Shown here: one piece after another, positions 1 to 64,000 of the stretch | Numbering within the stretch: the stretch's first letter is position 1 | Layout of the letters: the number at the start of each line of letters is the position of its first letter | Assembly: GCA_016187725.1 (NCBI GenBank) | Contig: JACPJE010000068.1 | Span: 1,049 to 65,048, forward strand | Length of the DNA stretch: 64,000 nt | Direction of reading: 5' to 3' | Source of the DNA: Candidatus Latescibacterota bacterium | GTDB lineage: Bacteria > Latescibacterota > UBA2968 > UBA8231 | Translations under genes and position numbers: made by a program | Notes under the pieces: model-generated | Told to the model about the DNA's origin: nothing | Databases searched by the model: none | Seen by the model: only the letters and a program-made list of their open reading frames with translations

Positions 1-11
1 CGGATGGGCTG

Positions 12-1052
12 ATGGACAACCGGGTGGAAGCGCTGCTGGAGGACCGGCAGGGGCGGCTGTGGGTCGGCACCGAGGGCGGGTTGAGCTGCCGCGCGGGCGA
101 AGGCTTTGTCGCCGGTGCGGGCGCAGACGGGCCGATGGCCACTGGGGTGCATTCCCTGCTGGAGGATCGCCAGGGGCGGCTGTGGGTCGGCACCTCCGAG
201 GGAGTGTGTTGGTGGGACGGGAAAGGGTTCACCGCCCTGACTGCGGCGGAGGGTCTGGCCAGGGGGCAGGTGCTCTCCATGCTGGAGGACCGGGAGGGGC
301 ACCTGTGGTTCGCGACCTACGGGGGCGGGGTGAACCGGTACGAGGGCTCGCGCTTCGTCACCTTCACCGGGGCCGTGGCCCGCAAGCTAGGCAAGGTGGA
401 GCTGGCCGAAGGGGGCACCCTGTTCCTCGACGAGATCGGGGATCTGTCCCTCGAAGCGCAGGCCAAGCTTTTGCAGTTGCTAGAGGAGAAAACCTACACC
501 CGGGTGGGGGGGACCCAGACCCGGTCAGTGGATGCGCGGGTGATCGCGGCGACCAACCGGGATCTGTGGGGCATGGTGCCGGCCGGCACCTTCCGGCCGG
601 ACCTCTACTTCCGGCTGCACGAGTTCCAGGTGGAGTTGCCGCCCCTGCGGCAGCGGCGGGAGGATATCGCCGAACTGGCCACCTACTTTGCCGCGCGCAT
701 GGCGGCCCACCTGGACAAGAAGATCGAGCGCTTTGCCCCAGAGACTCTGGACCTACTCCAGGCCTATGGCTGGCCGGGCAATGTGCGCGAACTGGAGCAT
801 GCAGTGCAGCGAGCCGTGGTGGTATGCCCGGGTGAGGTGATCCGCCGCGAAGACCTGGCTCTGGGGACGACTGGGCAGTCCTCGACAGAGGAAATCCTGC
901 CGCTGGAGGAGGTCGAGCGGCGCCATATCCAGGAGGTGCTGGAGAAGACCGGGTGGGTGATCAAAGGGCCCAAAGGCGCGGCGGCCCTGCTGGGTGTACC
1001 GGCCTCCACCCTGCGGGACCACATGGAGAAACTGGGTATAGCCCGGCGCTAG
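12..1052 (+). pseudogene. Propeller-repeat protein fused to a truncated sigma54 activator (C-terminal half of AAA+ domain + HTH); 5' end probably outside the window
   Basis: Three 'LLEDRQGRLWVGT'-type Reg_prop repeats run directly into 'FTGAVARKLGKVELAEGGTLFLDEIGDL...ATNRDL...YGWPGNVRELEH' and a C-terminal HTH. Walker A and the ESELFG part of the AAA+ domain are absent. Confidence 0.7.
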
Positions 1053-1068
1053 CGCTGTCCTCGCGTCC

Positions 1069-1170
1069 GGGACGGCGAGCCGTCCCTGGGGGATTTTTCC
1101 TGATAATCCTTTTGAGAACACAGGGATAATCGTTGATCCAACCAGGAGCAGGGACGGTATACCGTCCCTG
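1069..1170. promoter_or_regulatory. Two palindromic candidate enhancer (UAS) sites GGGACGG-N4-CCGTCCC
   Basis: Copies at 1069-1086 (spacer CGAG) and 1151-1168 (spacer TATA), about 100-200 bp upstream of a sigma54 motif. Confidence 0.55.
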
Positions 1171-1267
1171 GAGGGATGGAGGTTGAGCACCCCGTTCTGA
1201 ACTGAAGATCTCATAACCCTGCCATAAACAGCCACCTGAGACGAAATAACTCAGGTGGCTGTCGCTT

Positions 1268-1282
1268 TGGTACGGAGCTTGC
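1268..1282 (+). promoter_or_regulatory. sigma54 -24/-12 promoter
   Basis: TGGTACG-GAGC-TTGC with consensus spacing, upstream of the ORF at 1316. Confidence 0.65.
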
Positions 1283-1315
1283 GATGGATTGTTCCATCGG
1301 GGAGGGTGAGCAACT

Positions 1316-1606
1316 ATGCTGCGGATCACCCTGGTGTCGTCTGGCCCAGCAGAAGTGGTGTTGAAGGTCGAGGGAGCTATCGCCGGTCAGGAGGTGGCCC
1401 TGCTGGAACAGGAGGGGCGGCCCTGGCTCGGGCAGACCAGCCTCAGGCTGGACCTGGACGGGGTGCAATTCATCGACGAGGAGGGGCTCGAGCTGCTGGA
1501 GCGCTGGCACCACCAAGGCGCGCTGCTGCGCGGAGGATCGCTCTTCGTGAAGACCTTGTTGCAGCGCCGGGGGTTGGTCCGAGAGCCGGGCCTATTCCCC
1601 AACTAG
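1316..1606 (+). CDS. STAS-like small protein
   Basis: 'VLKVEGAIAG...LRLDLDGVQFIDEEGLELL' fits the STAS pattern; GGAGGG RBS. Confidence 0.7.
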   Translation: MLRITLVSSGPAEVVLKVEGAIAGQEVALLEQEGRPWLGQTSLRLDLDGVQFIDEEGLELLERWHHQGALLRGGSLFVKTLLQRRGLVREPGLFPN

Positions 1607-1643
1607 TCTGTCCACCGTGGACAGTTTACAGGAGGAGACGAGC

Positions 1644-2387
1644 ATGAAGAGCTTGAAGTTGGCAGTGCTGGCAGCCTGTGGGGTTTTGCTGGCCGTGGGC
1701 AGCGCCCGCGCCGCGGACTGGGAGTTGTGGCCGGACAAGACCCAGATGCCCCCGGGTGAACTCCTGGAGGGGCTGCCCATCACCCCAACGGGTGAGAACT
1801 TAGCCACCATCTGGATCGATCTCGGTGACCAAACCCTGGAGAAGGACGGGGTGAAGTACAAAGCCCTCCAGATGTTCAGGGACCAGAAGTTCACGGCCAC
1901 GGTGCCCGTCGGCAGATACCTCATTGGCTTGTTGGGTAATGCCCTTCCTGCCGGTACCGTCGATCTGATGGCCATGACCGCCGCCATGAACCTGGTTTCG
2001 GTGGAGGTCGACGGCACCGCCATCCCCATTGACTCCTCGTACCTCCTGTTCGTCAAGGACCTGGTTGCTCCGGGCCACGATGTCGGGCTATACAATGTTT
2101 TCCCGCGCTTCACCAAGCCGGGCATCCACACCTACGTGGAGAGGTTCAAGCTGGTAGACCCGTTTTTCTGGGTGGAGCCTTATGCACAGGAAGCCGCCTG
2201 CGGCACGGACTGCGGGTATATCCAGGACCCGTGGCCCGCGTTCGAAGGCCATTACGTATGGGTCCCAGAGCAGGTGGGTGATCCGGTCGATGGCTTCATC
2301 GTCTACGAGTACACCCTGACCGTGGTCGAGGAGCCAACCGCAGTCGCGCCCTCTACCTGGGGCCAGGTCAAGGATGCGCAAAAATAA
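1644..2387 (+). CDS. Secreted hypothetical protein with C-terminal TWGQVK tail
   Basis: GGAGGAG RBS, signal peptide ending ARA-A, C-terminus PTAVAPSTWGQVKDAQK. Confidence 0.75.
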   Translation: MKSLKLAVLAACGVLLAVGSARAADWELWPDKTQMPPGELLEGLPITPTGENLATIWIDLGDQTLEKDGVKYKALQMFRDQKFTATVPVGRYLIGLLGNALPAGTVDLMAMTAAMNLVSVEVDGTAIPIDSSYLLFVKDLVAPGHDVGLYNVFPRFTKPGIHTYVERFKLVDPFFWVEPYAQEAACGTDCGYIQDPWPAFEGHYVWVPEQVGDPVDGFIVYEYTLTVVEEPTAVAPSTWGQVKDAQK

Positions 2388-2420
2388 CGGGGTGGTATGG
2401 GGCGGTCCCTCCTAGGGGGT

Positions 2421-2448
2421 GGTGCAGGTGTAGACCCGCACCTGCACC
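2421..2448. terminator. Inverted repeat after the secreted-protein gene (terminator or stabilising hairpin)
   Basis: GGTGCAGGTG-N8-CACCTGCACC; no clear U-tract. Confidence 0.35.
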
Positions 2449-2652
2449 CATTTACTCACCGATCCCTGTCCCCCCGCGCCGGCATCCTGGCCGGCGGAGC
2501 AGTTGGAGTTGCGGGGCGGGTCAATCTATCTGCAGATGCTGTTGGAGAGGCGCGGGCTGGCCACCTAATTCCGCATGGAGGGGATCTGGGGGCGGGCCCA
2601 GGTCCCCTATTCTTCACCGACGTTTTCACATCTCACCCCAGGAGGGAGAGCC

Positions 2653-3706
2653 ATGATCCAGAAGATACTGCTGTGCGCCGCCTTTGCAGTTGCCGTCCTG
2701 ACCAGTCCGAGCCAGGCCCAGTTGCCAGGGGGCAGGATCGCGTACGTGTCACTCGTGGCGAACCCCAATTCTGGCATGCAGTTTGGCAGCATCTGTGTCA
2801 TGGACCTGGACGGGGAGAACAAGGTCGCGTTGGCTCAAGCCAAATTCGATCTGGGTGGCGGTGATGGTGTTTGGCCCCTGTTTCCTATCGCCTGGTCGCC
2901 GGATGGCACCCGACTGGCGTACCAGTCAGGGAATAATATCTACGCCGTCGGTGTGGCGGGTGGGGTGCCGGTGAACCTGACCAATATCGGTCCGAAGGAA
3001 GCCGCCGAGGTCAGACACCCGGCCTGGTCACCAGATGGCACTCATATCGCTTTTACCTCCATAAAGCTCACAGCTATGGGCAAGCTCCTCACCGATATCT
3101 ATGTCATGAATGCGGACGGGAGCAATCCGGTCGACCTGATGGAGCAGCAACCCGAGGCGGCCAACAGCATTGACCAGTTCCCAGCCTGGTCGCCCGATGG
3201 CCACCAGATCGCCTTCAGGTCTAATCGGGCCGGGGGCAAGATCTTCAATATCTTTGCCATGAACGCGGATGGGACCGACCCGGTGCAGTTGACCCACGAG
3301 ACCACCAATGACTGCGGCTCGGTTGCGTGGTCCCCCGACGGACGCAGAATCGCCTTCGACGTGGCCCTCAAAGGAGACAAACCCCGCCTGGCATGTCGTG
3401 GTCGATGTCATGGACCTCGACGGCGGGAACCGGGTGCGGGTGAGCGAGAAGGTTGATTTGGGGGCTCTCGACAACGAAGGCCCCTCCTGGTCGCCGGATG
3501 GGAGCAAGATCGTCTTCATGTCGAACAGAGGCGGGAGCAACGTCGCCTACCAAATCTGGATGGTGAACGCGGATGGGAGTGATCCGGTCAAGGTGGGTCA
3601 ATCCGATCAGTGGTTCCCAGCGTGGTCTCCCCTGCCGAGGGCGGTGGTAGCGCCCTCAGCGGTCAGGGCCCTGTCGTGGGGGCAGGTAAAGGCGGGGGGT
3701 TGGTGA
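2653..3706 (+). pseudogene. TolB-like PD40-repeat secreted protein, frameshifted near 3380
   Basis: Signal peptide and repeated 'PAWSPDG..IAF' motifs that continue in a second frame (3308..3706), ending PSAVRALSWGQVK. Confidence 0.75.
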
Positions 3707-3750
3707 TCGGCTCACATGTTGGGTGGTGCAGGGGTTGTGAGAACACCCCC

Positions 3751-4554
3751 CTACCGGAACCCCAGCTCTTTGAGCGGGCGCAGCATCGACTGGCGGCGCG
3801 GGCCACCGCCGGCCAGGAAGGCCGGATCGTAGACCCTGTCGGCGGGGCCGAAAGGGTTTTTGGTCCGCATCCATTCGAGCACGGACTCGTGGTTGCGCCT
3901 GAGTTCGTCGAAGTGCACTTCCTCGGTGGGCCGGGTGGAGAAGTTGAGGGTGCACATCCGCCGGTGGCGGCTGCCGCCGTAGGAGGCGTGCCAGAGACGC
4001 TGGTTGAAGACGACCATGTCGCCAGGCTCTGATACCAACGGGTAGGAGGGCATCTGGTCGCCCGCCAGGCCAAAGGGATAGACCGGCGGCCTTTGGACGC
4101 GGTGGAAGAGTTCAAAAACGGAGGTCCACAAGGGCTCGCGGTGGGAGCCGGGGATCACGCGCAAACAGCCGGAATCCTCCCGGACCGGATCGAGGTAGAA
4201 GGCGACCTTGACCAGTTGGTGGCCGGGCAGGACGACGTGGCGGTCGGGGTGCCACTCGGTGTTGCCGACGTAGTAGTTGGCATCGGAGGGCCAGTACACG
4301 AAACCCGGCCCCAGCAGCTCTTCGAGCACCCCGTAGACCCGGTCGTCCTCCAGCAGGGCCAGCAGCGCCGGCCGCCGCTCGACATACTGGAGCACCATCT
4401 GGCGCTCGACGCCCTCGTGCGGTGCGCCGTGGCGGGCCTCGCGCATCAGCTCGTCGAACTGGCGGCTGATCTGGGCCATCTCGGCGGGGGTGAAGTGCTG
4501 GCGAAAAACCAGAAATCCGAAGGTGTCGAAGAAGTTGTGATGGTCGGGAGACAT
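3751..4554 (-). CDS. Phytanoyl-CoA dioxygenase (PhyH) family Fe(II)/2OG oxygenase
   Basis: 'FFDTFGFLV', WHPD (HxD), 'GCLRVIPGSH', 'PGDMVVF...LWHAS'. Confidence 0.85.
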   Translation of the reverse strand: MSPDHHNFFDTFGFLVFRQHFTPAEMAQISRQFDELMREARHGAPHEGVERQMVLQYVERRPALLALLEDDRVYGVLEELLGPGFVYWPSDANYYVGNTEWHPDRHVVLPGHQLVKVAFYLDPVREDSGCLRVIPGSHREPLWTSVFELFHRVQRPPVYPFGLAGDQMPSYPLVSEPGDMVVFNQRLWHASYGGSRHRRMCTLNFSTRPTEEVHFDELRRNHESVLEWMRTKNPFGPADRVYDPAFLAGGGPRRQSMLRPLKELGFR

Positions 4555-4558
4555 AGGC

Positions 4559-5191
4559 TCACTTTCCTCGCCGCTGGCGAAGGTACCCCACCACCATCGG
4601 CAGCAGCGAGATGCCGATGATGGCGAAGATCACCAGGCTGAAGTTTTTCTTGACCACGGGCAGGTTGCCGAAGAAGAAGCCGGCGTACACCAGGCCCGGC
4701 ACCCATAACAGCGCGCCGACCACGTTGAAGGAGAAGAAGCGGCGGTAACCCATGTCGCCGATGCCGGCCACAAAGGGGGCGAAGGTGCGGATGATGGGCA
4801 CAAAGCGGGCGATGATGATCGTCTTGCCGCCGTGTTTCTCGTAGAAGGCGTGGGTGCGGTGCAGGTGCTCGGGGTTGAAGAACCAGGACTTCTGCCTGGT
4901 GAAGACCTTGGGGCCCACGTAGTGGCCTATCCAGTAATTGGCCGCGTCCCCCAGCACCGCGGCCAGCACCAGCAGGCCAATGATCCACTGGGGGTTGAGC
5001 GCCCCGGTGGAGGCGATGGCCCCGGTGGCGAAGAGCAGCGAGTCGCCGGGCAGGAAAGGCGTCACCACCAGCCCGGTCTCGGCAAAGACCACCAGAAAGA
5101 GGATGAGATAGACCCAGGGACCATAGGCGCTGACCAACTCGTACAGGTGGACGTCGAGGTGCAGGAACAAATCGATCAGTTGCGCGATCAC
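4559..5191 (-). CDS. dedA: DedA family membrane protein
   Basis: '[22 protein letters not shown]', '[16 protein letters not shown]'. Confidence 0.92.
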
Positions 5192-5228
5192 ATGTCATCT
5201 CCTGTCGAAAAAGACCAGCGGTTCGATA

Positions 5229-5467
5229 GTGCGGCGGGGAGATGACCCTGGAGGCCTTTCCCGGGGAGTGGCCGGGGTGGGAAGTCCGCGTGGCAGGGCG
5301 GCGGGGTAGCGGAGCCAGAGCGAGCGAGGGGACGCAACACCATATAAATGGTGTTGCGGGGGCCGGGCCGTAGGGACGTCCCGTTCGGGCGACGCCACAC
5401 CCCATACGTTGGGGTGCAGCGGGACGCGCCTTGGGAAAAGTCGAAGTGGGTCGCTCCCCGACGACAC
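5229..5467 (+). repeat. Structured intergenic repeat, copy 1 (carries an internal ~90 bp hairpin-rich insert)
   Basis: Homologous to 15908-16054; terminal segments are complementary to each other. Confidence 0.8.
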
Positions 5468-5468
5468 T

Positions 5469-6551
5469 TCACCTTTCTGGGGCGAAGCGCTGCAGATCGA
5501 AGGGGGGCCGGCCCGTCGCTATCCAGTCGGCCAGCAGCTGGCCGGTGAGGGGTCCCAGCAGGACGCCGTTCTTGTAGTGGCCGGCAGCGACAAAAACCCT
5601 GGGCTGGGCCTGGAGAGGCCCCAGGTGGGGCCGGCCGCCCTTGGGCTTGGGCCGCAGCCCGGCGCGCTGCCCCAAAAGGCGGGCCGGCAGGTCCAGCACC
5701 TGGCTGAACAGGTGGATAAAATGCTCGGCGGCCTGGGGGGTGGTCTGGGTATCGAAGCCGGTCTCCTCCACTGTGGCCCCGGCGAGGATCTCCTCCCCGG
5801 CAGGCACCAGGTGGATGCCCTGGTGGCGCAGCACATGGCGCAGCTCGGTTCCCCCGGTGAAGCGGCAGTGCTGGCCGCGCACCGGCCGCACCGGCAGGCT
5901 CAGGCCCTGGTGCTGGGCCAGTTCGCCGGTCCAGGCGCCAATGGCCAGCACCAGGAAATCGGCGCGGTGCTCGCCGGCGCGGGTGCGCACCCGGACACCC
6001 TGGCCTTGCTGGGCGAATTCCTCGACCCCTTCGCCCAGGCTGAGGCGGGCCCCCTGCTCTTGGGCCGCCTGCAAAAGGGCACGGGAAAGGAGTTCGGGAT
6101 CCACGCGCTGGTCGGTGGGAAAGTAGACCCCGGCCAGGACCCGGGCGGAGAGGCTGCGCTCCAATTGGCGCAGGTCTTCCCCTTCCACCCACTCGGCCGG
6201 ACAACCGCGCTCCAGGTTGAAGGCCAAAAGCTGGCGGGCCTCGGCGATTTCGGTCTCGCTACAGGCCAGGTCCACCCCTCCCAAGGGACGCCAGCCCACG
6301 TCGATGCCGGTCTGGTCGCGCAGGCGGGCGGCTAGTTCGGCGTGCAGGGCGTGGCCCTGGCGGTAGAGTTGGGAATAGGGATCGTCCCCCCCGTTGAAAT
6401 GGGTGAGCACCCCCAGGGAGGCACAGGTGGTGGGAGAGGGAAAGGGGCCGGGGTCGAGGATTTGGACACTGAAGCCGCGCCCGCTCAGGTAGTAGGCCGT
6501 TGACAGGCCGACCACCCCGGCGCCGGCGACCAGCACCTGCGGGGCGGCCAT
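5469..6551 (-). CDS. FAD-dependent oxidoreductase, glycine oxidase/D-amino-acid oxidase family
   Basis: GAGVVG Rossmann motif, 'PVRPVRGQ', 'AGLRP', 'AGHYKNGVLLGP'. Confidence 0.85.
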   Translation of the reverse strand: MAAPQVLVAGAGVVGLSTAYYLSGRGFSVQILDPGPFPSPTTCASLGVLTHFNGGDDPYSQLYRQGHALHAELAARLRDQTGIDVGWRPLGGVDLACSETEIAEARQLLAFNLERGCPAEWVEGEDLRQLERSLSARVLAGVYFPTDQRVDPELLSRALLQAAQEQGARLSLGEGVEEFAQQGQGVRVRTRAGEHRADFLVLAIGAWTGELAQHQGLSLPVRPVRGQHCRFTGGTELRHVLRHQGIHLVPAGEEILAGATVEETGFDTQTTPQAAEHFIHLFSQVLDLPARLLGQRAGLRPKPKGGRPHLGPLQAQPRVFVAAGHYKNGVLLGPLTGQLLADWIATGRPPFDLQRFAPER

Positions 6552-6555
6552 GGCC

Positions 6556-7734
6556 TCAGCGGCCCACGATGGGCGGCAGGTGGGTCACCGGACAGGCGCG
6601 GGGGGCCTTGACCGAATAGCCCATGTCGCCCAGCACGCAGCTGATCTGGGCTTCGAGTTTGAGCAGGTACTGCTGCTCCTCGGCGCTCATCAACTGGCGG
6701 GGCGGGCCCACCTCGAAGCCGCGCACCGCCACCCCGGTCTTGAACCCTTCCGGGAAGTTGACGCCCAGAAGCATGAGGTTGATCAGGTCGAGGATGCGGT
6801 ATTGCAGGATGCGGGCCTGTTCCACCTGGCCGGCCAGGGCCTTGTTGTAGATCTCCACGATCACCTCGGGGATGATCCCGGAGGTGGCGATGGTGCCGCC
6901 GCTGGCCCCCATCATCACCGAGGGAAAGAGGATCTCCTCGCAACCCACCAGCACCACGTAATCGGGCCGCTGCGCCCGCAGCCGGTGCATGGTGTTGATC
7001 AGCCGGGGCAGGTCGCGGCTGGAGTCCTTGGTGCCCATGATGTGCTCGTAAGGCAATAACCTTTCCATCAGGTCCAGGGGCAATTCCTGGGTGAACTGGG
7101 GGATATTGTAGAGCAGGATGTCCAGGGGCGACTGGCGGGCGATCTCGGCGAAGTACTCGAAGAGGCTGGTGTTCGACATCTTGTAGTAATAGGGCGGCAC
7201 CAGGGAGATGGCGTCCACCCCGATGGAGGCGTAGAACTCGGCCATCTGCAGCACGTCGCGCAGGTTGGCCTCGCTGGCCCCGGCCAGGATGGGCACCCGG
7301 CCTTTGTTCACCTGGCAGATGAGCTTGACCACGTCCTGGCGCTCCTGCCAGGAGAGGCGCACGAACTCCCCGGTGCTGCCGTTGGGATAGAGCCCGTGGA
7401 TGCCGGCCTGGATCAGCCATTCGATGTAGCGCTCCATCTCCGGGTAGTTGATCTGGTCCTTTTCGTTGAGGATGACGATGTTGGGGCAGAGGATGCCCTT
7501 GAATTCCCGCTTGCCCGAGGTGGACGCCTTCCGGGGTGGCAGCACGGATGCCGGGGCCGGGGCGATGGCCGTCTCGGAGGCGGCGCGGCGCTGCACCTCT
7601 ACCCCGTGGGCGCGCAGGTAGTCGAGGGCCGAGGGGGTGAGTTTGGAGTGGGGGCAGAGTTCGAGGGCCTTGTCGTTGCCCAGCCGGGCTTCCAGCACCT
7701 GGGCGGTGATCACGGGATCGTCTAGGCGGACCAT
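6556..7734 (-). CDS. DHDPS/NAL-family class I aldolase with ~70 aa N-terminal extension
   Basis: GSTGEF, 'VPPYY', 'LLYNIPQFT', Schiff-base Lys in 'GTKDSS'; N-terminal module plus Pro/Ala linker. Confidence 0.85.
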   Translation of the reverse strand: MVRLDDPVITAQVLEARLGNDKALELCPHSKLTPSALDYLRAHGVEVQRRAASETAIAPAPASVLPPRKASTSGKREFKGILCPNIVILNEKDQINYPEMERYIEWLIQAGIHGLYPNGSTGEFVRLSWQERQDVVKLICQVNKGRVPILAGASEANLRDVLQMAEFYASIGVDAISLVPPYYYKMSNTSLFEYFAEIARQSPLDILLYNIPQFTQELPLDLMERLLPYEHIMGTKDSSRDLPRLINTMHRLRAQRPDYVVLVGCEEILFPSVMMGASGGTIATSGIIPEVIVEIYNKALAGQVEQARILQYRILDLINLMLLGVNFPEGFKTGVAVRGFEVGPPRQLMSAEEQQYLLKLEAQISCVLGDMGYSVKAPRACPVTHLPPIVGR

Positions 7735-7746
7735 CTGCTATCCTCT

Positions 7747-8889
7747 TCAGTGAACCAGGCGTTCCGTCAGTTGGGTGTAGGGATGGGGAATCAGGTGGAT
7801 GGCCACCAGCTCGCCGTATTTGGCCGCTTCCACGGCCCCGGCATCGAGGGCGGCCTGTACCGCGGCCACGTCCCCGCGGATGGCGCTGGCGGTCAGAAAG
7901 TAGCCCACCTTGTAGCTGCCTTCGTATTCGACATTGGCGGCCTTGAGCATCAGGTCCATGGCCTTGGCCAGGGCGATGCTGCTGCGGGTCTCGATCAGGC
8001 CCAGGGCCCGGCCAGCGCTGGGGCGTTCCACGCTTGGGCCAGGGGCGGCGAAGCAGGCCATCACTTCGGGGGCGGGGCGCGAGACCAGCCGGGCGGCATT
8101 GAGTTCGCCCACCTGGCGGGCGGCGGCAGTGCCGGCGTCCACCGCGGCCTGCACGTCGTCGATATTGCCTTTGAAGAGCAGGGCCACCCGGCCACCGGTG
8201 CCGATATTGATGCGGCTGATCTCCACCTCGCCGGATTTGACCGCGGCGTCGCCGGCCCCCACCATGGCCACGTACCCGGTGGTCTCTATCACGCCCAGGG
8301 CCCCGCTGGACCGGGCCTCGCCCGCCGGGGGCGGGGGCAACATCCGGCCCAGGCCAGATGCCGGCTGGGGGATGAGCAGGGTGGCGATGACGTCTCCGCA
8401 CTGGGCAGCGGCCAGGCGGCCCGCCTCCAGAGCGGTCTGCACCGCGGCCACGTCGCCGCGCGCGATCACGTGCACCAGGGCCCCGCCGATGGCGGCCCAG
8501 CCCTCGATGCTGACGGCCGCGGCCTTGGCCATGGCGTCGGCCCCCCCGATCAGCGGGGTCAGGCCCCGGGTCTCCAACAGCCCCAGGGCCTGGTTTCCCA
8601 CCGGGCGGTCCTGGGAGCCAGTGCGGTGGGGCATGCCCTCCAGGCCCTCGGGCCGGGCGATCACCTCGGCGCTGATCAATTCCCCGTACTTGGCGGCTTC
8701 TTCCTGGCCGGCGCGCAGGGCGGCCTCCACGGCCGCCACCTCCCCTTCGACCAGGACCGTGACCCAGGCCGAGCCCACCCCGTGCCGGCCGCAGATCTCG
8801 ACCTGGGCGGCCTTGACCATCACGTCGGCGGCCCCCACCAGGGCGGCCATGCCGCGCGTTTCGAGAATGCCGAGGGCTGGGGAACTCAT
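7747..8889 (-). CDS. BMC shell protein with four tandem BMC domains (380 aa)
   Basis: ALG(I/L/V)(L/I)ET repeats at aa 5, 101, 197 and 295, each with a DxxxK edge motif and a G(D/E/N)(V/I)xxV motif; AGGA RBS before the ATG at 8889. Confidence 0.9.
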   Translation of the reverse strand: MSSPALGILETRGMAALVGAADVMVKAAQVEICGRHGVGSAWVTVLVEGEVAAVEAALRAGQEEAAKYGELISAEVIARPEGLEGMPHRTGSQDRPVGNQALGLLETRGLTPLIGGADAMAKAAAVSIEGWAAIGGALVHVIARGDVAAVQTALEAGRLAAAQCGDVIATLLIPQPASGLGRMLPPPPAGEARSSGALGVIETTGYVAMVGAGDAAVKSGEVEISRINIGTGGRVALLFKGNIDDVQAAVDAGTAAARQVGELNAARLVSRPAPEVMACFAAPGPSVERPSAGRALGLIETRSSIALAKAMDLMLKAANVEYEGSYKVGYFLTASAIRGDVAAVQAALDAGAVEAAKYGELVAIHLIPHPYTQLTERLVH

Positions 8890-8897
8890 CTGGGGTC

Positions 8898-9452
8898 CTA
8901 GCGCCGGCCAAATGCCTGCAGCACCTGCGGCACCGGCTGGGCGATAAAGGCGGAACCTAGAAACTTGGACGAAGCGGCGGCCAGTTCGCGGCCCACGGCC
9001 AGGGCCTCCTTGACCGCGCCCACCTCCCCTATGATCAGGGAGCAGACCACCCGGTTGTGGACGGTGAGCACGTTGGCCACCTCCACTTGGGCGGCCTTGA
9101 CCATGCGGTCGTCGGCCAGCACCTGCAGGCCGTAGCCCTGGGTTTCGAGCAGGCCCAGGGCGCCGGAAACGGGTGCTATCTCCTTTTTGACAGGGACGGT
9201 GACGTAGTTGAAGCAGGCGGGTTCGGGCTGGTTGAGGGCGGCGGCACTCACCTTCTTGGATACCTGCCGGGCAGCTTCCTCGCCGCTGCGCAGGGCCGCG
9301 GCCACGGCGCTGATCGAACCAATAAAAAAAACCGTGGTGAACCCACCGATGGAATCCCAGCCCAGCAACTCCACCTCGGCGCTCTTGCAGGCCGCATCCG
9401 CCGCGACGACGATGCCCGCCACCCCTTCGACCTCGACCATGCCGATGGCCAT
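8898..9452 (-). CDS. Divergent two-domain BMC shell protein (BMC-T-like)
   Basis: 'AIGMVEVEG..AADAACKSA' and 'ALGLLETQG..DDRMVKAAQV'. Confidence 0.85.
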   Translation of the reverse strand: MAIGMVEVEGVAGIVVAADAACKSAEVELLGWDSIGGFTTVFFIGSISAVAAALRSGEEAARQVSKKVSAAALNQPEPACFNYVTVPVKKEIAPVSGALGLLETQGYGLQVLADDRMVKAAQVEVANVLTVHNRVVCSLIIGEVGAVKEALAVGRELAAASSKFLGSAFIAQPVPQVLQAFGRR

Positions 9453-9464
9453 GGACGCCCCCGT

Positions 9465-9929
9465 TCAGCGCGGTCCCAGGCGGCTCATCACCTGGGCGGC
9501 GATCTGGCGCACCAACTCCTCGCTCACCCCGGGCAGGACCGCCGCGCTCTTGTGGCGGTTGCAGCCCTGGCAGGCCGGGCCGCACCCGCCCTGGGCCTGG
9601 TGGATGGCGCACTGGCCGCAGGAGGCCGGCTCGACAAAGCCAGATCCGAACTCCTCGGTCTGGCAGCCGCAGGCCCGGTCGGGGTGGTCGCAGCGGCCCT
9701 CCTGCACCAGACTGGAGGGGGTGAGTTCGGGGATGAGGCCGGGAGAGGGCGCTGGTGCGGCTGGCGCGGGCCCGCGTATCACCTTGAGGCGGTGCTGGCG
9801 GATATAGTCCCAGCCCGTGGGGGTGATCACCGATCCGGGGAGCAGGCGCAACTCCTCCTGGCCCTGGTGCTGCTGGCGCAGCAGGGCCTCGGTGATGATC
9901 GGGGCGTCGAGATGGCAGGCCCTGGACAT
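9465..9929 (-). CDS. BMC-associated Cys-rich protein with putative C-terminal encapsulation peptide
   Basis: N-terminal 'IITEALLR...VITPTGWDYIRQH' module, 8-Cys segment, amphipathic 'VSEELVRQIAAQVMSRL'. Confidence 0.7.
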   Translation of the reverse strand: MSRACHLDAPIITEALLRQQHQGQEELRLLPGSVITPTGWDYIRQHRLKVIRGPAPAAPAPSPGLIPELTPSSLVQEGRCDHPDRACGCQTEEFGSGFVEPASCGQCAIHQAQGGCGPACQGCNRHKSAAVLPGVSEELVRQIAAQVMSRLGPR

Positions 9930-9938
9930 GGCGCTGGC

Positions 9939-10202
9939 TCAGTTCAGCTTTTCCCTGAGCACCTCTACCGGGCGGGGGATCACGTGCACGCTGCGCAGTT
10001 CGCCCACCTTCTGGGCGGCCTGGGCCCCGGCGTCCACTGCGGCCTTGACCGCGGCCACGTCGCCTTCGACCATCACCGCCACCAGGCCTGCGCCCACCCG
10101 CTTCTGGCCGGCAAAGCTCACGTCAGCGGTCTTGAGCATGGCGTCGAGGGCCTCCACCACGCAGACCAGGCCTTTGGTTTCGACAATACCCAGTGCTTTC
10201 AT
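9939..10202 (-). CDS. BMC-H shell protein (PduA/EutM-like)
   Basis: 'ALGIVETKG...DAMLK...[13 protein letters not shown]...HVIPRP'. Confidence 0.95.
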
Positions 10203-10217
10203 CAGTTGTCAGTCTCC

Positions 10218-10781
10218 TCAACTCAGGAAGAGGTCGATGGTTTCGTCGCTGGGACGGGGGATGAGGTGGCGCGACACCAGCTCGCCCACCCGTTCGGCGG
10301 ATTCGGCCCCGGCGCTGACCGCGGCGCTCACCGAGCCCACGTCGCCGGTGACCAGCACGGTGATGTAGCCGCCGCCGATCTCGCGGATCTTCACCACCTC
10401 GACGCTGGCCGCCTTGCTCATGGCGTCGCTGGCTTCGATCACCCCGGTGGCGCCCCGGGTCTCGATCATGCCCAGGGCCCGCACACCCTTGGGGGCCTCG
10501 CCCCGGGCAGCGCGCGAGGGCAGGATGGCGCCCAATTCGCCGTGCGGGCGGGGGATCACGTGCACGCTGTGCACCTTGCCCACCTTGGCCGCGGCCTGGG
10601 CCCCGGCGTCCACCGCGGCCTTGACCGCGGCCACGTCCCCCTGGCAGAAGACGGTGACCAGGCCGGCGCCCACCTTGTCCCAGCCCAGCAGGGAGACACT
10701 GGCCGCCTTGCTCATGGCGTCGCCGGCTTCGATCAGGCCAGCCAGCCCCACCGTCTCTACCATTCCTAATGCTTCTGCCAT
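10218..10781 (-). CDS. Tandem BMC shell protein (two canonical BMC-H-like domains)
   Basis: Two 'ALGM(V/I)ET...DAMSKAASV...GDV...H(V/L)IPRP' units. Confidence 0.93.
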
Positions 10782-10819
10782 ATTTGTCCTCCTGAAACCT
10801 TAGTGTTGAAGGAGTTGCG

Positions 10820-11482
10820 CTATTTTTCCAGATACACCTTGCGGGCGCGGACCAGGTCCACGGCGTTGCCTTCGTCCGTGTCCAGGTGCACCTCCAGTTT
10901 TTCCTTGCCGCTGACCCGGCAGATCAGCCCCTCCAGTGAGCCTCCCTGCTCGCTTTCGACCACCAGCCGCATCCGGTCGCCGGCTTTGACGCCGTAGTAC
11001 TGGGCTTCGGCGGGGCTCATGTGCACGTGGCGGGCGGCGCGGATCACCCCACAGCGCAGTTCCAGGCCGCCGGAAGGCCCCACCAGGTAGCAGCCGGGAG
11101 TGTCGCGGTGGTCGCCGCTGAGGCGCACCGGCGCGTCTATGCCCAGGAAGCGGGCGTCGGTGAAGGCCAGCTCCACCTGGCAGTACTCGCGCAGGGGGCC
11201 CAGCACCCGCACGTGGGCGATCATCTGCTGGCGCGGACCGAATACCGTGACCGCCTGCTCGGCGGCAAAGGCCCCCTCCTGGTACAGGGGTTTGAGCACC
11301 GTGAGCTGGGCGCCCTTGCCGAAGAGGGTCTCCAGGGCCTCCTGGTTGAGGTGCAGGTGCCTGGCCGAGATGTTGACCACCAGGCGCGGGGCAGCCGGGG
11401 CCGGGGCCACGCCCAACTGGGCCTGGAGGGCCTGGCGCACCAGCGCTTCGATCTGCTGGTGGTCGAGCAATTGGGCGCTCAT
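10820..11482 (-). CDS. pduL: Phosphate propanoyltransferase PduL with N-terminal encapsulation peptide
   Basis: 'ISARHLHL', 'RVLGPLR..QVELA.TD...LGIDAPVRLSG', 'RHVHM', 'HLDTDEGNA'; helix 'QIEALVRQALQ'. Confidence 0.93.
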   Translation of the reverse strand: MSAQLLDHQQIEALVRQALQAQLGVAPAPAAPRLVVNISARHLHLNQEALETLFGKGAQLTVLKPLYQEGAFAAEQAVTVFGPRQQMIAHVRVLGPLREYCQVELAFTDARFLGIDAPVRLSGDHRDTPGCYLVGPSGGLELRCGVIRAARHVHMSPAEAQYYGVKAGDRMRLVVESEQGGSLEGLICRVSGKEKLEVHLDTDEGNAVDLVRARKVYLEK

Positions 11483-11754
11483 CGCGCCTCCCTGTCGAGG
11501 TGTACGTGCTCAGCCCTGGCCAGGATCACCGCGTCCACGGCCAGGGGCGGGTCAAAGGCATTGACGGCCTCGCGGGCCACTTCCACCACCACCAGGTCGC
11601 CCTCGCGCATGGCCTGCCAGGTGGCGCTCACCTCCGGGTCGCCAATGGGCTGCAGGTCTTCGCCGAGATCCTCGATCAGGTGCAGGGCCTTGCCCGTGTA
11701 CGGGGCAATGGCCTTGGAGAGGACCACGGTGCCGATGACCCGCGACAGTTTCAT
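11479..11754 (-). CDS. BMC vertex protein (EutN/CcmL family), divergent
   Basis: 'MKLSRVIGTVVLSK...GDLVVV...VDAVILA'. Confidence 0.8.
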   Translation of the reverse strand: MKLSRVIGTVVLSKAIAPYTGKALHLIEDLGEDLQPIGDPEVSATWQAMREGDLVVVEVAREAVNAFDPPLAVDAVILARAEHVHLDREAR

Positions 11755-11758
11755 CCGC

Positions 11759-12055
11759 TCATCTCACCGGCAAATCGCGGCCAAAGGCCTGCAGGTTGTC
11801 GATGATGCCCACGATCACCGCGTCGGTGGGCACGTCGCCCATCTGCGGGGCGAAACGCGCCGAGCTGCCCATCACCACCAGCACCAGCTCGCCCTCGCCG
11901 GCGCCCACCGCGTCGATGCAGACCAGGTGGCGGCCGGTGGGCTCCAGGCCCTGCTCGCGCACGGTGATGATCTCCACCAGCAGGAGTTTCTTGCCGACCA
12001 GGTTCTGCAGCTTGGCCGTGGCGACCACGTGGCCCTTGACCCGCGACAGTACCAT
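11759..12055 (-). CDS. eutN: BMC vertex protein (EutN/CcmL family)
   Basis: 'VKGHVVATAK..L.GKKLLLV...DAVGAGEGELVLVVMGSSAR...PTDAVIVGIID'. Confidence 0.93.
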   Translation of the reverse strand: MVLSRVKGHVVATAKLQNLVGKKLLLVEIITVREQGLEPTGRHLVCIDAVGAGEGELVLVVMGSSARFAPQMGDVPTDAVIVGIIDNLQAFGRDLPVR

Positions 12056-12071
12056 GCGCCTCTAAAATCCT

Positions 12072-12098
12072 GTAAGGGCGGGTTTGCAACCCGCCCTT
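12072..12098. repeat. REP-like palindrome
   Basis: GT-AAGGGCGGGTT-TGC-AACCCGCCCTT, intergenic, single copy in the window. Confidence 0.5.
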
Positions 12099-12125
12099 GT
12101 CTGTAGTCCGTGTTCTGAGATCATC

Positions 12126-13559
12126 TCAGGTGATGCGGAAATAATCCACCAAACTGCAGCGGCGCTGGCGGGTGAAGGTGCGGGCCGAGGTCAACCCCTC
12201 TCCGGTGGGGCCGGCGATGGAGAAGGTACAGAACCCCTCCCCGCCGATGCCCACCCCGCCGTAGGAAGGCCCGTTCTTGACGAAGATCGTGGTGTCCACG
12301 GCCCTGGCCATGTTGTGCATGTTCTCGATGTTGCGCGAGTGGATGATTGCCGTGTGCCGGTACCCGTGTTCGGACTCGATGGCCAGGCGGATGGCCTGCT
12401 CGACGTTGGGCACCCGGACGATGGGCAGGAAGGGCATCATCTGCTCTTCGTGGACGAAGGCGTGGCTGGCGTCGGTCTCGCCGATGAGCATCAGCACCTG
12501 CTCGTCGAGGTGGATGCCCACCCGCTGGGCCAGCACCGAGGCGTTGCGGCCTACCAGCTCGCGGTTGACCACCAGTTCGCCCTTGGGACTTTTGACAAAG
12601 GCGTGTTTGGCCAACTCCTCGATCTGGGCGGGGGTGAGTTCGTAGCCGCTGTGGCGCACCAGGCGCGCCTTGAGTTCGTCGGCCACCGACTCGATCACAA
12701 AGACCTGCTTCTCGCCGATGCACAGGATGTTGTTGTCGAAAGCAGCCCCGGCGATGATGTCGCGGGCGGCCCGGTCGATGTCCGCGGTCTCGTCCACCAC
12801 CACCGGCGGGTTGCCCGGCCCGGCGACGATGGCCTTCTTGGGACTGGCCATGGCGGCCTTGGCCACCCCAGGGCCCCCGGTCACCAAAAGCACCCGGATG
12901 CCCGGATGGGTGAAGAGCTGCTGGGCGCTTTCGATGGTGGGGGTCTCGATGGCGGTGATCAGATCGGCCGGCCCGCCCACCCGGGTGATGGCTTCGTTGA
13001 GCAGGCGCACCGCCCAGGCCGAGACCTTCTTGGCCGCCGGGTGCACGTTGAAGACCACCGAGTTGCCCGCGGCGATGATGCTGATGGCGTTGTTCACCAG
13101 GGTGGGCACTGGGTGGGTGGAGGGAGTCACCGCGCCGATCACCCCGTAGGGGGCCATCTCCACCACGGTCAGGCCGTGGTCACCGGTCCAGGAGATGGCC
13201 TCCAGGTCCTCGACGCCCGGGGTCAGGTCAGCGGCGGCGTAGTGCTTGCGGATCTTGTGGTCCACCCGCCCCATGCCGGTCTCCTCCACGGTCATGCGGG
13301 AGGATTCCTCGGCCTTGCTGCGGATGGCCTGGCGGATGGCCTCGATGATCTTGCGGCGCTCCTCCAGGGTGCCCCCCACCAGGGCCCGCTGGGCGGCGGC
13401 GGCGGCGGCCACGGCCTCGTCCACGGTCTGGAAGACCCCGCCCGCCCCGCTCCTGCCCTCGCTGAAGCTGAGGGTGTTGCCGGCCACCACCCGGCCCACC
13501 ACCTCCTGGACGATGCGGCGGATCTGCTCTTCGCTGACGTTGTGTGCCACCCCGTTCAC
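12126..13559 (-). CDS. eutE: CoA-acylating aldehyde dehydrogenase (EutE/PduP family) with encapsulation peptide
   Basis: 'PYGVIGAVTPSTHP', 'TGGPGV', 'GPGNPPVVVDETAD', 'FDNNILCIGEK', 'GPTGEGLTSARTFTRQRRC'; N-terminal 'SEEQIRRIVQEVV'. Confidence 0.93.
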   Translation of the reverse strand: MNGVAHNVSEEQIRRIVQEVVGRVVAGNTLSFSEGRSGAGGVFQTVDEAVAAAAAAQRALVGGTLEERRKIIEAIRQAIRSKAEESSRMTVEETGMGRVDHKIRKHYAAADLTPGVEDLEAISWTGDHGLTVVEMAPYGVIGAVTPSTHPVPTLVNNAISIIAAGNSVVFNVHPAAKKVSAWAVRLLNEAITRVGGPADLITAIETPTIESAQQLFTHPGIRVLLVTGGPGVAKAAMASPKKAIVAGPGNPPVVVDETADIDRAARDIIAGAAFDNNILCIGEKQVFVIESVADELKARLVRHSGYELTPAQIEELAKHAFVKSPKGELVVNRELVGRNASVLAQRVGIHLDEQVLMLIGETDASHAFVHEEQMMPFLPIVRVPNVEQAIRLAIESEHGYRHTAIIHSRNIENMHNMARAVDTTIFVKNGPSYGGVGIGGEGFCTFSIAGPTGEGLTSARTFTRQRRCSLVDYFRIT

Positions 13560-13679
13560 CTCGTGTTAGGCCTCGCGCCGGATTGGTGTACCAACTTGCC
13601 TGCTCTGGCGAGACGCTAAGGCCGGTCTGAATTGCGATTTCTTCACTCGCGGGCCCAATGGGCGCTATTTCTTTGGGCG

Positions 13680-13958
13680 CTATTTCTTATTGATGGGAAG
13701 GATGCTTTCGAGACTGGGGTGCGGCCGGGGGATGACGTGGACCGCCAGCACCTCCCCCACCCGGCGGGCAGCGACCTGGCCGGCCTCGGTGGCGGTCCGC
13801 ACCGAGGCCACGTCGCCGCGCACCAGCGCGGTGACCAGGCCCCCGCCGATCTGCTGCCAGCCCACCACCGCCACGTCGGCGGCCTTGACCATGGCGTCCA
13901 TGGCCTCGATGAGAGCCACCAGCCCGCGGGTTTCGATCATGCCCAGTGCGTCGCCCAT
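13680..13958 (-). CDS. BMC-H shell protein
   Basis: '[29 protein letters not shown]...HVIPRPH', the C-terminal part of the listed 344 aa ORF; ATG at 13958. Confidence 0.93.
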
Positions 13959-14090
13959 GCTGCCCTGTTTTTGATTTGAGAAAATAGGGGGGGGTACAGG
14001 CAAAGTCAAGACGCCCTCCCGCCTTGACATCCCTTGGCGCCGCACCCTATTTTCGCCTGCACTTTGACCCCGACACTGAGGAGAATAGCG

Positions 14091-14894
14091 ATGCGCATCA
14101 TCCGCTTTATCGACGAGCAGGGCCAGACCCGCCTGGGCGAGGAAAGCGGCCCGGGCCAGGCCGCGGTGCTCAAGGGGGATTTGTTCGGCAGACTGGAGCG
14201 CAGCGGCCAGAGCGCCGCAGTCAAAAAGCTGCTGGCCCCGGTGACCCCTCCCAATATCCTGTGCATCGGCCTGAACTACCGCGAGCACGCCGCCGAGTCG
14301 GGGGCCAAGATCCCCGATTACCCGGTGCTCTTCATGAAGCCCAACACCGCCCTCAACAACCCCGGGGACCCCATCCGCCTGCCGGCCTGCCAGGTCGATG
14401 CGGAGGTGGATTACGAGTGCGAATTGGCCGTGGTCATCGGCAGGACCTGCCGCGACGTGCCCGAAGCCAAGGCCCTGGAGTACGTGCTGGGCTACACCGC
14501 GGCCAATGACGTGTCGGCGCGCACCTGGCAGATCAAGCGGGGCGGCGGCCAGTTCGTGCGCGGCAAGGGCTTCGACACCTTCTGCCCCCTGGGGCCGGCC
14601 CTGGTCACCGCCGACGAGATCCCCGATCCCCAGGCCCTGCGGCTCAAGACCCTCCTCAACGGCAAGGTGATGCAGGACCACACCACCGCGGACATGATCT
14701 TCCCGGTGGCGCACCTGGTCAGCTTCCTCAGCCAGGACACCACCCTGCAGCCGGGCACGGTGATCCTCACCGGCACCCCCCAGGGCGTGGGCTTCGCCCG
14801 CAAGCCCCCCGTCTGGCTGCAGCCCGGCGACGAGGTGGTCATCGAGGTGGAGAAGATAGGAAGGTTGGTGAACCTGGTGGGGGCTAGTCGATAA
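14091..14894 (+). CDS. Fumarylacetoacetate hydrolase (FAH) family protein
   Basis: '[10 protein letters not shown]', '[11 protein letters not shown]', 'NDVSAR', '[12 protein letters not shown]', 'TGTPQGVG'; GAGGAG RBS. Confidence 0.92.
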
Positions 14895-15138
14895 TCCCCA
14901 CGATCACGCTGCGCACCGCCGGGGCCTTGACCCCGGTCACTTGGCCCCCGGCGATGCCCGACTCGCTGACCACCACCTGGCTGCCGATGCCGGCGCCCAC
15001 CCCGTCGATGGCCAGCTGCATGGGCACCGTGGGATCATTCACACCCTCCAGGCCGGAGACCACCAGGATCTTCCGGCCTTCGAGGATGGGGTGCTTGACC
15101 GTGGTCACCACATGCCCGATGACCTTGCACATTCTCAT
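14884..15138 (-). CDS. BMC vertex protein (EutN/CcmL family)
   Basis: '[23 protein letters not shown]...[13 protein letters not shown]...IVGIID'. Confidence 0.88.
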
Positions 15139-15170
15139 AAATTGACCCCTATTGCGCGAGGAATGACCCG

Positions 15171-15905
15171 ATGACTGCCGCTGAACTGGATGCCCGGCTC
15201 GACCAACTGGAAAAGGATGGTTTTCTGCTCATCCCCCAGGCCCTTTCCCCCGCCGAGACCAAAGAGGTTCGCCAGCGGGTGAACCGCGCCCGGGAACAGG
15301 GCTGGCAGGAAGGGCTCAACGAGGTGGGCAATATGTGGTTCGACCGCCTGCTGGTGCAGGACCCCGAGACCTTCCGCCCCCTGGTCGCCCATCCCGGCGT
15401 CCGCCCTTACCTGGACGCCCTGCTGGGGCCCCAACTCCAGCTGCGCAGCTTCCGCGCCCACATCAATCCCGGCCCCTATCTGCAAGAGTGGCACATGGAT
15501 TTTTACGGGTATTGGCAGCAGCCCAAACGGCGCTTCAGCGTGCGCGGAGTGGCGGTCAACACCACCTTCTATCTACAAGATAACGGCCCCAAAGACGGGC
15601 ACCTGAAATTCGTCAAGGGCGGCCACTTGTCCGAGCCGCCGGGCCTGGACCGGTCCAAGTTCCACGGGTACCACAGCAACGAGTTCAGGGACTGGTGCGA
15701 AGCCCAGGAGCACGTGGTGGTGCACCCCATGGCCGGGGACTGCGTGCTCTTCTTCAGCCACATCCCCCACCAGGGGGCCAAGCTGCGCGAGGACATGGAG
15801 CGCAGCAACGTGGTCTGCCACTTTCAGGGCAACCCCTTCTACGAGGGCATCTGGTTCGTGTCGCGCCCCATCGGGTACGAGGGGACCTTCCCGCTGGCCA
15901 GCTGA
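15171..15905 (+). CDS. PhyH family Fe(II)/2OG oxygenase
   Basis: 'LEKDGFLLIPQALS', WHMD, 'AGDCVLFFSHIPHQG'. Confidence 0.82.
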   Translation: MTAAELDARLDQLEKDGFLLIPQALSPAETKEVRQRVNRAREQGWQEGLNEVGNMWFDRLLVQDPETFRPLVAHPGVRPYLDALLGPQLQLRSFRAHINPGPYLQEWHMDFYGYWQQPKRRFSVRGVAVNTTFYLQDNGPKDGHLKFVKGGHLSEPPGLDRSKFHGYHSNEFRDWCEAQEHVVVHPMAGDCVLFFSHIPHQGAKLREDMERSNVVCHFQGNPFYEGIWFVSRPIGYEGTFPLAS

Positions 15906-15907
15906 AA

Positions 15908-16054
15908 GCGGCGGGAAGATGACCCCGAATGCCTTTCCCGGGGAGTGGCCGGGAGGGGAAGTCCGCGTGGCGGGGGGCCGGGTAGCGGAGCGATGAGCGA
16001 GCGAGGGTGAAGGACGCGCCTTGGGAAAGGCTGAAGTGGGTCACTTTCCGACGC
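15908..16054 (+). repeat. Structured intergenic repeat, copy 2
   Basis: Homologous to 5229-5467; lies between convergent genes. Confidence 0.8.
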
Positions 16055-16067
16055 ACCGATGTACTTC

Positions 16068-17321
16068 TCACTCCACCAGACTCAACTGCTCCAACCCAGC
16101 CCTGATCTCGCCCTCCCCATATCCGTAAAATCCCGCCAGTTTCTCCACCACCTGGTTCATCAGCACGTCCGGGCAGGAGGCGCCAGAGGTCACGGCGATG
16201 CGCGAGGGCAGCTTTTCGGGCAGCCAGTCCTCGCTGAAGACGCGCTCCTTGCGGTGGATGTCGAAGTGGGCCAGCCTTTGGAAGGAGAGCAATTCGCCGC
16301 TGTTCTCGATGAGGTAGCTGGGCATCTGCTGGGAGCAGATCTCCACCAGGTGGGAGGTGTTGGAGCTGTTGTATCCCCCCACGATCAGCGCCAGATCCGG
16401 CCGGGCCTCCAAGAGGGCTTTGGTGGCGTTCTGATTCCAGTTGGTGGCGTAGCAGAGGGTGTCGTTGGTGTCGGCGAAGTGGTGTTCGAGCCGCTCCTCG
16501 CCGTAGCGCTGGCGCATGGCCTGGTGCAGGATGCCGGCCACCTCCTGGGTCTCCTCGGCCAGCATGGTGGTCTGATTGACCACCGCCACCCGCTCCAGGT
16601 CCCGGCGCGGGTCGAAGCCGGCCGACCACTTCTGGGCGAACTGCGCCGAGAACTCCTCCAGGTTCTGTTCCCCCAGGATGAAAGCGGCCAGGGCCAGGGC
16701 CTCTTCCCGGTCGCGCACCACCAGGGTGCGGGTGTGCTGCCGGGTGTGGGAGTGGGTGGCCTGGGTCTCCTCGTGGCCGAACTTGCCGTGGATGATGATG
16801 GTGTAGCCCTCCCGCCCCAGCTGCTCGCCCCGGTCCCAGACCTTGGAGACAAAGGGACAGGTGGTGTCGTAGTGCTCGCGGAAGTGGGCGGCGCGGGTGT
16901 CGATGCCGCTGCGCTGGAGGGACTCCTCGATTTCCAGGGTGGTGCCAAAGGCCGGGATCAGCACCACATCCTCTCCCCCCACCTGACCGTCCCCGATCTG
17001 GCGCTGCCCCTCCTCGTCGAAGAGAAAGCGGATGCCCCGCTCCTGCAAGTCGCGGTTGACCAGGGGGTTGTGGATGATCTGGCTGACCAGGTGGATGCGG
17101 CGGTCGGGGTGTTCTTCGAGGGCGGAGAAGGCCATGTGGATGGCCCGCTCCACCCCGAAGCAGAAGCCGAAATGGCGGGGGATGAGGATCTCCAGCCGGC
17201 CGATGGGCAGGCGGGTGGGCGCCAGGGAGCGCTTGCCCTCTTCCAGGCGGAAATCCTTGATGCGCTGGATGAGGGCGCCGGCGTAGTGGTTGGGGACGCG
17301 GTCGAACTGCGTAAAGGCCAT
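16068..17321 (-). CDS. ispH: 4-hydroxy-3-methylbut-2-enyl diphosphate reductase
   Basis: 'FGFCFGVERA', 'IIHNP', 'TTCPFV', 'DTLCYAT', 'GGYNSSNT'. Confidence 0.95.
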   Translation of the reverse strand: MAFTQFDRVPNHYAGALIQRIKDFRLEEGKRSLAPTRLPIGRLEILIPRHFGFCFGVERAIHMAFSALEEHPDRRIHLVSQIIHNPLVNRDLQERGIRFLFDEEGQRQIGDGQVGGEDVVLIPAFGTTLEIEESLQRSGIDTRAAHFREHYDTTCPFVSKVWDRGEQLGREGYTIIIHGKFGHEETQATHSHTRQHTRTLVVRDREEALALAAFILGEQNLEEFSAQFAQKWSAGFDPRRDLERVAVVNQTTMLAEETQEVAGILHQAMRQRYGEERLEHHFADTNDTLCYATNWNQNATKALLEARPDLALIVGGYNSSNTSHLVEICSQQMPSYLIENSGELLSFQRLAHFDIHRKERVFSEDWLPEKLPSRIAVTSGASCPDVLMNQVVEKLAGFYGYGEGEIRAGLEQLSLVE

Positions 17322-17419
17322 GCCACGAATCTAAGGCCACCGGACCCTCTGTCAATGCGCCTGGTTGACGTCTTGGAAGAGTATGCCCATCTTTGCGGGA
17401 CAAGGGTGTCACACAATCT

Positions 17420-19021
<1,602 letters not shown>

Positions 19022-19171
19022 CCTGGCTGTCGGCGAATGAGACATCATTGTCCCATCAAGACCTTTCTATTGAGATATCCCCGCCCCAATTGCTGGCCTA
19101 GTTGCCCCTCTCCTGGTCAAATTTGTCGACGTTGCGGGGCTCCTCCCTGTCTGCCGCGCTTTTCTGGCTCC

Positions 19172-19186
19172 CGGCATAGAGATTGC
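19172..19186 (+). promoter_or_regulatory. sigma54 -24/-12 promoter
   Basis: CGGCATA-GAGA-TTGC upstream of the kinase at 19257. Confidence 0.55.
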
Positions 19187-19256
19187 TTTTCTGAGTTTCT
19201 GGACTGTCTATTGCCAGGTCTTCATTCCGTGTCCGGAAAAACTCAGGAAAAAAGCC

Positions 19257-20366
19257 GTGCGCCTCGGCCCCAAGATAACCCTGGTCACTGTCCTGCTGCT
19301 GGTGGTGAATCTGCTGTTGGACCTGTGGCTGCTGTGGGACAAAATCGGCACCCGCTCCACTCCAGAAGACAGTTTCCCAGCCGCTTTCCTGGCCGTGGGG
19401 GGCTGGACCATTCTGAGCACTGCCTACGCCGTGTACTTTGCCGTGCGCCGGCTGACCCGGCCCCTGGGCGAACTGAGCAGCATGGCCCATCACCTGGGGG
19501 AGGGCCGGCTGGAGGAGCGCATCCACTTCCAGACCCGCGATGAGATAGGAGAATTGGCCGGCACCTTCAACCAGATGGCCGCCTCCCTTCAGTCCTATCA
19601 GGACACCATGGAGCAGAAGGTGGAGGAACGCACCAGAGAATTGAAGCACTCCCAGCGGCAACTGCTCCAGGCGACCAAGCTGGCCTCGGTGGGCGAGCTG
19701 GCCGGCGGGGTGGCCCACCAGATCAACAACCCGGCCGGCATCATCCTCATGCGGGCCGGCCGCCTGGCCCAGGAAGTGACCCAACGCCGCCTGTCCGGCG
19801 AGGCCCGGGAAGACGTGCAGGTGATCCAGCGCCAGGTGGAGAAGATCCACTCCATCGTCTCGGCGCTGGTCAAGTTCGCCCGGCAGATGCCCACTGAACT
19901 GCGGCCCACCGACCTGAACAGCGTGGTCCGGCGCGCCGTGGCCCTCATCGAGGAACTGGCCCGCAACCGGGGGGTGAAGGTCATCCTGGATCTCCAGGAG
20001 TTGCCCAGGGTGGCGGCGGACGGGGCCCAGTTGGAGCAGGTGTTGATCAACCTGGTCACCAATGCGCTGGACGCCATGCCCGCGGGCGGGATCCTGACCT
20101 TTGCCACCCGCCAGGGCTCCCAGGTGGGAGGCCAGCCAGGGGTGGCCCTGTCGGTGACCGACACCGGCAGCGGTATTCCCGCCGAGCACCTGCCCCGGCT
20201 CTTCGACCCCTTCTTCACCACCAAGGAGGTGGGCAAGGGCACCGGGCTGGGGCTGTCCATCAGCTACGGGATCGTCCAGGAGCACGGGGGCACCATCGAA
20301 GTGGAAAGCGAGCCGGGCAAGGGCAGCCGCTTCACCCTCTGCCTGCCGGCCCTGCCGGCTTCCTGA
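19257..20366 (+). CDS. Membrane HAMP sensor histidine kinase (NtrB-like)
   Basis: Two hydrophobic segments, HAMP 'RDEIGELAGTFNQM', 'GVAHQINNP', G-boxes. Confidence 0.9.
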   Translation: MRLGPKITLVTVLLLVVNLLLDLWLLWDKIGTRSTPEDSFPAAFLAVGGWTILSTAYAVYFAVRRLTRPLGELSSMAHHLGEGRLEERIHFQTRDEIGELAGTFNQMAASLQSYQDTMEQKVEERTRELKHSQRQLLQATKLASVGELAGGVAHQINNPAGIILMRAGRLAQEVTQRRLSGEAREDVQVIQRQVEKIHSIVSALVKFARQMPTELRPTDLNSVVRRAVALIEELARNRGVKVILDLQELPRVAADGAQLEQVLINLVTNALDAMPAGGILTFATRQGSQVGGQPGVALSVTDTGSGIPAEHLPRLFDPFFTTKEVGKGTGLGLSISYGIVQEHGGTIEVESEPGKGSRFTLCLPALPAS

Positions 20367-20388
20367 CCAAGCGAAAAGAGAAAGCCCT

Positions 20389-21792
20389 ATGGCACGCGCC
20401 CATATCCTCATCGTCGATGACGAGACTGACCTGGCCATCAGCTGCCAGCGGCTCTTCAACAGCAAGGGGTACCAGAGCGCGGTGGTCGGCAACGGCCGCG
20501 ACGCCCTCGAGTACCTCCAGGCCGAGGAGCCCCAGCTGGTGCTCACGGATCTGAAGATGCCCGGCATGGACGGCATGGAATTGCTGCAGCAGATCAAGGC
20601 CCACTACCCAGAGATCCAGGTGGTGCTCATGACCGCGTACAGCACCATCGAGGACGCGGTGGCCGCCATGCGCCTGGGGGCCGCTGACTTTCTGCCCAAA
20701 CCCTTCACCGCCGACCACTTGGCCATCGTGGTGGAGAAGGTGCTGGCCGCCCGCACCCTGCGGGAGGAGAACCGCACCCTCAAGGAGCAGCTCAGCCGCC
20801 GCTACAGCTTTGAGAACATCATCGGCAAGAGCCAGGCCATGACCCAGATCTTCGAGCTGATCAAGAAGATCTCCGACACCAACGTCAACGTGCTGGTCTG
20901 CGGGGCCAGCGGCACGGGCAAGGAACTCATCGCCCGCAGCATCCACGCCAACAGCAGCCGCAGCTCCCGCGCCTTTGTGCCCATCAACTGCGGCGCCCTG
21001 CCCGAACACCTGGTGGAAAGCGAGATCTTCGGGTACGAGCGGGGGGCCTTCACCGGGGCGGCCCACGCCAAGCCGGGCCTGCTGGAGACCGCCGACGGGG
21101 GCACCTTCTTCCTGGACGAGATCAGCGAATTGCCCATGCCATTGCAGGTCAAGTTCCTGCGGGTGCTCCAGGACGGCAAATTCCGCCGGCTGGGCAGCAA
21201 CCAGGAGCGCGAGGTGGACCTGCGCCTGATCTGCGCCACCAACCAGCCCCTGGAGGAAAAGGTGGAGGCCAACCAGTTCCGCGAGGACCTCTACTACCGC
21301 ATCAACACCTTCACCATCCAGATTCCCCCCCTGCGGGACCGGCGCGACGACATCCCGCTCTTGGCCAACCACTTTCTCCAGCACTACGCCCGCCAGCACC
21401 AGAAGCCGGTCAACGCCATCTCCCCCCAGGCCATGGAACTCTTGCTCAAGGGGGAGTGGAAGGGGAACATCCGCGAGCTGGAGCACGTGCTGGAGCGGGC
21501 GGTGATCCTGGCCTCGGGGGAAACGGTGCAGCCGGAAGACCTCCCGCCCCAGATCCGCCCCACCGAGAACAACTTCCAGACCCCGCAGACCTTCCTGCTC
21601 AACCTGCCCTTCAAGGAGGCCAAGGACCAGCTCATCGAGGACTTCGAGCGCCGCTACATCGAGGACGTGCTGCAGAAGTACCACGGCAATGTCTCGCGGG
21701 CCGCTGAGCACAGCGGCATCGACCGCCGCTCCCTGCACCGCCTGCTGGCCAAGTACCACCTCCACGCTTCGCAGCTGGTGCGGGAGGAGTAA
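20389..21792 (+). CDS. NtrC-family sigma54-dependent response regulator
   Basis: REC domain, 'GASGTGKE', GAFTGA, 'FLDEI', C-terminal HTH. Confidence 0.95.
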   Translation: MARAHILIVDDETDLAISCQRLFNSKGYQSAVVGNGRDALEYLQAEEPQLVLTDLKMPGMDGMELLQQIKAHYPEIQVVLMTAYSTIEDAVAAMRLGAADFLPKPFTADHLAIVVEKVLAARTLREENRTLKEQLSRRYSFENIIGKSQAMTQIFELIKKISDTNVNVLVCGASGTGKELIARSIHANSSRSSRAFVPINCGALPEHLVESEIFGYERGAFTGAAHAKPGLLETADGGTFFLDEISELPMPLQVKFLRVLQDGKFRRLGSNQEREVDLRLICATNQPLEEKVEANQFREDLYYRINTFTIQIPPLRDRRDDIPLLANHFLQHYARQHQKPVNAISPQAMELLLKGEWKGNIRELEHVLERAVILASGETVQPEDLPPQIRPTENNFQTPQTFLLNLPFKEAKDQLIEDFERRYIEDVLQKYHGNVSRAAEHSGIDRRSLHRLLAKYHLHASQLVREE

Positions 21793-21807
21793 CCCATTGG
21801 TCCGGCC

Positions 21808-22842
21808 ATGGACGAGAGCTTCCGTTCGGTGCTGCCCTACCTGCGCCTCCAGGACCAGACCCCGCCCTGGCTGGGGGAGTTCTTCGCCTTCCTCGGCCTG
21901 GTGGTCCTCCCCGCCCTGATCCTCTTCTACTGGATCAGGAAACACCGCCTCCAGCGCCATGCCTGGGAAGCCTTTCTCGAACACGCCGCCGAGCGGGGCC
22001 TCAATCCCGAGCAGGGCCGGCTGCTGGCGCAGATCGCCCGCCAGCACCAGATGAAGCATCCCCTGCTGCTGCTGAGTTCCATCAAATCCTTCGACCACCA
22101 CCTGGGGCGCTACGCCCACGGCCTGGGCCCCGGCTTTTCGCGGAAGGCGGCCGCCGAACTGGGCGCCCTGCGCCGGTCCTTGGGTTTCGACCAGCCCACC
22201 CCCCGCCAGGCCCTCTACTCCACCCGTCAGGTCAGCCCGGGCCAGACGCTGATGGTCTGGCCCGCCCCGGGCAGGAGCGAAGGTTTCTGTCCCTGCGTGG
22301 TGGTCAAGCGCGACGAGGCCTCCATCACCCTGGCGCCGCTGCTGCGCAAAGACGAGGAATGCTTCGCCGGGCTGGAGGCCGGAGCCCAACTCAAGGTGCG
22401 CCTGTGGGGGCCAGATCACCTAGAGTACCGGTTCCGCACCCACCTGCTGCCGGGCAATCCCGAATCGCTGCTCTTCTCCATCCGCCACGGAGACCGGCTG
22501 GAGCGCATCCAGCAGCGGGACTTCTTCCGCATGAAGGTGCGTTTCGAGGTAGTGCTCTACCCCGCCGGGAGGGCCGAGCCCCTGCCCGCCACGGTCCTGG
22601 ACTTGAGCGGGGGCGGCATGGCCGTGCTCACCGACACCCCCCTGCCCCTCGACCAGGTGGTGGTGATCGACCCGCACTTCGCGGGGGACTTCCCCCTGGC
22701 CGGCCTGCACTGCCAGGCGGTCAAGCAGGCGGACCAGGGCCGGGGATACCGGCTCAGCCTGGAATTCCTGGATCTCTCACCGCACCAGGAAGCGGAGATC
22801 ATCCAGAGCATCAATACCTACCAGTTGCACCGGGCTTCATGA
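21808..22842 (+). CDS. PilZ-domain protein (YcgR-like C-terminus) with N-terminal membrane anchor
   Basis: 'QQRDFFR' (RxxxR) and 'DLSGGG' (DxSxxG) c-di-GMP motifs; TM segment at about aa 25-42. Confidence 0.8.
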   Translation: MDESFRSVLPYLRLQDQTPPWLGEFFAFLGLVVLPALILFYWIRKHRLQRHAWEAFLEHAAERGLNPEQGRLLAQIARQHQMKHPLLLLSSIKSFDHHLGRYAHGLGPGFSRKAAAELGALRRSLGFDQPTPRQALYSTRQVSPGQTLMVWPAPGRSEGFCPCVVVKRDEASITLAPLLRKDEECFAGLEAGAQLKVRLWGPDHLEYRFRTHLLPGNPESLLFSIRHGDRLERIQQRDFFRMKVRFEVVLYPAGRAEPLPATVLDLSGGGMAVLTDTPLPLDQVVVIDPHFAGDFPLAGLHCQAVKQADQGRGYRLSLEFLDLSPHQEAEIIQSINTYQLHRAS

Positions 22843-22844
22843 CG

Positions 22845-22875
22845 CCTCAACGCCCCAACGTATGGGGCGTTGAGG
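22845..22875. terminator. 13-bp hairpin between convergent genes
   Basis: CCTCAACGCCCCA-ACGTA-TGGGGCGTTGAGG. Confidence 0.55.
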
Positions 22876-22918
22876 GGAAGAGGTAGTGGGGCTGGGCAGC
22901 GAGCGAAACCCGACACCA

Positions 22919-25188
22919 TCACGAAGTGGGGGATTGGCCTGGCTCAAGGGCAAAGGAGATGTGGTACGCCCCCTCCTCGAAGCGGCTCTGGATGGGGCCG
23001 GGAGCGCAGAGGTGGAAGACGTGCATCATACGGGTGTTCTCCACCAGCACGTCGGCGCTCATCCCCTCGATGCCGCGGTGCCTGGCGATCTCGATGAGCC
23101 GGCCCACCAGGTAACTCCCCACCCCCTTGTCCTGCCAGTCGTCGCGCACCATGAAGGCGCAGTCGGCCCAGTTGGTGGCCGGGTCCAGATGGTAGCGACC
23201 CACGGCGATGATCACCTGCCTTTCCCCCTCGGGCACCATGCCCACCAGGGCCAGGTGGCGCTGGTAGTCGATGGCCACGAACTGCTGGGCCCGCCGGTGG
23301 GGCATGGCCTTGAGGTGGGAGAAGAAGCGCAGGTAGATAGTCTTCTCGGAGGAGCGGTAGAAGAGTTCCTGGAGCAGGGGCTCGTCAGTGGGTTCGATGG
23401 GGCGGAAATGCACTCCCACCCCGCCGTGGGACTGGAAATCGCTCTCCAATTCCTCCAGCACCGCCACCCCGCCCACGTCGGTTTTGTGGAGGATGTCGGG
23501 GGAGGCGATCTTCATCACCACCGGGAAACCCACTGCCGCGCACACCGCCTCCACCTCCCCGCGGCTGCGGGCCAGGCCCCGCCTGGGCACTGGGAAGCCG
23601 TAGGCCTCCAGCACTTCGAGGGCCTCGCTCTCGGACAGTTGGCGCCGCCCCTGGCCCAGGGCCCCGGAGAGCAGGCTGTTGGCCCGGGCCCGGTCCACGG
23701 AAAAGATCCGCTCCTCGGTGCGGGGCCGCTCGCGCCACTGGCTGTACTGCCACATGGCCCGCAGCACCCTGGCCCCCTCCTCGGGGAAAGGATAGTGGGG
23801 CACCCCGCCCTGGCGCAGGATCTCCACCCCGGCGGCCACGTCGAGGCCCCCCATGAAGGAGGCCAGCACCGGCTTGACGCGGCGCTGGCTGAAACGGGCC
23901 ACCACCCGGGCCACCTCCTCGATGTCGGTCATGGTCTGGGGGGTGAGGATGACCAGGGCGCTGTCGGTGTCCTCGTCTTCGAGTACCGCCTGCAGGGCCG
24001 CGGCATAGCGCTCGCTGCGGGCGTCGCCGATCAGGTCGATGGGGTTCTTGAGGCTGGCCTCGGGCGGCAGCGAGGCGGCCATGCGGGCGCGGGTCTCCTC
24101 CCCGAAGCGGGCCAGCTGCAGGCCCTGGCGCACGCAGGCGTCGGTGGTCATGATCCCCGGGCCGCCGGCATTGGTGACGATGGCCACCCGGGCGCCTTTG
24201 GGCATGGGCTGGGAGGCGAAGGCCACCGCGTACCCGAAGAGTTCCTGCACCGTATCCACCCGCAGCACCCCGGCCTGGGACATGATGGTGTCGTAGACCT
24301 CGTCGGTGCCGGCCAGGGAGCCGGTGTGGGAGGCCGCGGCGCTGGCGCCTTCGGGCGTGCGGCCGGTCTTGATGGCCAGGATGGGCTTGTTGTGCTGGCC
24401 CTGCTCGGCGGTGATCTGGCGGGCCAGGTGGATGAAGCGCTGCCCTTCGCTGAGTTCCTCGATGTACATCAGGATGACTTCGGTCTGGGGGTCGCCGGCC
24501 AGGTACTGGAGCAGGTCGAGTTCATCGACGTCGGACTTGTTGCCGAAACTGATAAACTTCGAGAAGCCGATCAGGTTGGCCCGGGCGTAGTCGAGGATGG
24601 AGGTGCACAGGGCCCCGGACTGGGAGATGAAGGCGATATTGCCCGGCTGGGCCATGGAGCGGGCGAAGCTGGCGTTCATCGAGAGGGCCGGGTCGGTGTT
24701 GATCAGTCCCAGGCAGTTGGGGCCCAAGAGGGCGATGCCGGCCTCCTGGGCCTGGCGGCTCAGGGCCTCCTCCAGCTGGGCGCCCTGGCTGCCCACCTCC
24801 TTGAGGCGGAGAGCACGATGGCGCTGTGGATGCCCTTGCGGGCGCATTCGCCGAGCACCCCGCCCACCCCGGCGGCGGGGATGGCCACCACCGCCATGTC
24901 CACCGGCTCGGCGATCTCCAGCACGCTCTGGTGGCATTTGACCCCCATGATGCTGGGTTGCTTGGGGTTGACGGGATAGAGGGTGCCGGTATAGCCGTTC
25001 ATCAAGAGATTCCGGAACACCGAATGGCCCACGCTCCCCTCGCGCCGGCTGGCGCCGATCACGGCGATGGCCCCCGGCTCGAAGAGGGCCTTGAGCGCCC
25101 GGGACTGACGCGCCCGCTGGCGGGTGTCTTCCAGGGTCTTGGCCTTGAACACCGGGGTGGTGGGGGTGGAATCAGCTTCTGGGACCAT
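22919..25188 (-). pseudogene. Acetate-CoA ligase (ADP-forming) family + GNAT (Pat-like), frameshifted and internally truncated
   Basis: CoA-binding 'IAVIGAS', 'GPNCLG', 'SQSGA', 'SHTGSLAG', 'TNAGGPG'. Frame break at about 24805. The ATP-grasp domain stops at 'HKTDVGGV' and joins a GNAT domain ('VRDDWQDKGVG'). Confidence 0.8.
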
Positions 25189-25289
25189 TGCAGGTCGCCT
25201 CCTTCAGCCAGAGGGCGCGCGGTGCCGTGTCGCAGGTGCCGATGGGGGGGGCGTGCTGGACCATGTCCTCTTCTCTAAGTCTGAGCGGG

Positions 25290-25304
25290 GCAAATACCGT
25301 GCCA
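25290..25304 (-). promoter_or_regulatory. sigma54 -24/-12 promoter
   Basis: TGGCACG-GTAT-TTGC on the minus strand, upstream of 25188. Confidence 0.7.
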
Positions 25305-25367
25305 CTCCTTGCTGCATTGACACTCATTCTGTGCTGACTTACCGTCTAACTCCTGGAGGACCACCCC

Positions 25368-27779
25368 ATGATAGAAGAACTGTCAGGCGATCAGGTGCGC
25401 AAGGCGTGCGACCCGCAGGCCCTGGGTTTTGCCACCACCGATGAACTCTCCCCGGTGGAGGGCATCATCGGCCAGCAGCGGGCAGTGGAGGCCCTGCGCT
25501 TCGGCCTGGACATGCCCGACCGCGGCTTCAATATCTACGTGGCCGGCCTGCCCGGCACCGGCCGCACCACCGCGGTCCAGGCCTTTCTCGAAGAGCGGGC
25601 CCGCCAGCAGGCCTCGCCGGCGGACTGGTGCTACGTGAACAACTTCCAGGATCCGTACCGGCCCCGCGCCCTGCGCCTGCCCCCCAGCAGGGGCAGGGAA
25701 CTGCAGCGCGACCTCAAAAGCTTCATCGAGCGGGCCCGCCGCGACCTGCGCCAGGCCTTCGACAGCGAGGAGTACACCGACCGCGAGGAGACCCTCAAGG
25801 GCGAACTCGAAAGGGAGCAGCAGGATCTCTTCCAGCGCATGAAGCAGCACGCCCAGAGCGCCGGCTTCCTGCTCCAGCTCACCCCCATGGGCATGGCCTT
25901 CGTCCCCCTCAGGGATGGCCAGCCCATCGACGCCCAGGCCTTTGCCGCCCTGCCCCTGCAGACCCGCCAGGAACTGGAGACCCGCCGGCAGACCCTCCAG
26001 GAGGAACTCAAGGGCACCCTCAAGGAAGTCCACACCCTGGAGCGCACTGCCCAGCAGCGCCTGCAGCAACTGGCCAGGGAGGTGGCCCTCTACGTGGTGG
26101 GCCTGCTGGTGGAGGACTTGCTCGACCAGTACCGCGAACTCCCCGCCGTCGAGGAGCACCTGCGGGCCGTGCAGGAGGACCTGCTGGAGAACATCGACAC
26201 CTTCCGCGCCCCTCCGGGCAACCAGCCCAACAACGGCAGGCTCCCCTGGGCGGCCCAGGACAGCCCCTTCCGCAAGTACGAGGTCAACGCGGTGGTGGAC
26301 CACGGCGGCCTCCAAGGCGCCCCGGTGGTCATCGAGCCCAACCCCACCTACCACGACCTCTTCGGCCGCATCGAGAAGGAGGCCCAGTTCGGCGCCATGC
26401 ACACCGACTTCACCCTGATCCGGGGGGGCTCCCTCCACCGCGCCAACGGCGGGTACCTGGTGGTGCACATCGAGGACGTGCTGCGCAACCTCTACGCCTG
26501 GGAGGGCCTCAAGCGCGCCCTGCGCAACGGCGCCGTGGTCATCGAGGAACTCGGCGAGCGCCTGGGCTTTGTCTCCACCCGGGGCCTGCAGCCCGAACCC
26601 ATTCCCCTCGAGGTGAAGGTGGTGCTCATCGGCAGCCCCCTGCTCTACCACCTGCTCTACCAGCACGACGAGGACTTCAATGAGCTGTTCAAGGTGAAGG
26701 CCGACTTCGACCTGCGCATGGAGCGCACCCAGGTCAACATCCGCTCCTACCTGGCCTCCATCTGCCGGCTCTGCCAGAAGGAGGGGCTGCGCTCGCTGGA
26801 CAGCCAGGCCGCCGCCAAGGTCATCGAGCACAGTTCGCGGCTGGCCGAAGACCAGGAGAAGCTCTCCACCCATTTCGCCCAGATCGCCGATCTGATCCGC
26901 GAGGCCAACTTCTGGGCTGGCAAGGAGGGGGAGCCCCTGGTGCGCGCTCCCCACCTGCGCCGGGCCATCGAGGCCAGGATCTACCGCTCCAGCCTGGTCC
27001 AGGAGCGCCTCCAGGAGGCCATCGCGCGGGGCACCCTGCTCATCGACACCGAGGGCCAGGCCGTGGGCCGCATCAACGGCCTGGCGGTGCTCGGGCTGGG
27101 GGACTACGCCTTTGGCCGGCCCAACCGCATCACCGCCAGCATCGGCCTGGGCCGGGGCGGCATCGTCGATATCGAGCGCGAGGCGCGCCTGGGCGGCCCG
27201 CTCCACACCAAAGGGGTGCTCATCCTCAGCGGCTACCTGGTCAACCAGTACGCCCAGGACAAGGCCCTGGCCCTGTCGGCGCGGCTGGTCTTCGAGCAGA
27301 GTTACGAAGGGGTGGAGGGCGACAGCGCCTCCAGCGCCGAACTCTACGCCCTGCTCTCGGCCCTCTCCGGGCTGCCCATCCGCCAGGGCCTGGCCGTGAC
27401 CGGCTCGGTCAACCAGCAGGGCCAGGTCCAGGCCATCGGCGGGGTCAATGAGAAGGTAGAGGGCTTCTTCGCCCTGTGCCAGGCCCGCGGCCTGCGCGGC
27501 GACCAGGGGGTGGTGATCCCGCGGGGCAATGTGCAGCACCTGATGCTCAGGGAGGAGGTGGCCGAGGCGGTGCGGGAGGGGCGCTTCCACCTGTGGCCGG
27601 TGCGCAGCATCGACGAGGGGATCGAGGTGCTGACCGGCGCGCCTGCCGGCCAGCGCGATTCCGAAGGCGCCTTTCCCCCCGACACGGTGCACGGCCGGGT
27701 AGACCAGCGGCTGCGCCAGATGGGACAGCTCATGCGGCAGGGCGACGAAGGCGCCCCGTCCCGCCCCGGGGAGGACTGA
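25368..27779 (+). CDS. Lon-like protease (LonC/AAA_32-type)
   Basis: 'IIGQQRA', 'GGSLHRANGGYL', catalytic 'EGDSAS' and 'IGGVNEK'; Walker A reads GLPGTGRT. Confidence 0.9.
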   Translation: MIEELSGDQVRKACDPQALGFATTDELSPVEGIIGQQRAVEALRFGLDMPDRGFNIYVAGLPGTGRTTAVQAFLEERARQQASPADWCYVNNFQDPYRPRALRLPPSRGRELQRDLKSFIERARRDLRQAFDSEEYTDREETLKGELEREQQDLFQRMKQHAQSAGFLLQLTPMGMAFVPLRDGQPIDAQAFAALPLQTRQELETRRQTLQEELKGTLKEVHTLERTAQQRLQQLAREVALYVVGLLVEDLLDQYRELPAVEEHLRAVQEDLLENIDTFRAPPGNQPNNGRLPWAAQDSPFRKYEVNAVVDHGGLQGAPVVIEPNPTYHDLFGRIEKEAQFGAMHTDFTLIRGGSLHRANGGYLVVHIEDVLRNLYAWEGLKRALRNGAVVIEELGERLGFVSTRGLQPEPIPLEVKVVLIGSPLLYHLLYQHDEDFNELFKVKADFDLRMERTQVNIRSYLASICRLCQKEGLRSLDSQAAAKVIEHSSRLAEDQEKLSTHFAQIADLIREANFWAGKEGEPLVRAPHLRRAIEARIYRSSLVQERLQEAIARGTLLIDTEGQAVGRINGLAVLGLGDYAFGRPNRITASIGLGRGGIVDIEREARLGGPLHTKGVLILSGYLVNQYAQDKALALSARLVFEQSYEGVEGDSASSAELYALLSALSGLPIRQGLAVTGSVNQQGQVQAIGGVNEKVEGFFALCQARGLRGDQGVVIPRGNVQHLMLREEVAEAVREGRFHLWPVRSIDEGIEVLTGAPAGQRDSEGAFPPDTVHGRVDQRLRQMGQLMRQGDEGAPSRPGED

Positions 27780-27782
27780 TCC

Positions 27783-27797
27783 TGGCATGGAATTTGC
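27783..27797 (+). promoter_or_regulatory. sigma54 -24/-12 promoter
   Basis: TGGCATG-GAAT-TTGC immediately after the protease stop codon. Confidence 0.6.
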
Positions 27798-27969
27798 GGA
27801 TTTTTTGCAGAACGCCCTTGTAGAGCAGTGCTGAGTGCCCTGCCTCCCGTGGCCGCGCGGGGGGAGGGTGTATGTTCCAGGTGTATTTCCTTCTACGACG
27901 ACCGCTGGACAGCTGCCACTGCCCAGCATTTGGAGATAGGAGGCTGGGATATGCCACCTGGTGAAATGG

Positions 27970-27998
27970 GGCGGCTGCATCGACGGGATGCAGCCGCC
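27970..27998. terminator. 12-bp hairpin
   Basis: GGCGGCTGCATC-GACGG-GATGCAGCCGCC. Confidence 0.45.
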
Positions 27999-28303
27999 AG
28001 CGCGCTATCCCCCATAGCTTTACCGGCTGCTTTCAGCAGCCTCAACTAGCATCTCGCAAGAGCGCGCGCTTCCGCACCGGAAGCTTTCCCCGCTGCACCC
28101 AGAGTGGTGAGCGGGGATTTTTGTGAGACCCCTCGGTCCCGAAACCATCCCTGCCAGAGACTCCCCAGTCCCGGTGTACCCGCGTTTTCAACCCGCTTTG
28201 GTGCGCCATTTTGGTCTCCACCGGGCCTTCCCCCTGGGACACCTCCCCGGCATGGCCGGCCCCCTCGGGCGCCTTGACGCCGCCGCCTTCGCCATTCTCA
28301 GGG

Positions 28304-28318
28304 TGGCACGCAATTTGA
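28304..28318 (+). promoter_or_regulatory. Near-consensus sigma54 promoter
   Basis: TGGCACG-CAAT-TTGA (-12 reads GA rather than GC), upstream of the sigma factor gene. Confidence 0.45.
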
Positions 28319-28375
28319 TAGGGAAAAATCCACAGCGAGCAGTGCTCCCCCACTTTCTCCAACTCGGAGTCCTCT

Positions 28376-29239
28376 ATGGTCGCTTCCAGGTCCAACAACC
28401 GCCACTCGGAAAAAGAACTCAGCGATCCGGTCTTCCTCTACTGGCAGAGCATCGAATACTACCAGCCCCTCACCCGCGAACAGGAAGTGGCCCTGGTCCG
28501 CCAGGCCCGCGAGGGGGACGAGGAAGCGTTGAATAACCTGGTCACCGCCAATCTGCGCTTCGTGGTCAGCGTGGCCAAGGAGTATTCCGGGTACGGCCTG
28601 TCGATGATCGAGCTGATCTCCGAGGGCAACCTGGGCCTACTGGAGGCGGCCCGCCGCTTCGACGAGAACCGGGGCTTCAAGTTCATCACCTACGCGGTGT
28701 GGTGGATACGCCAGGCTATGCTCAAGGCCCTGGCCATGCAGAAAAAGACCATCCCCCCCCCGGTGAACCAGATGAACGACCTCAAGAAACTGGAGCGCGA
28801 GGCCGTCGGCCTGACCCAGGAACTGGGCCGCACCCCCACGGCCGAGGAGATGGCCAGCAAGGCCGGCATCAGCCTGAGCCGGACCACTCGGGCCCTGCAG
28901 GCGGGCAAGTCCGACATCTCCCTCAATGCTTCCCTGTACCCCGATGAGGACAAGACCCTGATTTCCGAGTTGGCCGGCGGGGAAACCGGCCTGGAAGAGG
29001 AATTCGAGCGGCACATCCTGGCGGAGACCGTGGCCCGCTGCCTGGAGGCTCTCAACAAGCGGGAGTGCCGGATCCTGAGGCGCTACTACGGCCTGGACGG
29101 CCAGCCCCCCATGACCCTGGAGCAGATCGGCGAGGGCATGGGCCTGACCAGGGAACGCATCCGCCAGATCCGCGACCACGCGCTGGACAAGCTGCGCGCC
29201 CGCTATGGGGAAGTGCTGGTGGAGTTCTCGCGCAATTGA
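28376..29239 (+). CDS. RNA polymerase sigma factor, RpoD/RpoS-like short form
   Basis: 'ANLRFVVSVAKEY', 'EGNLGL', 'GFKFITYAVWWIRQA', 'TLEQIGEGMGLTRERIRQI'. Confidence 0.93.
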   Translation: MVASRSNNRHSEKELSDPVFLYWQSIEYYQPLTREQEVALVRQAREGDEEALNNLVTANLRFVVSVAKEYSGYGLSMIELISEGNLGLLEAARRFDENRGFKFITYAVWWIRQAMLKALAMQKKTIPPPVNQMNDLKKLEREAVGLTQELGRTPTAEEMASKAGISLSRTTRALQAGKSDISLNASLYPDEDKTLISELAGGETGLEEEFERHILAETVARCLEALNKRECRILRRYYGLDGQPPMTLEQIGEGMGLTRERIRQIRDHALDKLRARYGEVLVEFSRN

Positions 29240-29242
29240 ACG

Positions 29243-29257
29243 CGGCACGCGACTTGC
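29243..29257 (+). promoter_or_regulatory. sigma54 -24/-12 promoter
   Basis: CGGCACG-CGAC-TTGC just after the sigma gene stop. Confidence 0.55.
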
Positions 29258-29448
29258 TCTTCTACCGCTCAGGGACCAGGGTCGCCAAGGAGGTGGATCA
29301 TGAAGCCAAAATCCTCTGTTCAACTAAAAGATTTTGCGGTCCCCGGAATCCTGGCTTTTCTGTGGGTTCTTTTCCTGCTCTGGTACGGCGCCACTTTTTA
29401 GCACCGCCGCCCGCGCGAGGAGGCGGTTTTATCGAAAGGAGACCAACC

Positions 29449-29547
29449 ATGAAACATCCTCTTTCCGCCCTGCTGAAGGACCCCTACGTCCTCGCCACTG
29501 TGGTCATCATCCTGGGTATCTTCGGCTTCTGGTTTTCCGTCCGCTGA
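29449..29547 (+). CDS. 32-aa single-pass membrane peptide
   Basis: AAGGAG RBS; MKHPLSALLKDPYVLATVVIILGIFGFWFSVR; followed by a GC hairpin. Confidence 0.6.
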   Translation: MKHPLSALLKDPYVLATVVIILGIFGFWFSVR

Positions 29548-29556
29548 TTTTCCTTC

Positions 29557-29582
29557 CAGGGGCGGCCGCAGGGCCGCCCCTG
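29557..29582 (+). terminator. GC-rich hairpin after the small ORF
   Basis: CAGGGGCGGCC-GCAG-GGCCGCCCCTG. Confidence 0.5.
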
Positions 29583-29665
29583 CCCCGGTCGCTACTCCCG
29601 CCTTGTCCCCGCCCTCTCCTGGGGCTATTTTTTTGCCCTACAACCCCTGTGCCAGAGAAGGTGAA

Positions 29666-29862
29666 ATGAAGAGGACGGCCATCGGCCTGATCGAACTGTC
29701 CAGCATCGCCGCCGGCTTTGCCGTGGCCGACGTGTTGCTCAAGGCCGCCATGGTGGAACTGCTGATCAACCGCACCATCTGCTCGGGCAAATACCTGATC
29801 CTCATCGGCGGGGAAGTGGCGGCGGTGGAAGCCAGCCTGGCCGCCGGGGTGGGGGTCGGCGG
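29666..29862 (+). pseudogene. Truncated PduT-like BMC shell gene (most of the first domain only)
   Basis: 'AIGLIELSSIAAGFAVADVLLKAA..V...TICSGKYLILIGGEVAAVEASL'; similarity stops abruptly. Confidence 0.8.
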
Positions 29863-29961
29863 CAGTGCTCCTACTGCACCGAACTGTGCCCCCGCTACCT
29901 GTTGGGCTACCAGGTGGAGCCCCACAAGGTGATGCGCGACCTGGGCTTCACCCTCTCGGGG
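29863..29961 (+). pseudogene. Internal fragment of a PduS/RnfC-like Fe-S protein
   Basis: Reads QCSYCTELCPRYLLGYQVEPHKVMRDLGFTLSG, in frame with the downstream TPR ORF. Confidence 0.7.
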
Positions 29962-31326
29962 CTGGTCGCCAGTTTGCTGAACGCCCTGGTGCTGGCTCAG
30001 GGGTGCACCGGACAGGAACCCGCGCCTGATCCCGCTGCTCTTCCCCCTTCCCCTGCCCTGCAACCGGGTGCCGCCGGCGACTCGCTGCTGGAAGCAGGCC
30101 AGCTCCTGGCTCGCCGCGGCGCGCACCGGGCGGCCGAGGACCTCTTCAGGCAGGCCCTCCAGCGCGATCCCCAGCGCATTCCGGCCTATGCGGGTCTCGC
30201 CTACACCCTGCTCAAAACCGCCCAATTCCACCAGGCGGCGCAGGTGTGCACCACTGGCCTGGCCCAGGATTCCACTGCCGTCTCCCTCTACAACATCCTC
30301 TCCGCCGCCTACGCCGGCGAAGGCCGCTATGCCCTGGCCATGCAGGCGCTCGAAAAGGCCCTCGCCCACCAGCCGGACTTCGCCCTGGGCTGGCTCAACC
30401 TGGGGGGCATCCACACCAGGCTGGGCGAGTACGAAGAGGCGACCCTCCTGCTGGCCCGGGCCTTGGCGTTGGCACCCGGGGACCCGGTGGTGCGCCGGCG
30501 CCGGGGAGAGCTTTTCTTACAGACGGACCAGCCCGATTCGGCCATCGCCGAATTCGCCGCGGCCCTGCAGGCCGACCCGGACAGCGAGACGCTGTATTAT
30601 CTCCATGGAAAGGCGCTGGAGGCCAGCGGCCAGCTCCCCCAGGCCCTGGAGGCCTATACCCAGGCCCGCCGCCGCGATCCGGGTTTTTCCGAAGCCCATT
30701 ACCGCGCGGCCGTGCTGGCGCGCCGGCAGCAGCGCCCGGCGCTGGCCGATTCGGCCATGAGGGATTACGACCATCTGCAGGCACTCGGCCGCCAGGACCT
30801 GACCCTGCTGCAGAAATATACCCTCCTGCGCGCCTCCCTCCTCGATTCTCCCGAAGATCCCCTGCACCACTTTCAGCTGGCTCTCTTCTTCTCGCAGCAG
30901 GGGTACGACCGCGAAGCGCTCAACCGCTTCGCCCGGGTGCTGCAGCTTTGCCCCGAAGACTATCACGCCCTCAACCACCTGGGCAGCATTCTGCTGCGCA
31001 ACAGGAACCCGGGGGAAGCCCTGGGTTTCTTCGACCAGGCCCTGCGGCTGGCCCCTGACTTTGCTCCTGCCCTGGTCAATGCCGGCAATGCCAGCATGCT
31101 GCTGCGCCGTCCCCAGGCCGCCGCGCGTTACTACCGCCGGGCCGTGGAGTTGGCCCCCGGAGCAGCGATGGCCTGGCACCAACTCGCCCGCGCCTATCTG
31201 GCCCTCGATCAGCCCCAGGAGGCGGAAAGGGCCCTGAGGAGCGGGCTGGCGGCGAAGGGGGCCGACCCCGGGGTGGTGCAGGCCATGGAGGAGTTGTTGC
31301 GGCAACTCGGGAAGACTCACCAGTAG
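29902..31326 (+). CDS. Tetratricopeptide repeat protein (true start uncertain or lost)
   Basis: Multiple TPR units such as 'ALEKALAHQPDFALGWLNLG' and 'ALRLAPDFAPALVNAG'. Confidence 0.8.
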   Translation: MGYQVEPHKVMRDLGFTLSGLVASLLNALVLAQGCTGQEPAPDPAALPPSPALQPGAAGDSLLEAGQLLARRGAHRAAEDLFRQALQRDPQRIPAYAGLAYTLLKTAQFHQAAQVCTTGLAQDSTAVSLYNILSAAYAGEGRYALAMQALEKALAHQPDFALGWLNLGGIHTRLGEYEEATLLLARALALAPGDPVVRRRRGELFLQTDQPDSAIAEFAAALQADPDSETLYYLHGKALEASGQLPQALEAYTQARRRDPGFSEAHYRAAVLARRQQRPALADSAMRDYDHLQALGRQDLTLLQKYTLLRASLLDSPEDPLHHFQLALFFSQQGYDREALNRFARVLQLCPEDYHALNHLGSILLRNRNPGEALGFFDQALRLAPDFAPALVNAGNASMLLRRPQAAARYYRRAVELAPGAAMAWHQLARAYLALDQPQEAERALRSGLAAKGADPGVVQAMEELLRQLGKTHQ

Positions 31327-33269
31327 AACAGGTAGTTGGCCGTCTTGCCGGTGAAGCCGTCGATGAGGATCCACAGGCCCCCCGCCACGTAGTGGCCCAG
31401 GATCAGGCCCAGGAAGAAGGGCCGGGTCCGCTGGTACCAGGTGATCCCGCCGTAGCGCAGCACCACGGTTTTGACCAACCAGGCCAGGAAGATCGAGGGC
31501 ATCAGGTGGTGGGTGGTCCAGGTCGCGCTCACCGGAAAGGCGATGGGGTGGATGGGCCACCAGAGGAAACGCTGGTAGGCCAGGGTGAGCAGCACCTGCA
31601 CCAGGGCCCCCAGCCCGGCCACCTGCCAGAAGGCCGCGGTAGCCCCCTGCGGGTTGCCGAGGTGGTAGGCGGCAAAGGTATAGGGCTCGGTGGCGGCCTC
31701 GTACCCGAAAAACCAGAAGCTCAGGTTCAGGGCGCCGTGCTGGTACCCGATGCGCAGCACGTTCCAGCTGGCCGCCGTGGTGGCGACCACTGCCGCCAGC
31801 AGCACCGCCCACAGGAGCCACCGGCGGTTGGCGATGGCGTAGTTCTCGGCCAGCCTAAATCCATGAATTACCGCCGCCATCAGGGTGGTGCGCATCCCCC
31901 CGCCCCAGGGCTGGATCAGGCCCAGGGCCCCGGTGTTCTGCGGGCCCAGGAAAGCGCTGCCAAAGGCGTGGATGAGCGCGTCGTTGGGCATGATCGGCGG
32001 TCGGGTCACGGCCAGGCCGCCCTCGGCGACGATGCGGGTGATGCTGTACATCAGCGCCAGGACCACCAGCAAGGTCACCGGCGCCACCCACCAATTCATG
32101 CCCGAAAGGTGCAGCCAGACCACCATCACCCCCATGGAGCCGGCCAAAAGCAGCACCGCCTGCCTGCAGCTGAGCAGATCGCCGGCCTCGGCCGCCGCTT
32201 CTCCCCGCCACGCCCGGCCGGCGATCTCCCTCAGGTGCCCCCGCGCCACCCACAGCGACCCCAGGCACAGCGCCACCATCGCCCCGAAACCCTGGAAGAC
32301 CAGATTCGAGGAGCCCAGGGCATTGCCCGCCGCCCGGTGGGTGCCGGGAACGCCGAAGTGGAGCATCAGGGCGTGCTCCAGCGAGGTGAGCAGCCCCAGG
32401 AACCAGATGCTGAAACCCAGCTTGGTGCTCAGCAGGTAGCCGAAGCCGACCACCGCGTAACTGAGCGACAGGCGCAGGCGGAATTTGTCGTCCCAGAAGA
32501 AAAAGTACTGGGCGATGGGCATGGAGTCGGGAATGAAGAGGAAATAGTTGTGCAGGGCCCGCTGGCTGTAGAGCACCAGCGGCAGCGCCATGCCGATCCA
32601 CGCCGCCGGGGTGCGGAAGAACTCGGCGAAGAGGCCGCGCTGGGGTTTTCCCTCCTCGCCGATCATGGCCAGGGGCACCTGCACCAGGGGAAAGGCCAGC
32701 CGCTCACTGGCGATCCACTGCCGGCGGACCAGCACCATGAGCGCGGTGGAGGTGCCGAAGAAGGCCAGGAGCATGGGGGCCCAGGCCGCCAGGGGCGCCA
32801 GCCACGCCTTCCAGGGCAGGGCCTCGCCGGCGGGCAGCCCTTCGTAGAACCACTTGATCGCCTGCTCATCCTGCACCCGGAGCCAGCCCTGCACGTGGGG
32901 GAGGACGCGCCCGCTCCAGTCGTTCTCCGGGGTGGCGTAGTAGGTGCCTGCCGAGATATGGGGTAAGAGCACACAGACCAAGCCGTTGGTCGGCAGGGTG
33001 CAGGCCACCGCCCCCATCAGGTACACGGTGACCAGTTCGGCCTGGGAGAAGCGCCAGCGGCGGCCCAAGAGCGCCAGTAGCGGATTGACCAGCAGGATGA
33101 AGAGAAAGAAGAGGAAGACCGCCGCCGGCGTGCTGTAATCCAGGTGGAGGGGCGAGCCGGAGATGATCAGGTTTTCGTAGGTGGCGCCGACGCCGAGCAG
33201 GAGGGCCAGCAGCGCCCCGGCCAGCAGCGCGCGAAAGGTGATCTGGGAGGGGGCGCTTTCGTCTGCCAA
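31317..33269 (-). CDS. Polytopic membrane protein, DUF6785/DUF6784-like putative transporter
   Basis: Many hydrophobic segments; 'RRQWIASERLAFPLVQVP', 'WWPIHPIAF', 'WLVKTVVLRYGG...RPFFLGLILG'. Confidence 0.75.
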   Translation of the reverse strand: MADESAPSQITFRALLAGALLALLLGVGATYENLIISGSPLHLDYSTPAAVFLFFLFILLVNPLLALLGRRWRFSQAELVTVYLMGAVACTLPTNGLVCVLLPHISAGTYYATPENDWSGRVLPHVQGWLRVQDEQAIKWFYEGLPAGEALPWKAWLAPLAAWAPMLLAFFGTSTALMVLVRRQWIASERLAFPLVQVPLAMIGEEGKPQRGLFAEFFRTPAAWIGMALPLVLYSQRALHNYFLFIPDSMPIAQYFFFWDDKFRLRLSLSYAVVGFGYLLSTKLGFSIWFLGLLTSLEHALMLHFGVPGTHRAAGNALGSSNLVFQGFGAMVALCLGSLWVARGHLREIAGRAWRGEAAAEAGDLLSCRQAVLLLAGSMGVMVVWLHLSGMNWWVAPVTLLVVLALMYSITRIVAEGGLAVTRPPIMPNDALIHAFGSAFLGPQNTGALGLIQPWGGGMRTTLMAAVIHGFRLAENYAIANRRWLLWAVLLAAVVATTAASWNVLRIGYQHGALNLSFWFFGYEAATEPYTFAAYHLGNPQGATAAFWQVAGLGALVQVLLTLAYQRFLWWPIHPIAFPVSATWTTHHLMPSIFLAWLVKTVVLRYGGITWYQRTRPFFLGLILGHYVAGGLWILIDGFTGKTANYLFYW

Positions 33270-33274
33270 TGGCC

Positions 33275-34618
33275 TTATTTCACCTTGGCCATCAGCTGCT
33301 GGGTCAGCCCGCCCTCCTGAGTGAGCGCAAAGACGACGGTGTTGATGGTGAATTGCAGGTGGCGCCGGCCGTCGACGGCGACCTGGAAATTGGCCGTCCC
33401 TACCTTGGCGGACTCGGTGACGACCTCCCGCGCCCCGGTGATGAACACGGCCAGGCGCTCGCCGATCACCAGGCCCATGTCCCCCACGTGCGCGGCGATC
33501 TTCTGGTTGTCCCGCACGGCCATGTCGAAATCGAAAAAGGCGTGGTACAGCGGATGGTCGGGGTTGAGGTACACGAAGCGCCAGTCCGCCCCTTCGTTCA
33601 GGCCCTGGGATTTCAGGGCCTGCCTGAACTTGTCGAAGAGCACGCCGTTCATCTTTTCGTTGGGTCCCGAGCTGACGATGGCAAATCCCCCTTCGGCCAG
33701 ATAGCGCCCCAGGCTTTTGATCTCGCCTTCGTTTGAAGAATGCGGTTCCCTGAACCAGTTGGGCAAAAGCAGCCAGGGCACCTGCTGGAGACGAGGGTCA
33801 TCGAGGGGAATAGGCCCCATGTAGCTGGCTTCGATGCCGGTGTATTCGTCGAGGGCCTTGATCAGGAAGTCCAGGCTCTGGTATTCGGTCAACTGCGAGG
33901 TCAGGGTCACGGCGCTGCCCGATTCGTGGGCTTCGACCTGGGGCAGGGCCCGGCTGCGGGTAAAAGCCTGGGCCAGGTAGATGTAGCCGCTGATCTTGCG
34001 GCGGTCATCGGGGTCCTGGACTACCATGGCCTGATATTGGCCGGTGTCCATGTCCCTGATGCTGAGCATGTCGAGGGTCATGTTGACCTGCCCACTGGTC
34101 TCCTTGACCCCCCTGACCTCCACCTTGCTCAGCTCGGGCAGGGGCAGCGCAGCGCCCCCCCCGGTTTGGCCCGCCAGTTCGGCGCCCACGCCGAGGCGCG
34201 CCTGGCTGCGCAGCAAAGAGGGCGCGATCTTGGCGGCATCCAGCTTGCTCAACAGCGCTCCGGTGCGCATGGCCGCCAGCTTCTGGATCTCCTGGGCCCG
34301 GGGTTTGGCCACCTTGGTCTTCTGGTCGCGGTACGCGTCCCTGGGCACCGGGCGCTTGCGGAATTCCAGCGTCCGGTTGGAGGCGCGCGGCACCTTGAAA
34401 AACACACTGGGCAGCGGCGGCGACCTGAAGGTGATGCGCTGCACCACCTCGCTCACCTGTTCCCCCAGCGCCAGGTACCCGGCCAGCGTCAGCAAGTGCA
34501 GCGCCGCCGACAGCGCCAGGCACCACCAGGCCGTGCGCTTCGAGATGCGAAAGGAGAACTCCTTGGCTGGGGAGGCTCCAAGAGCCCCCCCAGCCGCAGA
34601 GCCGTCAATGGATCTCAC
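33275..34618 (-). CDS. DUF4159-like protein with N-terminal membrane anchor
   Basis: 'LSAALHLL' TM segment, 'LGRYLAEGGF', 'DHPLYHAFFDF', 'INTVVFALTQEG'; the GTG start overlaps the upstream TGA. Confidence 0.7.
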   Translation of the reverse strand: MRSIDGSAAGGALGASPAKEFSFRISKRTAWWCLALSAALHLLTLAGYLALGEQVSEVVQRITFRSPPLPSVFFKVPRASNRTLEFRKRPVPRDAYRDQKTKVAKPRAQEIQKLAAMRTGALLSKLDAAKIAPSLLRSQARLGVGAELAGQTGGGAALPLPELSKVEVRGVKETSGQVNMTLDMLSIRDMDTGQYQAMVVQDPDDRRKISGYIYLAQAFTRSRALPQVEAHESGSAVTLTSQLTEYQSLDFLIKALDEYTGIEASYMGPIPLDDPRLQQVPWLLLPNWFREPHSSNEGEIKSLGRYLAEGGFAIVSSGPNEKMNGVLFDKFRQALKSQGLNEGADWRFVYLNPDHPLYHAFFDFDMAVRDNQKIAAHVGDMGLVIGERLAVFITGAREVVTESAKVGTANFQVAVDGRRHLQFTINTVVFALTQEGGLTQQLMAKVK

Positions 34619-35571
34619 TGGGACAGTTTCTTGACGGTGCCCCAGGTGCTCTCTTCGACTGCAGTGGGTACCGACAGATCTTCCTGCAGGATGAAACGCG
34701 GCCACTTATTGTTGGTGCCTATGGTGGTCTGGTCACCGCCGAAGTAAGTTTGGCCGTAGAGATTGTCGCCATCGGGATCGGGGATGATGAAGCGGCCCCT
34801 GAAAGCGAACCCGGAACCGACCCTGTTGCGGTTGTCTGGATCAAAGAGGAAGATCAGATCCCACGGGACACTGGATTCGAGGTAGTACCCCGTTGAATTG
34901 GGCCCGCCAAAGAGCTGGGCGCCCAGGAAGTAGTCGGGATCATCTCCGTAGTTGATCTGGGTGCCCGTGCCGTCCTGGAAGTGCTGGATCTGCATGGAGA
35001 ACGCCGCGTCGTTGGCGTTTACCGGCGCGGCGCGGAAATCGACGATATTGTTGGTGTTGTTGGCGCCGGTGCCATCGCTCAGGTCAAAGGTGATCCAGAA
35101 GGTGTCGCGCTGCCAGAAGGCATTGTCGTTGGCGCCGTTGGTCCGGTCCTCGACCACGTCGTAGTGGTTGTCGATGTTGTTGGCGGCGACGTAGAAGTTG
35201 TTCTCATCCCAGGAGAAATAATAATTGGTGGTGAGATCCACGTCGGTCCCGTTCTCCGCCGGATCTTCGCCATCAGCCAGGTAGAGGTTGTTGTCCACGT
35301 CGATGGCGTACACGCGGATGCGGCGCGAGATGAGATCCGAATCCTGCGTATAGCCGTACTTGTCGCCCCAGGCCCAGATATCCGAGGGCTTCCAGGACAG
35401 GTGGTACCCACCCGCCTCCAGGTCGCTGACGTTGCCGTCGACCTTCGGGGTGTATTTGGGAATGCCGCCGTCGCCGGAATGCCAGTACACGCCGTTGCCC
35501 ATCAACTGGGCGCTGGCCGCAGTGGCCAGCGCCGTGAGCCCGACCAGCGCCAGATAAGGGACTCGTTTCAT
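34615..35571 (-). CDS. Secreted CBM9/DOMON-like protein with C-terminal TWGTVK tail
   Basis: Signal peptide, 'PKVDGNVSD', 'YFSWDENNFYVA...D', 'GYYLESSVPW', ends PTAVEESTWGTVKKLSQ; GAGGAGG RBS. Confidence 0.7.
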   Translation of the reverse strand: MKRVPYLALVGLTALATAASAQLMGNGVYWHSGDGGIPKYTPKVDGNVSDLEAGGYHLSWKPSDIWAWGDKYGYTQDSDLISRRIRVYAIDVDNNLYLADGEDPAENGTDVDLTTNYYFSWDENNFYVAANNIDNHYDVVEDRTNGANDNAFWQRDTFWITFDLSDGTGANNTNNIVDFRAAPVNANDAAFSMQIQHFQDGTGTQINYGDDPDYFLGAQLFGGPNSTGYYLESSVPWDLIFLFDPDNRNRVGSGFAFRGRFIIPDPDGDNLYGQTYFGGDQTTIGTNNKWPRFILQEDLSVPTAVEESTWGTVKKLSQ

Positions 35572-35634
35572 CTGTATCCTCCTCTTGTGGGTTAGGTTCA
35601 CAAAATGGCACAGGGACCGCTCCTCAGTCTGTCC

Positions 35635-36441
35635 TCACCTCCTTTCCAATGCGAGTTTCGCGCGCGCCCCGCTCTCATTCAGCCCGGTAGCCGACTTCAG
35701 CGCCCCGGGTTCGGCGATCTCGCTGCGAACGGCAAAAGCGAATTCCAGATCGATCTGCTGCTGGGGGATGTTGTAGATGCCGAATTCCAGGACGAACCCT
35801 TCAAAGCGCAAGGCCACCCTTTCCGTGTTCTGCGGCAGCGGATCGAAGACCAGTTTGCCGGTGTAGGAATTGCCCTTGAACACGAAGGAATCGCGGTGGT
35901 AGACCGCACCGCGCAGCACCCCCATGCGCTCCAGGTAGAGCTTTTGGATGTTGCCGCTCTGCACCCCGCGGGAAAGCCAGTAGGTCTCGAAGTTCCGGGG
36001 GTCCCCGTGCGCCCCGGCCCGGGTCAGCTGATAGGGATGCATGATCATGCCCCGGTCCGTTTTCAGCGCGGCCCTCTCGGGCTGCAAGAGCACCTTGTCG
36101 AAGGTGGGGTTGTTCAGCGTGACCTGGAAAACGGTAAAGCGCGGCGGCACGTAGCCCAGTTGCGGGTCCACCTGGCCGCGGTAGGTGAAGGGATTGCTGG
36201 TCTCCGGGTACTGGGAGTCCAGGTCCGCGTCGCTCAGGTGGCGCACCTTGAGCCGCAGCCCCTCCTTGGCGAAGACCGCGGCCTGGTCCACTGGATCCAC
36301 CTGATACCCGCCGGCTCCCTGCACGGGGGTCAGTTCGGACCGGTAAGCCGCCCGTATGGGGGTGAGCGAGAGGCAGGCACTCAGCCCCACCAGCAGCGCC
36401 GCGGCCAGGGCGAACTCCCATCTGGGTGGTGAGATCTTCAT
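35635..36441 (-). CDS. Putative lipoprotein of unknown function
   Basis: Lipobox LSAC after a hydrophobic stretch. Confidence 0.7.
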   Translation of the reverse strand: MKISPPRWEFALAAALLVGLSACLSLTPIRAAYRSELTPVQGAGGYQVDPVDQAAVFAKEGLRLKVRHLSDADLDSQYPETSNPFTYRGQVDPQLGYVPPRFTVFQVTLNNPTFDKVLLQPERAALKTDRGMIMHPYQLTRAGAHGDPRNFETYWLSRGVQSGNIQKLYLERMGVLRGAVYHRDSFVFKGNSYTGKLVFDPLPQNTERVALRFEGFVLEFGIYNIPQQQIDLEFAFAVRSEIAEPGALKSATGLNESGARAKLALERR

Positions 36442-36461
36442 AATCGCTCTCAGAATTGGGC

Positions 36462-39400
36462 TCAGAAGCTCTTCAGCCGCAGTTTGACGAACTCGACGAT
36501 GTCCACGCCCGTGCCCTCGGGAATACCCGTGGCGACTTCCAGCACCTTTTCATAAGTCCCCCGGGCTTCGCTTCGGTTGCCCAGATGTTCCAGGGCCACG
36601 CCCTTGTTGGCCAGCGCGGCCAGCGCCGAGTAGCTCCTGGGGTACTGCTCGTAGACTCGCTCAAAGCCGCGCGCCGCCCCCTCGTAGTTGCCGCGGTCGA
36701 ACTCGGCGAGGACCTCGTCGTAGGCCTTGCTGGCCAGATCCTCCTCCAGATCGGCGAGCAGGCCCTCGGCCTTCTGCGCCTCCGGCGTGCCCGGATACCG
36801 GTCGACGACCTGGCGGTAGGCGCGCTGGGCGCGCTCGAACTCCTGGCGGCTGTAGTAGTAATCGCCGATGGAGAACTGGGCATAGCGGCTGTAATCGCCG
36901 CCGGGGTAGGCCGCCACCAGGCGCTCCATGGTGGCGATGCTCTCCTGCTCCTGGTTCAGGTCCATGTAAGCCCAGCTCGCCGAATAGAGGGCCTTTTCGG
37001 CAAAGGGAGACTGCGGGTACTTGTCGCTCACCCGCCGGTAGGCTTCCTGGGCTTCCTGAAATCTAGTGGCGTTGTACAGATTCTCGCCGCAGCGATAGAG
37101 GGCATCGGGCGCCAAGGGGTCCTCGGGGTAGCGGGTCGCCAGGGCGCCGAAGGCCTCGGCAGCCTGCTCGTACTGGCCGAGAATTTCGCGGCAATAGCCC
37201 AGCTGATAATAGGCCGAGGGCGCCGCGGCGTGCTCGGGGTACGCCCCGATGAAGCGCTCGAAGGCCTCGATCGCCTCCTCGTAGCGCTCCAGGGAGAACA
37301 GGCTTCTGGCGCTCACCGACATCAGGCTGGGGCGATCTGCACTTTGCGGAAAACGCTCCAGGGCCTGGTGCGCGACCTCGATGACCTCGCCGTAGCGTTC
37401 CTGTTCGAACAGGAGGGAAGTGAGGACGACGTAGGCCCGTTCCACCGTGGTCCGGCGCGCCGTGTCGGCGGCGGCGAAGCGGGCGGCGATGAGTCCCCTG
37501 GCCGCCTTTTCGGTCTGGTCGAGTTGGCTCTGGTCGTAATAGAGTTCCATCAGCATCAACTCGAACTCGGAGCGCTCCTCCGGCGCGGCAGCGGCCTCGA
37601 TGAGCAGTTCGTAGGTATGCACGGCCTCGTCGGAACGGCCCAGCCGGGTCAGGGCCACCCCGCGGGTGCGGTAGGCCACTGCTCTCAGCCCCGGGGCCGG
37701 CTCGGCCGCCAGCAAATTCTCCAGATCCGCCACCGAAGCCTGGAGATAAGCGCCGGCGCCAAGCGAATCGCCGGTGGCATCGGCGGCGGTGCCCAGGTGG
37801 TACTGGGCCAGCCCGCGGAAGAAGAAGGCAAAGGCGCGCAACTGCCCGTTGCGGCTGTGCCCCAGCGCCCGGGTCAGGTGATCGACCTCAGCCCGGTAGT
37901 CGCCGCGCGCCTGGGCCATCCGCCCTTTTATGTAGTACAGCTCGGCCAGCGTTTCGAAATCGCCCTGGACAGCGGCGGTGTCGATGGCGCCGGCCACGTC
38001 AAAGCGCGAGTCGATCTCCTCCAGACGGCCGGCCGCCAGCAACAGGTCACCCGCCTCGGCCTGGACCTTGCTCCAGGAGGCCGCCTCCCTATGCACCCGG
38101 CTGAAGGCGTCGATGGCCTGGGCGGGCTGCCCCAGATCCTTGTAGACCAGCCCCTGGTCCTTCCACGCCTGGTCGGTGAGGGGCGATTCGGGATAGTCGT
38201 CGATCAGCCGCTGGTACAGGGCCACCGCTTCCTGGCGGGTTCCCATGGCAAAGACCGCCCGCGCCTGCCAGTTGAGCGCATGAGGCGCCAGCGGCGCCCG
38301 GGGGTACTGAGCCACGATGAGGGCGAAGGCCTGCGCTGCCTCGGCGAATTCCCCCAGGCCGAAGTGGGTCTGTCCCAACCCGTAATAGGCATCCTGGACC
38401 AGGGCGCTTCCGGGGTGGTGGCCCAGGACCTTCTGGTAGTACTCCCGCGCGCTGCGGAAATTCCGCTCGGCCTCCTGCTGGCCGGCCAGTTCTCGATAGG
38501 CTTCGGCGATGAGAAAATCGACCTGGTCGAGGGTCACCCCGATGGCCGCGGCCAGGTCGCCGTAGGCCTTCTGGTACACGGTGTACTCGTCGATGGCCCC
38601 GCGGTAATCGCCCTCGGCGTAGAGGGTCTTGGCGATCTTCAGCTGGACGCGGCCGCGGAAGTAGGGGTCCGCCACCTGTTCGATGGCCCGGCGCAGGACC
38701 GCGATGCCGGCCGCCACGCCCTGCTGCTCCAGGACCATGGTCGCCATGTTGTCGAAGGATTTCTGCACCAGCAGCTCTTCCTGGGGATAGCGCCGGGGCA
38801 CCAGCGAATAGGAGGCGATGGCCTCGGCGATGCGCTTTTCGGCCGCAAAAGCGTCCCCGATGCGGATCTGGGCTTTGGCTACCAGCTCGCGGGTGGTCTC
38901 CTGGACCAGGCCGCGGAGGCGCTGCGCCTTCATCTCCTGGAGTTCTTTGTCGCTCAGGGCGGAAAAATCGTATTTGCCCACGAGTTTTCCGTAATCGGAG
39001 CGCGCCTGCCCGTACTGCCCTAGGGCGAAATGGCTCTCTCCGGTCTGGAACAGCGCCCGGTCGGTCTTCAGGGCGTCTTTGGAAATGGCCAGCAGCCGGC
39101 CAAAGGAGGCGATCGCCTCCTGGTATTCGCCCATATAATAGTGGGCCCAGCCAGCGTCGTAGAGGGCTTCTTCTCCGTACTCGCCGCCGGGAAAGCGCCT
39201 CAGCATTTCCCCGGTTTCCCGCACCACCGCGGCATAGTCTCCCATCTGGTAGCTGGCGCGCGCGATCTGATAGAGGGCCATCACCCGCATGTTCTCGGGG
39301 GCGCGCTCCTGGCCCTCGGCCAGCCGGCGGTAGAAATCCTTGCCCGCGTTGAAGGAAGAGCGCGCCTCGGCGAGCCGTTGGGCAGCGACCAGACTGTCCC

Positions 39401-39722
39401 CCTCCTCAGCCGCGTTCCTGGAGCGCTCCAGCAGGGCGCGGCCCACGTTGCGGTAGCTGTTGCCCAGCTGATAGGTGGCCGCCGCGCGGATGGGCAGCGT
39501 CAGTTCCCCGATCATCACCACGATGGAGTCCACATTGAGCAGGGCGAAGTTGGGTGTTTTCTCGATCTGGGTGAACACCTGGACCGCATTTTCGTGGTCA
39601 TTGGCGGCGTAGTATTTCTGACCCAGCGCAAACCGGTCCTGCAACATTTCTTCCGTCGGGAAGAAATGCGCCCCCATGGCGCCGAAACCGATGGCGCTCG
39701 CGATTAGCAGAAGATAGGACAT
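36462..39722 (-). CDS. Giant TPR protein (CpoB/BamD-like repeats), 1086 aa
   Basis: Many 'A...(F/Y)......YP....A..A.(Y/F)..G' repeats; hydrophobic N-terminus. Confidence 0.85.
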   Translation of the reverse strand: MSYLLLIASAIGFGAMGAHFFPTEEMLQDRFALGQKYYAANDHENAVQVFTQIEKTPNFALLNVDSIVVMIGELTLPIRAAATYQLGNSYRNVGRALLERSRNAAEEGDSLVAAQRLAEARSSFNAGKDFYRRLAEGQERAPENMRVMALYQIARASYQMGDYAAVVRETGEMLRRFPGGEYGEEALYDAGWAHYYMGEYQEAIASFGRLLAISKDALKTDRALFQTGESHFALGQYGQARSDYGKLVGKYDFSALSDKELQEMKAQRLRGLVQETTRELVAKAQIRIGDAFAAEKRIAEAIASYSLVPRRYPQEELLVQKSFDNMATMVLEQQGVAAGIAVLRRAIEQVADPYFRGRVQLKIAKTLYAEGDYRGAIDEYTVYQKAYGDLAAAIGVTLDQVDFLIAEAYRELAGQQEAERNFRSAREYYQKVLGHHPGSALVQDAYYGLGQTHFGLGEFAEAAQAFALIVAQYPRAPLAPHALNWQARAVFAMGTRQEAVALYQRLIDDYPESPLTDQAWKDQGLVYKDLGQPAQAIDAFSRVHREAASWSKVQAEAGDLLLAAGRLEEIDSRFDVAGAIDTAAVQGDFETLAELYYIKGRMAQARGDYRAEVDHLTRALGHSRNGQLRAFAFFFRGLAQYHLGTAADATGDSLGAGAYLQASVADLENLLAAEPAPGLRAVAYRTRGVALTRLGRSDEAVHTYELLIEAAAAPEERSEFELMLMELYYDQSQLDQTEKAARGLIAARFAAADTARRTTVERAYVVLTSLLFEQERYGEVIEVAHQALERFPQSADRPSLMSVSARSLFSLERYEEAIEAFERFIGAYPEHAAAPSAYYQLGYCREILGQYEQAAEAFGALATRYPEDPLAPDALYRCGENLYNATRFQEAQEAYRRVSDKYPQSPFAEKALYSASWAYMDLNQEQESIATMERLVAAYPGGDYSRYAQFSIGDYYYSRQEFERAQRAYRQVVDRYPGTPEAQKAEGLLADLEEDLASKAYDEVLAEFDRGNYEGAARGFERVYEQYPRSYSALAALANKGVALEHLGNRSEARGTYEKVLEVATGIPEGTGVDIVEFVKLRLKSF

Positions 39723-39779
39723 TTCAATATGTAATATAAAGATACCAATCGCTGATACAACCTTTACAACCTCCCCCGT

Positions 39780-42584
39780 TCAGAACCCGAAGACCATTTC
39801 GGCGAAGAAGGTCCTGTTGCTCACCTCGCTGGTTTTGCGCTCTTTTCGCTGGTACTCAAAACCCATCTCGGTCACGGTGCTCCAGCCCAGATAGGTGCTC
39901 TGGGTGCGCAGCATGAGGACGTCGGTCCAGCGCCTGAAATTGTTCTCCCTGGCATTGTGTTCGTTGTGGTACACCGGCAGCAGGCCCGGAACGCCTTCCT
40001 GTCCGGCCACCAAGGCCGTGCGCTCGGTCAGCTTGAACTCCTCTTCAAAAAGGAGGCCATAGGTCGACCAGTGCTGGCGGAGTTCCGGGGCATAACCGGC
40101 GTCCCGCCAGTAGAGGTGACGCGCCCGGGCGGTGAAGGTCAGGGCCTTCCTGAGCGGGCGGCGGTACTCGATCCGGTGGGAGAGGGTCAGCCGGCTCAGG
40201 GTCCGGTCCTCCTGGGCCGTGCCGTCGGCAAATTCGTCCTCGTTTTGCCGATTCAGGTTCCACTTGTAGCGGCAGCGCAGGCTCAGATTTTCGGCCGCCT
40301 GCAGATCCGCAGCCAGGTAGAAGGTGCCCGCCGTGCTGTTGCGCATCAGCATCAGGTCGGGATCGGGATCCTTCAAATCCAGCAGCTTGTACTGCCCCTC
40401 GCGCTCCTGGATCACCATGGAGTTGACGCGGGGATCGGTCGCGTTCTTCCAGACGTACACCGGATCGGCGATGGAATCCTCGACCCGCTTCAGGTCGCCC
40501 AGCAAGGCGAACTGCCCCCACGGTTTCGGTTGGTAATGGGTTCCCCAGCGCAGGTACCCGACCCGGCTTTCACCTCCGCCGGCGAGTTGTTCGCTGCGAT
40601 AGAATCCCAGGCTCAGCTTGTCGAAACGGGGCCCGCTCAGATCGAGCAGACCGTGGTACCCCCGCTGGTCCCGGCTGTAAGGGTAGTCCGGCGCGTCGTC
40701 GTTTTCGGTCTGATCGGGCAGCCCGTTGTTGTTCATGTCGATATCGTAGATGAAGGCGGGCGGATCTGACCAGAAAAACAGGAAGGGCTCGTCCCAGTCG
40801 GGCACGCCGTTGGCGTTCTGATCCGTGTCGGGCACATTGTCCTTGTTCTCGTCCAGACCGGGAAAAACCCCCGCGTCGTTCTGCCCGGCCAGGGGCGTGT
40901 CGTCTGGCATGTCGTCTGGCCACTGGTCGCCGTCGTCGTTGTCGTCGAAGAGGTTGAATTCCTGGGTGAGAGCAGTGTTGGGCGGCGCCACGGGCACGTC
41001 CGTATGGAAGATCGCCCCACCGCGCCTGGAATCGTAGTTGCCGCTGAAATCGGCGGGCAGGCGGTAGACCTCAAAGCCCAGGCGCGGCGCCCGGGCCCCC
41101 AGCAGGGGCAACCTTCGCTGGGCTGTCAGATAATAGGCCCTCACCTCCTTGCTATTGCGGCGCCCTTCCTCAAAGGGGAATTTGAAATTCTGCACGTTGA
41201 GGGCGAATTCGCCGTTGACTTTGAGCCCGGCGTAGTCCATTTGCAGCTCCAGGCTGGCCAGGGTCTGGGCCGTGGGAAAACCGTAGTCGAAGCGCACCTC
41301 CCGGGCCGCTAGGCTGCCGGAGGCGCCGGCGGACCGCACCACGGTATAGGCCGGCTGCGTTTCGGGGAATTTGAAATCCAGAGGGTATTTCAGATCTCCC
41401 CCATCCCCTTCGAAACCGGCGGATTCGGCCGGATTGCTCCTGGGCAGGCCGGGCCATTGCATGGCCTTGGTCTGCACCGTGGTCCTGCCGGCGACGGTGC
41501 GGGTGAATTCGTGGGTGTGCTGCTGCCGCACCTGGATGCGGTAATCGCCGCCCACCTGGGCGATGAACTGGGCCTGGCTCGACTGAAAACCCGCCGGCAT
41601 GGCAAAGGTGAATTCGATCATCTCCCCTTCGCCGGAGGCCTCCCAGTGGTCGCCCACGGCCCGGCCGGAGGGCCGCCCCGGATCCATGCTCGCCACCCAT
41701 TCCACCTCTCCGGTGGCCAGTTCCTGCGCATTGGTGATGGCCTTTTCGTTGCCTGCCTCGTCCCGCCCCCGCACCACCACGTCGACGGCGTAGGCCGCCG
41801 CCGGGATGGATGTTTCGTGCGGCGAATCGTCCACCACCCGGACGGCGATAAGATCCGGGGGCCTCATGCCGTTGGAGAGGTTGCCCCTGAAGATGCTGCC
41901 CTTGCTGGAGGAAGCGTCGGTGATATGCTGGTTGACAAAGGTGCTGCCCAGGCGCAGGACCGAGCCGATCTGGGTCTCCCAGTGCGTGCCCCAGAGGATC
42001 ACCGGCGACCGCTCGTCCTGCCCGGTGGTGAAGATCGAAAAGCGGTCCCGGTCTCCGGCGCCCCGGCTGTAGATGAAACTGGCCTTGTTCTTGGGGCCGT
42101 TGACGTCGAAGCGCACGCCGGTATAGCGGGTCATGTTCAGGGTCAGGGGCGAGAAGCGCGTCTTGATCGGGGCGGTCTCCACCTGGTCGCTGCCCAGCAT
42201 GACCATCATCGCATAGCTGCGCCCCTGGTACGAATCCTGTAAAACGGTGTAGTTGAAATCCAGGCCGACGGCATAGACGTTGCCGGTTTCAAAGCGCAAC
42301 CCCTGCATCCGGCTCAGTCCCGGCCGGTCTTCGTCGGCCGAAAGCATCACCCGGCCCTGCATGAGGTAGCGGCCCAGGCGGTCGTAGCTGGGGGCATCCC
42401 AGCCGAAGACCGGAAATGGCGCAAAAGGCTCGAAGGCGTAATTCCGGTAGGGATTGTACTGGCCGTAGTTGAGGAAGTCCCGCTGCACCGCGGTGCGCGA
42501 ATTGAGCTGGGCGGAGGCCGGGTTTGCCGGCAGCAGGGCGGCCAGCGCCAGGCAGAGGGGCAGGATGTTGACGATCCTCGGCAT
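39780..42584 (-). CDS. Large secreted hypothetical protein, paralog C
   Basis: Signal peptide; YDSRRGG and Asp/Asn-rich motifs shared with its two neighbours; ends FFAEMVFGF. Confidence 0.85.
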   Translation of the reverse strand: MPRIVNILPLCLALAALLPANPASAQLNSRTAVQRDFLNYGQYNPYRNYAFEPFAPFPVFGWDAPSYDRLGRYLMQGRVMLSADEDRPGLSRMQGLRFETGNVYAVGLDFNYTVLQDSYQGRSYAMMVMLGSDQVETAPIKTRFSPLTLNMTRYTGVRFDVNGPKNKASFIYSRGAGDRDRFSIFTTGQDERSPVILWGTHWETQIGSVLRLGSTFVNQHITDASSSKGSIFRGNLSNGMRPPDLIAVRVVDDSPHETSIPAAAYAVDVVVRGRDEAGNEKAITNAQELATGEVEWVASMDPGRPSGRAVGDHWEASGEGEMIEFTFAMPAGFQSSQAQFIAQVGGDYRIQVRQQHTHEFTRTVAGRTTVQTKAMQWPGLPRSNPAESAGFEGDGGDLKYPLDFKFPETQPAYTVVRSAGASGSLAAREVRFDYGFPTAQTLASLELQMDYAGLKVNGEFALNVQNFKFPFEEGRRNSKEVRAYYLTAQRRLPLLGARAPRLGFEVYRLPADFSGNYDSRRGGAIFHTDVPVAPPNTALTQEFNLFDDNDDGDQWPDDMPDDTPLAGQNDAGVFPGLDENKDNVPDTDQNANGVPDWDEPFLFFWSDPPAFIYDIDMNNNGLPDQTENDDAPDYPYSRDQRGYHGLLDLSGPRFDKLSLGFYRSEQLAGGGESRVGYLRWGTHYQPKPWGQFALLGDLKRVEDSIADPVYVWKNATDPRVNSMVIQEREGQYKLLDLKDPDPDLMLMRNSTAGTFYLAADLQAAENLSLRCRYKWNLNRQNEDEFADGTAQEDRTLSRLTLSHRIEYRRPLRKALTFTARARHLYWRDAGYAPELRQHWSTYGLLFEEEFKLTERTALVAGQEGVPGLLPVYHNEHNARENNFRRWTDVLMLRTQSTYLGWSTVTEMGFEYQRKERKTSEVSNRTFFAEMVFGF

Positions 42585-42598
42585 GCTTCCGATCCGAC

Positions 42599-45496
42599 CT
42601 ATTCGGGTGAGAAGATCACGTCGACGAAGAAGGAGGTGAAATCGGTGTCCGCCGCCAGGGCGTGCCGGTTGAGATCCGCCTTGGCCCGCCGCAGGCCCAC
42701 GGTGGACACCATCCGGTAGCCGCCGTAGGCCCCCTCCATGGTCAGTTGGAGCAGGGAGACGTTCTCGGTGTAGCCCTTGGCCGGGAGCCGGCGGTCGATG
42801 TAGCGCCCCTGCAGCCCGGGCGCGAAGAGGCCGTGCTGGCCGAACTCGACGTGGGTCCGGGGGGTGAGTTCATAGCTGAACACCACCTCCGGGGTGAGCA
42901 GGGACCACGAGGCCGCGCCCTCCGGCACTGCCACCGTGTCCAGCCGGACCGCCCCGTCGTCCCCTGGCGCTTCCTGGACGAATCTGTAGGTGCCCAGGGT
43001 GTCCACGGGCACGTAGCTGCCCTCGTCCCATTTGGCCAGCAGGTGTTTGACCCGCGCCGTCGCCTTCAGTTTTGGCAACACCTCCCTGGTGTAGGAGGCC
43101 TTGTTGACCATGGAGAAGTTGTGCCAGGTCCCCGGTGCCTGCGGCCGGTCCTCGTCGCTGAACTTGCGGTTGATCGTATAGTTGAAGGAATTGCCCACCT
43201 GCAAGCCAGGCAGGGGCAGCCAGCGGCTGTCCAGGTGCGCCGTATTGACCAGCGAATTGCGCATGGGCAAAAAATCCGGCAGGGGCGGGCTGGGCTGGTT
43301 GTAGCGCTGGCTGAGGGCCACGGCGTCCCGGGTGCCCGCGCCGCCCGGATCGAAGACCAGGATCACCCGGTAGGTGTCGTCCGGAATATTGTCGTGTACC
43401 CGCTTCAGGTCGTCGTTGAAGCTCAGCCAGAACTCCGGCGCCTCGCAGGACAGACCGACTCTGCCATAGACGGCGTTCATGCGGTGTCCGCCCACCAGCT
43501 CGGTGGAGCGATACCAGCCGAGGCGCGCCAGGTTCAGCCACCAGGGGCGGCTGGTGAGGTCGTAGAACAGCTGGGTGCCCTGCTGGTCCCGCCGGTACGG
43601 GTAGTCGGGCTCGTCGTCGTTCTCGCGGAAGTCGGGCACCAGGTTGTTGTTGAGGTCGAGTCCGTAGACGAATTCGGGCGGGTCGGCATCGTAGCCCAGG
43701 AAGGGTTCGAGGTAATCCTCCACCGCGTTGCGGTTCTTGTCGTGGTCGAGGACGAAATCGCCGTTCAGGTCCAGGCCCGGGTACACGCCGCCTTCGGGCC
43801 GGGAGGAGGGAAAGGTCGGCCGCTCAAAAGCGCCCCGCGCCATGTAGAGCACGTCGGCGCTGCCGGGGTAATCATCTGGCCAGTTGTCGTGGTCGTCGTT
43901 GTCGTCGTAGGCCCTGAACTCCTGGGTCATGGCCACCACCGCGTTTTCCACCCCGCCCTGTAGCTCGCGCACGTCGGTGTGCAGCACCAGGCCACCCCGC
44001 CGGCTGTCGTACCCGCCGCCATAGGTGGGCTCGATGCGGAACACCTCGGCGCCCACCTGGCCGGCGGCGCCCATCTTTCCCTGGAGGGTCAGGTACCCGG
44101 CCTTGCTCGTCTGGCGGAGGCGCCTCCCCCTGGCCGTGGGGAACTTGAAGTCCTGGGGGTTGAGGGCCAACTCGCCGGTCAGGTGGAAATGCTCGGAGAG
44201 CCAGTTCACGTTGAGGCCGTAGAAGGACTGGGCGGTGGGGATGGAGTGCTTGAAGCGCACCACCCTGGGGCCCTCCATGGCCGGGCTGCCCTCAGCCCGC
44301 CTGACCGTGAAATACATCTCCTCCTGCCCCAGGTGGTCCTGGAACTGGTCCAGGCTGAACTGGCCCGTGGGGTTGAAGGGCCAGGCCCGGCTGGTGTCGA
44401 GCGCCCCGCCGGGCAGTTCAAAGTCGTAGAGCTGCCTCATGCCGATGCGGTAGTCCCCCTCCACCATCAGTTCAAAATCGGCCGCCGCGATCACCAGGTC
44501 GGGCTGCACCTGGTAGAGGCCCTGCAGATCAAAGGTGATGACGATGCCCTCCTCAGCTCCGTCTGCCTCGTAGTGGCTGCCCACTGCCCGCCCACCGGCG
44601 AAGTTCGGCGCCAGGCTGGCCTGGTAGCTGTAGCCGGCGGGCCCGGCTCGGTCTGGGGCGCTGGTGTAGAGGAGTTCGGTGGAATCGGCCGTGCCCCGCA
44701 GAAAGATCTGCGCCCCGTACACGGCCGCCCCGCCCAGATCGCGGGGCGAATCGTCGGTGACCCGGACTTTGATCATCTTGGGCGAACGGAACTCGGGGTA
44801 GGGCACGTCCCCCCGCACCAGCGACCGGGGATTGCTCTTGATGTTCGACTGCAGTTGCCGGAAAAAGGTGGTCCCCACCTCCAGCGCGCCAAAGCGCCCC
44901 CGCCAGTTGGCGCCGGTGACGATCACCGGCGAGAGTTCCTCGAAGCCGCGCTGGTCGCCGCGCAGCCGCGAATAGAGCAGGGAGGCCTCCAGAGAGCCGC
45001 CCCTGGAGAGCAGCAGGGTGAGATCGTGGCGCGGCGAACCGTAATCCACCCGCAATCCCCCGAAGGTCATGCTGTTGAGCACCAGGGGAGTGAAGGTCGT
45101 GGACAGGTTGCGGCCCACTGCCATGCTCATGTGCCGGCCATTGTAGCTGTGGCGCACCGCGGTGAAAAAGTTGAAAAAGTCGCTCTGTTGTAAGACTTTG
45201 CTGGTGCCGCTCAGGTCGGCCGTTCCCACCCCGGCGTCGATCTTGGCCTGGGTGTAGCGGTCCCTGATTTCGCTCCAGCGCAGACCGTAGACCCCGTAGC
45301 TGACAAACTGCCCCAGGCGGTCGTACATGGCGCTGCGGGCCGGCACCACCGCGTCGTAGGCGATGTACCGGTCCCGGGCCTGGGGGAAGTAAGGAAGGGG
45401 CGGTTCGCGCAGGAACACCCCGCCGAAAGCCGGCCCGGCCGGCAAAACGCCGCCGAGCAGGGCCAGGGCCAGGGTGGTGCAGCTCCATCTCTTCAT
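42599..45496 (-). CDS. Large secreted hypothetical protein, paralog B
   Basis: Signal peptide from MKRW; shared motifs; ends FFVDVIFSPE. Confidence 0.85.
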   Translation of the reverse strand: MKRWSCTTLALALLGGVLPAGPAFGGVFLREPPLPYFPQARDRYIAYDAVVPARSAMYDRLGQFVSYGVYGLRWSEIRDRYTQAKIDAGVGTADLSGTSKVLQQSDFFNFFTAVRHSYNGRHMSMAVGRNLSTTFTPLVLNSMTFGGLRVDYGSPRHDLTLLLSRGGSLEASLLYSRLRGDQRGFEELSPVIVTGANWRGRFGALEVGTTFFRQLQSNIKSNPRSLVRGDVPYPEFRSPKMIKVRVTDDSPRDLGGAAVYGAQIFLRGTADSTELLYTSAPDRAGPAGYSYQASLAPNFAGGRAVGSHYEADGAEEGIVITFDLQGLYQVQPDLVIAAADFELMVEGDYRIGMRQLYDFELPGGALDTSRAWPFNPTGQFSLDQFQDHLGQEEMYFTVRRAEGSPAMEGPRVVRFKHSIPTAQSFYGLNVNWLSEHFHLTGELALNPQDFKFPTARGRRLRQTSKAGYLTLQGKMGAAGQVGAEVFRIEPTYGGGYDSRRGGLVLHTDVRELQGGVENAVVAMTQEFRAYDDNDDHDNWPDDYPGSADVLYMARGAFERPTFPSSRPEGGVYPGLDLNGDFVLDHDKNRNAVEDYLEPFLGYDADPPEFVYGLDLNNNLVPDFRENDDEPDYPYRRDQQGTQLFYDLTSRPWWLNLARLGWYRSTELVGGHRMNAVYGRVGLSCEAPEFWLSFNDDLKRVHDNIPDDTYRVILVFDPGGAGTRDAVALSQRYNQPSPPLPDFLPMRNSLVNTAHLDSRWLPLPGLQVGNSFNYTINRKFSDEDRPQAPGTWHNFSMVNKASYTREVLPKLKATARVKHLLAKWDEGSYVPVDTLGTYRFVQEAPGDDGAVRLDTVAVPEGAASWSLLTPEVVFSYELTPRTHVEFGQHGLFAPGLQGRYIDRRLPAKGYTENVSLLQLTMEGAYGGYRMVSTVGLRRAKADLNRHALAADTDFTSFFVDVIFSPE

Positions 45497-45518
45497 CGCG
45501 CGTTGACCATGCAGTTGC

Positions 45519-48281
45519 TCAGTTGCCGATGATGACGTCCAGGAAGATGCCAAAGGCGTCGTAGTCGCGCTCCTGTCCTCCCTGATCGTAATTCCGCCGA
45601 TGTAATTCTAGGCCGGTGCTGAGGTCGACTACATAGCCCTGGTAGTCATCCGTGCGCCCGTTGAGCATGAACACCATCTTGCGCTCCTTATAACTCATGG
45701 ACTCATCCTCGTTGTTCACCAGGCGCATGGGCAGCGCCGGGAATCCCGAGGTGCCCCACTGAAAACTCATATCCTCGATGATCTCGTACGAAACCTTGAA
45801 GATGGGGCCGAAGAACCGGATCGACTGGTCCGGCCAGGCCGGGCCGCGACGCCCTTCCTTGAAGGCGTACTTGCCGCCGGTCCACAGGTCGAGGTTCCCC
45901 CAGGAATGATGGTACTCCCCCCGGGTGGTGAGCGAGAATTCCGCGAAGGATCCGCTTTCCTGAATCGCGGCGCCGCCTTCCTCCATCCGGCGCTGGTGAT
46001 TGAGGAAATGGAGCAGGTCGGCGCGCAGCTCCAGATCAGCCAGTGGCTGGCCGACCAGTTGCAGAAAAGCGGTATTCACCGCGCTCTTGCGCATCACCAG
46101 CGGATCGGCGGGAGGTGGGTTGAACGGCGTATTGGTGTTGGCCCCGAAAAGGGCGGTATCGCCCGTCACCCAGGCGTACACTTCGTCGCGGATGCTGTCC
46201 TCGACCAGCTTGGCGTCGTCGTCCAGCTCGATACGCACTCCCTTCCCGGGGTGCCACCTGGCCTTGCCGCGGACGTAGAGGGCCTGCGCTTTGCCGGCCC
46301 CGGCGATCTGGCGCAGGTCGTAATAGCCCAGGACCACCCGGTCCAGCCAGTGGACTGGCCGATCAAGGCCGGCGAAGCTGTGAAAGCCGCGCTGGTCCTT
46401 GCGGATGGGATAGTCGGGGTAGTCGTCGTTCTCGCGGAAATCGGGCTGGGCGTTGTTGTTGAAGTCGATGCCGTAGACGAAGTCGGAGGGATCAGAGCCG
46501 TAGTGCAGAAAGGGTTCGTTCCAATCCGCCAGCCCGTTGCGGTCCTGGTCGTTGTCCGGGGCCTGGTCGCCGTCCACGTCGAGCCCCGGAAAGACCCCTG
46601 CCCAGGGGGTCGCGCCAAAGGAGCCGGGGATTTCGGCCGCATAACGCCCGCCGTCCTCAAAGGTGTCGTCCGGATAGCGGTCGTCGTCGTCGTTGTCCTC
46701 CACCAGGGAGAACTCCTGGGAAAAGGCCTCCGTGCCGCTGGGGCCCCCCCTGTCGGTGAAAAAGACCGTGCCGCCGCGCCGGCTGTCGTACCCGCCGCTG
46801 TACTCGGGGTCCATGTGGAAGAGTTCCCCACCCAGTTCCGCGCGCAGCCCGTGCAGCTTCAGGGGACGGCGCAGATTGAGGGTATAGGCCCAGCTCCCCC
46901 GGTGCGTCTTTTTGCCTTTGACCTGGAGCGAATCTTCGGCAAAGGGGAAATGCCCCTCCTCGATATTGTACACGACTTCTCCCTGGGCCAGCAGCTCCTT
47001 GGCGTCAATCCTGAAATCCGTGCCGATGAGGGTTTTGCCCGAGGGGATGGCGTAGTCGAACTTCACCGTGCGCCGGCGTCCCAGGCCGGGACTGCCCTCC
47101 GCCCTGGCCACGGTAAAGTGGGGCTGGGTCTCACCGGGCTTGAAGTCGATGGGGTAGAGCGGCCCCCCCTGGGTATGCGAAGGGGGGGCGGGCCAGGACC
47201 GCTGCTCGGTGCGGCGCTGGTCGTTGGCAGTAAAGGTGAAATCGTGGACCTGCCGCACGGAGATGCGGTAGTCGCCGGCCACCTCCGCCCTGAACAGGGC
47301 ACTGAGGACCTGGCCCTGGGGGGGCAGGTTGAAGGTGAAATCCACCGCCTCGCCAGGACCGCTGACCTGGAGCAGGTCACCTGCGCGGCGTCCTCCCCGG
47401 GGCGGCTCCGCCTGGACGTCCATCCGCGTCCTGGCTCCGTCTTCGCCGGCGACTTCCAGTTCCAGATCCATCTGGTACACCCCGGCCGCGGCGCCCAGTT
47501 CGGGCGCATCGCTCTCGACGCGCACAAAGATCTGGGTGGGCGCCTGCATCTGATAGGGCTGCGTGCCATTGATGAAACTGCCCTGCTTGGACTCCACGTC
47601 CACCTGATGCTGGTTGTACAGGGTCGCCCCCAGGGTCAGGACCTCGCTCAGCTGGCGGTGGTAGCGGCCGCCATAGGCCAGCACCGGACTCAGATCCCGG
47701 CGCGCGTCAAAGGCGGAGAACCGCCCCAGGGCGCCTCGCGTCAGCAGTAGGGTGAAGCCCTGGCGCTCGGCCTCCGCGTCGATACGCACGCCCTGCCACC
47801 GCGGAGTGCGCAGGGTCAGGGGGGTGAGCGCCGTGCGGATATTGTCGCCGGCCAGGACGGCGAAATTCCACCCCTTGTAGCTGTCGTTGGCGATCACCAG
47901 TTCGCTGAAGAACTCGAAGAGAAAATTCTCCCGCACCAGCCGGCTTTCCTGTAACCCCAGGCTGTCCGAGCGGGTTTCGCGCCAGCTCACCAGCGGGTAG
48001 CCCCGCAGCAGATGCGTGCCCAGGCGGTCGTAGAGTTCCTCCGAGCGCACGCTGACCGTGGTCGGCAGGTAGGGCTGCCCCCCGTAGTTCCAGTACCCGG
48101 GCCAGACCTCCCGGTTGAGGAAGGAGCGCAGCGGTTGGGAAGCAGGTGCGGTGATGATGCTCAGCCCGGAATTGGGAGAGCGCTTGGCCTGCTGAGCGGA
48201 GACGGGAAGGCAGAGGAGGACCGCCAGCAGCGCGACCAGGCTCTGTTTTACCTTACCCCCCAATGACTTGTGGACGGCCAT
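45519..48281 (-). CDS. Large secreted hypothetical protein, paralog A
   Basis: GAGG RBS, signal peptide, shared motifs; ends IFLDVIIGN. Confidence 0.85.
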   Translation of the reverse strand: MAVHKSLGGKVKQSLVALLAVLLCLPVSAQQAKRSPNSGLSIITAPASQPLRSFLNREVWPGYWNYGGQPYLPTTVSVRSEELYDRLGTHLLRGYPLVSWRETRSDSLGLQESRLVRENFLFEFFSELVIANDSYKGWNFAVLAGDNIRTALTPLTLRTPRWQGVRIDAEAERQGFTLLLTRGALGRFSAFDARRDLSPVLAYGGRYHRQLSEVLTLGATLYNQHQVDVESKQGSFINGTQPYQMQAPTQIFVRVESDAPELGAAAGVYQMDLELEVAGEDGARTRMDVQAEPPRGGRRAGDLLQVSGPGEAVDFTFNLPPQGQVLSALFRAEVAGDYRISVRQVHDFTFTANDQRRTEQRSWPAPPSHTQGGPLYPIDFKPGETQPHFTVARAEGSPGLGRRRTVKFDYAIPSGKTLIGTDFRIDAKELLAQGEVVYNIEEGHFPFAEDSLQVKGKKTHRGSWAYTLNLRRPLKLHGLRAELGGELFHMDPEYSGGYDSRRGGTVFFTDRGGPSGTEAFSQEFSLVEDNDDDDRYPDDTFEDGGRYAAEIPGSFGATPWAGVFPGLDVDGDQAPDNDQDRNGLADWNEPFLHYGSDPSDFVYGIDFNNNAQPDFRENDDYPDYPIRKDQRGFHSFAGLDRPVHWLDRVVLGYYDLRQIAGAGKAQALYVRGKARWHPGKGVRIELDDDAKLVEDSIRDEVYAWVTGDTALFGANTNTPFNPPPADPLVMRKSAVNTAFLQLVGQPLADLELRADLLHFLNHQRRMEEGGAAIQESGSFAEFSLTTRGEYHHSWGNLDLWTGGKYAFKEGRRGPAWPDQSIRFFGPIFKVSYEIIEDMSFQWGTSGFPALPMRLVNNEDESMSYKERKMVFMLNGRTDDYQGYVVDLSTGLELHRRNYDQGGQERDYDAFGIFLDVIIGN

Positions 48282-48326
48282 CGCCTCAATGCTGGGTTCC
48301 CCGGCGCTCCCCGCCGGTTCCCAGCG

Positions 48327-48391
48327 TTTGACAGTTGTCAAAAAATTTCAAAAAGCTTGTTAATTATACTTAACAGGCTAGTCCCAAACAA
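48327..48391 (-). promoter_or_regulatory. sigma70-type promoter plus palindromic operator candidate
   Basis: TTGTTT-17-TATAAT (48391-48363) and TTTGACA-GT-TGTCAAA (48327-48342). Confidence 0.55.
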
Positions 48392-48473
48392 GATGGCCGG
48401 CCAAAAAAACCGACCGGCAGGGCGGGAACCCAGGAGGTGGGCGCGGGAACTGCGGAGGGTCGGCCTCCCTGGC

Positions 48474-49784
48474 TCAGCGCTCGGGCCAGGGTTCACTTAT
48501 TTTTATTTCGCCCTTATAGCGCTGCCGCAGACTGTCGATAAAGGCATCCATCCGGGTGGTGGCCAGATCCCGGCGGACGGCCTCCTGCACTTCGTCCAGC
48601 TCCAGCGGGCGCCCCTGGCTCTCAGGGTCGCGATAGCGGTCTCGATGCTGCTCGTAGAAGGTGCGGAGTTGTTGGGCGGCGTCCTCCCCTTCGGCGGTTG
48701 CCAGTTCAAATAGACGCTCGCCGAGCAACTCCTTTCTCTTGCTGCCCAGCTGCCGACGTATGCTCTCCAGCTCCCCATAACCCAGGGTCCGGGCTTCCAG
48801 ACTGGCCAGGTCCTCCATGGCCAGGCGCTCGGCGAGGCGGTGGATCTGGGCGCTGTCGCTGAAGACCGGCTGGGGCACCTGGGCGCGGCGCAGGTAGTCG
48901 GCGGCCTTCAGCTGTCCTCCCTGCCAGGAGAAGAGCGACTGGTCGGCGGGCAACTCTTCTCTGCGGGCCATCTCCGCCGCTACTTCGGGATTCCATCTCA
49001 GGCGGTATCGCTCTTGCAACTGGCCCCAGCAGGTCTGCTGCCTGGCCAGTTTCTTTTCGGTTTCCAGCCTTTGTTTCAGGTCGGCTCGCTGCTCCTCCAG
49101 GCTCTGCCCTCGCCTGCCCAGCACCTTCACCACGTGATACCCCAGGCGCGTGTGGATGGGCTGCGCACAGACCTGGCCTACCTCAGCGCTCCAGATTGCC
49201 GCGGCGATTTCGGGCAGGACCATCCCGCGGCGCAGGAAGCCCATGTCCCCGCCGTAGGGCATGCTCTCCGCGTGCCTGGAACGGGTGCGCGCCAGTTCGG
49301 CGAAATCCCCCCCCCGCGCCAGTTCGGCCAACACCTCCTCGGCCTCCTCCTCGCTGGCGCACAGGATATGCGCCAGGTGGCGTTGATCCCCGGCGCCCCA
49401 TTCCTCGTACCTGGCGCGGATCTCTTCCTCTGTCACCTCGATGCCGGCCCACACCTGGCGCGCGAAATACTCCTCCGCCAGCAGCTTGCGCTCCAGGACT
49501 TCCAGCTCCCGGCGGATTTCCGGAGCCTGGTCCAGTCCCCGGCTCTCGCCTTCCAGGCCCAGCAGTTCGGCGGCGATGAGTCCGTCCAGCACCTTTTTCC
49601 GTTTTTCCCCGTCCAGGTGCTCTGCGTCCACCGGTGCCCCGTAGATTTTGCGCGCCCCCTCGGCCAGATCCGCCGCGCTGATGGGGCGCCCGCCGACGGT
49701 GGCCACTACCTCTCCGCGCGGTGCAGCGCCGCATCCCCAGATAGCGAGGGCCAGCAGGCATCCCCATCGCGTTATCGATCTCAT
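48474..49784 (-). CDS. PpiC/parvulin peptidyl-prolyl isomerase lipoprotein (PrsA/SurA-like)
   Basis: Lipobox-like IWGC, 'HLAHILC', 'GDFAELARTRS...GGDMGF', 'TRLGYHVVKV'. Confidence 0.88.
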   Translation of the reverse strand: MRSITRWGCLLALAIWGCGAAPRGEVVATVGGRPISAADLAEGARKIYGAPVDAEHLDGEKRKKVLDGLIAAELLGLEGESRGLDQAPEIRRELEVLERKLLAEEYFARQVWAGIEVTEEEIRARYEEWGAGDQRHLAHILCASEEEAEEVLAELARGGDFAELARTRSRHAESMPYGGDMGFLRRGMVLPEIAAAIWSAEVGQVCAQPIHTRLGYHVVKVLGRRGQSLEEQRADLKQRLETEKKLARQQTCWGQLQERYRLRWNPEVAAEMARREELPADQSLFSWQGGQLKAADYLRRAQVPQPVFSDSAQIHRLAERLAMEDLASLEARTLGYGELESIRRQLGSKRKELLGERLFELATAEGEDAAQQLRTFYEQHRDRYRDPESQGRPLELDEVQEAVRRDLATTRMDAFIDSLRQRYKGEIKISEPWPER

Positions 49785-49866
49785 CTCCTCACCTGAACTG
49801 CTCTCGCCCTATGGGTTCCTTTCATCAATAGCCTACCGGGGCACTCAGGTCAACCCCCGGCGCTGC

Positions 49867-49903
49867 AAAAAATGGAGCCCCCGGTGCTTGGCGCCGGGGG
49901 CTC
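49867..49903 (-). terminator. Rho-independent terminator
   Basis: 13-bp GC-rich stem (one mismatch) followed by a T6 tract on the minus strand, downstream of 49928. Confidence 0.65.
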
Positions 49904-49927
49904 AGTGCTGCACTTCTTCGAAGCTGG

Positions 49928-51046
49928 CTAGTTCTGCCTTACCCGCTCTTCGTAGGGCAGCGGCTCGGGAATCCCGAAGAGGTCGCGCTTGGCCTTGAGG
50001 TAATAGAGGTAGTTCTCATAGGTCACGTCGGGCGGCACCCGGTGGTCCACGTGGGGGATGCAGCCGCCCTGGCGCACCAGGGGCTCGATCCGCCGCAGTT
50101 CCCGGTCTATGGCTTCCTTGCCGGCGATCAGCGCCTTCTTGTCCACCCCGCCCAGCAGCAGCACCCGCTCGCCGTATTGGTCGCGCAGGGCGAAGGGATC
50201 GGTGCCGGCGGCGATCTCCAGGGGGAACATGCAGTTCACCCCGCCCTCCAGCCACAGGCCCACCAGCTGGCTGATGTCCCCGTCGCAGTCGGTGATCACC
50301 ACGTCCACCCCGTGCTGGTGGAGCAGGTCGGTGATCCGCTGGTAGCGGGGCACCATGTACTGCTCGAACATCGCCGGCGAGATGATGGGCCCGTGGTTGA
50401 AGCACATGTCCTCCCAGCCGGCGGCGAAATCGAAGTGCACCTGTTCCAGGGCCGGCCGGATGGTCTCGGCGATCAGCACGGTGATCTGCTCCATCACCTC
50501 CTCGAAGAGCGCCGGGTCGTCGTAAGCCATCAGCGAAACCCCCTCGAAGCCCACCCAGTTGCGGATCCAGCCGAAGAGACTGCCGATGCCGATGCCCAGG
50601 GGGTAGTCGCGCTCCTGCCAGTGGGCTTTCAGCTCCTCCCAGTTGGGCGGATAGCGGCCCACCATCCCCGGGTCCAGCCGGCGGCGGAATTCCTTCCAGG
50701 TCTGCCGGTCGCGCAGGGGGAACTCCAGGTACTTGGGGATGGAGGAGTGCCCGTCCCTGGCGACGATGCACTTGACCCCGTTGCCGTCCAGGACGATCTG
50801 GTGCTGCCTGGTCTCCTCCAGCACCTGGTGCTGGAAGCCGGGCAGCAGCCCGGAGTTGACCGGGGCTCCCGAGCGGGGGGCGAAGCCGAAGAAATGGTCG
50901 GCCTTGGCGTTGTCATTGACCCAGGCCGGCAGCCCCTGGGCGTGCCACAGGTCGAGGGTGTCGCTCCAGTACCCGAACTCCTCGTCTGGCACGTGGTCTG
51001 CGGGCCGAAAATGCATGGTGTCATTCCACCGCTGGCGATGGTCCAT
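49928..51046 (-). CDS. Uroporphyrinogen decarboxylase-fold (MtaA/CmuA-like) protein
   Basis: 'WEDMCFNHGPIISP', 'DCDGD', 'GGVDK', 'PHVDHRVPPDV..ENY'. Confidence 0.85.
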   Translation of the reverse strand: MDHRQRWNDTMHFRPADHVPDEEFGYWSDTLDLWHAQGLPAWVNDNAKADHFFGFAPRSGAPVNSGLLPGFQHQVLEETRQHQIVLDGNGVKCIVARDGHSSIPKYLEFPLRDRQTWKEFRRRLDPGMVGRYPPNWEELKAHWQERDYPLGIGIGSLFGWIRNWVGFEGVSLMAYDDPALFEEVMEQITVLIAETIRPALEQVHFDFAAGWEDMCFNHGPIISPAMFEQYMVPRYQRITDLLHQHGVDVVITDCDGDISQLVGLWLEGGVNCMFPLEIAAGTDPFALRDQYGERVLLLGGVDKKALIAGKEAIDRELRRIEPLVRQGGCIPHVDHRVPPDVTYENYLYYLKAKRDLFGIPEPLPYEERVRQN

Positions 51047-51066
51047 GGCAGGGCTCCTCTCCTTCC

Positions 51067-52203
51067 TCACTTTATGCGCGCTGGATCGATGGGATAATCC
51101 CCCCACGCCTCCACCATCTCCCCGATACGCTCCAGCCGGCTCAGCAGCGCCCCGGGCATGACGTTGTCGGCCACCCCCAGGATGAAGGCGTCGCCCGGGG
51201 CGACGGTGCGGAAGATGCCGCGCATGTACGCCTCGAACTGGTCTTCGCTGTAGGCTTCCTCCAGGATCACCGAGGGCACCGCCCCCCAGATGATCATGTC
51301 GGCGCCCCAGAAGCGGCGCGCCTCCTCCAGCGTGCAGGTCACCTGCGGGGCGGTGGTGAAGGTCTCGACCATGTCGAAACCGGCCTCCTGCAAATGCCTC
51401 AGGATCAGCCGCGAGTCGTTGTCGGCGTGCATGCACAGGAGCTTGTCGTGCCCGTGCAGCAATTCGGAGAAATCCTGGTAATACGGGGTGATGTAGCGGC
51501 TGAAAAGCGGCGGCGGGGTGAGGTTGGAATCCAAGTGGACCCCGTGCAGGATCAGGCGGGCCGGCGAGGCGGCCACCACCGGCCAGACCCGCTCGCGTTC
51601 CAGCTCCTCCATGGTGCGCAACAGCCGCTCCGTTTCGCCGGGACAGTCGGCCAGCAGATAATAGGCGTTGTTGTACCCGGCCAGTTTTTGCAAGAAATGG
51701 TGGAGGGGGCAGTCGCCGGCCGCCACCAGGGGATAGCCGTCCTCGCCGATCTGGGCCTCGTACTGGAGGTACTTCTCGTAGGTGGGGATGTAGTGGGTGT
51801 GCTCGAACAGGTATTCGACCACGGCGAAGTCGGCGGGACCCTTGATCAGGTGCTCCACCTCCAGGCTCTGGATGCCCACCCGTTCCAGTTCGGCTGAAGA
51901 GCGGTACCGGCTCTCCACCTGGCCCATTGGGGTCCGGTAGGTGTACAGGGTGGACTCGCCCTCCTGGCGGCTGTGCACCTCCACGTCCCCCCGCTGCTCG
52001 CCGGCGAAGATCTGCCCTTCGCGCGCTGGCGTTCCCATGCCCAACTGGTGTTCGATCTGGCGCAGGGACATGCCGGCAAAGCGCTTGGGCAGGGTGTGCT
52101 GGCACTGGTGGGCGGTGTGCCAGAGTTGCAGCCGGGGTATCCAGGGGATACGGTCCGGGCTCTTGCGGTCCATGATGGCCAGCAGTCGCTCCCGGTCGGT
52201 CAT
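51067..52203 (-). CDS. UROD-fold protein
   Basis: 'MTDRERLLA...PDRIPW', 'MHADND', 'IWGAVPS', 'FILGVADNV'. Confidence 0.8.
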   Translation of the reverse strand: MTDRERLLAIMDRKSPDRIPWIPRLQLWHTAHQCQHTLPKRFAGMSLRQIEHQLGMGTPAREGQIFAGEQRGDVEVHSRQEGESTLYTYRTPMGQVESRYRSSAELERVGIQSLEVEHLIKGPADFAVVEYLFEHTHYIPTYEKYLQYEAQIGEDGYPLVAAGDCPLHHFLQKLAGYNNAYYLLADCPGETERLLRTMEELERERVWPVVAASPARLILHGVHLDSNLTPPPLFSRYITPYYQDFSELLHGHDKLLCMHADNDSRLILRHLQEAGFDMVETFTTAPQVTCTLEEARRFWGADMIIWGAVPSVILEEAYSEDQFEAYMRGIFRTVAPGDAFILGVADNVMPGALLSRLERIGEMVEAWGDYPIDPARIK

Positions 52204-52216
52204 CGGTGCCCTCCCT

Positions 52217-54736
52217 TCAGTGGGCAGGCCTGCCCAGGTCCAAGGCTTCGGCGCGCAGGCCCAGCACCTCGTTGCGCCACGAGGAAGAGTGCTGCAGCGC
52301 GGGGTCCTTGGGGAACTGGATGGGGTAGAGGTCATTGAGCCGACCAGTGCGCAGCGCGGTCTCGACCACCTGGTTCCAGTAGCAGCGCCGTTCCGGGTGC
52401 ACCTCGCAGTTGCCGCCCAGGTCGGCCCCGCCGCAGGGACCGTTGAGCTGGTGCTTGGCGCAGCCGGCAGTGGGCTCGGGGCAGCGGTAGAAAAGGTCGG
52501 CAATGCGGCAATCCCCGCACATCTCGCAGCCCAGGGTGGCGCTCTTGACCGCCTGTTCGGCCTGGGTGAGCAGGCGTAGCCTCAGCGAGTCGGCCGGCCC
52601 GGAGACCAGCCCCTCCAGCAGCGGGTACAGACCGCGGTCCTTGCGGAAGAAGAGTTTATGCACCAGGTCCATGCCAGTACTGCTTTCCTGGTACCCGTGG
52701 CGCTGGGCCTGCTGGTAGGGCCCTTCCTTCAGGAGGCCGTCTTCGCCTTCGGGGAAGAGGTAGAAGGCCTTTTCCGGGGCCAGGCGCATGGGGCCCTGCT
52801 CGTCGCCGGCGCTGAACTCCTCTAGGCTCTCCCGCCAGGGGCGGCCCTCCAGTTGGCGGATGGTCTCCAACACCTCCAGGGCGTCGGCCATCTGGGTGAA
52901 GCCGGCCAGATCCACCCCCCGGTACCCCAGGCCCCGCACCAGCAGGTCGGCCAGGAGCGCGGCCCGGCGGATGGAGAAGGCGCGCTGGTACTCGGCCAGG
53001 TCGCCAAAGCCCAGCTTCTGCACCCGGGAGCGCTCCTTCTTGGACAGCAGCCGGCTCTGGTATTTCTTTTTCAGATCCTCGGGGATCACCACCCCGGCCA
53101 CGTGCGCATGGCTGAGGATTCTGAGGAACTGCGGGGTGAGGTAGTAGGCCATGCCGATCAGCGGCACCGGCTCCATGCCAGAGGTCTTGAGATAGAGTTG
53201 CAACTCGTGGAATTTCTTGGGGTCATAGCCCAGCTGGGTGATGAAGTACGCGGCGCCGGCCTGGCGCTTCTTCCACAGCTTGAGGTACTGGCCCCACAGG
53301 TCGGGCTCCTCGTACTTGAAGGGCGAGACGGCCGCCCCGGCGCACAGCCCTTCGAGCCCCCCCCCGGAGCGGGGCATCAGGGAGGGGAAATCCAGGCCGC
53401 GGCGCAGGCACTGCAGGGCCATCAGCAAGGTCACGGCGTCGAGGTCGAAGTTGGCCCGCCCCTCGAAGGAGTAGTCGCCGGTGACGGCGAAGAAATGGCG
53501 CAGCCCCTGGCGGTACATGCCAATGGCCCGCTGGGCCAGGCCCACCCGGTCGGAACTCTTGCAGGAGAGATTGACGATGGGCTGCCGGTCCATGATCCGC
53601 CCCACCTCCAGCCCGATGGTGTCCGGGCCGGGCACCCGGTGCCCGCCGGGGGTGTCGGTGATACTAAAAGTAAAGGGGGTGTTGCGGGCCTCTTCGGCCA
53701 GCTCCAGGATCTGGTCCACCCCGTCCTCAGAGGGGGCCATCTCCAGGAGGTAGATGGGCGGCCCGGAGGGGTCGGCCAGGGCCTTGCCGAAGAGGTCGGG
53801 CAGCGGCTTGCGCCGGGCCGGGGCCGGGGACCGGGGATTGCCCTGGGCAAAGTCCACCAGCAGGGAGAGGGCATCGGCCTCCTGGTCCTCGACGATGCGG
53901 CGGATCAGCGCCAGAATCTTGCTGTCTGCCTTGTCCTCCCCACTCATCTGCACCGCGTCGAGGATGGCCGCGTCCACCCCGTATTCCATGGCCAGGTTCA
54001 GGTAGGCGCGGTTGATGGCCAGGCGCCGGGGCAGGCCGTCGGAGCAGTTGGAGAGGCCCAGGCACACGTGCACCCCGGCCATCTGGGCGTCGGCGCGGAT
54101 GGCGCGGATGCCCTCGAAGGTGCGGCGGGTGTAGCCCACCACGTCGGCGCCCAGGGGCCCCACCGTGGGGTCGAAGAAGATCTCGTCCGCGGCAAAACCG
54201 GCGGCCACTGCCTTGTCGAAGAGATAGCGGGCGGTCTCGTGGTAGACCTCGGGGCCGGCGATGTCGGTGAAGCCGGTCTGGTCCCCCACCCTTTCGAGGA
54301 GCATACACACTGCCGAGAAGGGCAGCTGCCGGCGCATGCCCAGCACCTCCAGGCGGGTGGCGGTCACCGAGTTGACCAGGGGTTTGGCGCGGCCCCCGGT
54401 GAGCTTGTGGTAGAAGATCAGGCCGTGCTCCAGCACCTGGGGATCGGAGCTGTCGATACAGGGGGGAATGCCCCGGCCGTGCCGCTCGATGAGGGTGAGG
54501 ATGTGTTCCATCAGCCGCAGGGCGTTCTGGCGGCCAAGGCCGGTGTCGATGAGGAAGTCGTCGACGTTGACGTCGAGGTAGTTGGCTCCGGCCCCGGCCT
54601 GGGCCCCCACCAGCTCGAGCAGGTGGCGCTCGCCGGCCTCGCGGTCCAGCGCGTCTCCCTGCAGCCAGCGCCGGCCCGAGGCGCGCACCGTGGGGATGTG
54701 GCAGTGAAGGGCTTCGCCGATGCGGATCAGTGCCAT
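52217..54736 (-). CDS. Fusion of pterin-binding methyltransferase domain (AcsE/MetH-like), MTHFR (MetF-like) and Cys-rich MetV-like domain
   Basis: 'IGE..GANYLDVN..IDSSDP..VNS..FFDP..GLSN..G.DAAI'; then 'TGDY..DLDAV..K..AGAAYFITQ'; then 'GCEMCGDC...CP...C.K..LNGPCGG...G.CEV....C.W'. Confidence 0.82.
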   Translation of the reverse strand: MALIRIGEALHCHIPTVRASGRRWLQGDALDREAGERHLLELVGAQAGAGANYLDVNVDDFLIDTGLGRQNALRLMEHILTLIERHGRGIPPCIDSSDPQVLEHGLIFYHKLTGGRAKPLVNSVTATRLEVLGMRRQLPFSAVCMLLERVGDQTGFTDIAGPEVYHETARYLFDKAVAAGFAADEIFFDPTVGPLGADVVGYTRRTFEGIRAIRADAQMAGVHVCLGLSNCSDGLPRRLAINRAYLNLAMEYGVDAAILDAVQMSGEDKADSKILALIRRIVEDQEADALSLLVDFAQGNPRSPAPARRKPLPDLFGKALADPSGPPIYLLEMAPSEDGVDQILELAEEARNTPFTFSITDTPGGHRVPGPDTIGLEVGRIMDRQPIVNLSCKSSDRVGLAQRAIGMYRQGLRHFFAVTGDYSFEGRANFDLDAVTLLMALQCLRRGLDFPSLMPRSGGGLEGLCAGAAVSPFKYEEPDLWGQYLKLWKKRQAGAAYFITQLGYDPKKFHELQLYLKTSGMEPVPLIGMAYYLTPQFLRILSHAHVAGVVIPEDLKKKYQSRLLSKKERSRVQKLGFGDLAEYQRAFSIRRAALLADLLVRGLGYRGVDLAGFTQMADALEVLETIRQLEGRPWRESLEEFSAGDEQGPMRLAPEKAFYLFPEGEDGLLKEGPYQQAQRHGYQESSTGMDLVHKLFFRKDRGLYPLLEGLVSGPADSLRLRLLTQAEQAVKSATLGCEMCGDCRIADLFYRCPEPTAGCAKHQLNGPCGGADLGGNCEVHPERRCYWNQVVETALRTGRLNDLYPIQFPKDPALQHSSSWRNEVLGLRAEALDLGRPAH

Positions 54737-54751
54737 GGAGGGCCTCTCTTT

Positions 54752-56569
54752 CTAACCGTTGAACAACATGGACTCGGCGAAGCGCATCTGGAAATCCGGG
54801 GTGCCGGCCAGTTGGAGGTGTTCGGCCTGCCGGGCGGCCAGCGTCCCTCGCTGGCGCAGGGCTCTGGAGACCAGGGCCAGGCGCGCGCCCACCAGGGCGC
54901 CGTTGCCCACAAAGCGGATTTTTTCTGGGTTTACCGCCGGCAGCAGGCCCAGGCGCAGGGCGCTGTGCTCGTCGAGGTAGTTGCCAAAGCCCCCGGCCAG
55001 GCAGAACTCGTCCAGGTCCCCAGGGGTCAGACCGGTCTTCTCCAGCAGGAAATCGATGGCCGTGCGGATGGAGCCCTTGGCCAGCTGCAATTCGCGGATG
55101 TCGCGCTGGGTCAGGGCCAGGGGCGGCTCCCCCTCCCTCCAGGCCAGCACAAAGGCGCGGTCTTCTTCCTGTTCGATCAGCCGCTCCTTCCAGACCTGGG
55201 CTTCCACCTCCTCGGGGTCCAGCAGGCGCCCGGTCTCGTCGACGATCCCGTGGCGCACCAGCTCCGCTCCCGCGTCCAGCAATCCCGAGCCGCACAGGCC
55301 GCGCGGCGGCCCCCCGCCGATCACCTTGAGTTTGACGTTCCCGTCCAGGTGCACCTCCTCGATGGCGCCGGGGGCGGCGTACATGCCGCAGGCGATGCGC
55401 GCCCCCTCGAAGGCGGGCCCCGCCGGGGTGGAGGTCACCAGCAGGCGCCTGCCGTAGCGCAGGGCCAATTCGCAGTTGGTGCCGATGTCGGCCACCAGGC
55501 GGATGCGGCCCTCGTCCTCGTCCAGGCCGGTAGCCAGGATGGCCCCCACGGTGTCGGCGCCCACGAAGCCGGCGATCTCGGGCAATATGTAGAGCCAGGC
55601 CGCCGGGTTGAGCGCCAGGCCGGCCTGGCGGGCCGGCATCTCCAGGGCGTCGCCGAAGATGGCCACGTAGGGCAGGTGGCCCAGTGACAGGGGCGAGATG
55701 CCCAGGAAGAGGTGCATCATGGTGGAATTGCCCACCAGGGTGGCTTCGTACACCTCGGCGTGCTGCACCCCGGCTTTTTCCAGAGCCAGACCGATCACCT
55801 CCTGGAGGCTGGCCACTGCTGCCTGGCGCAGCTCTTCCAGTTGCGCTTCCCCTGCGAGGGTGTGGTTGATGCGGGCGATCACGTCGTGGCCATAGGCGGT
55901 CTGTTTGTTGACCACCGCGGCATGGCCCACCTCGCGGCCACTGACCAGGTCCACCAGCGAGGCCACCACCGTGGTGGTGCCCAGGTCCAGGGCCACGCCG
56001 AAGCAGCGCCCGGAGGTGTCCCCCCGCTCCAGGCCGAGCAGGCGGTCCTCGCGCAGCACCGCGGTGAAGGTCCCCCCCTCCCCGTCGAGCAGGGAGGGCA
56101 GCCGGCGCAGGAGATCCAGGTCGGCCCGCAGGTCAGCCCGCAGCTCCCCCGACCAGCGCAGGTGTTCCAGCCGCGCCCAGGGCTGGTGCAGTTTCTGGGG
56201 CTCCAGGTGGACGACCTGCTTGGTCACCGCCGGGTCGATGGCCACCGGGCGGCTCACCCCGCCGGGCAGGATGCGCATGGCCGGCCGCCGCGACGAGGCG
56301 GGGATCTCCACCCGCAGGGACCCGGCGACCCGCACCCGGCAGGAGAGGCGCAGCCCCTGGTCCAGCTCTTCGGGGGTGAGCAGGGCGTTCTCCTCGGGCA
56401 GGGGCGGTGCGGCTCCCTCCTCGATGCGCACCCGGCACTTGCCGCAGGTGCCCTCCCCCCCACAGGGGGCCAGCACCTCGGCACCCAGGCGGGCCAGGGC
56501 CTCGCGCAGGGGCAGGCCCTCGGGCACTTCGGCGCTCTGGCCTTCGGGAAGGAGGGTCAGGATGCTCAT
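54752..56569 (-). CDS. Corrinoid reductive activator (RACo/RamA-like, ASKHA DUF4445) with [2Fe-2S] domain
   Basis: 'CGGEGTCGKC', 'RLSC', 'DLGTTT', 'DIGTN', 'AGPAFEG', 'LAGGFG'. Confidence 0.92.
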   Translation of the reverse strand: MSILTLLPEGQSAEVPEGLPLREALARLGAEVLAPCGGEGTCGKCRVRIEEGAAPPLPEENALLTPEELDQGLRLSCRVRVAGSLRVEIPASSRRPAMRILPGGVSRPVAIDPAVTKQVVHLEPQKLHQPWARLEHLRWSGELRADLRADLDLLRRLPSLLDGEGGTFTAVLREDRLLGLERGDTSGRCFGVALDLGTTTVVASLVDLVSGREVGHAAVVNKQTAYGHDVIARINHTLAGEAQLEELRQAAVASLQEVIGLALEKAGVQHAEVYEATLVGNSTMMHLFLGISPLSLGHLPYVAIFGDALEMPARQAGLALNPAAWLYILPEIAGFVGADTVGAILATGLDEDEGRIRLVADIGTNCELALRYGRRLLVTSTPAGPAFEGARIACGMYAAPGAIEEVHLDGNVKLKVIGGGPPRGLCGSGLLDAGAELVRHGIVDETGRLLDPEEVEAQVWKERLIEQEEDRAFVLAWREGEPPLALTQRDIRELQLAKGSIRTAIDFLLEKTGLTPGDLDEFCLAGGFGNYLDEHSALRLGLLPAVNPEKIRFVGNGALVGARLALVSRALRQRGTLAARQAEHLQLAGTPDFQMRFAESMLFNG

Positions 56570-57309
56570 CGGGGCAACTCGATCTGGATGATGTCCTCGC
56601 CGTAGCTGGGAGCGATGCGCTCCCCCGGCTGGGCGGTCAGGAAGTCCTCGGCGGACCAGGGGCCGTCGAGCCAGGCCTGCAGCAGACTCAGATCCCCCTC
56701 CACCTCGGCGTACTCCCAGTTGCGTTCCTGGCAGAGCTTCTCAGCCTGCCCCTTGGCGGGCAGGTGGCGGGTGAAGGGGAAGTCGATGAACACCCCGCGG
56801 CTATAGTGCTGGGTCCAGCCGTCCATCACCTCTATCAGGTACCGGGCGTTTTCCTCGCCGTATTCGGCCACCATCTCCTCATAGCTGCGCTGCTTGCCCA
56901 GGCCGGCCCCCTGCCGGCGCTCGGGCCGCTCCCCGCCCCGCTGGCGGTGCTCCAGCCAGCCGGCGGTATAGTAGTAAGTGCCCGAGTGCTCCAGGAAGTA
57001 TTCCTTGTACCGCTCCTTGGAGCCCAGGAAGAAGGTGATGCAGTCGTGGGCGCGCGGGATGACCAGCCGGGTGTGGCGGGCCTCTAGTCCCTTGAGCATG
57101 TTGTTGCACAGGCCGTAGCCCAGCAGGATGCCGTCGAAGCGGCCTTCCTCCACCGCGTCGATGCGTTCCTGGATGCGGTGGAGGCCCACCTCGGGATTGT
57201 CGTGGTACCCCTGGCTGAGAAAATCCAGGTCGAACTGGTTGGGGGAGCGGGCGGCGCAGGCGCAGATCTCGCGGAAGGCGACCTCGCAGGTGATGACTTT
57301 CAGAAACAT
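56566..57309 (-). CDS. DUF1638 family protein
   Basis: 'KVITCEV', 'GYHDNP', 'LGYGLC', 'IPRAHDCITFFLGS', 'GTYYYTAGW'. Confidence 0.85.
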   Translation of the reverse strand: MFLKVITCEVAFREICACAARSPNQFDLDFLSQGYHDNPEVGLHRIQERIDAVEEGRFDGILLGYGLCNNMLKGLEARHTRLVIPRAHDCITFFLGSKERYKEYFLEHSGTYYYTAGWLEHRQRGGERPERRQGAGLGKQRSYEEMVAEYGEENARYLIEVMDGWTQHYSRGVFIDFPFTRHLPAKGQAEKLCQERNWEYAEVEGDLSLLQAWLDGPWSAEDFLTAQPGERIAPSYGEDIIQIELPR

Positions 57310-58469
57310 AACCCGCGTCCGAATTCCCTGACCGTATCGTACATGGCCCACAGCTGCTCCAGGCCCACGTCCGGGGGCAGGTTATTGCCTTCGCGCAGGA
57401 TGAAGCGACCCCCCTGCGAGATGCCGCTCTTCAGGATGCGCACCACCTCCTCCCGCACCTGGGCCGGGGTGGCCCCCTGCAAAAACATCACCGAGGGCCC
57501 GCCACGGACCTCCACCTCGGGGCCCAGGGCCTGGCGCACCCAGGAAAAATCGATGGGGAAACCGGTGTCGAAGGAGCGGATACTGAGTTCGTCGCGCAGG
57601 AAGGGGAAGAAGCGGGTGGCGTCGCCGCACAGGTGGATGGCATTGGCCCCCGGTTCGGATAATCCCTCGATGAGCTGGCGGTGGAAGGGCAGCACCTGCT
57701 CGGTGTACCTCTCGATGGAGAGGGACTGGATGGCGTCGTCGGCAAAGCCACATCCATTGGTTTTCTGCGGCTGGCCCAGGCGCTGGCGGTAGGCGCGGAT
57801 GCGGGAGAGGGTGGCCTCGGTGATATAGGCCAGCAGTTGGCGGGCATACTCGGGGTCAGCGGCCAGGTCGGTGAGGAACTCGGCGGCCCCGCGCAGGTTG
57901 CAGGCCACGGTCACCGGGCCGTCGGTGCCCAGGCCAGCGGGCAGCACCCGGGCGATGGGCTTGCCCAGGTAGGTGAAACCCTCTTCCTGCCGGCGTTTGA
58001 AGTATTCGCAGAAGGCCCAGTTGCGCTCCATCAGGCCGCCGCTGAAGGGGTCGGGAATGCCCTTTTTTAGCAGCGACCACTTGCGGCGCTCGTCCTGGAG
58101 CAGGGGCTGGGTGTCGGGCACTTCGCCATCGAAATAGTGCAGCGGGCAGCCGAACCAGCCCGCCTCGTAGGAGTTGAGGAAGTCGACGTAGACCTCCCAG
58201 CCCTTTTCCGGCAGCCCCATCTCCGCGTCCTGGGGCACGTGTCGGCGCACCCAGGCCTGGTGCTCCAGCTGCCGGGTGAGCATGCTCTCCGGATCGCCGA
58301 AGTACTGGGCGAAGCTGAGGCCGCGCGGGTTGGCCGGGTGGCCGAAGGCCGTGTACCGGGGATTGATGCCCAGGATCATGGGCACCCGCAGGGGCTCACC
58401 CCGGTGGTAGGCATCCCACACCTGGCGGACCTCGGCGTTGTGGCGCTCGTAGTCGATCTCGGCCCGCAT
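57300..58469 (-). CDS. UROD-fold (MtaA-like) methyltransferase family protein
   Basis: 'GPVTVACNLRG', 'ADD', 'IHLCG' (HxC), 'FILREGNN'. Confidence 0.85.
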   Translation of the reverse strand: MRAEIDYERHNAEVRQVWDAYHRGEPLRVPMILGINPRYTAFGHPANPRGLSFAQYFGDPESMLTRQLEHQAWVRRHVPQDAEMGLPEKGWEVYVDFLNSYEAGWFGCPLHYFDGEVPDTQPLLQDERRKWSLLKKGIPDPFSGGLMERNWAFCEYFKRRQEEGFTYLGKPIARVLPAGLGTDGPVTVACNLRGAAEFLTDLAADPEYARQLLAYITEATLSRIRAYRQRLGQPQKTNGCGFADDAIQSLSIERYTEQVLPFHRQLIEGLSEPGANAIHLCGDATRFFPFLRDELSIRSFDTGFPIDFSWVRQALGPEVEVRGGPSVMFLQGATPAQVREEVVRILKSGISQGGRFILREGNNLPPDVGLEQLWAMYDTVREFGRGLCF

Positions 58470-58495
58470 AGGTTCCCCCGTCCGCCGCGCCGCGG

Positions 58496-59137
58496 CTAGT
58501 TCAGGCTGTCGACCAGCTCCTTGGCTTTCTCCACGGCAGTGGCCGCGTCTGGCGCATAGCCGTTGGCCCCGATCTGGTCGGCATAGGTCTGGGTCACCGG
58601 CGCCCCGCCGATCAGGGTGCGGACCTGGCCCGTGATTCCTGCCTCCTTGAGGGCTTCCACGGTGGTCTTCATCCCCGACATGGTGGTGGTCAAGAGGGCC
58701 GACATGCAGACGATCTGGGCGCCCTGGGTTTTGACCGCCTCGATGAAGCGGTTGGGCGGCACGTCGATCCCTAAGTCGATGACCTCGAAACCGGCCCCTT
58801 CCAGCATCATGGCCACCAGGTTCTTGCCGATATCGTGCAGGTCGCCCTTCACGGTGCCGATGCAGGCCCTGCCCAGGGGCTCGACCTTCTCTTCGATCAA
58901 CCTGGGCCGGATCAGCTCCATCCCCTTCTTCATCGCCCGGGCGGCGATGAGCACCTCGGGGACGTAGAACTTGTTGTTCTTGAAGTAGTCGCCCACCACG
59001 TTCATGCCGGCGATCAGGCCCTCGTGCAGGATCTGGCGCACCGGCACCTTCTCTTGCAGGGCCTGGCGCACCAGTTCTTCGACCTTGGCCGCCTGTCCCT
59101 TGATCACGTTCTGGGCGATCCCCTGTAGATCTGCCAT
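58496..59137 (-). CDS. Corrinoid (B12-binding) methyl-carrier protein, MtaC-like
   Basis: 'GTVKGDLHDIGKNLV' (DxHxxG), 'SALLTTT', 'GGAPV'; AAGGAGG RBS. Confidence 0.95.
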   Translation of the reverse strand: MADLQGIAQNVIKGQAAKVEELVRQALQEKVPVRQILHEGLIAGMNVVGDYFKNNKFYVPEVLIAARAMKKGMELIRPRLIEEKVEPLGRACIGTVKGDLHDIGKNLVAMMLEGAGFEVIDLGIDVPPNRFIEAVKTQGAQIVCMSALLTTTMSGMKTTVEALKEAGITGQVRTLIGGAPVTQTYADQIGANGYAPDAATAVEKAKELVDSLN

Positions 59138-59200
59138 GTCTTTCCTCCTTGAGGTGTGAGCCGGCCCTGCACAGGCAGGGTATGGCCGTCTTAGGTATGT

Positions 59201-59215
59201 GCAATCGCTATGCCA
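59201..59215 (-). promoter_or_regulatory. sigma54 -24/-12 promoter
   Basis: TGGCATA-GCGA-TTGC upstream of the corrinoid protein gene. Confidence 0.65.
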
Positions 59216-59335
59216 GGACTGCGCGGCGCCCCAGAATATAGGTACAACCCCTGTTCTGGAGCACTTTTGCCTCCATGAGGGGCGCAGGTGTCTCAAAAAT
59301 CCCCACATCCTGGGGCATCCTGGTCCCATTCCGGG

Positions 59336-60397
59336 CTAGTTCACCCAGCCTTCCTCATAGCCAGTCTGGTAGAGGGCGACGATATTCTCGGGAGGGCTGA
59401 CCGCCTGGATGTTGTGGCAGGGCGCCAGGACGTAGCCTCCCCCCTCGCCCAGCAGGCGCAGGTTCTCGCGCACCTCCCCGCGCACTTCCTCCACCGAGCC
59501 GAAGGCCAGGGTGTACTGGTTGTCCACTCCCCCGTGGAAGATCAGCCGGCCGCCGAAGTCCCGCTTGAGGGCCTCGCGCTCCATGCCCTTGCAGCGCCAC
59601 TGGATGGGATTGAGCACGTCGATGCCCAGCTCGATCATCTCGGGCAGCACCTGGCGGACGGCCCCGTCGCTGTGGAAGAAGACAAAGGCCCCCCCCTGGT
59701 GGGCCAGGGCTATCATCCGCTTCATGCCCGGCAGCAGAAACCGGCGGATGTGCTCCAGCGAGAACATCAGGCTCTCCTGGCTGCCCAGATCCTCGGCCAC
59801 GTAGCTGATCATCACCTGGCCCTGAGCCTGTTCACAGATGCGCCGGGTGTTCTCGTAGGCCAGGTCGAAGAGCTTGCCCAGGCAGTAATCCACAATATCG
59901 GGATGTTCGATCAGGTCCACAAAGGCCTGTTCTTCCCCGCGCAGCTTCTTATATAGAAGAAAAGGCTCGGAACCGCCGCCGCGGATGGGGTAGGCCTCCC
60001 AGCCCTTGAGCTGGGCCGGGATGCCCGAATAGTCGTACCAGTCCGGGCTGGGCCAGGTGTAGTGGCCCTCGATTTGCTCCACGCTGTCCCAGTGGGACAG
60101 GGGACTGTGTACACATTCGGCGTACACCCCGCTGCCGTAGTCGACCTGGCGGTGCCGGCAGCCGTAGATATCCTCCCCGGGGGGCGGAGGCGGCCCCACA
60201 TAGGCCGGCCCCAGGGTGACCACCCGGTCGATGTGCAGTTTGTCGTACAGCTCCTGGTCCCCAGCACAGCGCAGGTGCCGCTTCAACTTGGCAGTGGCTT
60301 CCCCGGTGGCCCAGTAATCCATCGGTACCCGGTCCGGCCGCTCGCCCTTCAGGACGGCCAGCCAGCGCTCGCGGGGGGTCATGGTCTCTTTGGGCAT
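59336..60397 (-). CDS. UROD-fold (MtaA-like) protein
   Basis: 'MTPRERW....PDRVP', 'EDLGSQ', 'FHSDG', 'LNPIQ', 'GGVDNQ', 'APCHNIQ...PENI'. Confidence 0.88.
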   Translation of the reverse strand: MPKETMTPRERWLAVLKGERPDRVPMDYWATGEATAKLKRHLRCAGDQELYDKLHIDRVVTLGPAYVGPPPPPGEDIYGCRHRQVDYGSGVYAECVHSPLSHWDSVEQIEGHYTWPSPDWYDYSGIPAQLKGWEAYPIRGGGSEPFLLYKKLRGEEQAFVDLIEHPDIVDYCLGKLFDLAYENTRRICEQAQGQVMISYVAEDLGSQESLMFSLEHIRRFLLPGMKRMIALAHQGGAFVFFHSDGAVRQVLPEMIELGIDVLNPIQWRCKGMEREALKRDFGGRLIFHGGVDNQYTLAFGSVEEVRGEVRENLRLLGEGGGYVLAPCHNIQAVSPPENIVALYQTGYEEGWVN

Positions 60398-60441
60398 GGG
60401 ATTTTCCTCGCAAAGGTCATGAAGGTCTCGCCCAGTTTGCT

Positions 60442-60456
60442 GCAAGGAGCGTGCCA
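60442..60456 (-). promoter_or_regulatory. sigma54 -24/-12 promoter
   Basis: Consensus TGGCACG-CTCC-TTGC upstream of 60397. Confidence 0.75.
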
Positions 60457-60687
60457 GAGCCGAGGGTCCGGGTCACAGGGCTCTGAACTCCAAAAGAATT
60501 TTTTAACCGGCTCTTTATTTCACCGAGGGACTTTTTTATATTGGATATTAATTGGATAACCAGGTTATATATTAACTCGGTAATATGTTTCCCCTGATCT
60601 GGCTGGTGAAGGGGATTGGAGGGCCAGCGGTGATCCCACTGCTTTGGCGACGTGGTTCGGTGCAGCCGCTCTCAGGAGAACTGCTCA

Positions 60688-61278
60688 ATGATAGAGCTTG
60701 AGGTATACCGCCAGTTTCTCCACCACGCCCACATCTTCGCCTCGACGGTCCGGGAGATCCTGGAAGAGAAATACCTGCGGCAGACGACCACTCTGGACGT
60801 CACGGTGCCGCAGTTCAACCTGCTCAAGTTGATCGCCCACAATGGCAAACACCAGGTCGGTGAACTCGCCTCTTTTCTGGGGGTGAGCCAGGCCGCAGCC
60901 AGCAAGAACGTGGACAAGCTGGTTCGTCTGAAGCTCATCATCAGGGAGGTCCAGCAGAGCGACCGGCGGGCGGCCTCCCTGAGCCTGACCCACAAGGGGA
61001 AGAGCGTAATCCACAGGTACGAAGCGCTGAAGGAGGAAAAGCTCAAAGAGATCCTGGAAAGCCTCACGGCAGGTGAACTGGCCACCCTGATGCAGGGTCT
61101 TGAGAAGGTCGCGCATCTGATTCTCGAAAAGGAACTGGACAGAAACAGGTGCATGCGATGCAATGCGTACTACGTGAAATCCTGCCTGCTGAAACCCCTG
61201 TGCGGCAACTGTCTATACCTTCAAACTCGGGAGCGCTCTTATGCCGAGGCTGTTGTTGCCTGCGAAGCCGGAAGCTGA
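60688..61278 (+). CDS. MarR family regulator with Cys-rich C-terminal extension
   Basis: 'VGELASFLGVSQAAASKNVDKL', 'DRRA..LSLT.KG'; tail CMRC...C.....CGNC; AGGAG RBS. Confidence 0.85.
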   Translation: MIELEVYRQFLHHAHIFASTVREILEEKYLRQTTTLDVTVPQFNLLKLIAHNGKHQVGELASFLGVSQAAASKNVDKLVRLKLIIREVQQSDRRAASLSLTHKGKSVIHRYEALKEEKLKEILESLTAGELATLMQGLEKVAHLILEKELDRNRCMRCNAYYVKSCLLKPLCGNCLYLQTRERSYAEAVVACEAGS

Positions 61279-61363
61279 TCCGCTGAGAGCGCTGCCGATT
61301 TTCTGCAGCCAATACCCCTCGTCCGCCAGCGGAGCGGGCCTCTGAACAAAAAGGAATCTACCT

Positions 61364-63106
61364 ATGCTGAGTGATCTCGAAATTGCCCAGGCTGCAAAGC
61401 TGAAACCCATCGTCGATATCGCCCGCGAGGCAGGCCTGGAGGAAGACGACCTGGATCTCTACGGCAAGTACAAGGCCAAGGTCCATCTGGACGTCCTGGA
61501 GAAACTCAAGGGCCGGCCAAACGGGAAGTACATCGACGTGACGGCGATCACGCCCACGCCCCTGGGCGAGGGCAAGACCGTGACCACCATCGGCCTTTCG
61601 CTGGGACTGAACCACATCGGCAAGAAGGTGCTCACCTGTATCCGCCAGCCCTCGCAGGGCCCCACCTTTGGCATCAAGGGCGGAGCCGCCGGCGGCGGGT
61701 ATGCGCAGGTCGTGCCGATGGAGGACTTCAACCTCCACCTGACCGGCGACATCCACGCGGTGAGCGCGGCCCACAACCTGCTGGCCGCGGCCATTGACGC
61801 CCGCATTCTGCACGATGATGAGATGAGCGACGAGCGGCTGGCGAAACTGGGCCTCAAACGGCTGGATATCGATCCCTATGCCCTCACCTGGAACCGGGTG
61901 CTGGACGTCAGCGACCGGGCGCTGCGAAACATCGCCACCGGCCTGGGCACCAAGGACGATGGCCGGCCGCGCCAGACTGGCTTCGACATCGCGGTGGCCT
62001 CGGAAGTCATGGCCATCCTGGCGCTGACCACGGACCTGCGCGATCTGAGGGGTCGGTTGGGGCGCATCGTCGTCGGCATGGACAAAAAAGGCAAGCCGGT
62101 GACCGCAGAAGACCTGGGCGCGGCCGGGGCGATGACCGTCCTGATGAAGGACGCGATCATGCCCACCCTGATGCAGACCGTGGAAAACACGCCGGCCTTT
62201 GTGCACGCCGGCCCCTTTGCCAACATCGCCCACGGCAACAACTCCATCATCGCCGACCAGATAGGACTGAAGTTGGTCACTGGCGGCTACCTGGTCACGG
62301 AGAGCGGCTTTGGCGCGGATTGCGGCATGGAGAAGTTCTTCGACATCAAATGCCGCTACTCAGGGCTGGTCCCCAACTGCGTGGTCATCGTGGCCACCGT
62401 CCGCGCCCTCAAGATGCACGGCGGCGGCCCGCGGGTGGTGCCTGGGCGCGATTTGCCCCAGGCCTACCAGAAGGAAAACCTGAAGCTGCTGGAGAAGGGC
62501 CTGTGCAACCTGGAGGCCTGCATCCGGATCGCGCGCCAGTACGGAATTCCCGTGGTGGTGGCTGTGAACCGCTTCACCAGCGACACCGAAGGGGAGATCG
62601 AGTTGGTGAAAAACGCGGCGGTCAACGCCGGGGCCGAAGGGGCCTTCACTAGCGAGGTGTGGGCCAAAGGGGGCGCCGGCGGCGGCGAACTGGCCGAAGC
62701 CGTGGCCGCTGCCTGCGAGAAACCCTCCTGTTTCCAGTTCCTCTATCCGCTGGAGATGTCGATCAAGGATAAGATCGAGACCATCGCCACGCGGGTCTAC
62801 GGCGCCGGTGGGGTGGACTACCAGCCGGCCGCAGAGGCCAAGATCGAACTCTACACTGAACTGGGCTACGACAAGTTGCCCATCTGCATGGCCAAAACCC
62901 ACCTCTCCCTTTCCCATGACCCAACTTTGAAGGGAGCGCCGAAGGGTTTCACCCTGCCCATTCGGGACATTCGCGCCTCAGTGGGAGCCGGCTTCCTCTA
63001 TCCCCTCTGCGGCGAGATGCGGACCATGCCGGGACTGCCTTCGGTGCCGGCCTTCACCAAGATCGATCTCGACTTGGAGACCGGCAAGGTCGTGGGGTTG
63101 TTCTGA
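61364..63106 (+). CDS. fhs: Formate-tetrahydrofolate ligase
   Basis: '[10 protein letters not shown]', '[11 protein letters not shown]', '[11 protein letters not shown]', 'CMAKTHLS', 'TMPGLP'. Confidence 0.97.
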
Positions 63107-63140
63107 GTCGTTTTGAGGATGCTGATCGGCGTGGAGGCAC

Positions 63141-63758
63141 ATGAGTCTGTCGCTGCGGGATAGCTGGCAGGAGGCGTGGCAGGCGGCCCTGGCGCTGGCG
63201 GTGGAGGGGCTGCAGCGGGCCGAGGTGCGGGAGCAGTGCGCCCGGAGCGGGGCGCGCTGGGGAGACGGAGTGGTTGAGCTGGCCTTCCTGAACCGGGTCT
63301 ACCGGGTGCGCCCCCCGGATTTCGCGGTGTCCCTGGCAACCGGCGGCACGGAAGTGCCGCTGACGGAGAAGATCCTGATCCTGCACTACCTCCAGACCGC
63401 CAGCGGCGCGCCGCTGCGGGGAGAGTGGATCAGCTTCGCCCAGGTGCCGGGTGGAGAGTTCTATCTGCCCAATTTCCGGGCGCGGAGCGTCGACCGGCTG
63501 GTGCGGACCTTCGCCGACCGGGAGACAGCCTTGTTCGGGGCCGCTGCCGCTCTGGGCGGGAGCGCCGCCGGGTTCGGGGACGTATCCGTGCAGTTGCCGG
63601 TGCTGCCGCGCGTGCCAGTGGCGCTGGTCCTGTGGCGCGGCGACGAAGAGTTCGCTCCCTCCGGGGATCTGCTCTTCGACGCGGCCGTGGCGGAATACCT
63701 CCCGGTGGAGGATATGGTGGTCCTGGCCGGGATGACGGTCGGCCGATTGTGCGAGTAG
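63141..63758 (+). CDS. DUF3786 family protein
   Basis: 'ILILHYL', 'GEWISFAQVPGG', 'LPRVPVALVLWRGDEEF', 'LPVED'. Confidence 0.85.
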   Translation: MSLSLRDSWQEAWQAALALAVEGLQRAEVREQCARSGARWGDGVVELAFLNRVYRVRPPDFAVSLATGGTEVPLTEKILILHYLQTASGAPLRGEWISFAQVPGGEFYLPNFRARSVDRLVRTFADRETALFGAAAALGGSAAGFGDVSVQLPVLPRVPVALVLWRGDEEFAPSGDLLFDAAVAEYLPVEDMVVLAGMTVGRLCE

Positions 63759-63822
63759 CTCAGATGTCTCGCCTGTCCCACGGTGAAGCATCGAAGTCAG
63801 ACTAGTAGAAGGGAAGTGCATT

Positions 63823-64000
63823 TTGAAGATCGCTATCACTGGAAAGGGTGGGGTTGGCAAGACCACGCTGAGCGCCGGGTTGGCCACGCTCTTTGCCGCC
63901 GCCGGAACCCAGGTAGTCGCGGTGGATGCAGATCCGGACAGCAACCTGGCCGCCACCCTGGGCTTTCCCGATCCGGAGGGCATTGCGCCGATCAGCGAGA
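63823..64000 (+). CDS. cooC: CooC/AcsF-type maturation ATPase, 5' part (runs off the window)
   Basis: TTG start; MKIAITGKGGVGKTTL...VVAVDADPDSNLAATLG; not in the ORF track. Confidence 0.8.
   Translation, partial: MKIAITGKGGVGKTTLSAGLATLFAAAGTQVVAVDADPDSNLAATLGFPDPEGIAPISE

Follow-up and report, generated by a model that had tools for sequence, protein, structure and literature searches.

A gene cluster for a bacterial organelle with a protein shell occupies positions 5469-15138 of the window (the whole 64,000-nt stretch of Candidatus Latescibacterota DNA analysed here). Its shell proteins are three of the BMC-P, two of the BMC-H and two of the BMC-T kind and one with four BMC domains; its enzymes include an acylating aldehyde dehydrogenase (AldDH), PduL, an aldolase of the DHDPS/NAL family and a flavoprotein resembling ThiO. 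Genes were called from Pfam and NCBIfam scans plus reading of the open reading frames (ORFs), as follows:

14884-15138, minus: BMC-P vertex protein 1, 84 aa (PF03319, 68.4 bits)
14091-14894, plus: FAH-family hydrolase transcribed divergently to the operon, 267 aa (PF01557, 256.6 bits)
13680-13958, minus: BMC-H hexamer protein, 92 aa, first in the main co-oriented run (PF00936, 96 bits)
12126-13559, minus: CoA-acylating aldehyde dehydrogenase with an N-terminal helix like an encapsulation peptide (EP) (NF011927, 665.5 bits, cut-off 403)
11759-12055, minus: BMC-P vertex protein 2, 98 aa (NCBIfam CcmL, 71.7 bits; EutN, 66.3 bits)
11479-11754, minus: BMC-P vertex protein 3, 91 aa (PF03319, 34 bits)
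10820-11482, minus: PduL-type phosphotransacylase with EP-like N-terminal helix (PF06130, 220.3 bits)
10218-10781, minus: 187-aa BMC-T with two BMC domains (PF00936, 174.7 bits over two stretches)
9939-10202, minus: BMC-H, 87 aa (PF00936, 90.1 bits)
9465-9929, minus: Cys-rich protein, 154 aa (no Pfam or NCBIfam match)
8898-9452, minus: BMC-T that travels with the aldolase, 184 aa (PF00936, two stretches)
7747-8889, minus: 380-aa shell protein made of four BMC domains in tandem, encoded immediately upstream of the aldolase (PF00936, 252.3 bits over four stretches)
6556-7734, minus: DHDPS/NAL-family class I aldolase, 392 aa (PF00701, 190 bits, residues 78-365)
7570-7734, minus: putative docking-type N-terminal domain of the aldolase, residues 1-55 (alignment and AF2 model)
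5469-6551, minus: DAO-family, ThiO/glycine-oxidase-like flavoprotein, 360 aa, last in the run (PF01266, 219.7 bits)

All locus genes lie on the minus strand except the FAH-family gene, and 12 of them form a co-oriented run from the BMC-H gene starting at 13958 to the flavoprotein gene ending at 5469, with intergenic gaps of -4 to 120 nt. This confirms the initial annotation, which had described AldDH, PduL, shell and vertex genes, aldolase and flavoprotein as co-oriented and six other enzymes as missing; none of these six (diol dehydratase, ethanolamine lyase, glycyl radical enzyme, class II aldolase, alcohol dehydrogenase and acetate kinase) occurs among the scanned ORFs of the interval. PhyH genes flank the locus within the window.

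The plus-strand FAH-family gene (14091-14894) did not figure in the initial annotation. Among NCBIfam models it fits 2,4-didehydro-3-deoxy-L-rhamnonate hydrolase best, with 220.8 bits against a cut-off of 500, its PDB matches are generic HpcE, FAHD1 and LRA6 types that fit about equally well, and it is present in five of the 10 sampled loci of family f1, to which the source genome belongs. A promoter-like pair at 14009/14024 is oriented both ways.

Identity and conservation of the aldolase

The aldolase comprises a ~50-aa N-terminal alpha/beta domain, a Pro/Ala linker and a TIM-barrel domain bearing the motifs GSTGEF, YNIPQFT and GTKDSS. It falls below every NCBIfam equivalog cut-off, DapA and NanA included, reaching 153.7 bits with the DapA model TIGR00674 (E=4.6e-45, cut-off 206.15), 116 bits with the archaeal KDG-aldolase model (cut-off 390) and 97.2 and 86.5 bits with the KdgD models, which rank last among its seven NCBIfam matches and lie far under their cut-offs. 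The best PDB matches are 4xky, KDG aldolase 4uxd and YagE, with 4uxd and YagE (2v8z/3n2x) ranked second to fourth (E=2.6e-38 to 3.1e-34); human 4-hydroxy-2-oxoglutarate aldolase also matches (E=7.4e-30). The protein shares the fold family of 4uxd and YagE, and its YNIPQFT agrees with the 4uxd chain residue for residue where the two are aligned, but it adds the N-terminal domain and a conserved ..CPVT.LPPIV.. tail; its aldolase activity is a prediction from sequence.

Orthologues fall into tier-1, the aldolase group that includes family f1, and tier-2, a set of distant orthologues. Tier-1 aldolases were found in 80 of 168 phylum genomes (75 at full length) and tier-2 aldolases in six, and both retain the catalytic motifs GSTGEF, YNIPQF and G(T/I)KDSS. 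In all 19 sampled loci across the phylum (14 tier-1 genera and five tier-2 genomes, which are related, so that the counts overstate independence) the aldolase adjoins shell genes. The four-domain BMC protein adjoins it upstream in 14/14 tier-1 loci, preceded in each by a BMC-T, and a BMC-T lies directly downstream of it in 5/5 tier-2 loci. At E<=1e-20 the four-domain protein has 297 clusters. The DHDPS-family aldolase is thus a conserved BMC-linked enzyme, and the possibility raised by the initial annotation that its neighbourhood would not be conserved does not hold.

The TIGR00674 match could also be read as a housekeeping DapA (lysine/diaminopimelate) lying beside BMC genes by chance. DapA carries an Arg within the motif position where the aldolase reads YNIPQFT. 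Eleven further PF00701 copies occur in the genome, and two of them outscore the aldolase on the family model; better DapA-like copies sit on contigs C149 and C162. In the tree, tier-1 and tier-2 aldolases separate from these other copies, the DapA-like ones included (support 100/100 for tier-1, 97/70 for tier-2 and 97/96 for both with one representative). The aldolase is moreover missing from 82 of the 168 phylum genomes, and its adjacency to shell genes is kept in every sampled locus. A housekeeping DapA, the outcome that the initial annotation had named as fatal to its view, is ruled out by the sub-cut-off score, the motif and the better copies elsewhere, and we give it next to no weight.

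Encapsulation signals

The N-terminus of AldDH reads ..SEEQIRRIVQEVVGRVV.. followed by a Gly/Ser linker, and that of PduL reads ..HQQIEALVRQALQAQL.. followed by a Pro/Ala linker; both are EP-like helices, and both enzymes are encoded by single-copy genes in the genome. In tier-2 aldolases L048, L049, L050 and L052 and in representative P0123, the C-terminus consists of a linker and an amphipathic helix (e.g. ..EEQIASIVADVVRRV..), an arrangement also present at class II aldolase C-termini, at the AldDH and PduL N-termini and at the C-terminus of the Cys-rich protein. Reading of the termini revealed no canonical EP in tier-1 aldolases, and no EP in P0127, a representative inside the BMC-linked clade.

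The tier-1 protein of the source locus has its N-terminal domain instead, which aligns gaplessly with the N-domain of the Cys-rich protein; the latter continues with a conserved Cys cluster and the C-terminal tail E.LV..IT..V..RL. The source genome has only two copies of the domain, which also occurs in RpiB-like proteins of f14 genomes; these proteins carry EP-like helices as the Cys-rich protein does. Its AF2 model (mean pLDDT 84) is strand-helix-strand-helix-strand and has no PDB relatives by sequence or fold. We infer that the domain may dock the aldolase to the shell and that the enzyme is probably encapsulated.

A PVM-like core and an aldolase module

The remainder of the locus recalls the PVM-type metabolosome described in the BMC locus catalogue of Sutter et al. 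2021, which cites Erbilgin et al. 2014. The acylating AldDH, PduL, BMC-P triplet and BMC-H are common to both, whereas the locus lacks a class II aldolase and acetate kinase and adds a class I DHDPS-family aldolase, two BMC-T, the four-domain BMC protein, the Cys-rich protein and the ThiO-like flavoprotein. In the catalogue's main text, PVM is the Planctomycetes/Verrucomicrobia microcompartment for fucose/rhamnose, MUF2 is among the metabolosomes without an obvious signature enzyme, and neither pfam00701 nor pfam01266 is mentioned (Sutter et al. 2021, PMC8217296).

The full PVM set, including an EP-tailed PF00596 (class II) aldolase and acetate kinase, is held by sister genomes. AldDH orthologues in sister families (G056, G043, G035 and G033; 55-61% identity) lie far from the DHDPS aldolase and are flanked by BMC-P genes in all four genomes and by BMC-H in three. 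The EP-tailed PF00596 aldolase is present in all three Pfam-scanned cores (G056, G035 and G033), acetate kinase in G056 and G035, and PduL in the two f3 genomes. In the sister families f3, f4, f13 and f14 the DHDPS aldolase forms a satellite locus together with shell genes of its own. BMC-P genes are found in 146 of the 168 phylum genomes and in 84 of the 86 that bear the aldolase (the two exceptions being 58% and 78% complete), and class II aldolase homologues in 145. Outside the locus, the source genome itself has a gene on contig C178 for a class II aldolase whose tail is EP-like, and two genes, on C19 and C18, for homologues of acetate kinase.

The DHDPS aldolase had been proposed as the signature enzyme of the locus. 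Its conserved link to BMC genes bears this out in part, but it is not the sole candidate because the sister cores and the source genome keep an EP-tailed class II aldolase, and it is probably a second aldehyde source. The contrary suggestion, that the locus belongs to a known type whose signature enzyme is encoded at another site, likewise stands in part, in view of the PVM-like sister cores and the gene on C178. Taken further, the aldolase would be cytosolic and merely co-regulated, with the EP-tailed class II aldolase as the sole encapsulated aldehyde source in a rearranged PVM-type BMC. The EP-tailed class II aldolase of the source genome, the class II homologues in 145 of the 168 phylum genomes and the want of a canonical EP in tier-1 aldolases agree with this, but tier-2 orthologues have a canonical C-terminal EP, dedicated shell genes always travel with the aldolase, its N-domain recurs in two kinds of protein with EP-like helices, and G116 (94% complete) has the aldolase and no PF00596 match. 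We therefore consider a purely cytosolic aldolase improbable.

The satellite arrangement has a counterpart in the 'EUT modules', which the catalogue describes as EutABC together with a BMC-T of the EutL type; they extend BMCs of the HO, SPU3 and SPU6 types, read there as a functional extension admitting an alternative substrate (Sutter et al. 2021, PMC8217296). As described there, an aldehyde-generating enzyme and its own shell protein lie apart from the main locus, matching the DHDPS aldolase with BMC-T (and the four-domain BMC protein) in f3, f4, f13 and f14; the enzyme family and shell proteins differ, and the family of the source genome has the module fused with its main locus. Latescibacteria single-cell genomes, a related candidate lineage by record labels, are described as having an SPU-like BMC locus with AldDH, PduL, class II aldolase, PduS and RpiB-like genes (Axen et al. 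2014, PMC4207490). AldDH and PduL are shared with the present locus, and the RpiB-like family is the one that carries the aldolase-type N-domain in f14 genomes, whereas PduS and RpiB-like genes belong to the described locus, for which its description reports no DHDPS-family enzyme.

The flavoprotein, the substrate and a proposed pathway

Over its full length the flavoprotein fits the DAO fold, and glycine oxidases are the solved proteins closest to it (best PDB match 4ysh, E=1.1e-43). It differs from ThiO in scoring below the cut-off of its best NCBIfam match (TIGR02352, 204.2 against 250.8 bits) and in being the last gene of a BMC operon, a position kept in one family only. Immediately downstream of the aldolase gene (after a 4-nt gap in the source locus), it adjoins it in 10/10 f1 loci and in 0/9 f3, f4, f13 and f14 loci among the 19 sampled. 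The ThiO-like flavoprotein is a family-specific accessory; being confined to f1 loci, it is therefore not a general partner of the aldolase clade.

This bears on the earlier proposal that the FAD oxidase feeds the aldolase, which the f1 adjacency favours and the restriction to one family, together with the lack of an EP-like extension at either flavoprotein end, disfavours. In its fullest form, the flavoprotein would act on a 4-hydroxy-2-amino acid (alternatively a D- or N-substituted amino acid) and oxidize it to a 4-hydroxy-2-oxo acid, which the aldolase would cleave to pyruvate and an aldehyde for the BMC, for instance glyoxylate, formaldehyde or acetaldehyde. The glycine oxidase relatives and the match to human 4-hydroxy-2-oxoglutarate aldolase are in keeping with such chemistry. 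In f3 the aldolase is followed by genes for a metallohydrolase, a PhyH dioxygenase, a Zn-ADH and a DapF-family protein, which with the amino-acid-oxidase-like flavoprotein of f1 point toward amino-acid chemistry; the PhyH genes there and beside the source locus are, however, non-orthologous. Flavoprotein paralogues in f3 are only ~30% identical, and two f14 genomes have no homologue at E<=1e-20. On balance this amino-acid route seems unlikely, if conceivable.

Neighbours of the distant orthologues suggest another substrate. The tier-2 operon encodes GlcE/GlcF-like proteins, an enolase-superfamily protein, an SDR, the aldolase and a BMC-T, which lends some support to the keto-deoxy-acid substrate of the initial annotation, and enolase-superfamily dehydratases lie beside both tier-2 and f3 aldolase orthologues. 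These enolase-superfamily proteins score under all NCBIfam equivalog cut-offs and have unassigned structural-genomics entries as best PDB matches; one of them has a homologue in the source genome that lies next to two M19 dipeptidases, a hint of chemistry on peptides, not sugars. No RhaA or FucI domains were found in the source genome (G000), which at 89% completeness makes absences weak evidence, or in G099; G056 has RhaA, and G035 and G033 have FucI-like genes. This pattern fits a greater reliance of family f1 on a non-phosphorylative route. A 2-keto-3-deoxy sugar acid is the favoured aldolase substrate.

The same dehydratases would also suit a different reaction. KdgD, L-KDA-dehydratase and pyrroline-4-hydroxy-2-carboxylate-deaminase belong to the DHDPS superfamily, and a protein of this kind would yield alpha-ketoglutarate semialdehyde as the aldehyde to be trapped, with a D-hydroxyproline-dehydrogenase-like flavoprotein beside it; an oxidase and DHDPS-family pair is a signature of bacterial D-hydroxyproline catabolism, which the locus recalls, and the KdgD models do match. 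These matches are, however, the weakest obtained, the nearest solved relatives are aldolases, the source genome (89% complete) has no Pro_racemase (hydroxyproline epimerase) family member, and we know of no precedent for an acylating AldDH and PduL acting on a keto-acid semialdehyde. A dehydratase or deaminase is accordingly a doubtful reading of the gene.

We propose that the locus encodes one PVM-derived metabolosome that has absorbed a plug-in class I aldolase module and most likely acts on a 2-keto-3-deoxy sugar acid (probability roughly 0.55). The core (BMC-P triplet, BMC-H, acylating AldDH and PduL) would descend from a PVM-like class-II-aldolase organelle nearly universal in the phylum, and the module fused into it would consist of the DHDPS/NAL-family class I (Schiff-base) pyruvate aldolase, its own BMC-T and the four-domain BMC protein. 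The aldolase would be brought to or into the shell via its conserved ~50-aa N-terminal domain, and distant orthologues via their canonical C-terminal encapsulation helix. Running presumably in the direction of cleavage, it would split a 4-hydroxy-2-oxo acid into pyruvate and an aldehyde, lactaldehyde or glycolaldehyde if the substrate is the sugar acid. We predict that the EP-bearing AldDH converts the aldehyde to acyl-CoA and that PduL makes the acyl-phosphate and recycles CoA; ATP could be gained by a cytosolic homologue of acetate kinase whose gene lies outside the locus. The same shell is probably supplied by the EP-tailed class II aldolase from another contig. An add-on aldolase module thus apparently joined an older fucose/rhamnose-type organelle.

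Gene content of the locus

Twelve minus-strand genes lie between 13958 and 5469 of the window, with intergenic gaps of -4 to 120 nt, and make up most of a metabolosome locus at 5469-15138. Genes were called by family matches together with third-position GC; the G+C content of the window is ~66%, so open frames are plentiful.

Features of the locus, with genes 1 to 12 in the order of the run
Gene 1, minus strand: BMC-H
Gene 2, minus strand: acylating aldehyde dehydrogenase (AldDH; NF011927, 665.5 bits)
Gene 3, minus strand: BMC-P
Gene 4, minus strand: BMC-P
Gene 5, minus strand: phosphotransacylase PduL (PF06130, 220.3 bits)
Gene 6, minus strand: BMC-T
Gene 7, minus strand: BMC-H
Gene 8, 9465-9929, minus strand: Cys-rich protein of 154 aa without a family match
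Gene 9, minus strand: BMC-T
Gene 10, 7747-8889, minus strand: protein of 380 aa with four BMC domains
Gene 11, minus strand: PF00701 protein (aldolase) of 392 aa (190 bits)
Gene 12, minus strand: DAO-family flavoprotein of 360 aa
14091-14894, strand opposite to the run: FAH-family gene
14884-15138: third BMC-P, upstream of the run and set apart from it by the FAH-family gene

Within this interval, five genes carrying nine PF00936 domains in all cluster with three BMC-P (PF03319) genes and with the metabolosome enzyme pair of acylating AldDH and phosphotransacylase. Promoter-like sites between the FAH-family and BMC-H genes, which are consensus matches only, point both ways. Family matches and ORF calling bear out the gene inventory and coordinates of the initial annotation, from which the FAH-family, Cys-rich and four-domain shell genes were absent. 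Its statement that the locus contains neither class II aldolase nor acetate kinase agrees with Pfam scans: PF00596 has no match among the scanned ORFs of 5469-15138, and acetate kinase, whose presence in the locus is a feature of fucose/rhamnose-type (PVM) microcompartments, is likewise absent from the interval, with homologues on two other contigs of the same genome (C19 and C18).

Two flanking ORFs were rejected on third-position GC. The ORF at 16059-17423 (+) is on the wrong strand, the true gene being a LytB/IspH-family gene at 16068-17321 (-), whose 417-aa product carries a long insertion that the Pfam model (267 positions) lacks; the ORF at 4446-5405 (-) is in the wrong frame, the true gene being VTT/DedA (4559-5191, -). 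In five further loci of the window's family (f1), the antisense frame of the LytB gene was matched immediately upstream of the BMC-P triplet, in the same orientation. These cross-locus matches are echoes of the conserved opposite-strand gene, whose position near the triplet may be plain synteny. PhyH-family dioxygenase genes flank the locus on both sides; the gene at 15171-15905 (+) is matched only in a locus of the same genus (L034) and that at 3751-4554 (-) only in L045, at 24%, and loci of sister family f3 carry a different, non-orthologous PhyH gene after the aldolase. A sigma-70 gene is followed, after 363 nt, by a lone BMC-domain gene at 29603-29932 (+), which runs into the start of a TPR protein. 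Another lone BMC-domain gene, on contig C83 of the same genome (L058, 9087-9551, -), codes for a 154-aa protein extended at its C-terminus, and a GFO/IDH/MocA oxidoreductase gene is ~1.2 kb away.

Conservation of the locus and its relation to a PVM-like core

Among 168 species genomes of the phylum, 75 encode a full-length orthologue of the aldolase (66-94% identity, N-terminal extension included; tier-1) and 5 more encode fragments, 6 encode a distant orthologue without the extension (47-49% identity; tier-2), and 15 further matches are paralogues of ~31-35% identity. BMC-P genes occur in 146 of the 168 genomes, including 84 of the 86 that bear the aldolase (the remaining two are 58% and 78% complete), and a class II aldolase homologue in 145, although such counts are not independent as the genomes are related. 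An in-frame stop (TAA, TAG or TGA) within or just ahead of the aldolase match in G032 (L052), G069 (L047), G035 and G036 reflects either assembly errors or pseudogenes. Three genomes of one genus (G103, G104 and G105) have neither BMC-P nor the DHDPS-family aldolase, and their remaining class II aldolase homologue contains an in-frame TGA, as though the gene were decaying once the organelle had been lost; PF00596 was also found in genus g5 by family search.

Window proteins were mapped onto 19 loci, one from each of 14 tier-1 genera and from five tier-2 genomes. The aldolase adjoins a shell gene in all 19, so that its neighbourhood with BMC genes, on which the initial annotation built, is conserved. 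The four-domain protein and BMC-T lie upstream of the aldolase in 14/14 tier-1 loci, and BMC-T lies downstream of it in 5/5 tier-2 loci. Within f1 the entire operon is conserved, with the flavoprotein in 10 of 10 loci and AldDH and PduL in the eight that are uninterrupted by a contig end. The set that stays together in sister families f3 and f4 is limited to BMC-T, the four-domain protein and the aldolase.

The metabolic core is found elsewhere in these relatives. In two f3 genomes (G056 and G043) and two f14 genomes (G035 and G033), an AldDH orthologue (55-61% identity) lies away from the DHDPS-family aldolase, flanked by BMC-P and, in three of the four, also by BMC-H. Pfam scans of three of these loci (G056, G035 and G033) add a flanking PF00596 class II aldolase that has an encapsulation peptide (EP) at its C-terminus; G056 and G035 also have acetate kinase beside AldDH, and both f3 genomes have PduL there. 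This core is the set that the microcompartment catalogue describes in its account of PVM and related aldolase-type BMCs (Sutter et al. 2021; PMC8217296). Since the core is separate in f3 and f14, the DHDPS-family aldolase with its shell genes is a satellite there, comparable to the “EUT modules” that the same catalogue reads as functional extensions (Sutter et al. 2021).

Whereas a PVM-type BMC has its EP-bearing PF00596 aldolase in the locus, the window locus has none. The only PF00596 match in the window's own genome (G000) is on contig C178, surrounded by housekeeping genes for YchF GTPase, a TPR-PPIase and a thiamine transporter, and its C-terminus is EP-like (..EEALIRQIAQQVIDQLK). AldDH and PduL are single-copy in G000, which therefore has one core. 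Given this single core and the satellite in sister families, the window locus looks like a fusion of satellite and core that left class II aldolase and acetate kinase outside. The initial proposal of the DHDPS-family aldolase as the signature enzyme is thus in part weakened, as the organelle is of PVM-like ancestry and a class II aldolase is still encoded elsewhere.

The flavoprotein is closest to glycine oxidases (4ysh, E=1.1e-43) but falls below the cut-off of the ThiO glycine oxidase model (TIGR02352; 204.2 versus 250.8 bits), and its sequence has no EP-like extension. Its orthologue is restricted to f1; paralogues of ~30% identity in three f3 genomes are distant from BMC genes, and two f14 genomes have no homologue at E<=1e-20. 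G000 has a second copy, 31% identical, at a contig edge. The flavoprotein is an accessory of the f1 version of the locus. The initial proposal of a DHDPS-family enzyme as aldehyde source gains from the conservation and targeting features of the aldolase, while the oxidase, confined to f1 as an orthologue, loses its place as a general partner.

Identity and substrate of the aldolase

The PF00701 domain, Schiff-base Lys, Tyr and GxxGE motif place the protein in the DHDPS/NAL class I aldolase superfamily. Aligned with 4xky and 4uxd, its GSTGEF, YNIP(QFT) and GTKDSS coincide with the motifs for carboxylate binding, the Tyr and the Schiff-base Lys, and GSTGEF, YNIP and GTKDSS are retained in the orthologues. 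The best solved relatives in a PDB search are 4xky, the KDG/KDPG aldolase 4uxd and YagE. The protein is under every NCBIfam equivalog cut-off, including those for DapA (TIGR00674; 153.7 bits versus 206.15), N-acetylneuraminate lyase (NF003164, 156.7 versus 281; TIGR00683, 124.1 versus 382), archaeal KDG aldolase (116 versus 390) and KdgD (97.2 versus 278). Five residues after the catalytic-triad Tyr, at the place of the DapA Arg (R138 in Escherichia coli) that we take to bind aspartate semialdehyde, it has Phe (YNIPQFT). The G000 draft assembly (5.56 Mb, 292 contigs, 89% complete) contains 12 PF00701 matches, of which those on C149 and C162 outscore the window aldolase on the family model. Together with the low TIGR00674 score and the Phe, these copies argue that the aldolase is not housekeeping DapA, in line with the initial annotation.

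In a tree of 34 rows, from which L047 (read-through frame), L051 (no start found) and L052 (internal stop) were left out, tier-1 (support 100/100), tier-2 (97/70) and one representative group together (97/96), separate from the other PF00701 copies of G000 and from the other representatives. Inside the tier-1 clade, aldolases of f3 and f4 branch from among those of f1 instead of standing as outgroups, which could mean transfer of the module between families or a misleading root in the drawing.

We consider it about an even chance that the substrate is a 2-keto-3-deoxy sugar acid, cleaved to lactaldehyde or glycolaldehyde. Among solved structures, KDG and keto-deoxy-xylonate/galactonate aldolases come closest to the protein, and in G035 (tier-2) the aldolase belongs to a tight operon of rhodanese, GlcE-like, GlcF-like, enolase-superfamily, SDR, aldolase and BMC-T genes; the tier-2 SDR has no PDB match at E<=1e-35. 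The core is common with class II aldolase BMCs that the catalogue, where it treats these types, ties to fucose and rhamnose (Sutter et al. 2021; PMC8217296), which points to lactaldehyde. RhaA or FucI domains occur in G056, G035 and G033, and none was found in G000 or the single-contig genome G099. The best NCBIfam match of the in-locus FAH-family gene is a rhamnonate-pathway hydrolase, well under cut-off.

An amino-acid-derived 4-hydroxy-2-oxo acid is a less probable substrate. Counting against a sugar acid, no enolase-superfamily neighbour of the aldolase reaches an equivalog cut-off that would name it, except for a galactonate-dehydratase-like gene 8 kb from an f3 aldolase. The G000 copy of one such neighbour adjoins two M19 dipeptidases, the f3 aldolase is followed by genes for a metallohydrolase, a PhyH dioxygenase, a Zn-ADH and a DapF-family protein, and f1 loci add the ThiO-like oxidase, all of which would suit an amino-acid origin. 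DHDPS-family dehydratases and deaminases make alpha-ketoglutarate semialdehyde, and the protein could instead be a semialdehyde-forming dehydratase; this is improbable given the low KdgD score and, for a hydroxyproline route, the lack of any Pro_racemase family member found in G000 (89% complete).

Targeting features, shell proteins and implications

In the tier-2 aldolases examined, the C-terminus is an amphipathic helix preceded by a flexible stretch (for example ..EEQIASIVADVVRRV.. and ..AEIQAIVAEVVRQM..), as in the class II aldolases of the same genomes, and judged by eye this pattern has the classical form of an encapsulation peptide. EP-like helices with linkers were likewise recognized by eye at the N-termini of the window AldDH and PduL, and an EP-like helix is present at the C-terminus of the Cys-rich protein. 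Tier-1 aldolases are without the C-terminal helix and have instead a conserved tail (..CPVT.LPPIV..) and a ~50-aa N-terminal domain joined through a Pro/Ala-rich linker. That the aldolase is not encapsulated at all we regard as a slim prospect.

A gap-free alignment can be drawn between the N-terminal domain and the start of the Cys-rich protein, with T10, T33, P34 and D38 invariant, and in a genome-wide search the Cys-rich protein matched only the aldolase N-terminus of G056. The profile of the domain finds exactly two copies in G000, the aldolase only in three f3 genomes, and, in two f14 genomes, weak matches (E about 1e-5) inside PF02502 RpiB-like proteins, which tie the domain to a family with known members in BMC loci. 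In these proteins (L060, 5533-6270, +; L061, 5764-6504, -) an EP-like helix comes first and the domain-like segment follows. In a large protein collection, 149 proteins match the domain at E<=0.001, and the best 120 of the 149 comprise 3 PF00701 fusions and otherwise small proteins of 114-196 aa. AlphaFold predicts a compact strand-helix-strand-helix-strand fold (mean pLDDT 84), for which Foldseek returned 0 PDB matches at E<=0.001; the profile found no relative among PDB sequences (best E=0.18), and neither the domain nor the Cys-rich protein matched Pfam at E<=5. We infer a putative role in docking or assembly.

The Cys-rich protein (9465-9929, -), found in f1 only, combines this domain with a conserved Cys cluster (..GC.TEEFGSG.VEP.SC..C.. 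and C.GCNR) and its C-terminal helix. It may bind metal or iron-sulfur in the lumen, or serve as an adaptor; in a protein atlas its best score was 0.85, below the meaningful level, and an EutQ-fragment cluster (0.78) is a lead only.

The 380-aa protein at 7747-8889 differs from BMC-T, which has two PF00936 domains per chain, in having four tandem domains, each conserved and distinct from the others. Its family has 297 clusters at E<=1e-20, the best 120 of which span 366-393 aa. Three such chains amount to twelve domains and could form two linked pseudohexamers. To our knowledge, no shell protein with four tandem BMC domains has been described.

Tentatively, and with the odds against it, the N-terminal domain may be a new BMC docking domain, unlike the amphipathic-helix EP, that tethers the aldolase to the four-domain shell protein, the aldolase, BMC-T and four-domain set being a portable substrate adaptor. 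The keto-deoxy acid would then be cleaved at the shell, with the aldehyde alone entering the lumen, and the adaptor set would plug into, or fuse with, PVM-like organelles. The domain is common to the aldolase, the EP-bearing Cys-rich protein and, more weakly, the RpiB-like BMC proteins; complex predictions for the domain with the four-domain protein scored 0.28, 0.35 and 0.04 against a mark of 0.32, leaving the predictor undecided.

The locus is real and conserved, and its kind has probably been catalogued already as a type of unknown function. The catalogue text on metabolosomes without an obvious signature enzyme names ACI, FRAG1-7, HO, MIC2-7 and MUF2-3, and its main text mentions neither pfam00701 nor pfam01266 (Sutter et al. 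2021; PMC8217296); in the literature searched, MUF2 was found only there and in the preprint. Searches, with supplements outside their scope, found no paper treating DHDPS-family enzymes and microcompartments jointly, and nothing on such a locus in the 2-keto-3-deoxy, lactaldehyde and aldolase literature. The SPU-like locus described for Latescibacteria differs from the window locus and has a class II aldolase as well as an RpiB-like protein (Axen et al. 2014; PMC4207490), and a later paper assumes a fucose/rhamnose BMC in the group (Youssef et al. 2015). What this analysis adds is the module-fusion history, together with the N-terminal domain that the aldolase shares and the four-domain shell protein inherited alongside it.

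Many metabolosomes in the catalogue's account have no known aldehyde source (Sutter et al. 2021; PMC8217296), and a candidate can now be named: a clade of class I pyruvate aldolases with BMC targeting features, always accompanied by their own shell proteins. If this is true, a class I aldolase, a folded docking domain and a four-domain shell protein would join the parts list for BMC engineering. The locus type may have originated when a satellite module fused with a PVM-like core and, if that fusion holds, it would link non-phosphorylative sugar-acid (or hydroxy-amino-acid) catabolism to BMCs.

What the first reader, a model, noticed from the sequence alone, without database searches (positions are those of the whole stretch)
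7747..9452. Four-domain BMC shell protein next to a divergent two-domain protein: a possible 4+2 asymmetric pseudohexamer or split six-domain tile
Seen: 7747-8889 encodes four BMC domains at a 96-98 aa period, and 8898-9452 encodes two, ending 8 nt before it. All six keep the DxxxK edge motif but their pore loops differ (GVGSAW, AIGGAL, NIGTGG, KVGYFL, SIGGFT, TVHNRV). Known: shell tiles are six-domain rings, usually 6x1 (BMC-H) or 3x2 (BMC-T), and four does not divide six. Inference: the two proteins form a 1:1 heterodimeric tile with a fully asymmetric pore. Alternatively, a 1-nt shift near 8900 would fuse them through a linker of similar length to the internal ones, giving a single-chain hexamer.
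Basis: partly seen in the sequence, partly recalled or inferred. Interest (0 to 1): 0.9.

Follow-up and report, generated by a model that had tools for sequence, protein, structure and literature searches.

The report
Paired four-domain and two-domain microcompartment shell proteins
Two neighbouring genes encode microcompartment shell proteins with four and two shell domains, always found together across a bacterial group, which probably build one six-part tile with no internal symmetry, an arrangement I found described in no paper.

Summary
Window 7747-8889 encodes a 380-aa protein with four PF00936 (BMC) domains. Window 8898-9452 encodes a 184-aa protein with two. An 8-nt spacer separates them.

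The pair is conserved as a unit. In 75 of 75 related loci with enough upstream sequence, the two-domain ortholog lies directly upstream. Orthologs occur in 83 and 84 of 168 genomes of the phylum, the same genomes apart from one contig-end case. Each of the six domain positions forms its own clade. All six edge Asp and Lys residues are invariant.

The frameshift or fusion reading is rejected. A stop is always present, all three frame relations occur, a near-identical strain has a 2-nt insertion in the spacer, and no protein with more than four BMC domains ranks among the 150 best matches from 1.84 billion cluster representatives.

A 1:1 "4+2" asymmetric pseudohexamer is the simplest reading, but it is untested. 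Tethered-tile and stacked-ring assemblies remain open.

I found no paper or solved structure for this architecture.

The parts
7747..8889 (-). Four-domain BMC shell protein (P0001, 380 aa, 38.4 kDa). The range includes the stop codon at 7747-7749.
   Evidence: Translation. Pfam PF00936 in 4 stretches, 252.3 bits. Orthologs in 83 of 168 genomes of the phylum. Mass.
8650..8877 (-). Domain D1 (about residues 5-80). Pore loop GRHGVGSAW, edge motif DVMVK.
   Evidence: G34, G39 and W42 are invariant in 40 orthologs. Boundaries are approximate, set from motif positions.
8362..8589 (-). Domain D2 (about residues 101-176). Pore loop GWAAIGGAL, edge motif DAMAK.
   Evidence: G130, W131 and G135 are invariant.
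8074..8301 (-). Domain D3 (about residues 197-272). Pore loop RINIGTGGR, edge motif DAAVK.
   Evidence: G232, G233 and R234 are invariant.
7780..8007 (-). Domain D4 (about residues 295-370). Pore loop GSYKVGYFLT, edge motif DLMLK. The C-terminal His380 is invariant.
   Evidence: G324, K327, G329, T333, L378 and H380 are invariant.
8890..8897 (-). 8-nt spacer between the two genes. An AGGA that overlaps the stop codon of the small gene lies 6 nt before the ATG.
   Evidence: A 2-nt insertion and a substitution lie here in contigs of a 95-99% identical strain.
8898..9452 (-). Two-domain BMC shell protein (P0002, 184 aa, 18.9 kDa), the constant partner. The range includes the stop codon.
   Evidence: Translation. 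Pfam PF00936 in 2 stretches, 108 bits. Orthologs in 84 of 168 genomes. Directly upstream of the four-domain gene in 75 of 75 loci with room.
9225..9449 (-). Domain d1 (about residues 2-76). Pore loop GWDSIGGFT, edge motif DAACK.
   Evidence: G31, W32, S34, G36, G37 and T39 are invariant.
8934..9161 (-). Domain d2 (about residues 98-173). It has an atypical pore loop NVLTVHNRVVC without the Gly pair. Edge motif DRMVK.
   Evidence: L129, V136 and C137 are invariant. It has the longest stem in the domain tree.
9465..9929 (-). Conserved 154-aa Cys-rich protein (P0123) directly upstream of the pair. Its first ~55 aa are homologous to the N-terminal extension of the aldolase.
   Evidence: Translation. 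No Pfam or NCBIfam family. BLASTP against the aldolase gives 36% identity, E 1e-8. It lies next to the pair in 12 of 14 long loci; in the other two the upstream sequence showed none of the other locus genes either.
6556..7734 (-). DHDPS/NanA-family class I aldolase-like enzyme (392 aa) with a ~77-aa N-terminal extension, directly downstream of the pair.
   Evidence: Pfam PF00701, 190 bits, on residues 78-365. All NCBIfam hits are below their cut-offs. It follows the four-domain gene in 13 of 14 long loci.
5469..6551 (-). FAD-dependent oxidoreductase (DAO family, ThiO-like).
   Evidence: Pfam PF01266, 219.7 bits. NCBIfam ThiO scores 204 bits, below its cut-off of 250.8.
9939..10202 (-). Canonical single-domain BMC-H (87 aa).
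   Evidence: Pfam PF00936, 90.1 bits.
10218..10781 (-). Canonical two-domain BMC-T (187 aa), a second two-domain shell protein in the locus.
   Evidence: Pfam PF00936 in 2 stretches, 174.7 bits. It is 67-94% identical across relatives, against 45-91% for the four-domain protein.
10820..11482 (-). PduL-type phosphotransacylase.
   Evidence: Pfam PF06130, 220.3 bits.
11479..11754 (-). BMC-P vertex protein.
   Evidence: Pfam PF03319, 34 bits.
12126..13559 (-). Aldehyde dehydrogenase. I recall the matched model as the EutE/PduP kind.
   Evidence: NCBIfam PRK15398, 665.5 bits, cut-off 403. Pfam PF00171.
13680..14714 (-). BMC-H domain at the C-terminus of a longer ORF. The true start is uncertain, and at least ~120 aa of N-terminal extension is conserved in close relatives.
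   Evidence: Pfam PF00936 on residues 256-331. 210-217 aa align in L001-L003.
14884..15138 (-). BMC-P vertex protein.
   Evidence: Pfam PF03319, 68.4 bits.

Best explanation
The two genes are a dedicated, co-translated pair of bacterial microcompartment shell proteins. They sit in an aldehyde-oxidising metabolosome locus with an aldehyde dehydrogenase, PduL, two BMC-P genes, BMC-H, BMC-T, a DHDPS-family aldolase and a flavin oxidoreductase. Shown here: the pair carries six non-permuted BMC domains in total. Each domain is a separate, anciently diverged and individually conserved type, and each keeps the edge Asp and Lys. The pair is inherited as a unit. Inferred: one four-domain chain and one two-domain chain close a single flat six-domain ring, a heterodimeric pseudohexamer of about 57 kDa. 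This ring would tile into the shell facets through its six edges like any hexamer or BMC-T trimer. Unlike those, it would have no rotational symmetry, so its pore would be lined by six different conserved loops, including one Tyr-Phe loop and one His-Asn-Arg loop. Each face would offer one-of-a-kind binding sites. A speculative extension: the ~55-aa N-terminal domain found in this genome only in the two genes flanking the pair (the aldolase and a Cys-rich 154-aa protein) docks on this unique tile.
For: Four plus two PF00936 domains, all collinear with the model. The two-domain ortholog is directly upstream in 75 of 75 loci that have the four-domain N-terminus and at least 560 nt of upstream room. 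Of the other 9 loci, 7 show a partial partner running off the contig end and 2 have almost no room (84 loci in all, of which at least 4 are records fetched twice and one is the window itself). Junctions run from -14 to +14 nt in 72 of 73 extracted pairs, and 38 of these overlap, which is typical of translational coupling. Orthologs are in 83 and 84 of 168 genomes of the phylum, in the same genomes. The only exception (G096) has a truncated partner at a contig end in an 85%-complete assembly. The block of unknown 154-aa protein, two-domain gene, four-domain gene and aldolase stays intact while BMC-T, BMC-H, BMC-P and AldDH change order between lineages. In a tree of 20 genomes by 6 domains, each position is one clade (SH-aLRT 90-100). 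Identity is 51-62% within a position and 24-38% between positions. D and K of DxxxK are invariant in all six domains over 40 orthologs, and each pore loop has its own invariant residues. All three internal linkers of the large protein (20-24 aa from xP to ALG) match the linker of the small protein (23) and of the locus's ordinary BMC-T (24), as counted. Among the 150 best matches from 1.84 billion cluster representatives, the four-domain architecture is a single family and nothing has more than four domains.
Against: Co-occurrence and adjacency are also expected for any two genes of one conserved organelle operon. The small protein has an ordinary BMC-T architecture and could trimerise on its own. 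A second, canonical BMC-T and BMC-H proteins in the same locus could also complement a four-domain chain. At least two other assemblies also give 1:1 stoichiometry or need none. My covariation test (67 distinct pairs, effective number 34) showed no enrichment for the contacts specific to a 4+2 ring. Among the top 60 inter-domain couplings, D4-d1 had 7, D2-D3 had 4 and d2-D1 had 1, against 6, 5 and 5 for three non-neighbour pairs. Relations between the six domain types are unresolved and show no clean A-B-A-B-A-B pattern.
Confidence: 0.5

Rival explanations
1. Tethered tiles. D1-D2 and D3-D4 of one chain sit in two neighbouring rings. Three chains contribute D1-D2 to one trimer-like ring, and their D3-D4 halves go to three different adjacent rings. 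The two-domain protein forms ordinary trimers. The result is a three-colour hexagonal lattice of (D1D2)3, (D3D4)3 and (d1d2)3, stapled together by the D2-D3 linker, also at 1:1 stoichiometry.
For: Three chains of four domains give twelve domains, which is two rings. All six edge motifs are invariant, as an in-plane model requires. The D2-D3 linker is Pro-rich (LLPPxP) and conserved. A 1:1 output from coupled genes fits this model as well. The covariation test does not favour D2-D3 contacts.
Against: The D2-D3 linker has the same length as the intra-ring linkers of the same proteins and of the canonical BMC-T, and its conserved Leu-Pro matches the ordinary C-terminal tail of BMC domains. Nothing singles it out as a bridge. 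I know of no natural precedent for covalently stapled tiles (recalled). A fixed lattice is hard to reconcile with closed polyhedral shells that also hold BMC-H and BMC-T (inference).
Confidence: 0.2
2. Stacked double disc. The four-domain protein forms a homotrimer with (D1D2)3 stacked on (D3D4)3, a covalent analogue of the double-layered BMC-T(dp) proteins. The two-domain protein is an independent trimer.
For: Double-stacked trimers exist in nature (CsoS1D and CcmP; described in the introduction of PMC8217296, passages seen). Both termini of BMC domains lie on one face (recalled), so a short linker could join two stacked rings.
Against: The known stacked proteins are circularly permuted. All domains here are non-permuted. 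In a stack only one ring needs shell edges, yet the D and K of all four DxxxK motifs are invariant over 40 orthologs. This model gives no reason for the obligatory partner.
Confidence: 0.1
3. The four-domain chain is completed by other shell proteins of the locus (the canonical BMC-T, or two BMC-H subunits). The neighbouring two-domain protein acts separately.
For: A canonical BMC-T and at least two BMC-H genes are in the same operon. Mixed hexamers of paralogs are on record (CcmK3/CcmK4; title seen in the reference list of PMC8217296).
Against: The canonical BMC-T and BMC-H change position relative to the four-domain gene between lineages, whereas the derived two-domain gene never does. The two-domain partner and the four-domain protein diverge at similar, faster rates (46-92% and 45-91% identity) than the canonical BMC-T (67-94%).
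Confidence: 0.1
4. The two ORFs are one gene, a six-domain single-chain hexamer, split by a sequencing error or joined in vivo by programmed frameshifting.
For: The spacer is only 8 nt, and the large gene's frame is open upstream to 9612.
Against: A stop ends the small gene in all 73 extracted pairs and none is fused. The frame offset takes all three values (9, 30 and 34 pairs). An independent contig reproduces the junction exactly, and contigs of a related strain carry a 2-nt insertion in the spacer. None of the 150 best-scoring cluster representatives out of 1.84 billion has more than four BMC stretches. The upstream open frame translates to Arg/Gly/Pro-rich sequence with no BMC-like motif (my reading).
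Confidence: 0.01

Closest known systems
BMC-T(s) tandem-domain shell proteins (e.g. PduT, CcmO)
   Same: They are covalent tandems of non-permuted PF00936 domains that form a hexagon-shaped tile. PduT chains match residues 99-273 of the large protein. The two-domain partner has exactly this architecture.
   Different: BMC-T has two domains per chain and forms threefold-symmetric homotrimers (PMC8217296 introduction, passages seen). Here one chain has four domains, four does not divide six, and a dedicated second chain is always present. The NCBIfam CcmO and PduT models score below their cut-offs.
CcmK3/CcmK4 heterohexamers of beta-carboxysomes
   Same: A single tile is built from products of more than one gene, which breaks sixfold symmetry.
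   Different: Those are single-domain paralogs. The rest of what I know about them is recalled; I saw only the title in a reference list. Here the composition would be fixed at one chain of each kind, with six distinct domains.
Synthetic BMC-H tandem fusion (PDB 6NER)
   Same: It is the best PDB match to both proteins (120 and 91.9 bits). It shows that canonical BMC-H domains tolerate head-to-tail fusion.
   Different: It is engineered, has two identical-type domains and is 213 aa long. No chain among the 52 PDB sequence matches to the four-domain protein is longer than 213 aa, which leaves room for two BMC domains.
BMC-T(dp) double-stacked trimers (CsoS1D, CcmP)
   Same: They form twelve-domain assemblies from three chains' worth of tandem domains, which is relevant to the stacked-ring rival.
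   Different: Those domains are circularly permuted and the two rings are separate trimers (PMC8217296). Here all domains are non-permuted.

Membership tests
BMC shell proteins (PF00936 superfamily) | PF00936 domain above the Pfam gathering score | tested here: met
   252.3 bits in 4 stretches and 108 bits in 2 stretches, cut-off 24.5.
BMC shell proteins (PF00936 superfamily) | Encoded in a locus with BMC-P (PF03319) and cargo enzymes | tested here: met
   Two PF03319 genes, AldDH, PduL, BMC-H and BMC-T lie on the same strand within 8 kb.
BMC shell proteins (PF00936 superfamily) | Edge Lys of the D-x-x-x-K motif used for tile-tile contacts (the role of this motif is recalled) | tested here: met
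   The motif is present in all six domains. D and K are invariant in 40 orthologs of each protein.
BMC-T(s) | Exactly two tandem non-permuted PF00936 domains per chain | tested here: not met
   The large protein has four. The small protein on its own meets this feature.
BMC-T(s) | Homotrimer forming a pseudohexamer | not testable with these tools
BMC-H | Single PF00936 domain per chain, homohexamer | tested here: not met
   Four and two domains.
BMC-T(dp) / permuted BMC types | Circularly permuted domain order | tested here: not met
   All six domains match PF00936 positions 1-75 (1-70 for one) collinearly.
NCBIfam equivalogs CcmO, CsoS1, EutK, PduT | Score above the curated cut-off | tested here: not met
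   CcmO 250.5 against 270, EutK 148 against 218, PduT 77.5 against 250. CsoS1 (183 against 166) and EutM (239 against 133) pass only because four domains add up, while those models are 93-97 positions long.
Heterodimeric 4+2 pseudohexamer (proposed here, no known family) | The two chains bind 1:1 and close one ring | not testable with these tools
The covariation test was uninformative.

The most novel reading that the evidence does not exclude
A natural, fully asymmetric microcompartment shell tile: one four-domain chain and one two-domain chain form a heterodimeric pseudohexamer. Its six different, separately conserved pore loops make a one-of-a-kind pore. Its unique surface is the docking site for the ~55-aa N-terminal domain that only the two flanking genes carry (the signature aldolase and a Cys-rich small protein).
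Probability: 0.4. Interest if true: 0.85.

Novelty: new variant of a known kind. Interest (0 to 1): 0.72.

Why it matters
As the catalog paper describes them (PMC8217296, passages seen), hexagonal shell tiles are either six copies of a one-domain protein or three copies of a two-domain protein, so pores and faces are six- or threefold symmetric. A conserved four-domain chain with an obligatory two-domain partner does not fit either scheme.

If the pair closes one ring, nature has made a tile in which every position is genetically addressable. It would have one pore with six different walls and single-copy attachment sites on each face. Shell engineers try to build exactly this by fusing domains; the PDB already holds a synthetic two-domain fusion (6NER).

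If instead the chain staples neighbouring tiles together, that would be a new principle of shell reinforcement. Either outcome can be tested directly with two small soluble proteins.

The family is not rare. More than 1,200 database proteins match at E <= 1e-10, and it occurs in half of the sampled genomes of a phylum. The organelle around it, with a DHDPS-family aldolase as the likely signature enzyme, is also uncharacterised.

Tried and rejected
So no model, fold search or geometry could be obtained.

Covariation. I ran MI with APC correction on 67 distinct concatenated pairs (effective number 34). The top inter-domain couplings were spread over all 15 domain pairs, with no excess for ring neighbours. 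It is uninformative in either direction.

Domain history. The tree and identity matrix do not resolve how the six types relate to one another, and there is no clean alternating pattern. The tree is the quick IQ-TREE search because the careful one did not finish. It used 20 of the 40 distinct genome pairs, chosen for diversity.

Fused forms. The search for homologous proteins with the small protein and lengths 'longer' returned nothing at E <= 1e-5. It did not even find the four-domain family, so I treat it as uninformative. The profile search is the usable evidence. Several three-stretch hits in that search are fragments or frameshifted copies of the four-domain family (P0130, P0133, P0134, P0137, P0139).

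Expression. No RNA holder was listed for the stretch.

Shine-Dalgarno. 43 of 61 distinct junctions have a purine-rich 4-mer 4-18 nt before the large gene's start. I ran no control for GC-rich coding sequence, so I give it no weight.

Function of the Cys-rich protein. The atlas search gave only scores of 0.85 or below, and Pfam and NCBIfam gave nothing.

Literature. No paper describing a four-domain BMC protein was found in seven searches. Term searches of the main text of the 2021 catalog (PMC8217296) and of the 2014 taxonomy (PMC4207490) returned no passage about one. Supplementary tables of those papers were closed and could list these proteins under another label.

A step considered and not taken. 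In loci where the two genes are in frame, I could have read through the stop codon to obtain a single six-domain chain for folding. That would have used a genetic code to make a sequence of my choice, so I left it out.
Full report
WHAT IS THERE

The finding lies on the minus strand. Window 7747-8889 translates without a stop into a 380-aa protein (P0001). Window 8898-9452 translates into a 184-aa protein (P0002). The two are separated by 8 nt. Pfam finds four PF00936 (BMC) stretches in the first (252.3 bits) and two in the second (108 bits), against a cut-off of 24.5 bits.

A six-frame search of the whole assembly with PF00936 places all six domains. Each is collinear with model positions 1-75 (1-70 for one), so none is circularly permuted. 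The domain starts (A-L/I-G) fall at residues 5, 101, 197 and 295. D-x-x-x-K falls at 22, 118, 214 and 312 in P0001 and at 19 and 115 in P0002.

The long ORF 7747-9612 seen continues the P0001 frame over the P0002 gene. Its upstream part translates to Arg/Gly/Pro-rich sequence with no BMC-like motif (my reading). I take it to be an accident of GC-rich DNA.

SURROUNDINGS

The pair sits in a minus-strand operon that is a metabolosome locus:
- a BMC-P gene (14884-15138);
- a BMC-H domain with a long N-terminal extension (13680-14714);
- an aldehyde dehydrogenase (12126-13559; NCBIfam PRK15398, 665 bits against a cut-off of 403);
- a second BMC-P (11479-11754);
- PduL (10820-11482);
- a canonical two-domain BMC-T (10218-10781);
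- a canonical BMC-H (9939-10202);
- an unknown 154-aa protein (9465-9929);
- P0002, then P0001;
- a DHDPS/NanA-family aldolase-like enzyme with a ~77-aa N-terminal extension (6556-7734);
- a ThiO-like FAD oxidoreductase (5469-6551).

IS THE PAIR A UNIT?

A word-indexed search of 5.8 billion proteins returned 1,228 hits at E <= 1e-10. The 120 listed are all 366-393 aa long and 54-100% identical over 93-100% of the query. The names given by sources are Gemmatimonadetes/-ota and Latescibacteria/-ota MAGs.

That is 64 of 75 in the window's family, 16 of 22 in a second family and 2 of 31 in a third. With P0002 as query at E <= 1e-30, 84 of 168 genomes match, with the same per-family tallies except for one extra genome. 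That genome is G096, where the hit is truncated at a contig end in an 85%-complete assembly.

I then examined every locus I had fetched from genome contigs, from the genome search and the fetch from genomes and from metagenome contigs.
- 84 loci hold the N-terminus of a P0001 ortholog.
- 75 of these have at least 560 nt upstream, and all 75 have a P0002 ortholog (at least 45% identical) directly upstream.
- Of the other nine, seven show a partial P0002 ortholog running off the contig end and two have essentially no upstream sequence.
- At least four loci are the same record fetched by two routes, and one is the window itself.
- 73 pairs could be extracted, and 67 of them are distinct.

Junctions run from -14 to +14 nt in 72 of 73 pairs (one is 175 nt), and 38 overlap. 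This is the usual signature of translational coupling.

In 14 loci with long flanks, the order of BMC-T, BMC-H, BMC-P and AldDH differs between lineages. The block of unknown 154-aa protein, two-domain gene, four-domain gene and aldolase is kept in 11 of them. One locus lacks the aldolase at that place. In two, the upstream sequence showed none of the other locus genes.

ONE GENE OR TWO?

Four results reject it.
- All 73 extracted pairs have a stop after the small gene, and none is fused.
- The frame offset between the genes is 0 in 9 pairs, 1 in 30 and 2 in 34. No conserved frameshift could join them.
- Logan contigs of four public runs were laid on 8700-9100. One reproduces the window exactly (it may be the source). 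Two from a 95-99% identical strain span the whole stretch and carry a 2-nt insertion inside the spacer, plus substitutions. This is what is expected of non-coding spacer.
- I built a profile from nine single BMC domains of the window (A3) and ran it with HMMER over 1.84 billion cluster representatives. Full-sequence scores add over domains, so the proteins with the most domains rank first. The top hit is a 387-aa four-domain ortholog. Nothing among the best 150 has more than four stretches.

SIX DISTINCT DOMAIN TYPES

In a maximum-likelihood tree of the six domains from 20 diverse genomes, plus four canonical domains of the window, each position forms a single clade (SH-aLRT 90-100). The relations between positions are unresolved (quick search, 90 columns).

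Mean identity is 51-62% within a position across genomes, but only 24-38% between positions within a genome. D1, D2 and D4 are closest to canonical domains, while d1, d2 and D3 are derived.

In alignments of 40 orthologs of each protein, the Asp and Lys of all six DxxxK motifs are invariant. Each pore loop has its own invariant residues. Examples are G34, G39 and W42 in D1; K327, G329 and T333 around a Tyr-Phe in D4; and L129, V136 and C137 around His-Asn-Arg in d2.

The three internal linkers of P0001 are 20-24 residues from the xP motif to the next ALG. This matches the P0002 linker (23 residues) and that of the canonical BMC-T next door (24 residues), as counted.

HOW IT MOST LIKELY WORKS

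Six domains make a hexagonal tile, and four does not divide six. The only four-domain family in the library always travels with a private, co-translated two-domain protein.

The simplest reading is a 1:1 heterodimer that closes one ring of six non-equivalent domains. It would be embedded in the facet through six conserved edges, with a pore and faces that lack any symmetry. I put this at about 0.5.

It is an inference. Co-occurrence and adjacency are also what any two genes of one conserved operon would show.

My covariation test on 67 distinct pairs (effective number 34) was uninformative. Among the top 60 inter-domain couplings, the ring-specific neighbours D4-d1, D2-D3 and d2-D1 had 7, 4 and 1. 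The certain neighbours D1-D2, D3-D4 and d1-d2 had 7, 7 and 5. Three non-neighbour pairs had 6, 5 and 5.

RIVALS

(a) Tethered tiles. D1-D2 and D3-D4 of one chain lie in neighbouring rings. The lattice has three kinds of trimer-like rings, with P0002 trimers as the third kind, and is also 1:1. Nothing in the sequence excludes this. The D2-D3 linker, however, looks no different from the intra-ring linkers.

(b) A stacked double disc formed by a P0001 homotrimer. This is disfavoured because all four edge motifs are invariant and the domains are not of the permuted kind that stacks.

(c) Completion of the four-domain chain by the canonical BMC-T or BMC-H of the locus. This is disfavoured because those genes move relative to P0001 while P0002 never does. 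P0001 and P0002 also diverge at similar, faster rates than the canonical BMC-T.

(d) One frameshifted gene. This is rejected, as set out above.

COMPARISON WITH WHAT IS KNOWN

The 2021 catalog of BMC loci describes BMC-H, permuted BMC-H, and three kinds of two-domain BMC-T. My term searches of its main text returned no passage about chains with more than two domains (PMC8217296; passages seen). It names Gemmatimonadetes only under the fragmented 'FRAG' loci.

The 2014 taxonomy likewise defines BMC-T as a fusion of two domains (PMC4207490; passages seen).

Seven full-text searches found no paper on a four-domain BMC protein. The supplementary tables, which I could not open, may list these proteins under some other type.

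In the PDB, the best match to both proteins is a synthetic BMC-H tandem fusion (6NER). No chain among the 52 sequence matches to P0001 is longer than 213 aa, which leaves room for two BMC domains.

P0001 is thus a BMC shell protein by every tested criterion, but it fails the defining domain count of both BMC-H and BMC-T. P0002 taken alone would pass as a BMC-T(s).

VERDICT

The architecture is undescribed in the searchable literature. The attractive 4+2 mechanism is the leading candidate, but it is unproven.

Novelty: a new variant of a known kind. Interest: 0.72.

Noticed in passing
window 9465-9929 (-) and 6556-7734 (-): The unknown 154-aa protein upstream of the pair and the aldolase downstream of it share a ~55-aa N-terminal domain followed by a Pro/Ala-rich linker (36% identity, E 1e-8). 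A search of the whole assembly finds this domain in these two genes only. It matches no Pfam family. It may be a targeting or docking module for this organelle.
   Followed up: partly
window 9465-9929 (-): The 154-aa protein has 8 Cys between residues 80 and 123, which suggests a metal or Fe-S site. It ends in an amphipathic stretch (SEELVRQIAAQVMSRL) that resembles BMC encapsulation peptides as I recall them. It is conserved next to the pair in 12 of 14 long loci.
   Followed up: partly
proteins P0124-P0129, P0131, P0132, P0138, P0147, P0148: Natural proteins with three PF00936 domains (286-330 aa) exist as at least 11 separate 50%-identity clusters. Pfam confirmed three stretches in the 8 that I scanned. 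Their domains show no specific kinship to the six positions here. My searches found no paper on a three-domain chain either. Such a chain could form a twofold pseudohexamer.
   Followed up: partly
window 13680-14714 (-): A BMC-H domain lies at the C-terminus of a 344-aa ORF. About 210-217 aa align at 72-81% in the three closest relatives, so the shell protein carries an N-terminal extension of at least ~120 aa with no family match. The true start is not determined.
   Followed up: no
window 5469-7734 (-) and 12126-13559 (-): The enzyme set is a DAO-family flavoenzyme, a DHDPS-family aldolase or lyase, an aldehyde dehydrogenase (NCBIfam PRK15398) and PduL. This suggests a pathway in which an amino or hydroxy acid is oxidised to a 2-oxo acid, which is then cleaved to pyruvate plus an aldehyde trapped in the shell. 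The substrate is unknown, and all NCBIfam hits for the aldolase are below their cut-offs.
   Followed up: partly
window about 29678-29860 (+); assembly contig C83:36311-36538: There are two further PF00936 matches in the assembly outside the main locus. One is about 20 kb away on the other strand of the window (63.5 bits, model positions 1-61). The other is on a different contig (91.1 bits).
   Followed up: no
L044 (G100), L045 (G098), G097: There are three variations among relatives. In L044 the oxidoreductase follows the four-domain gene directly, with no aldolase match in that 13-kb locus. In L045 the two shell genes are 175 nt apart instead of abutting. G097 holds two copies of the pair on different contigs (its contamination estimate is 7%).
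   Followed up: no
records L001, L002, L003: Three MAGs that GTDB places in the same genus as the window carry three different phylum-level names in their public titles (Gemmatimonas, Handelsmanbacteria, Latescibacterota). Source names on hits are therefore a poor guide to the taxonomic range of this family.
   Followed up: no
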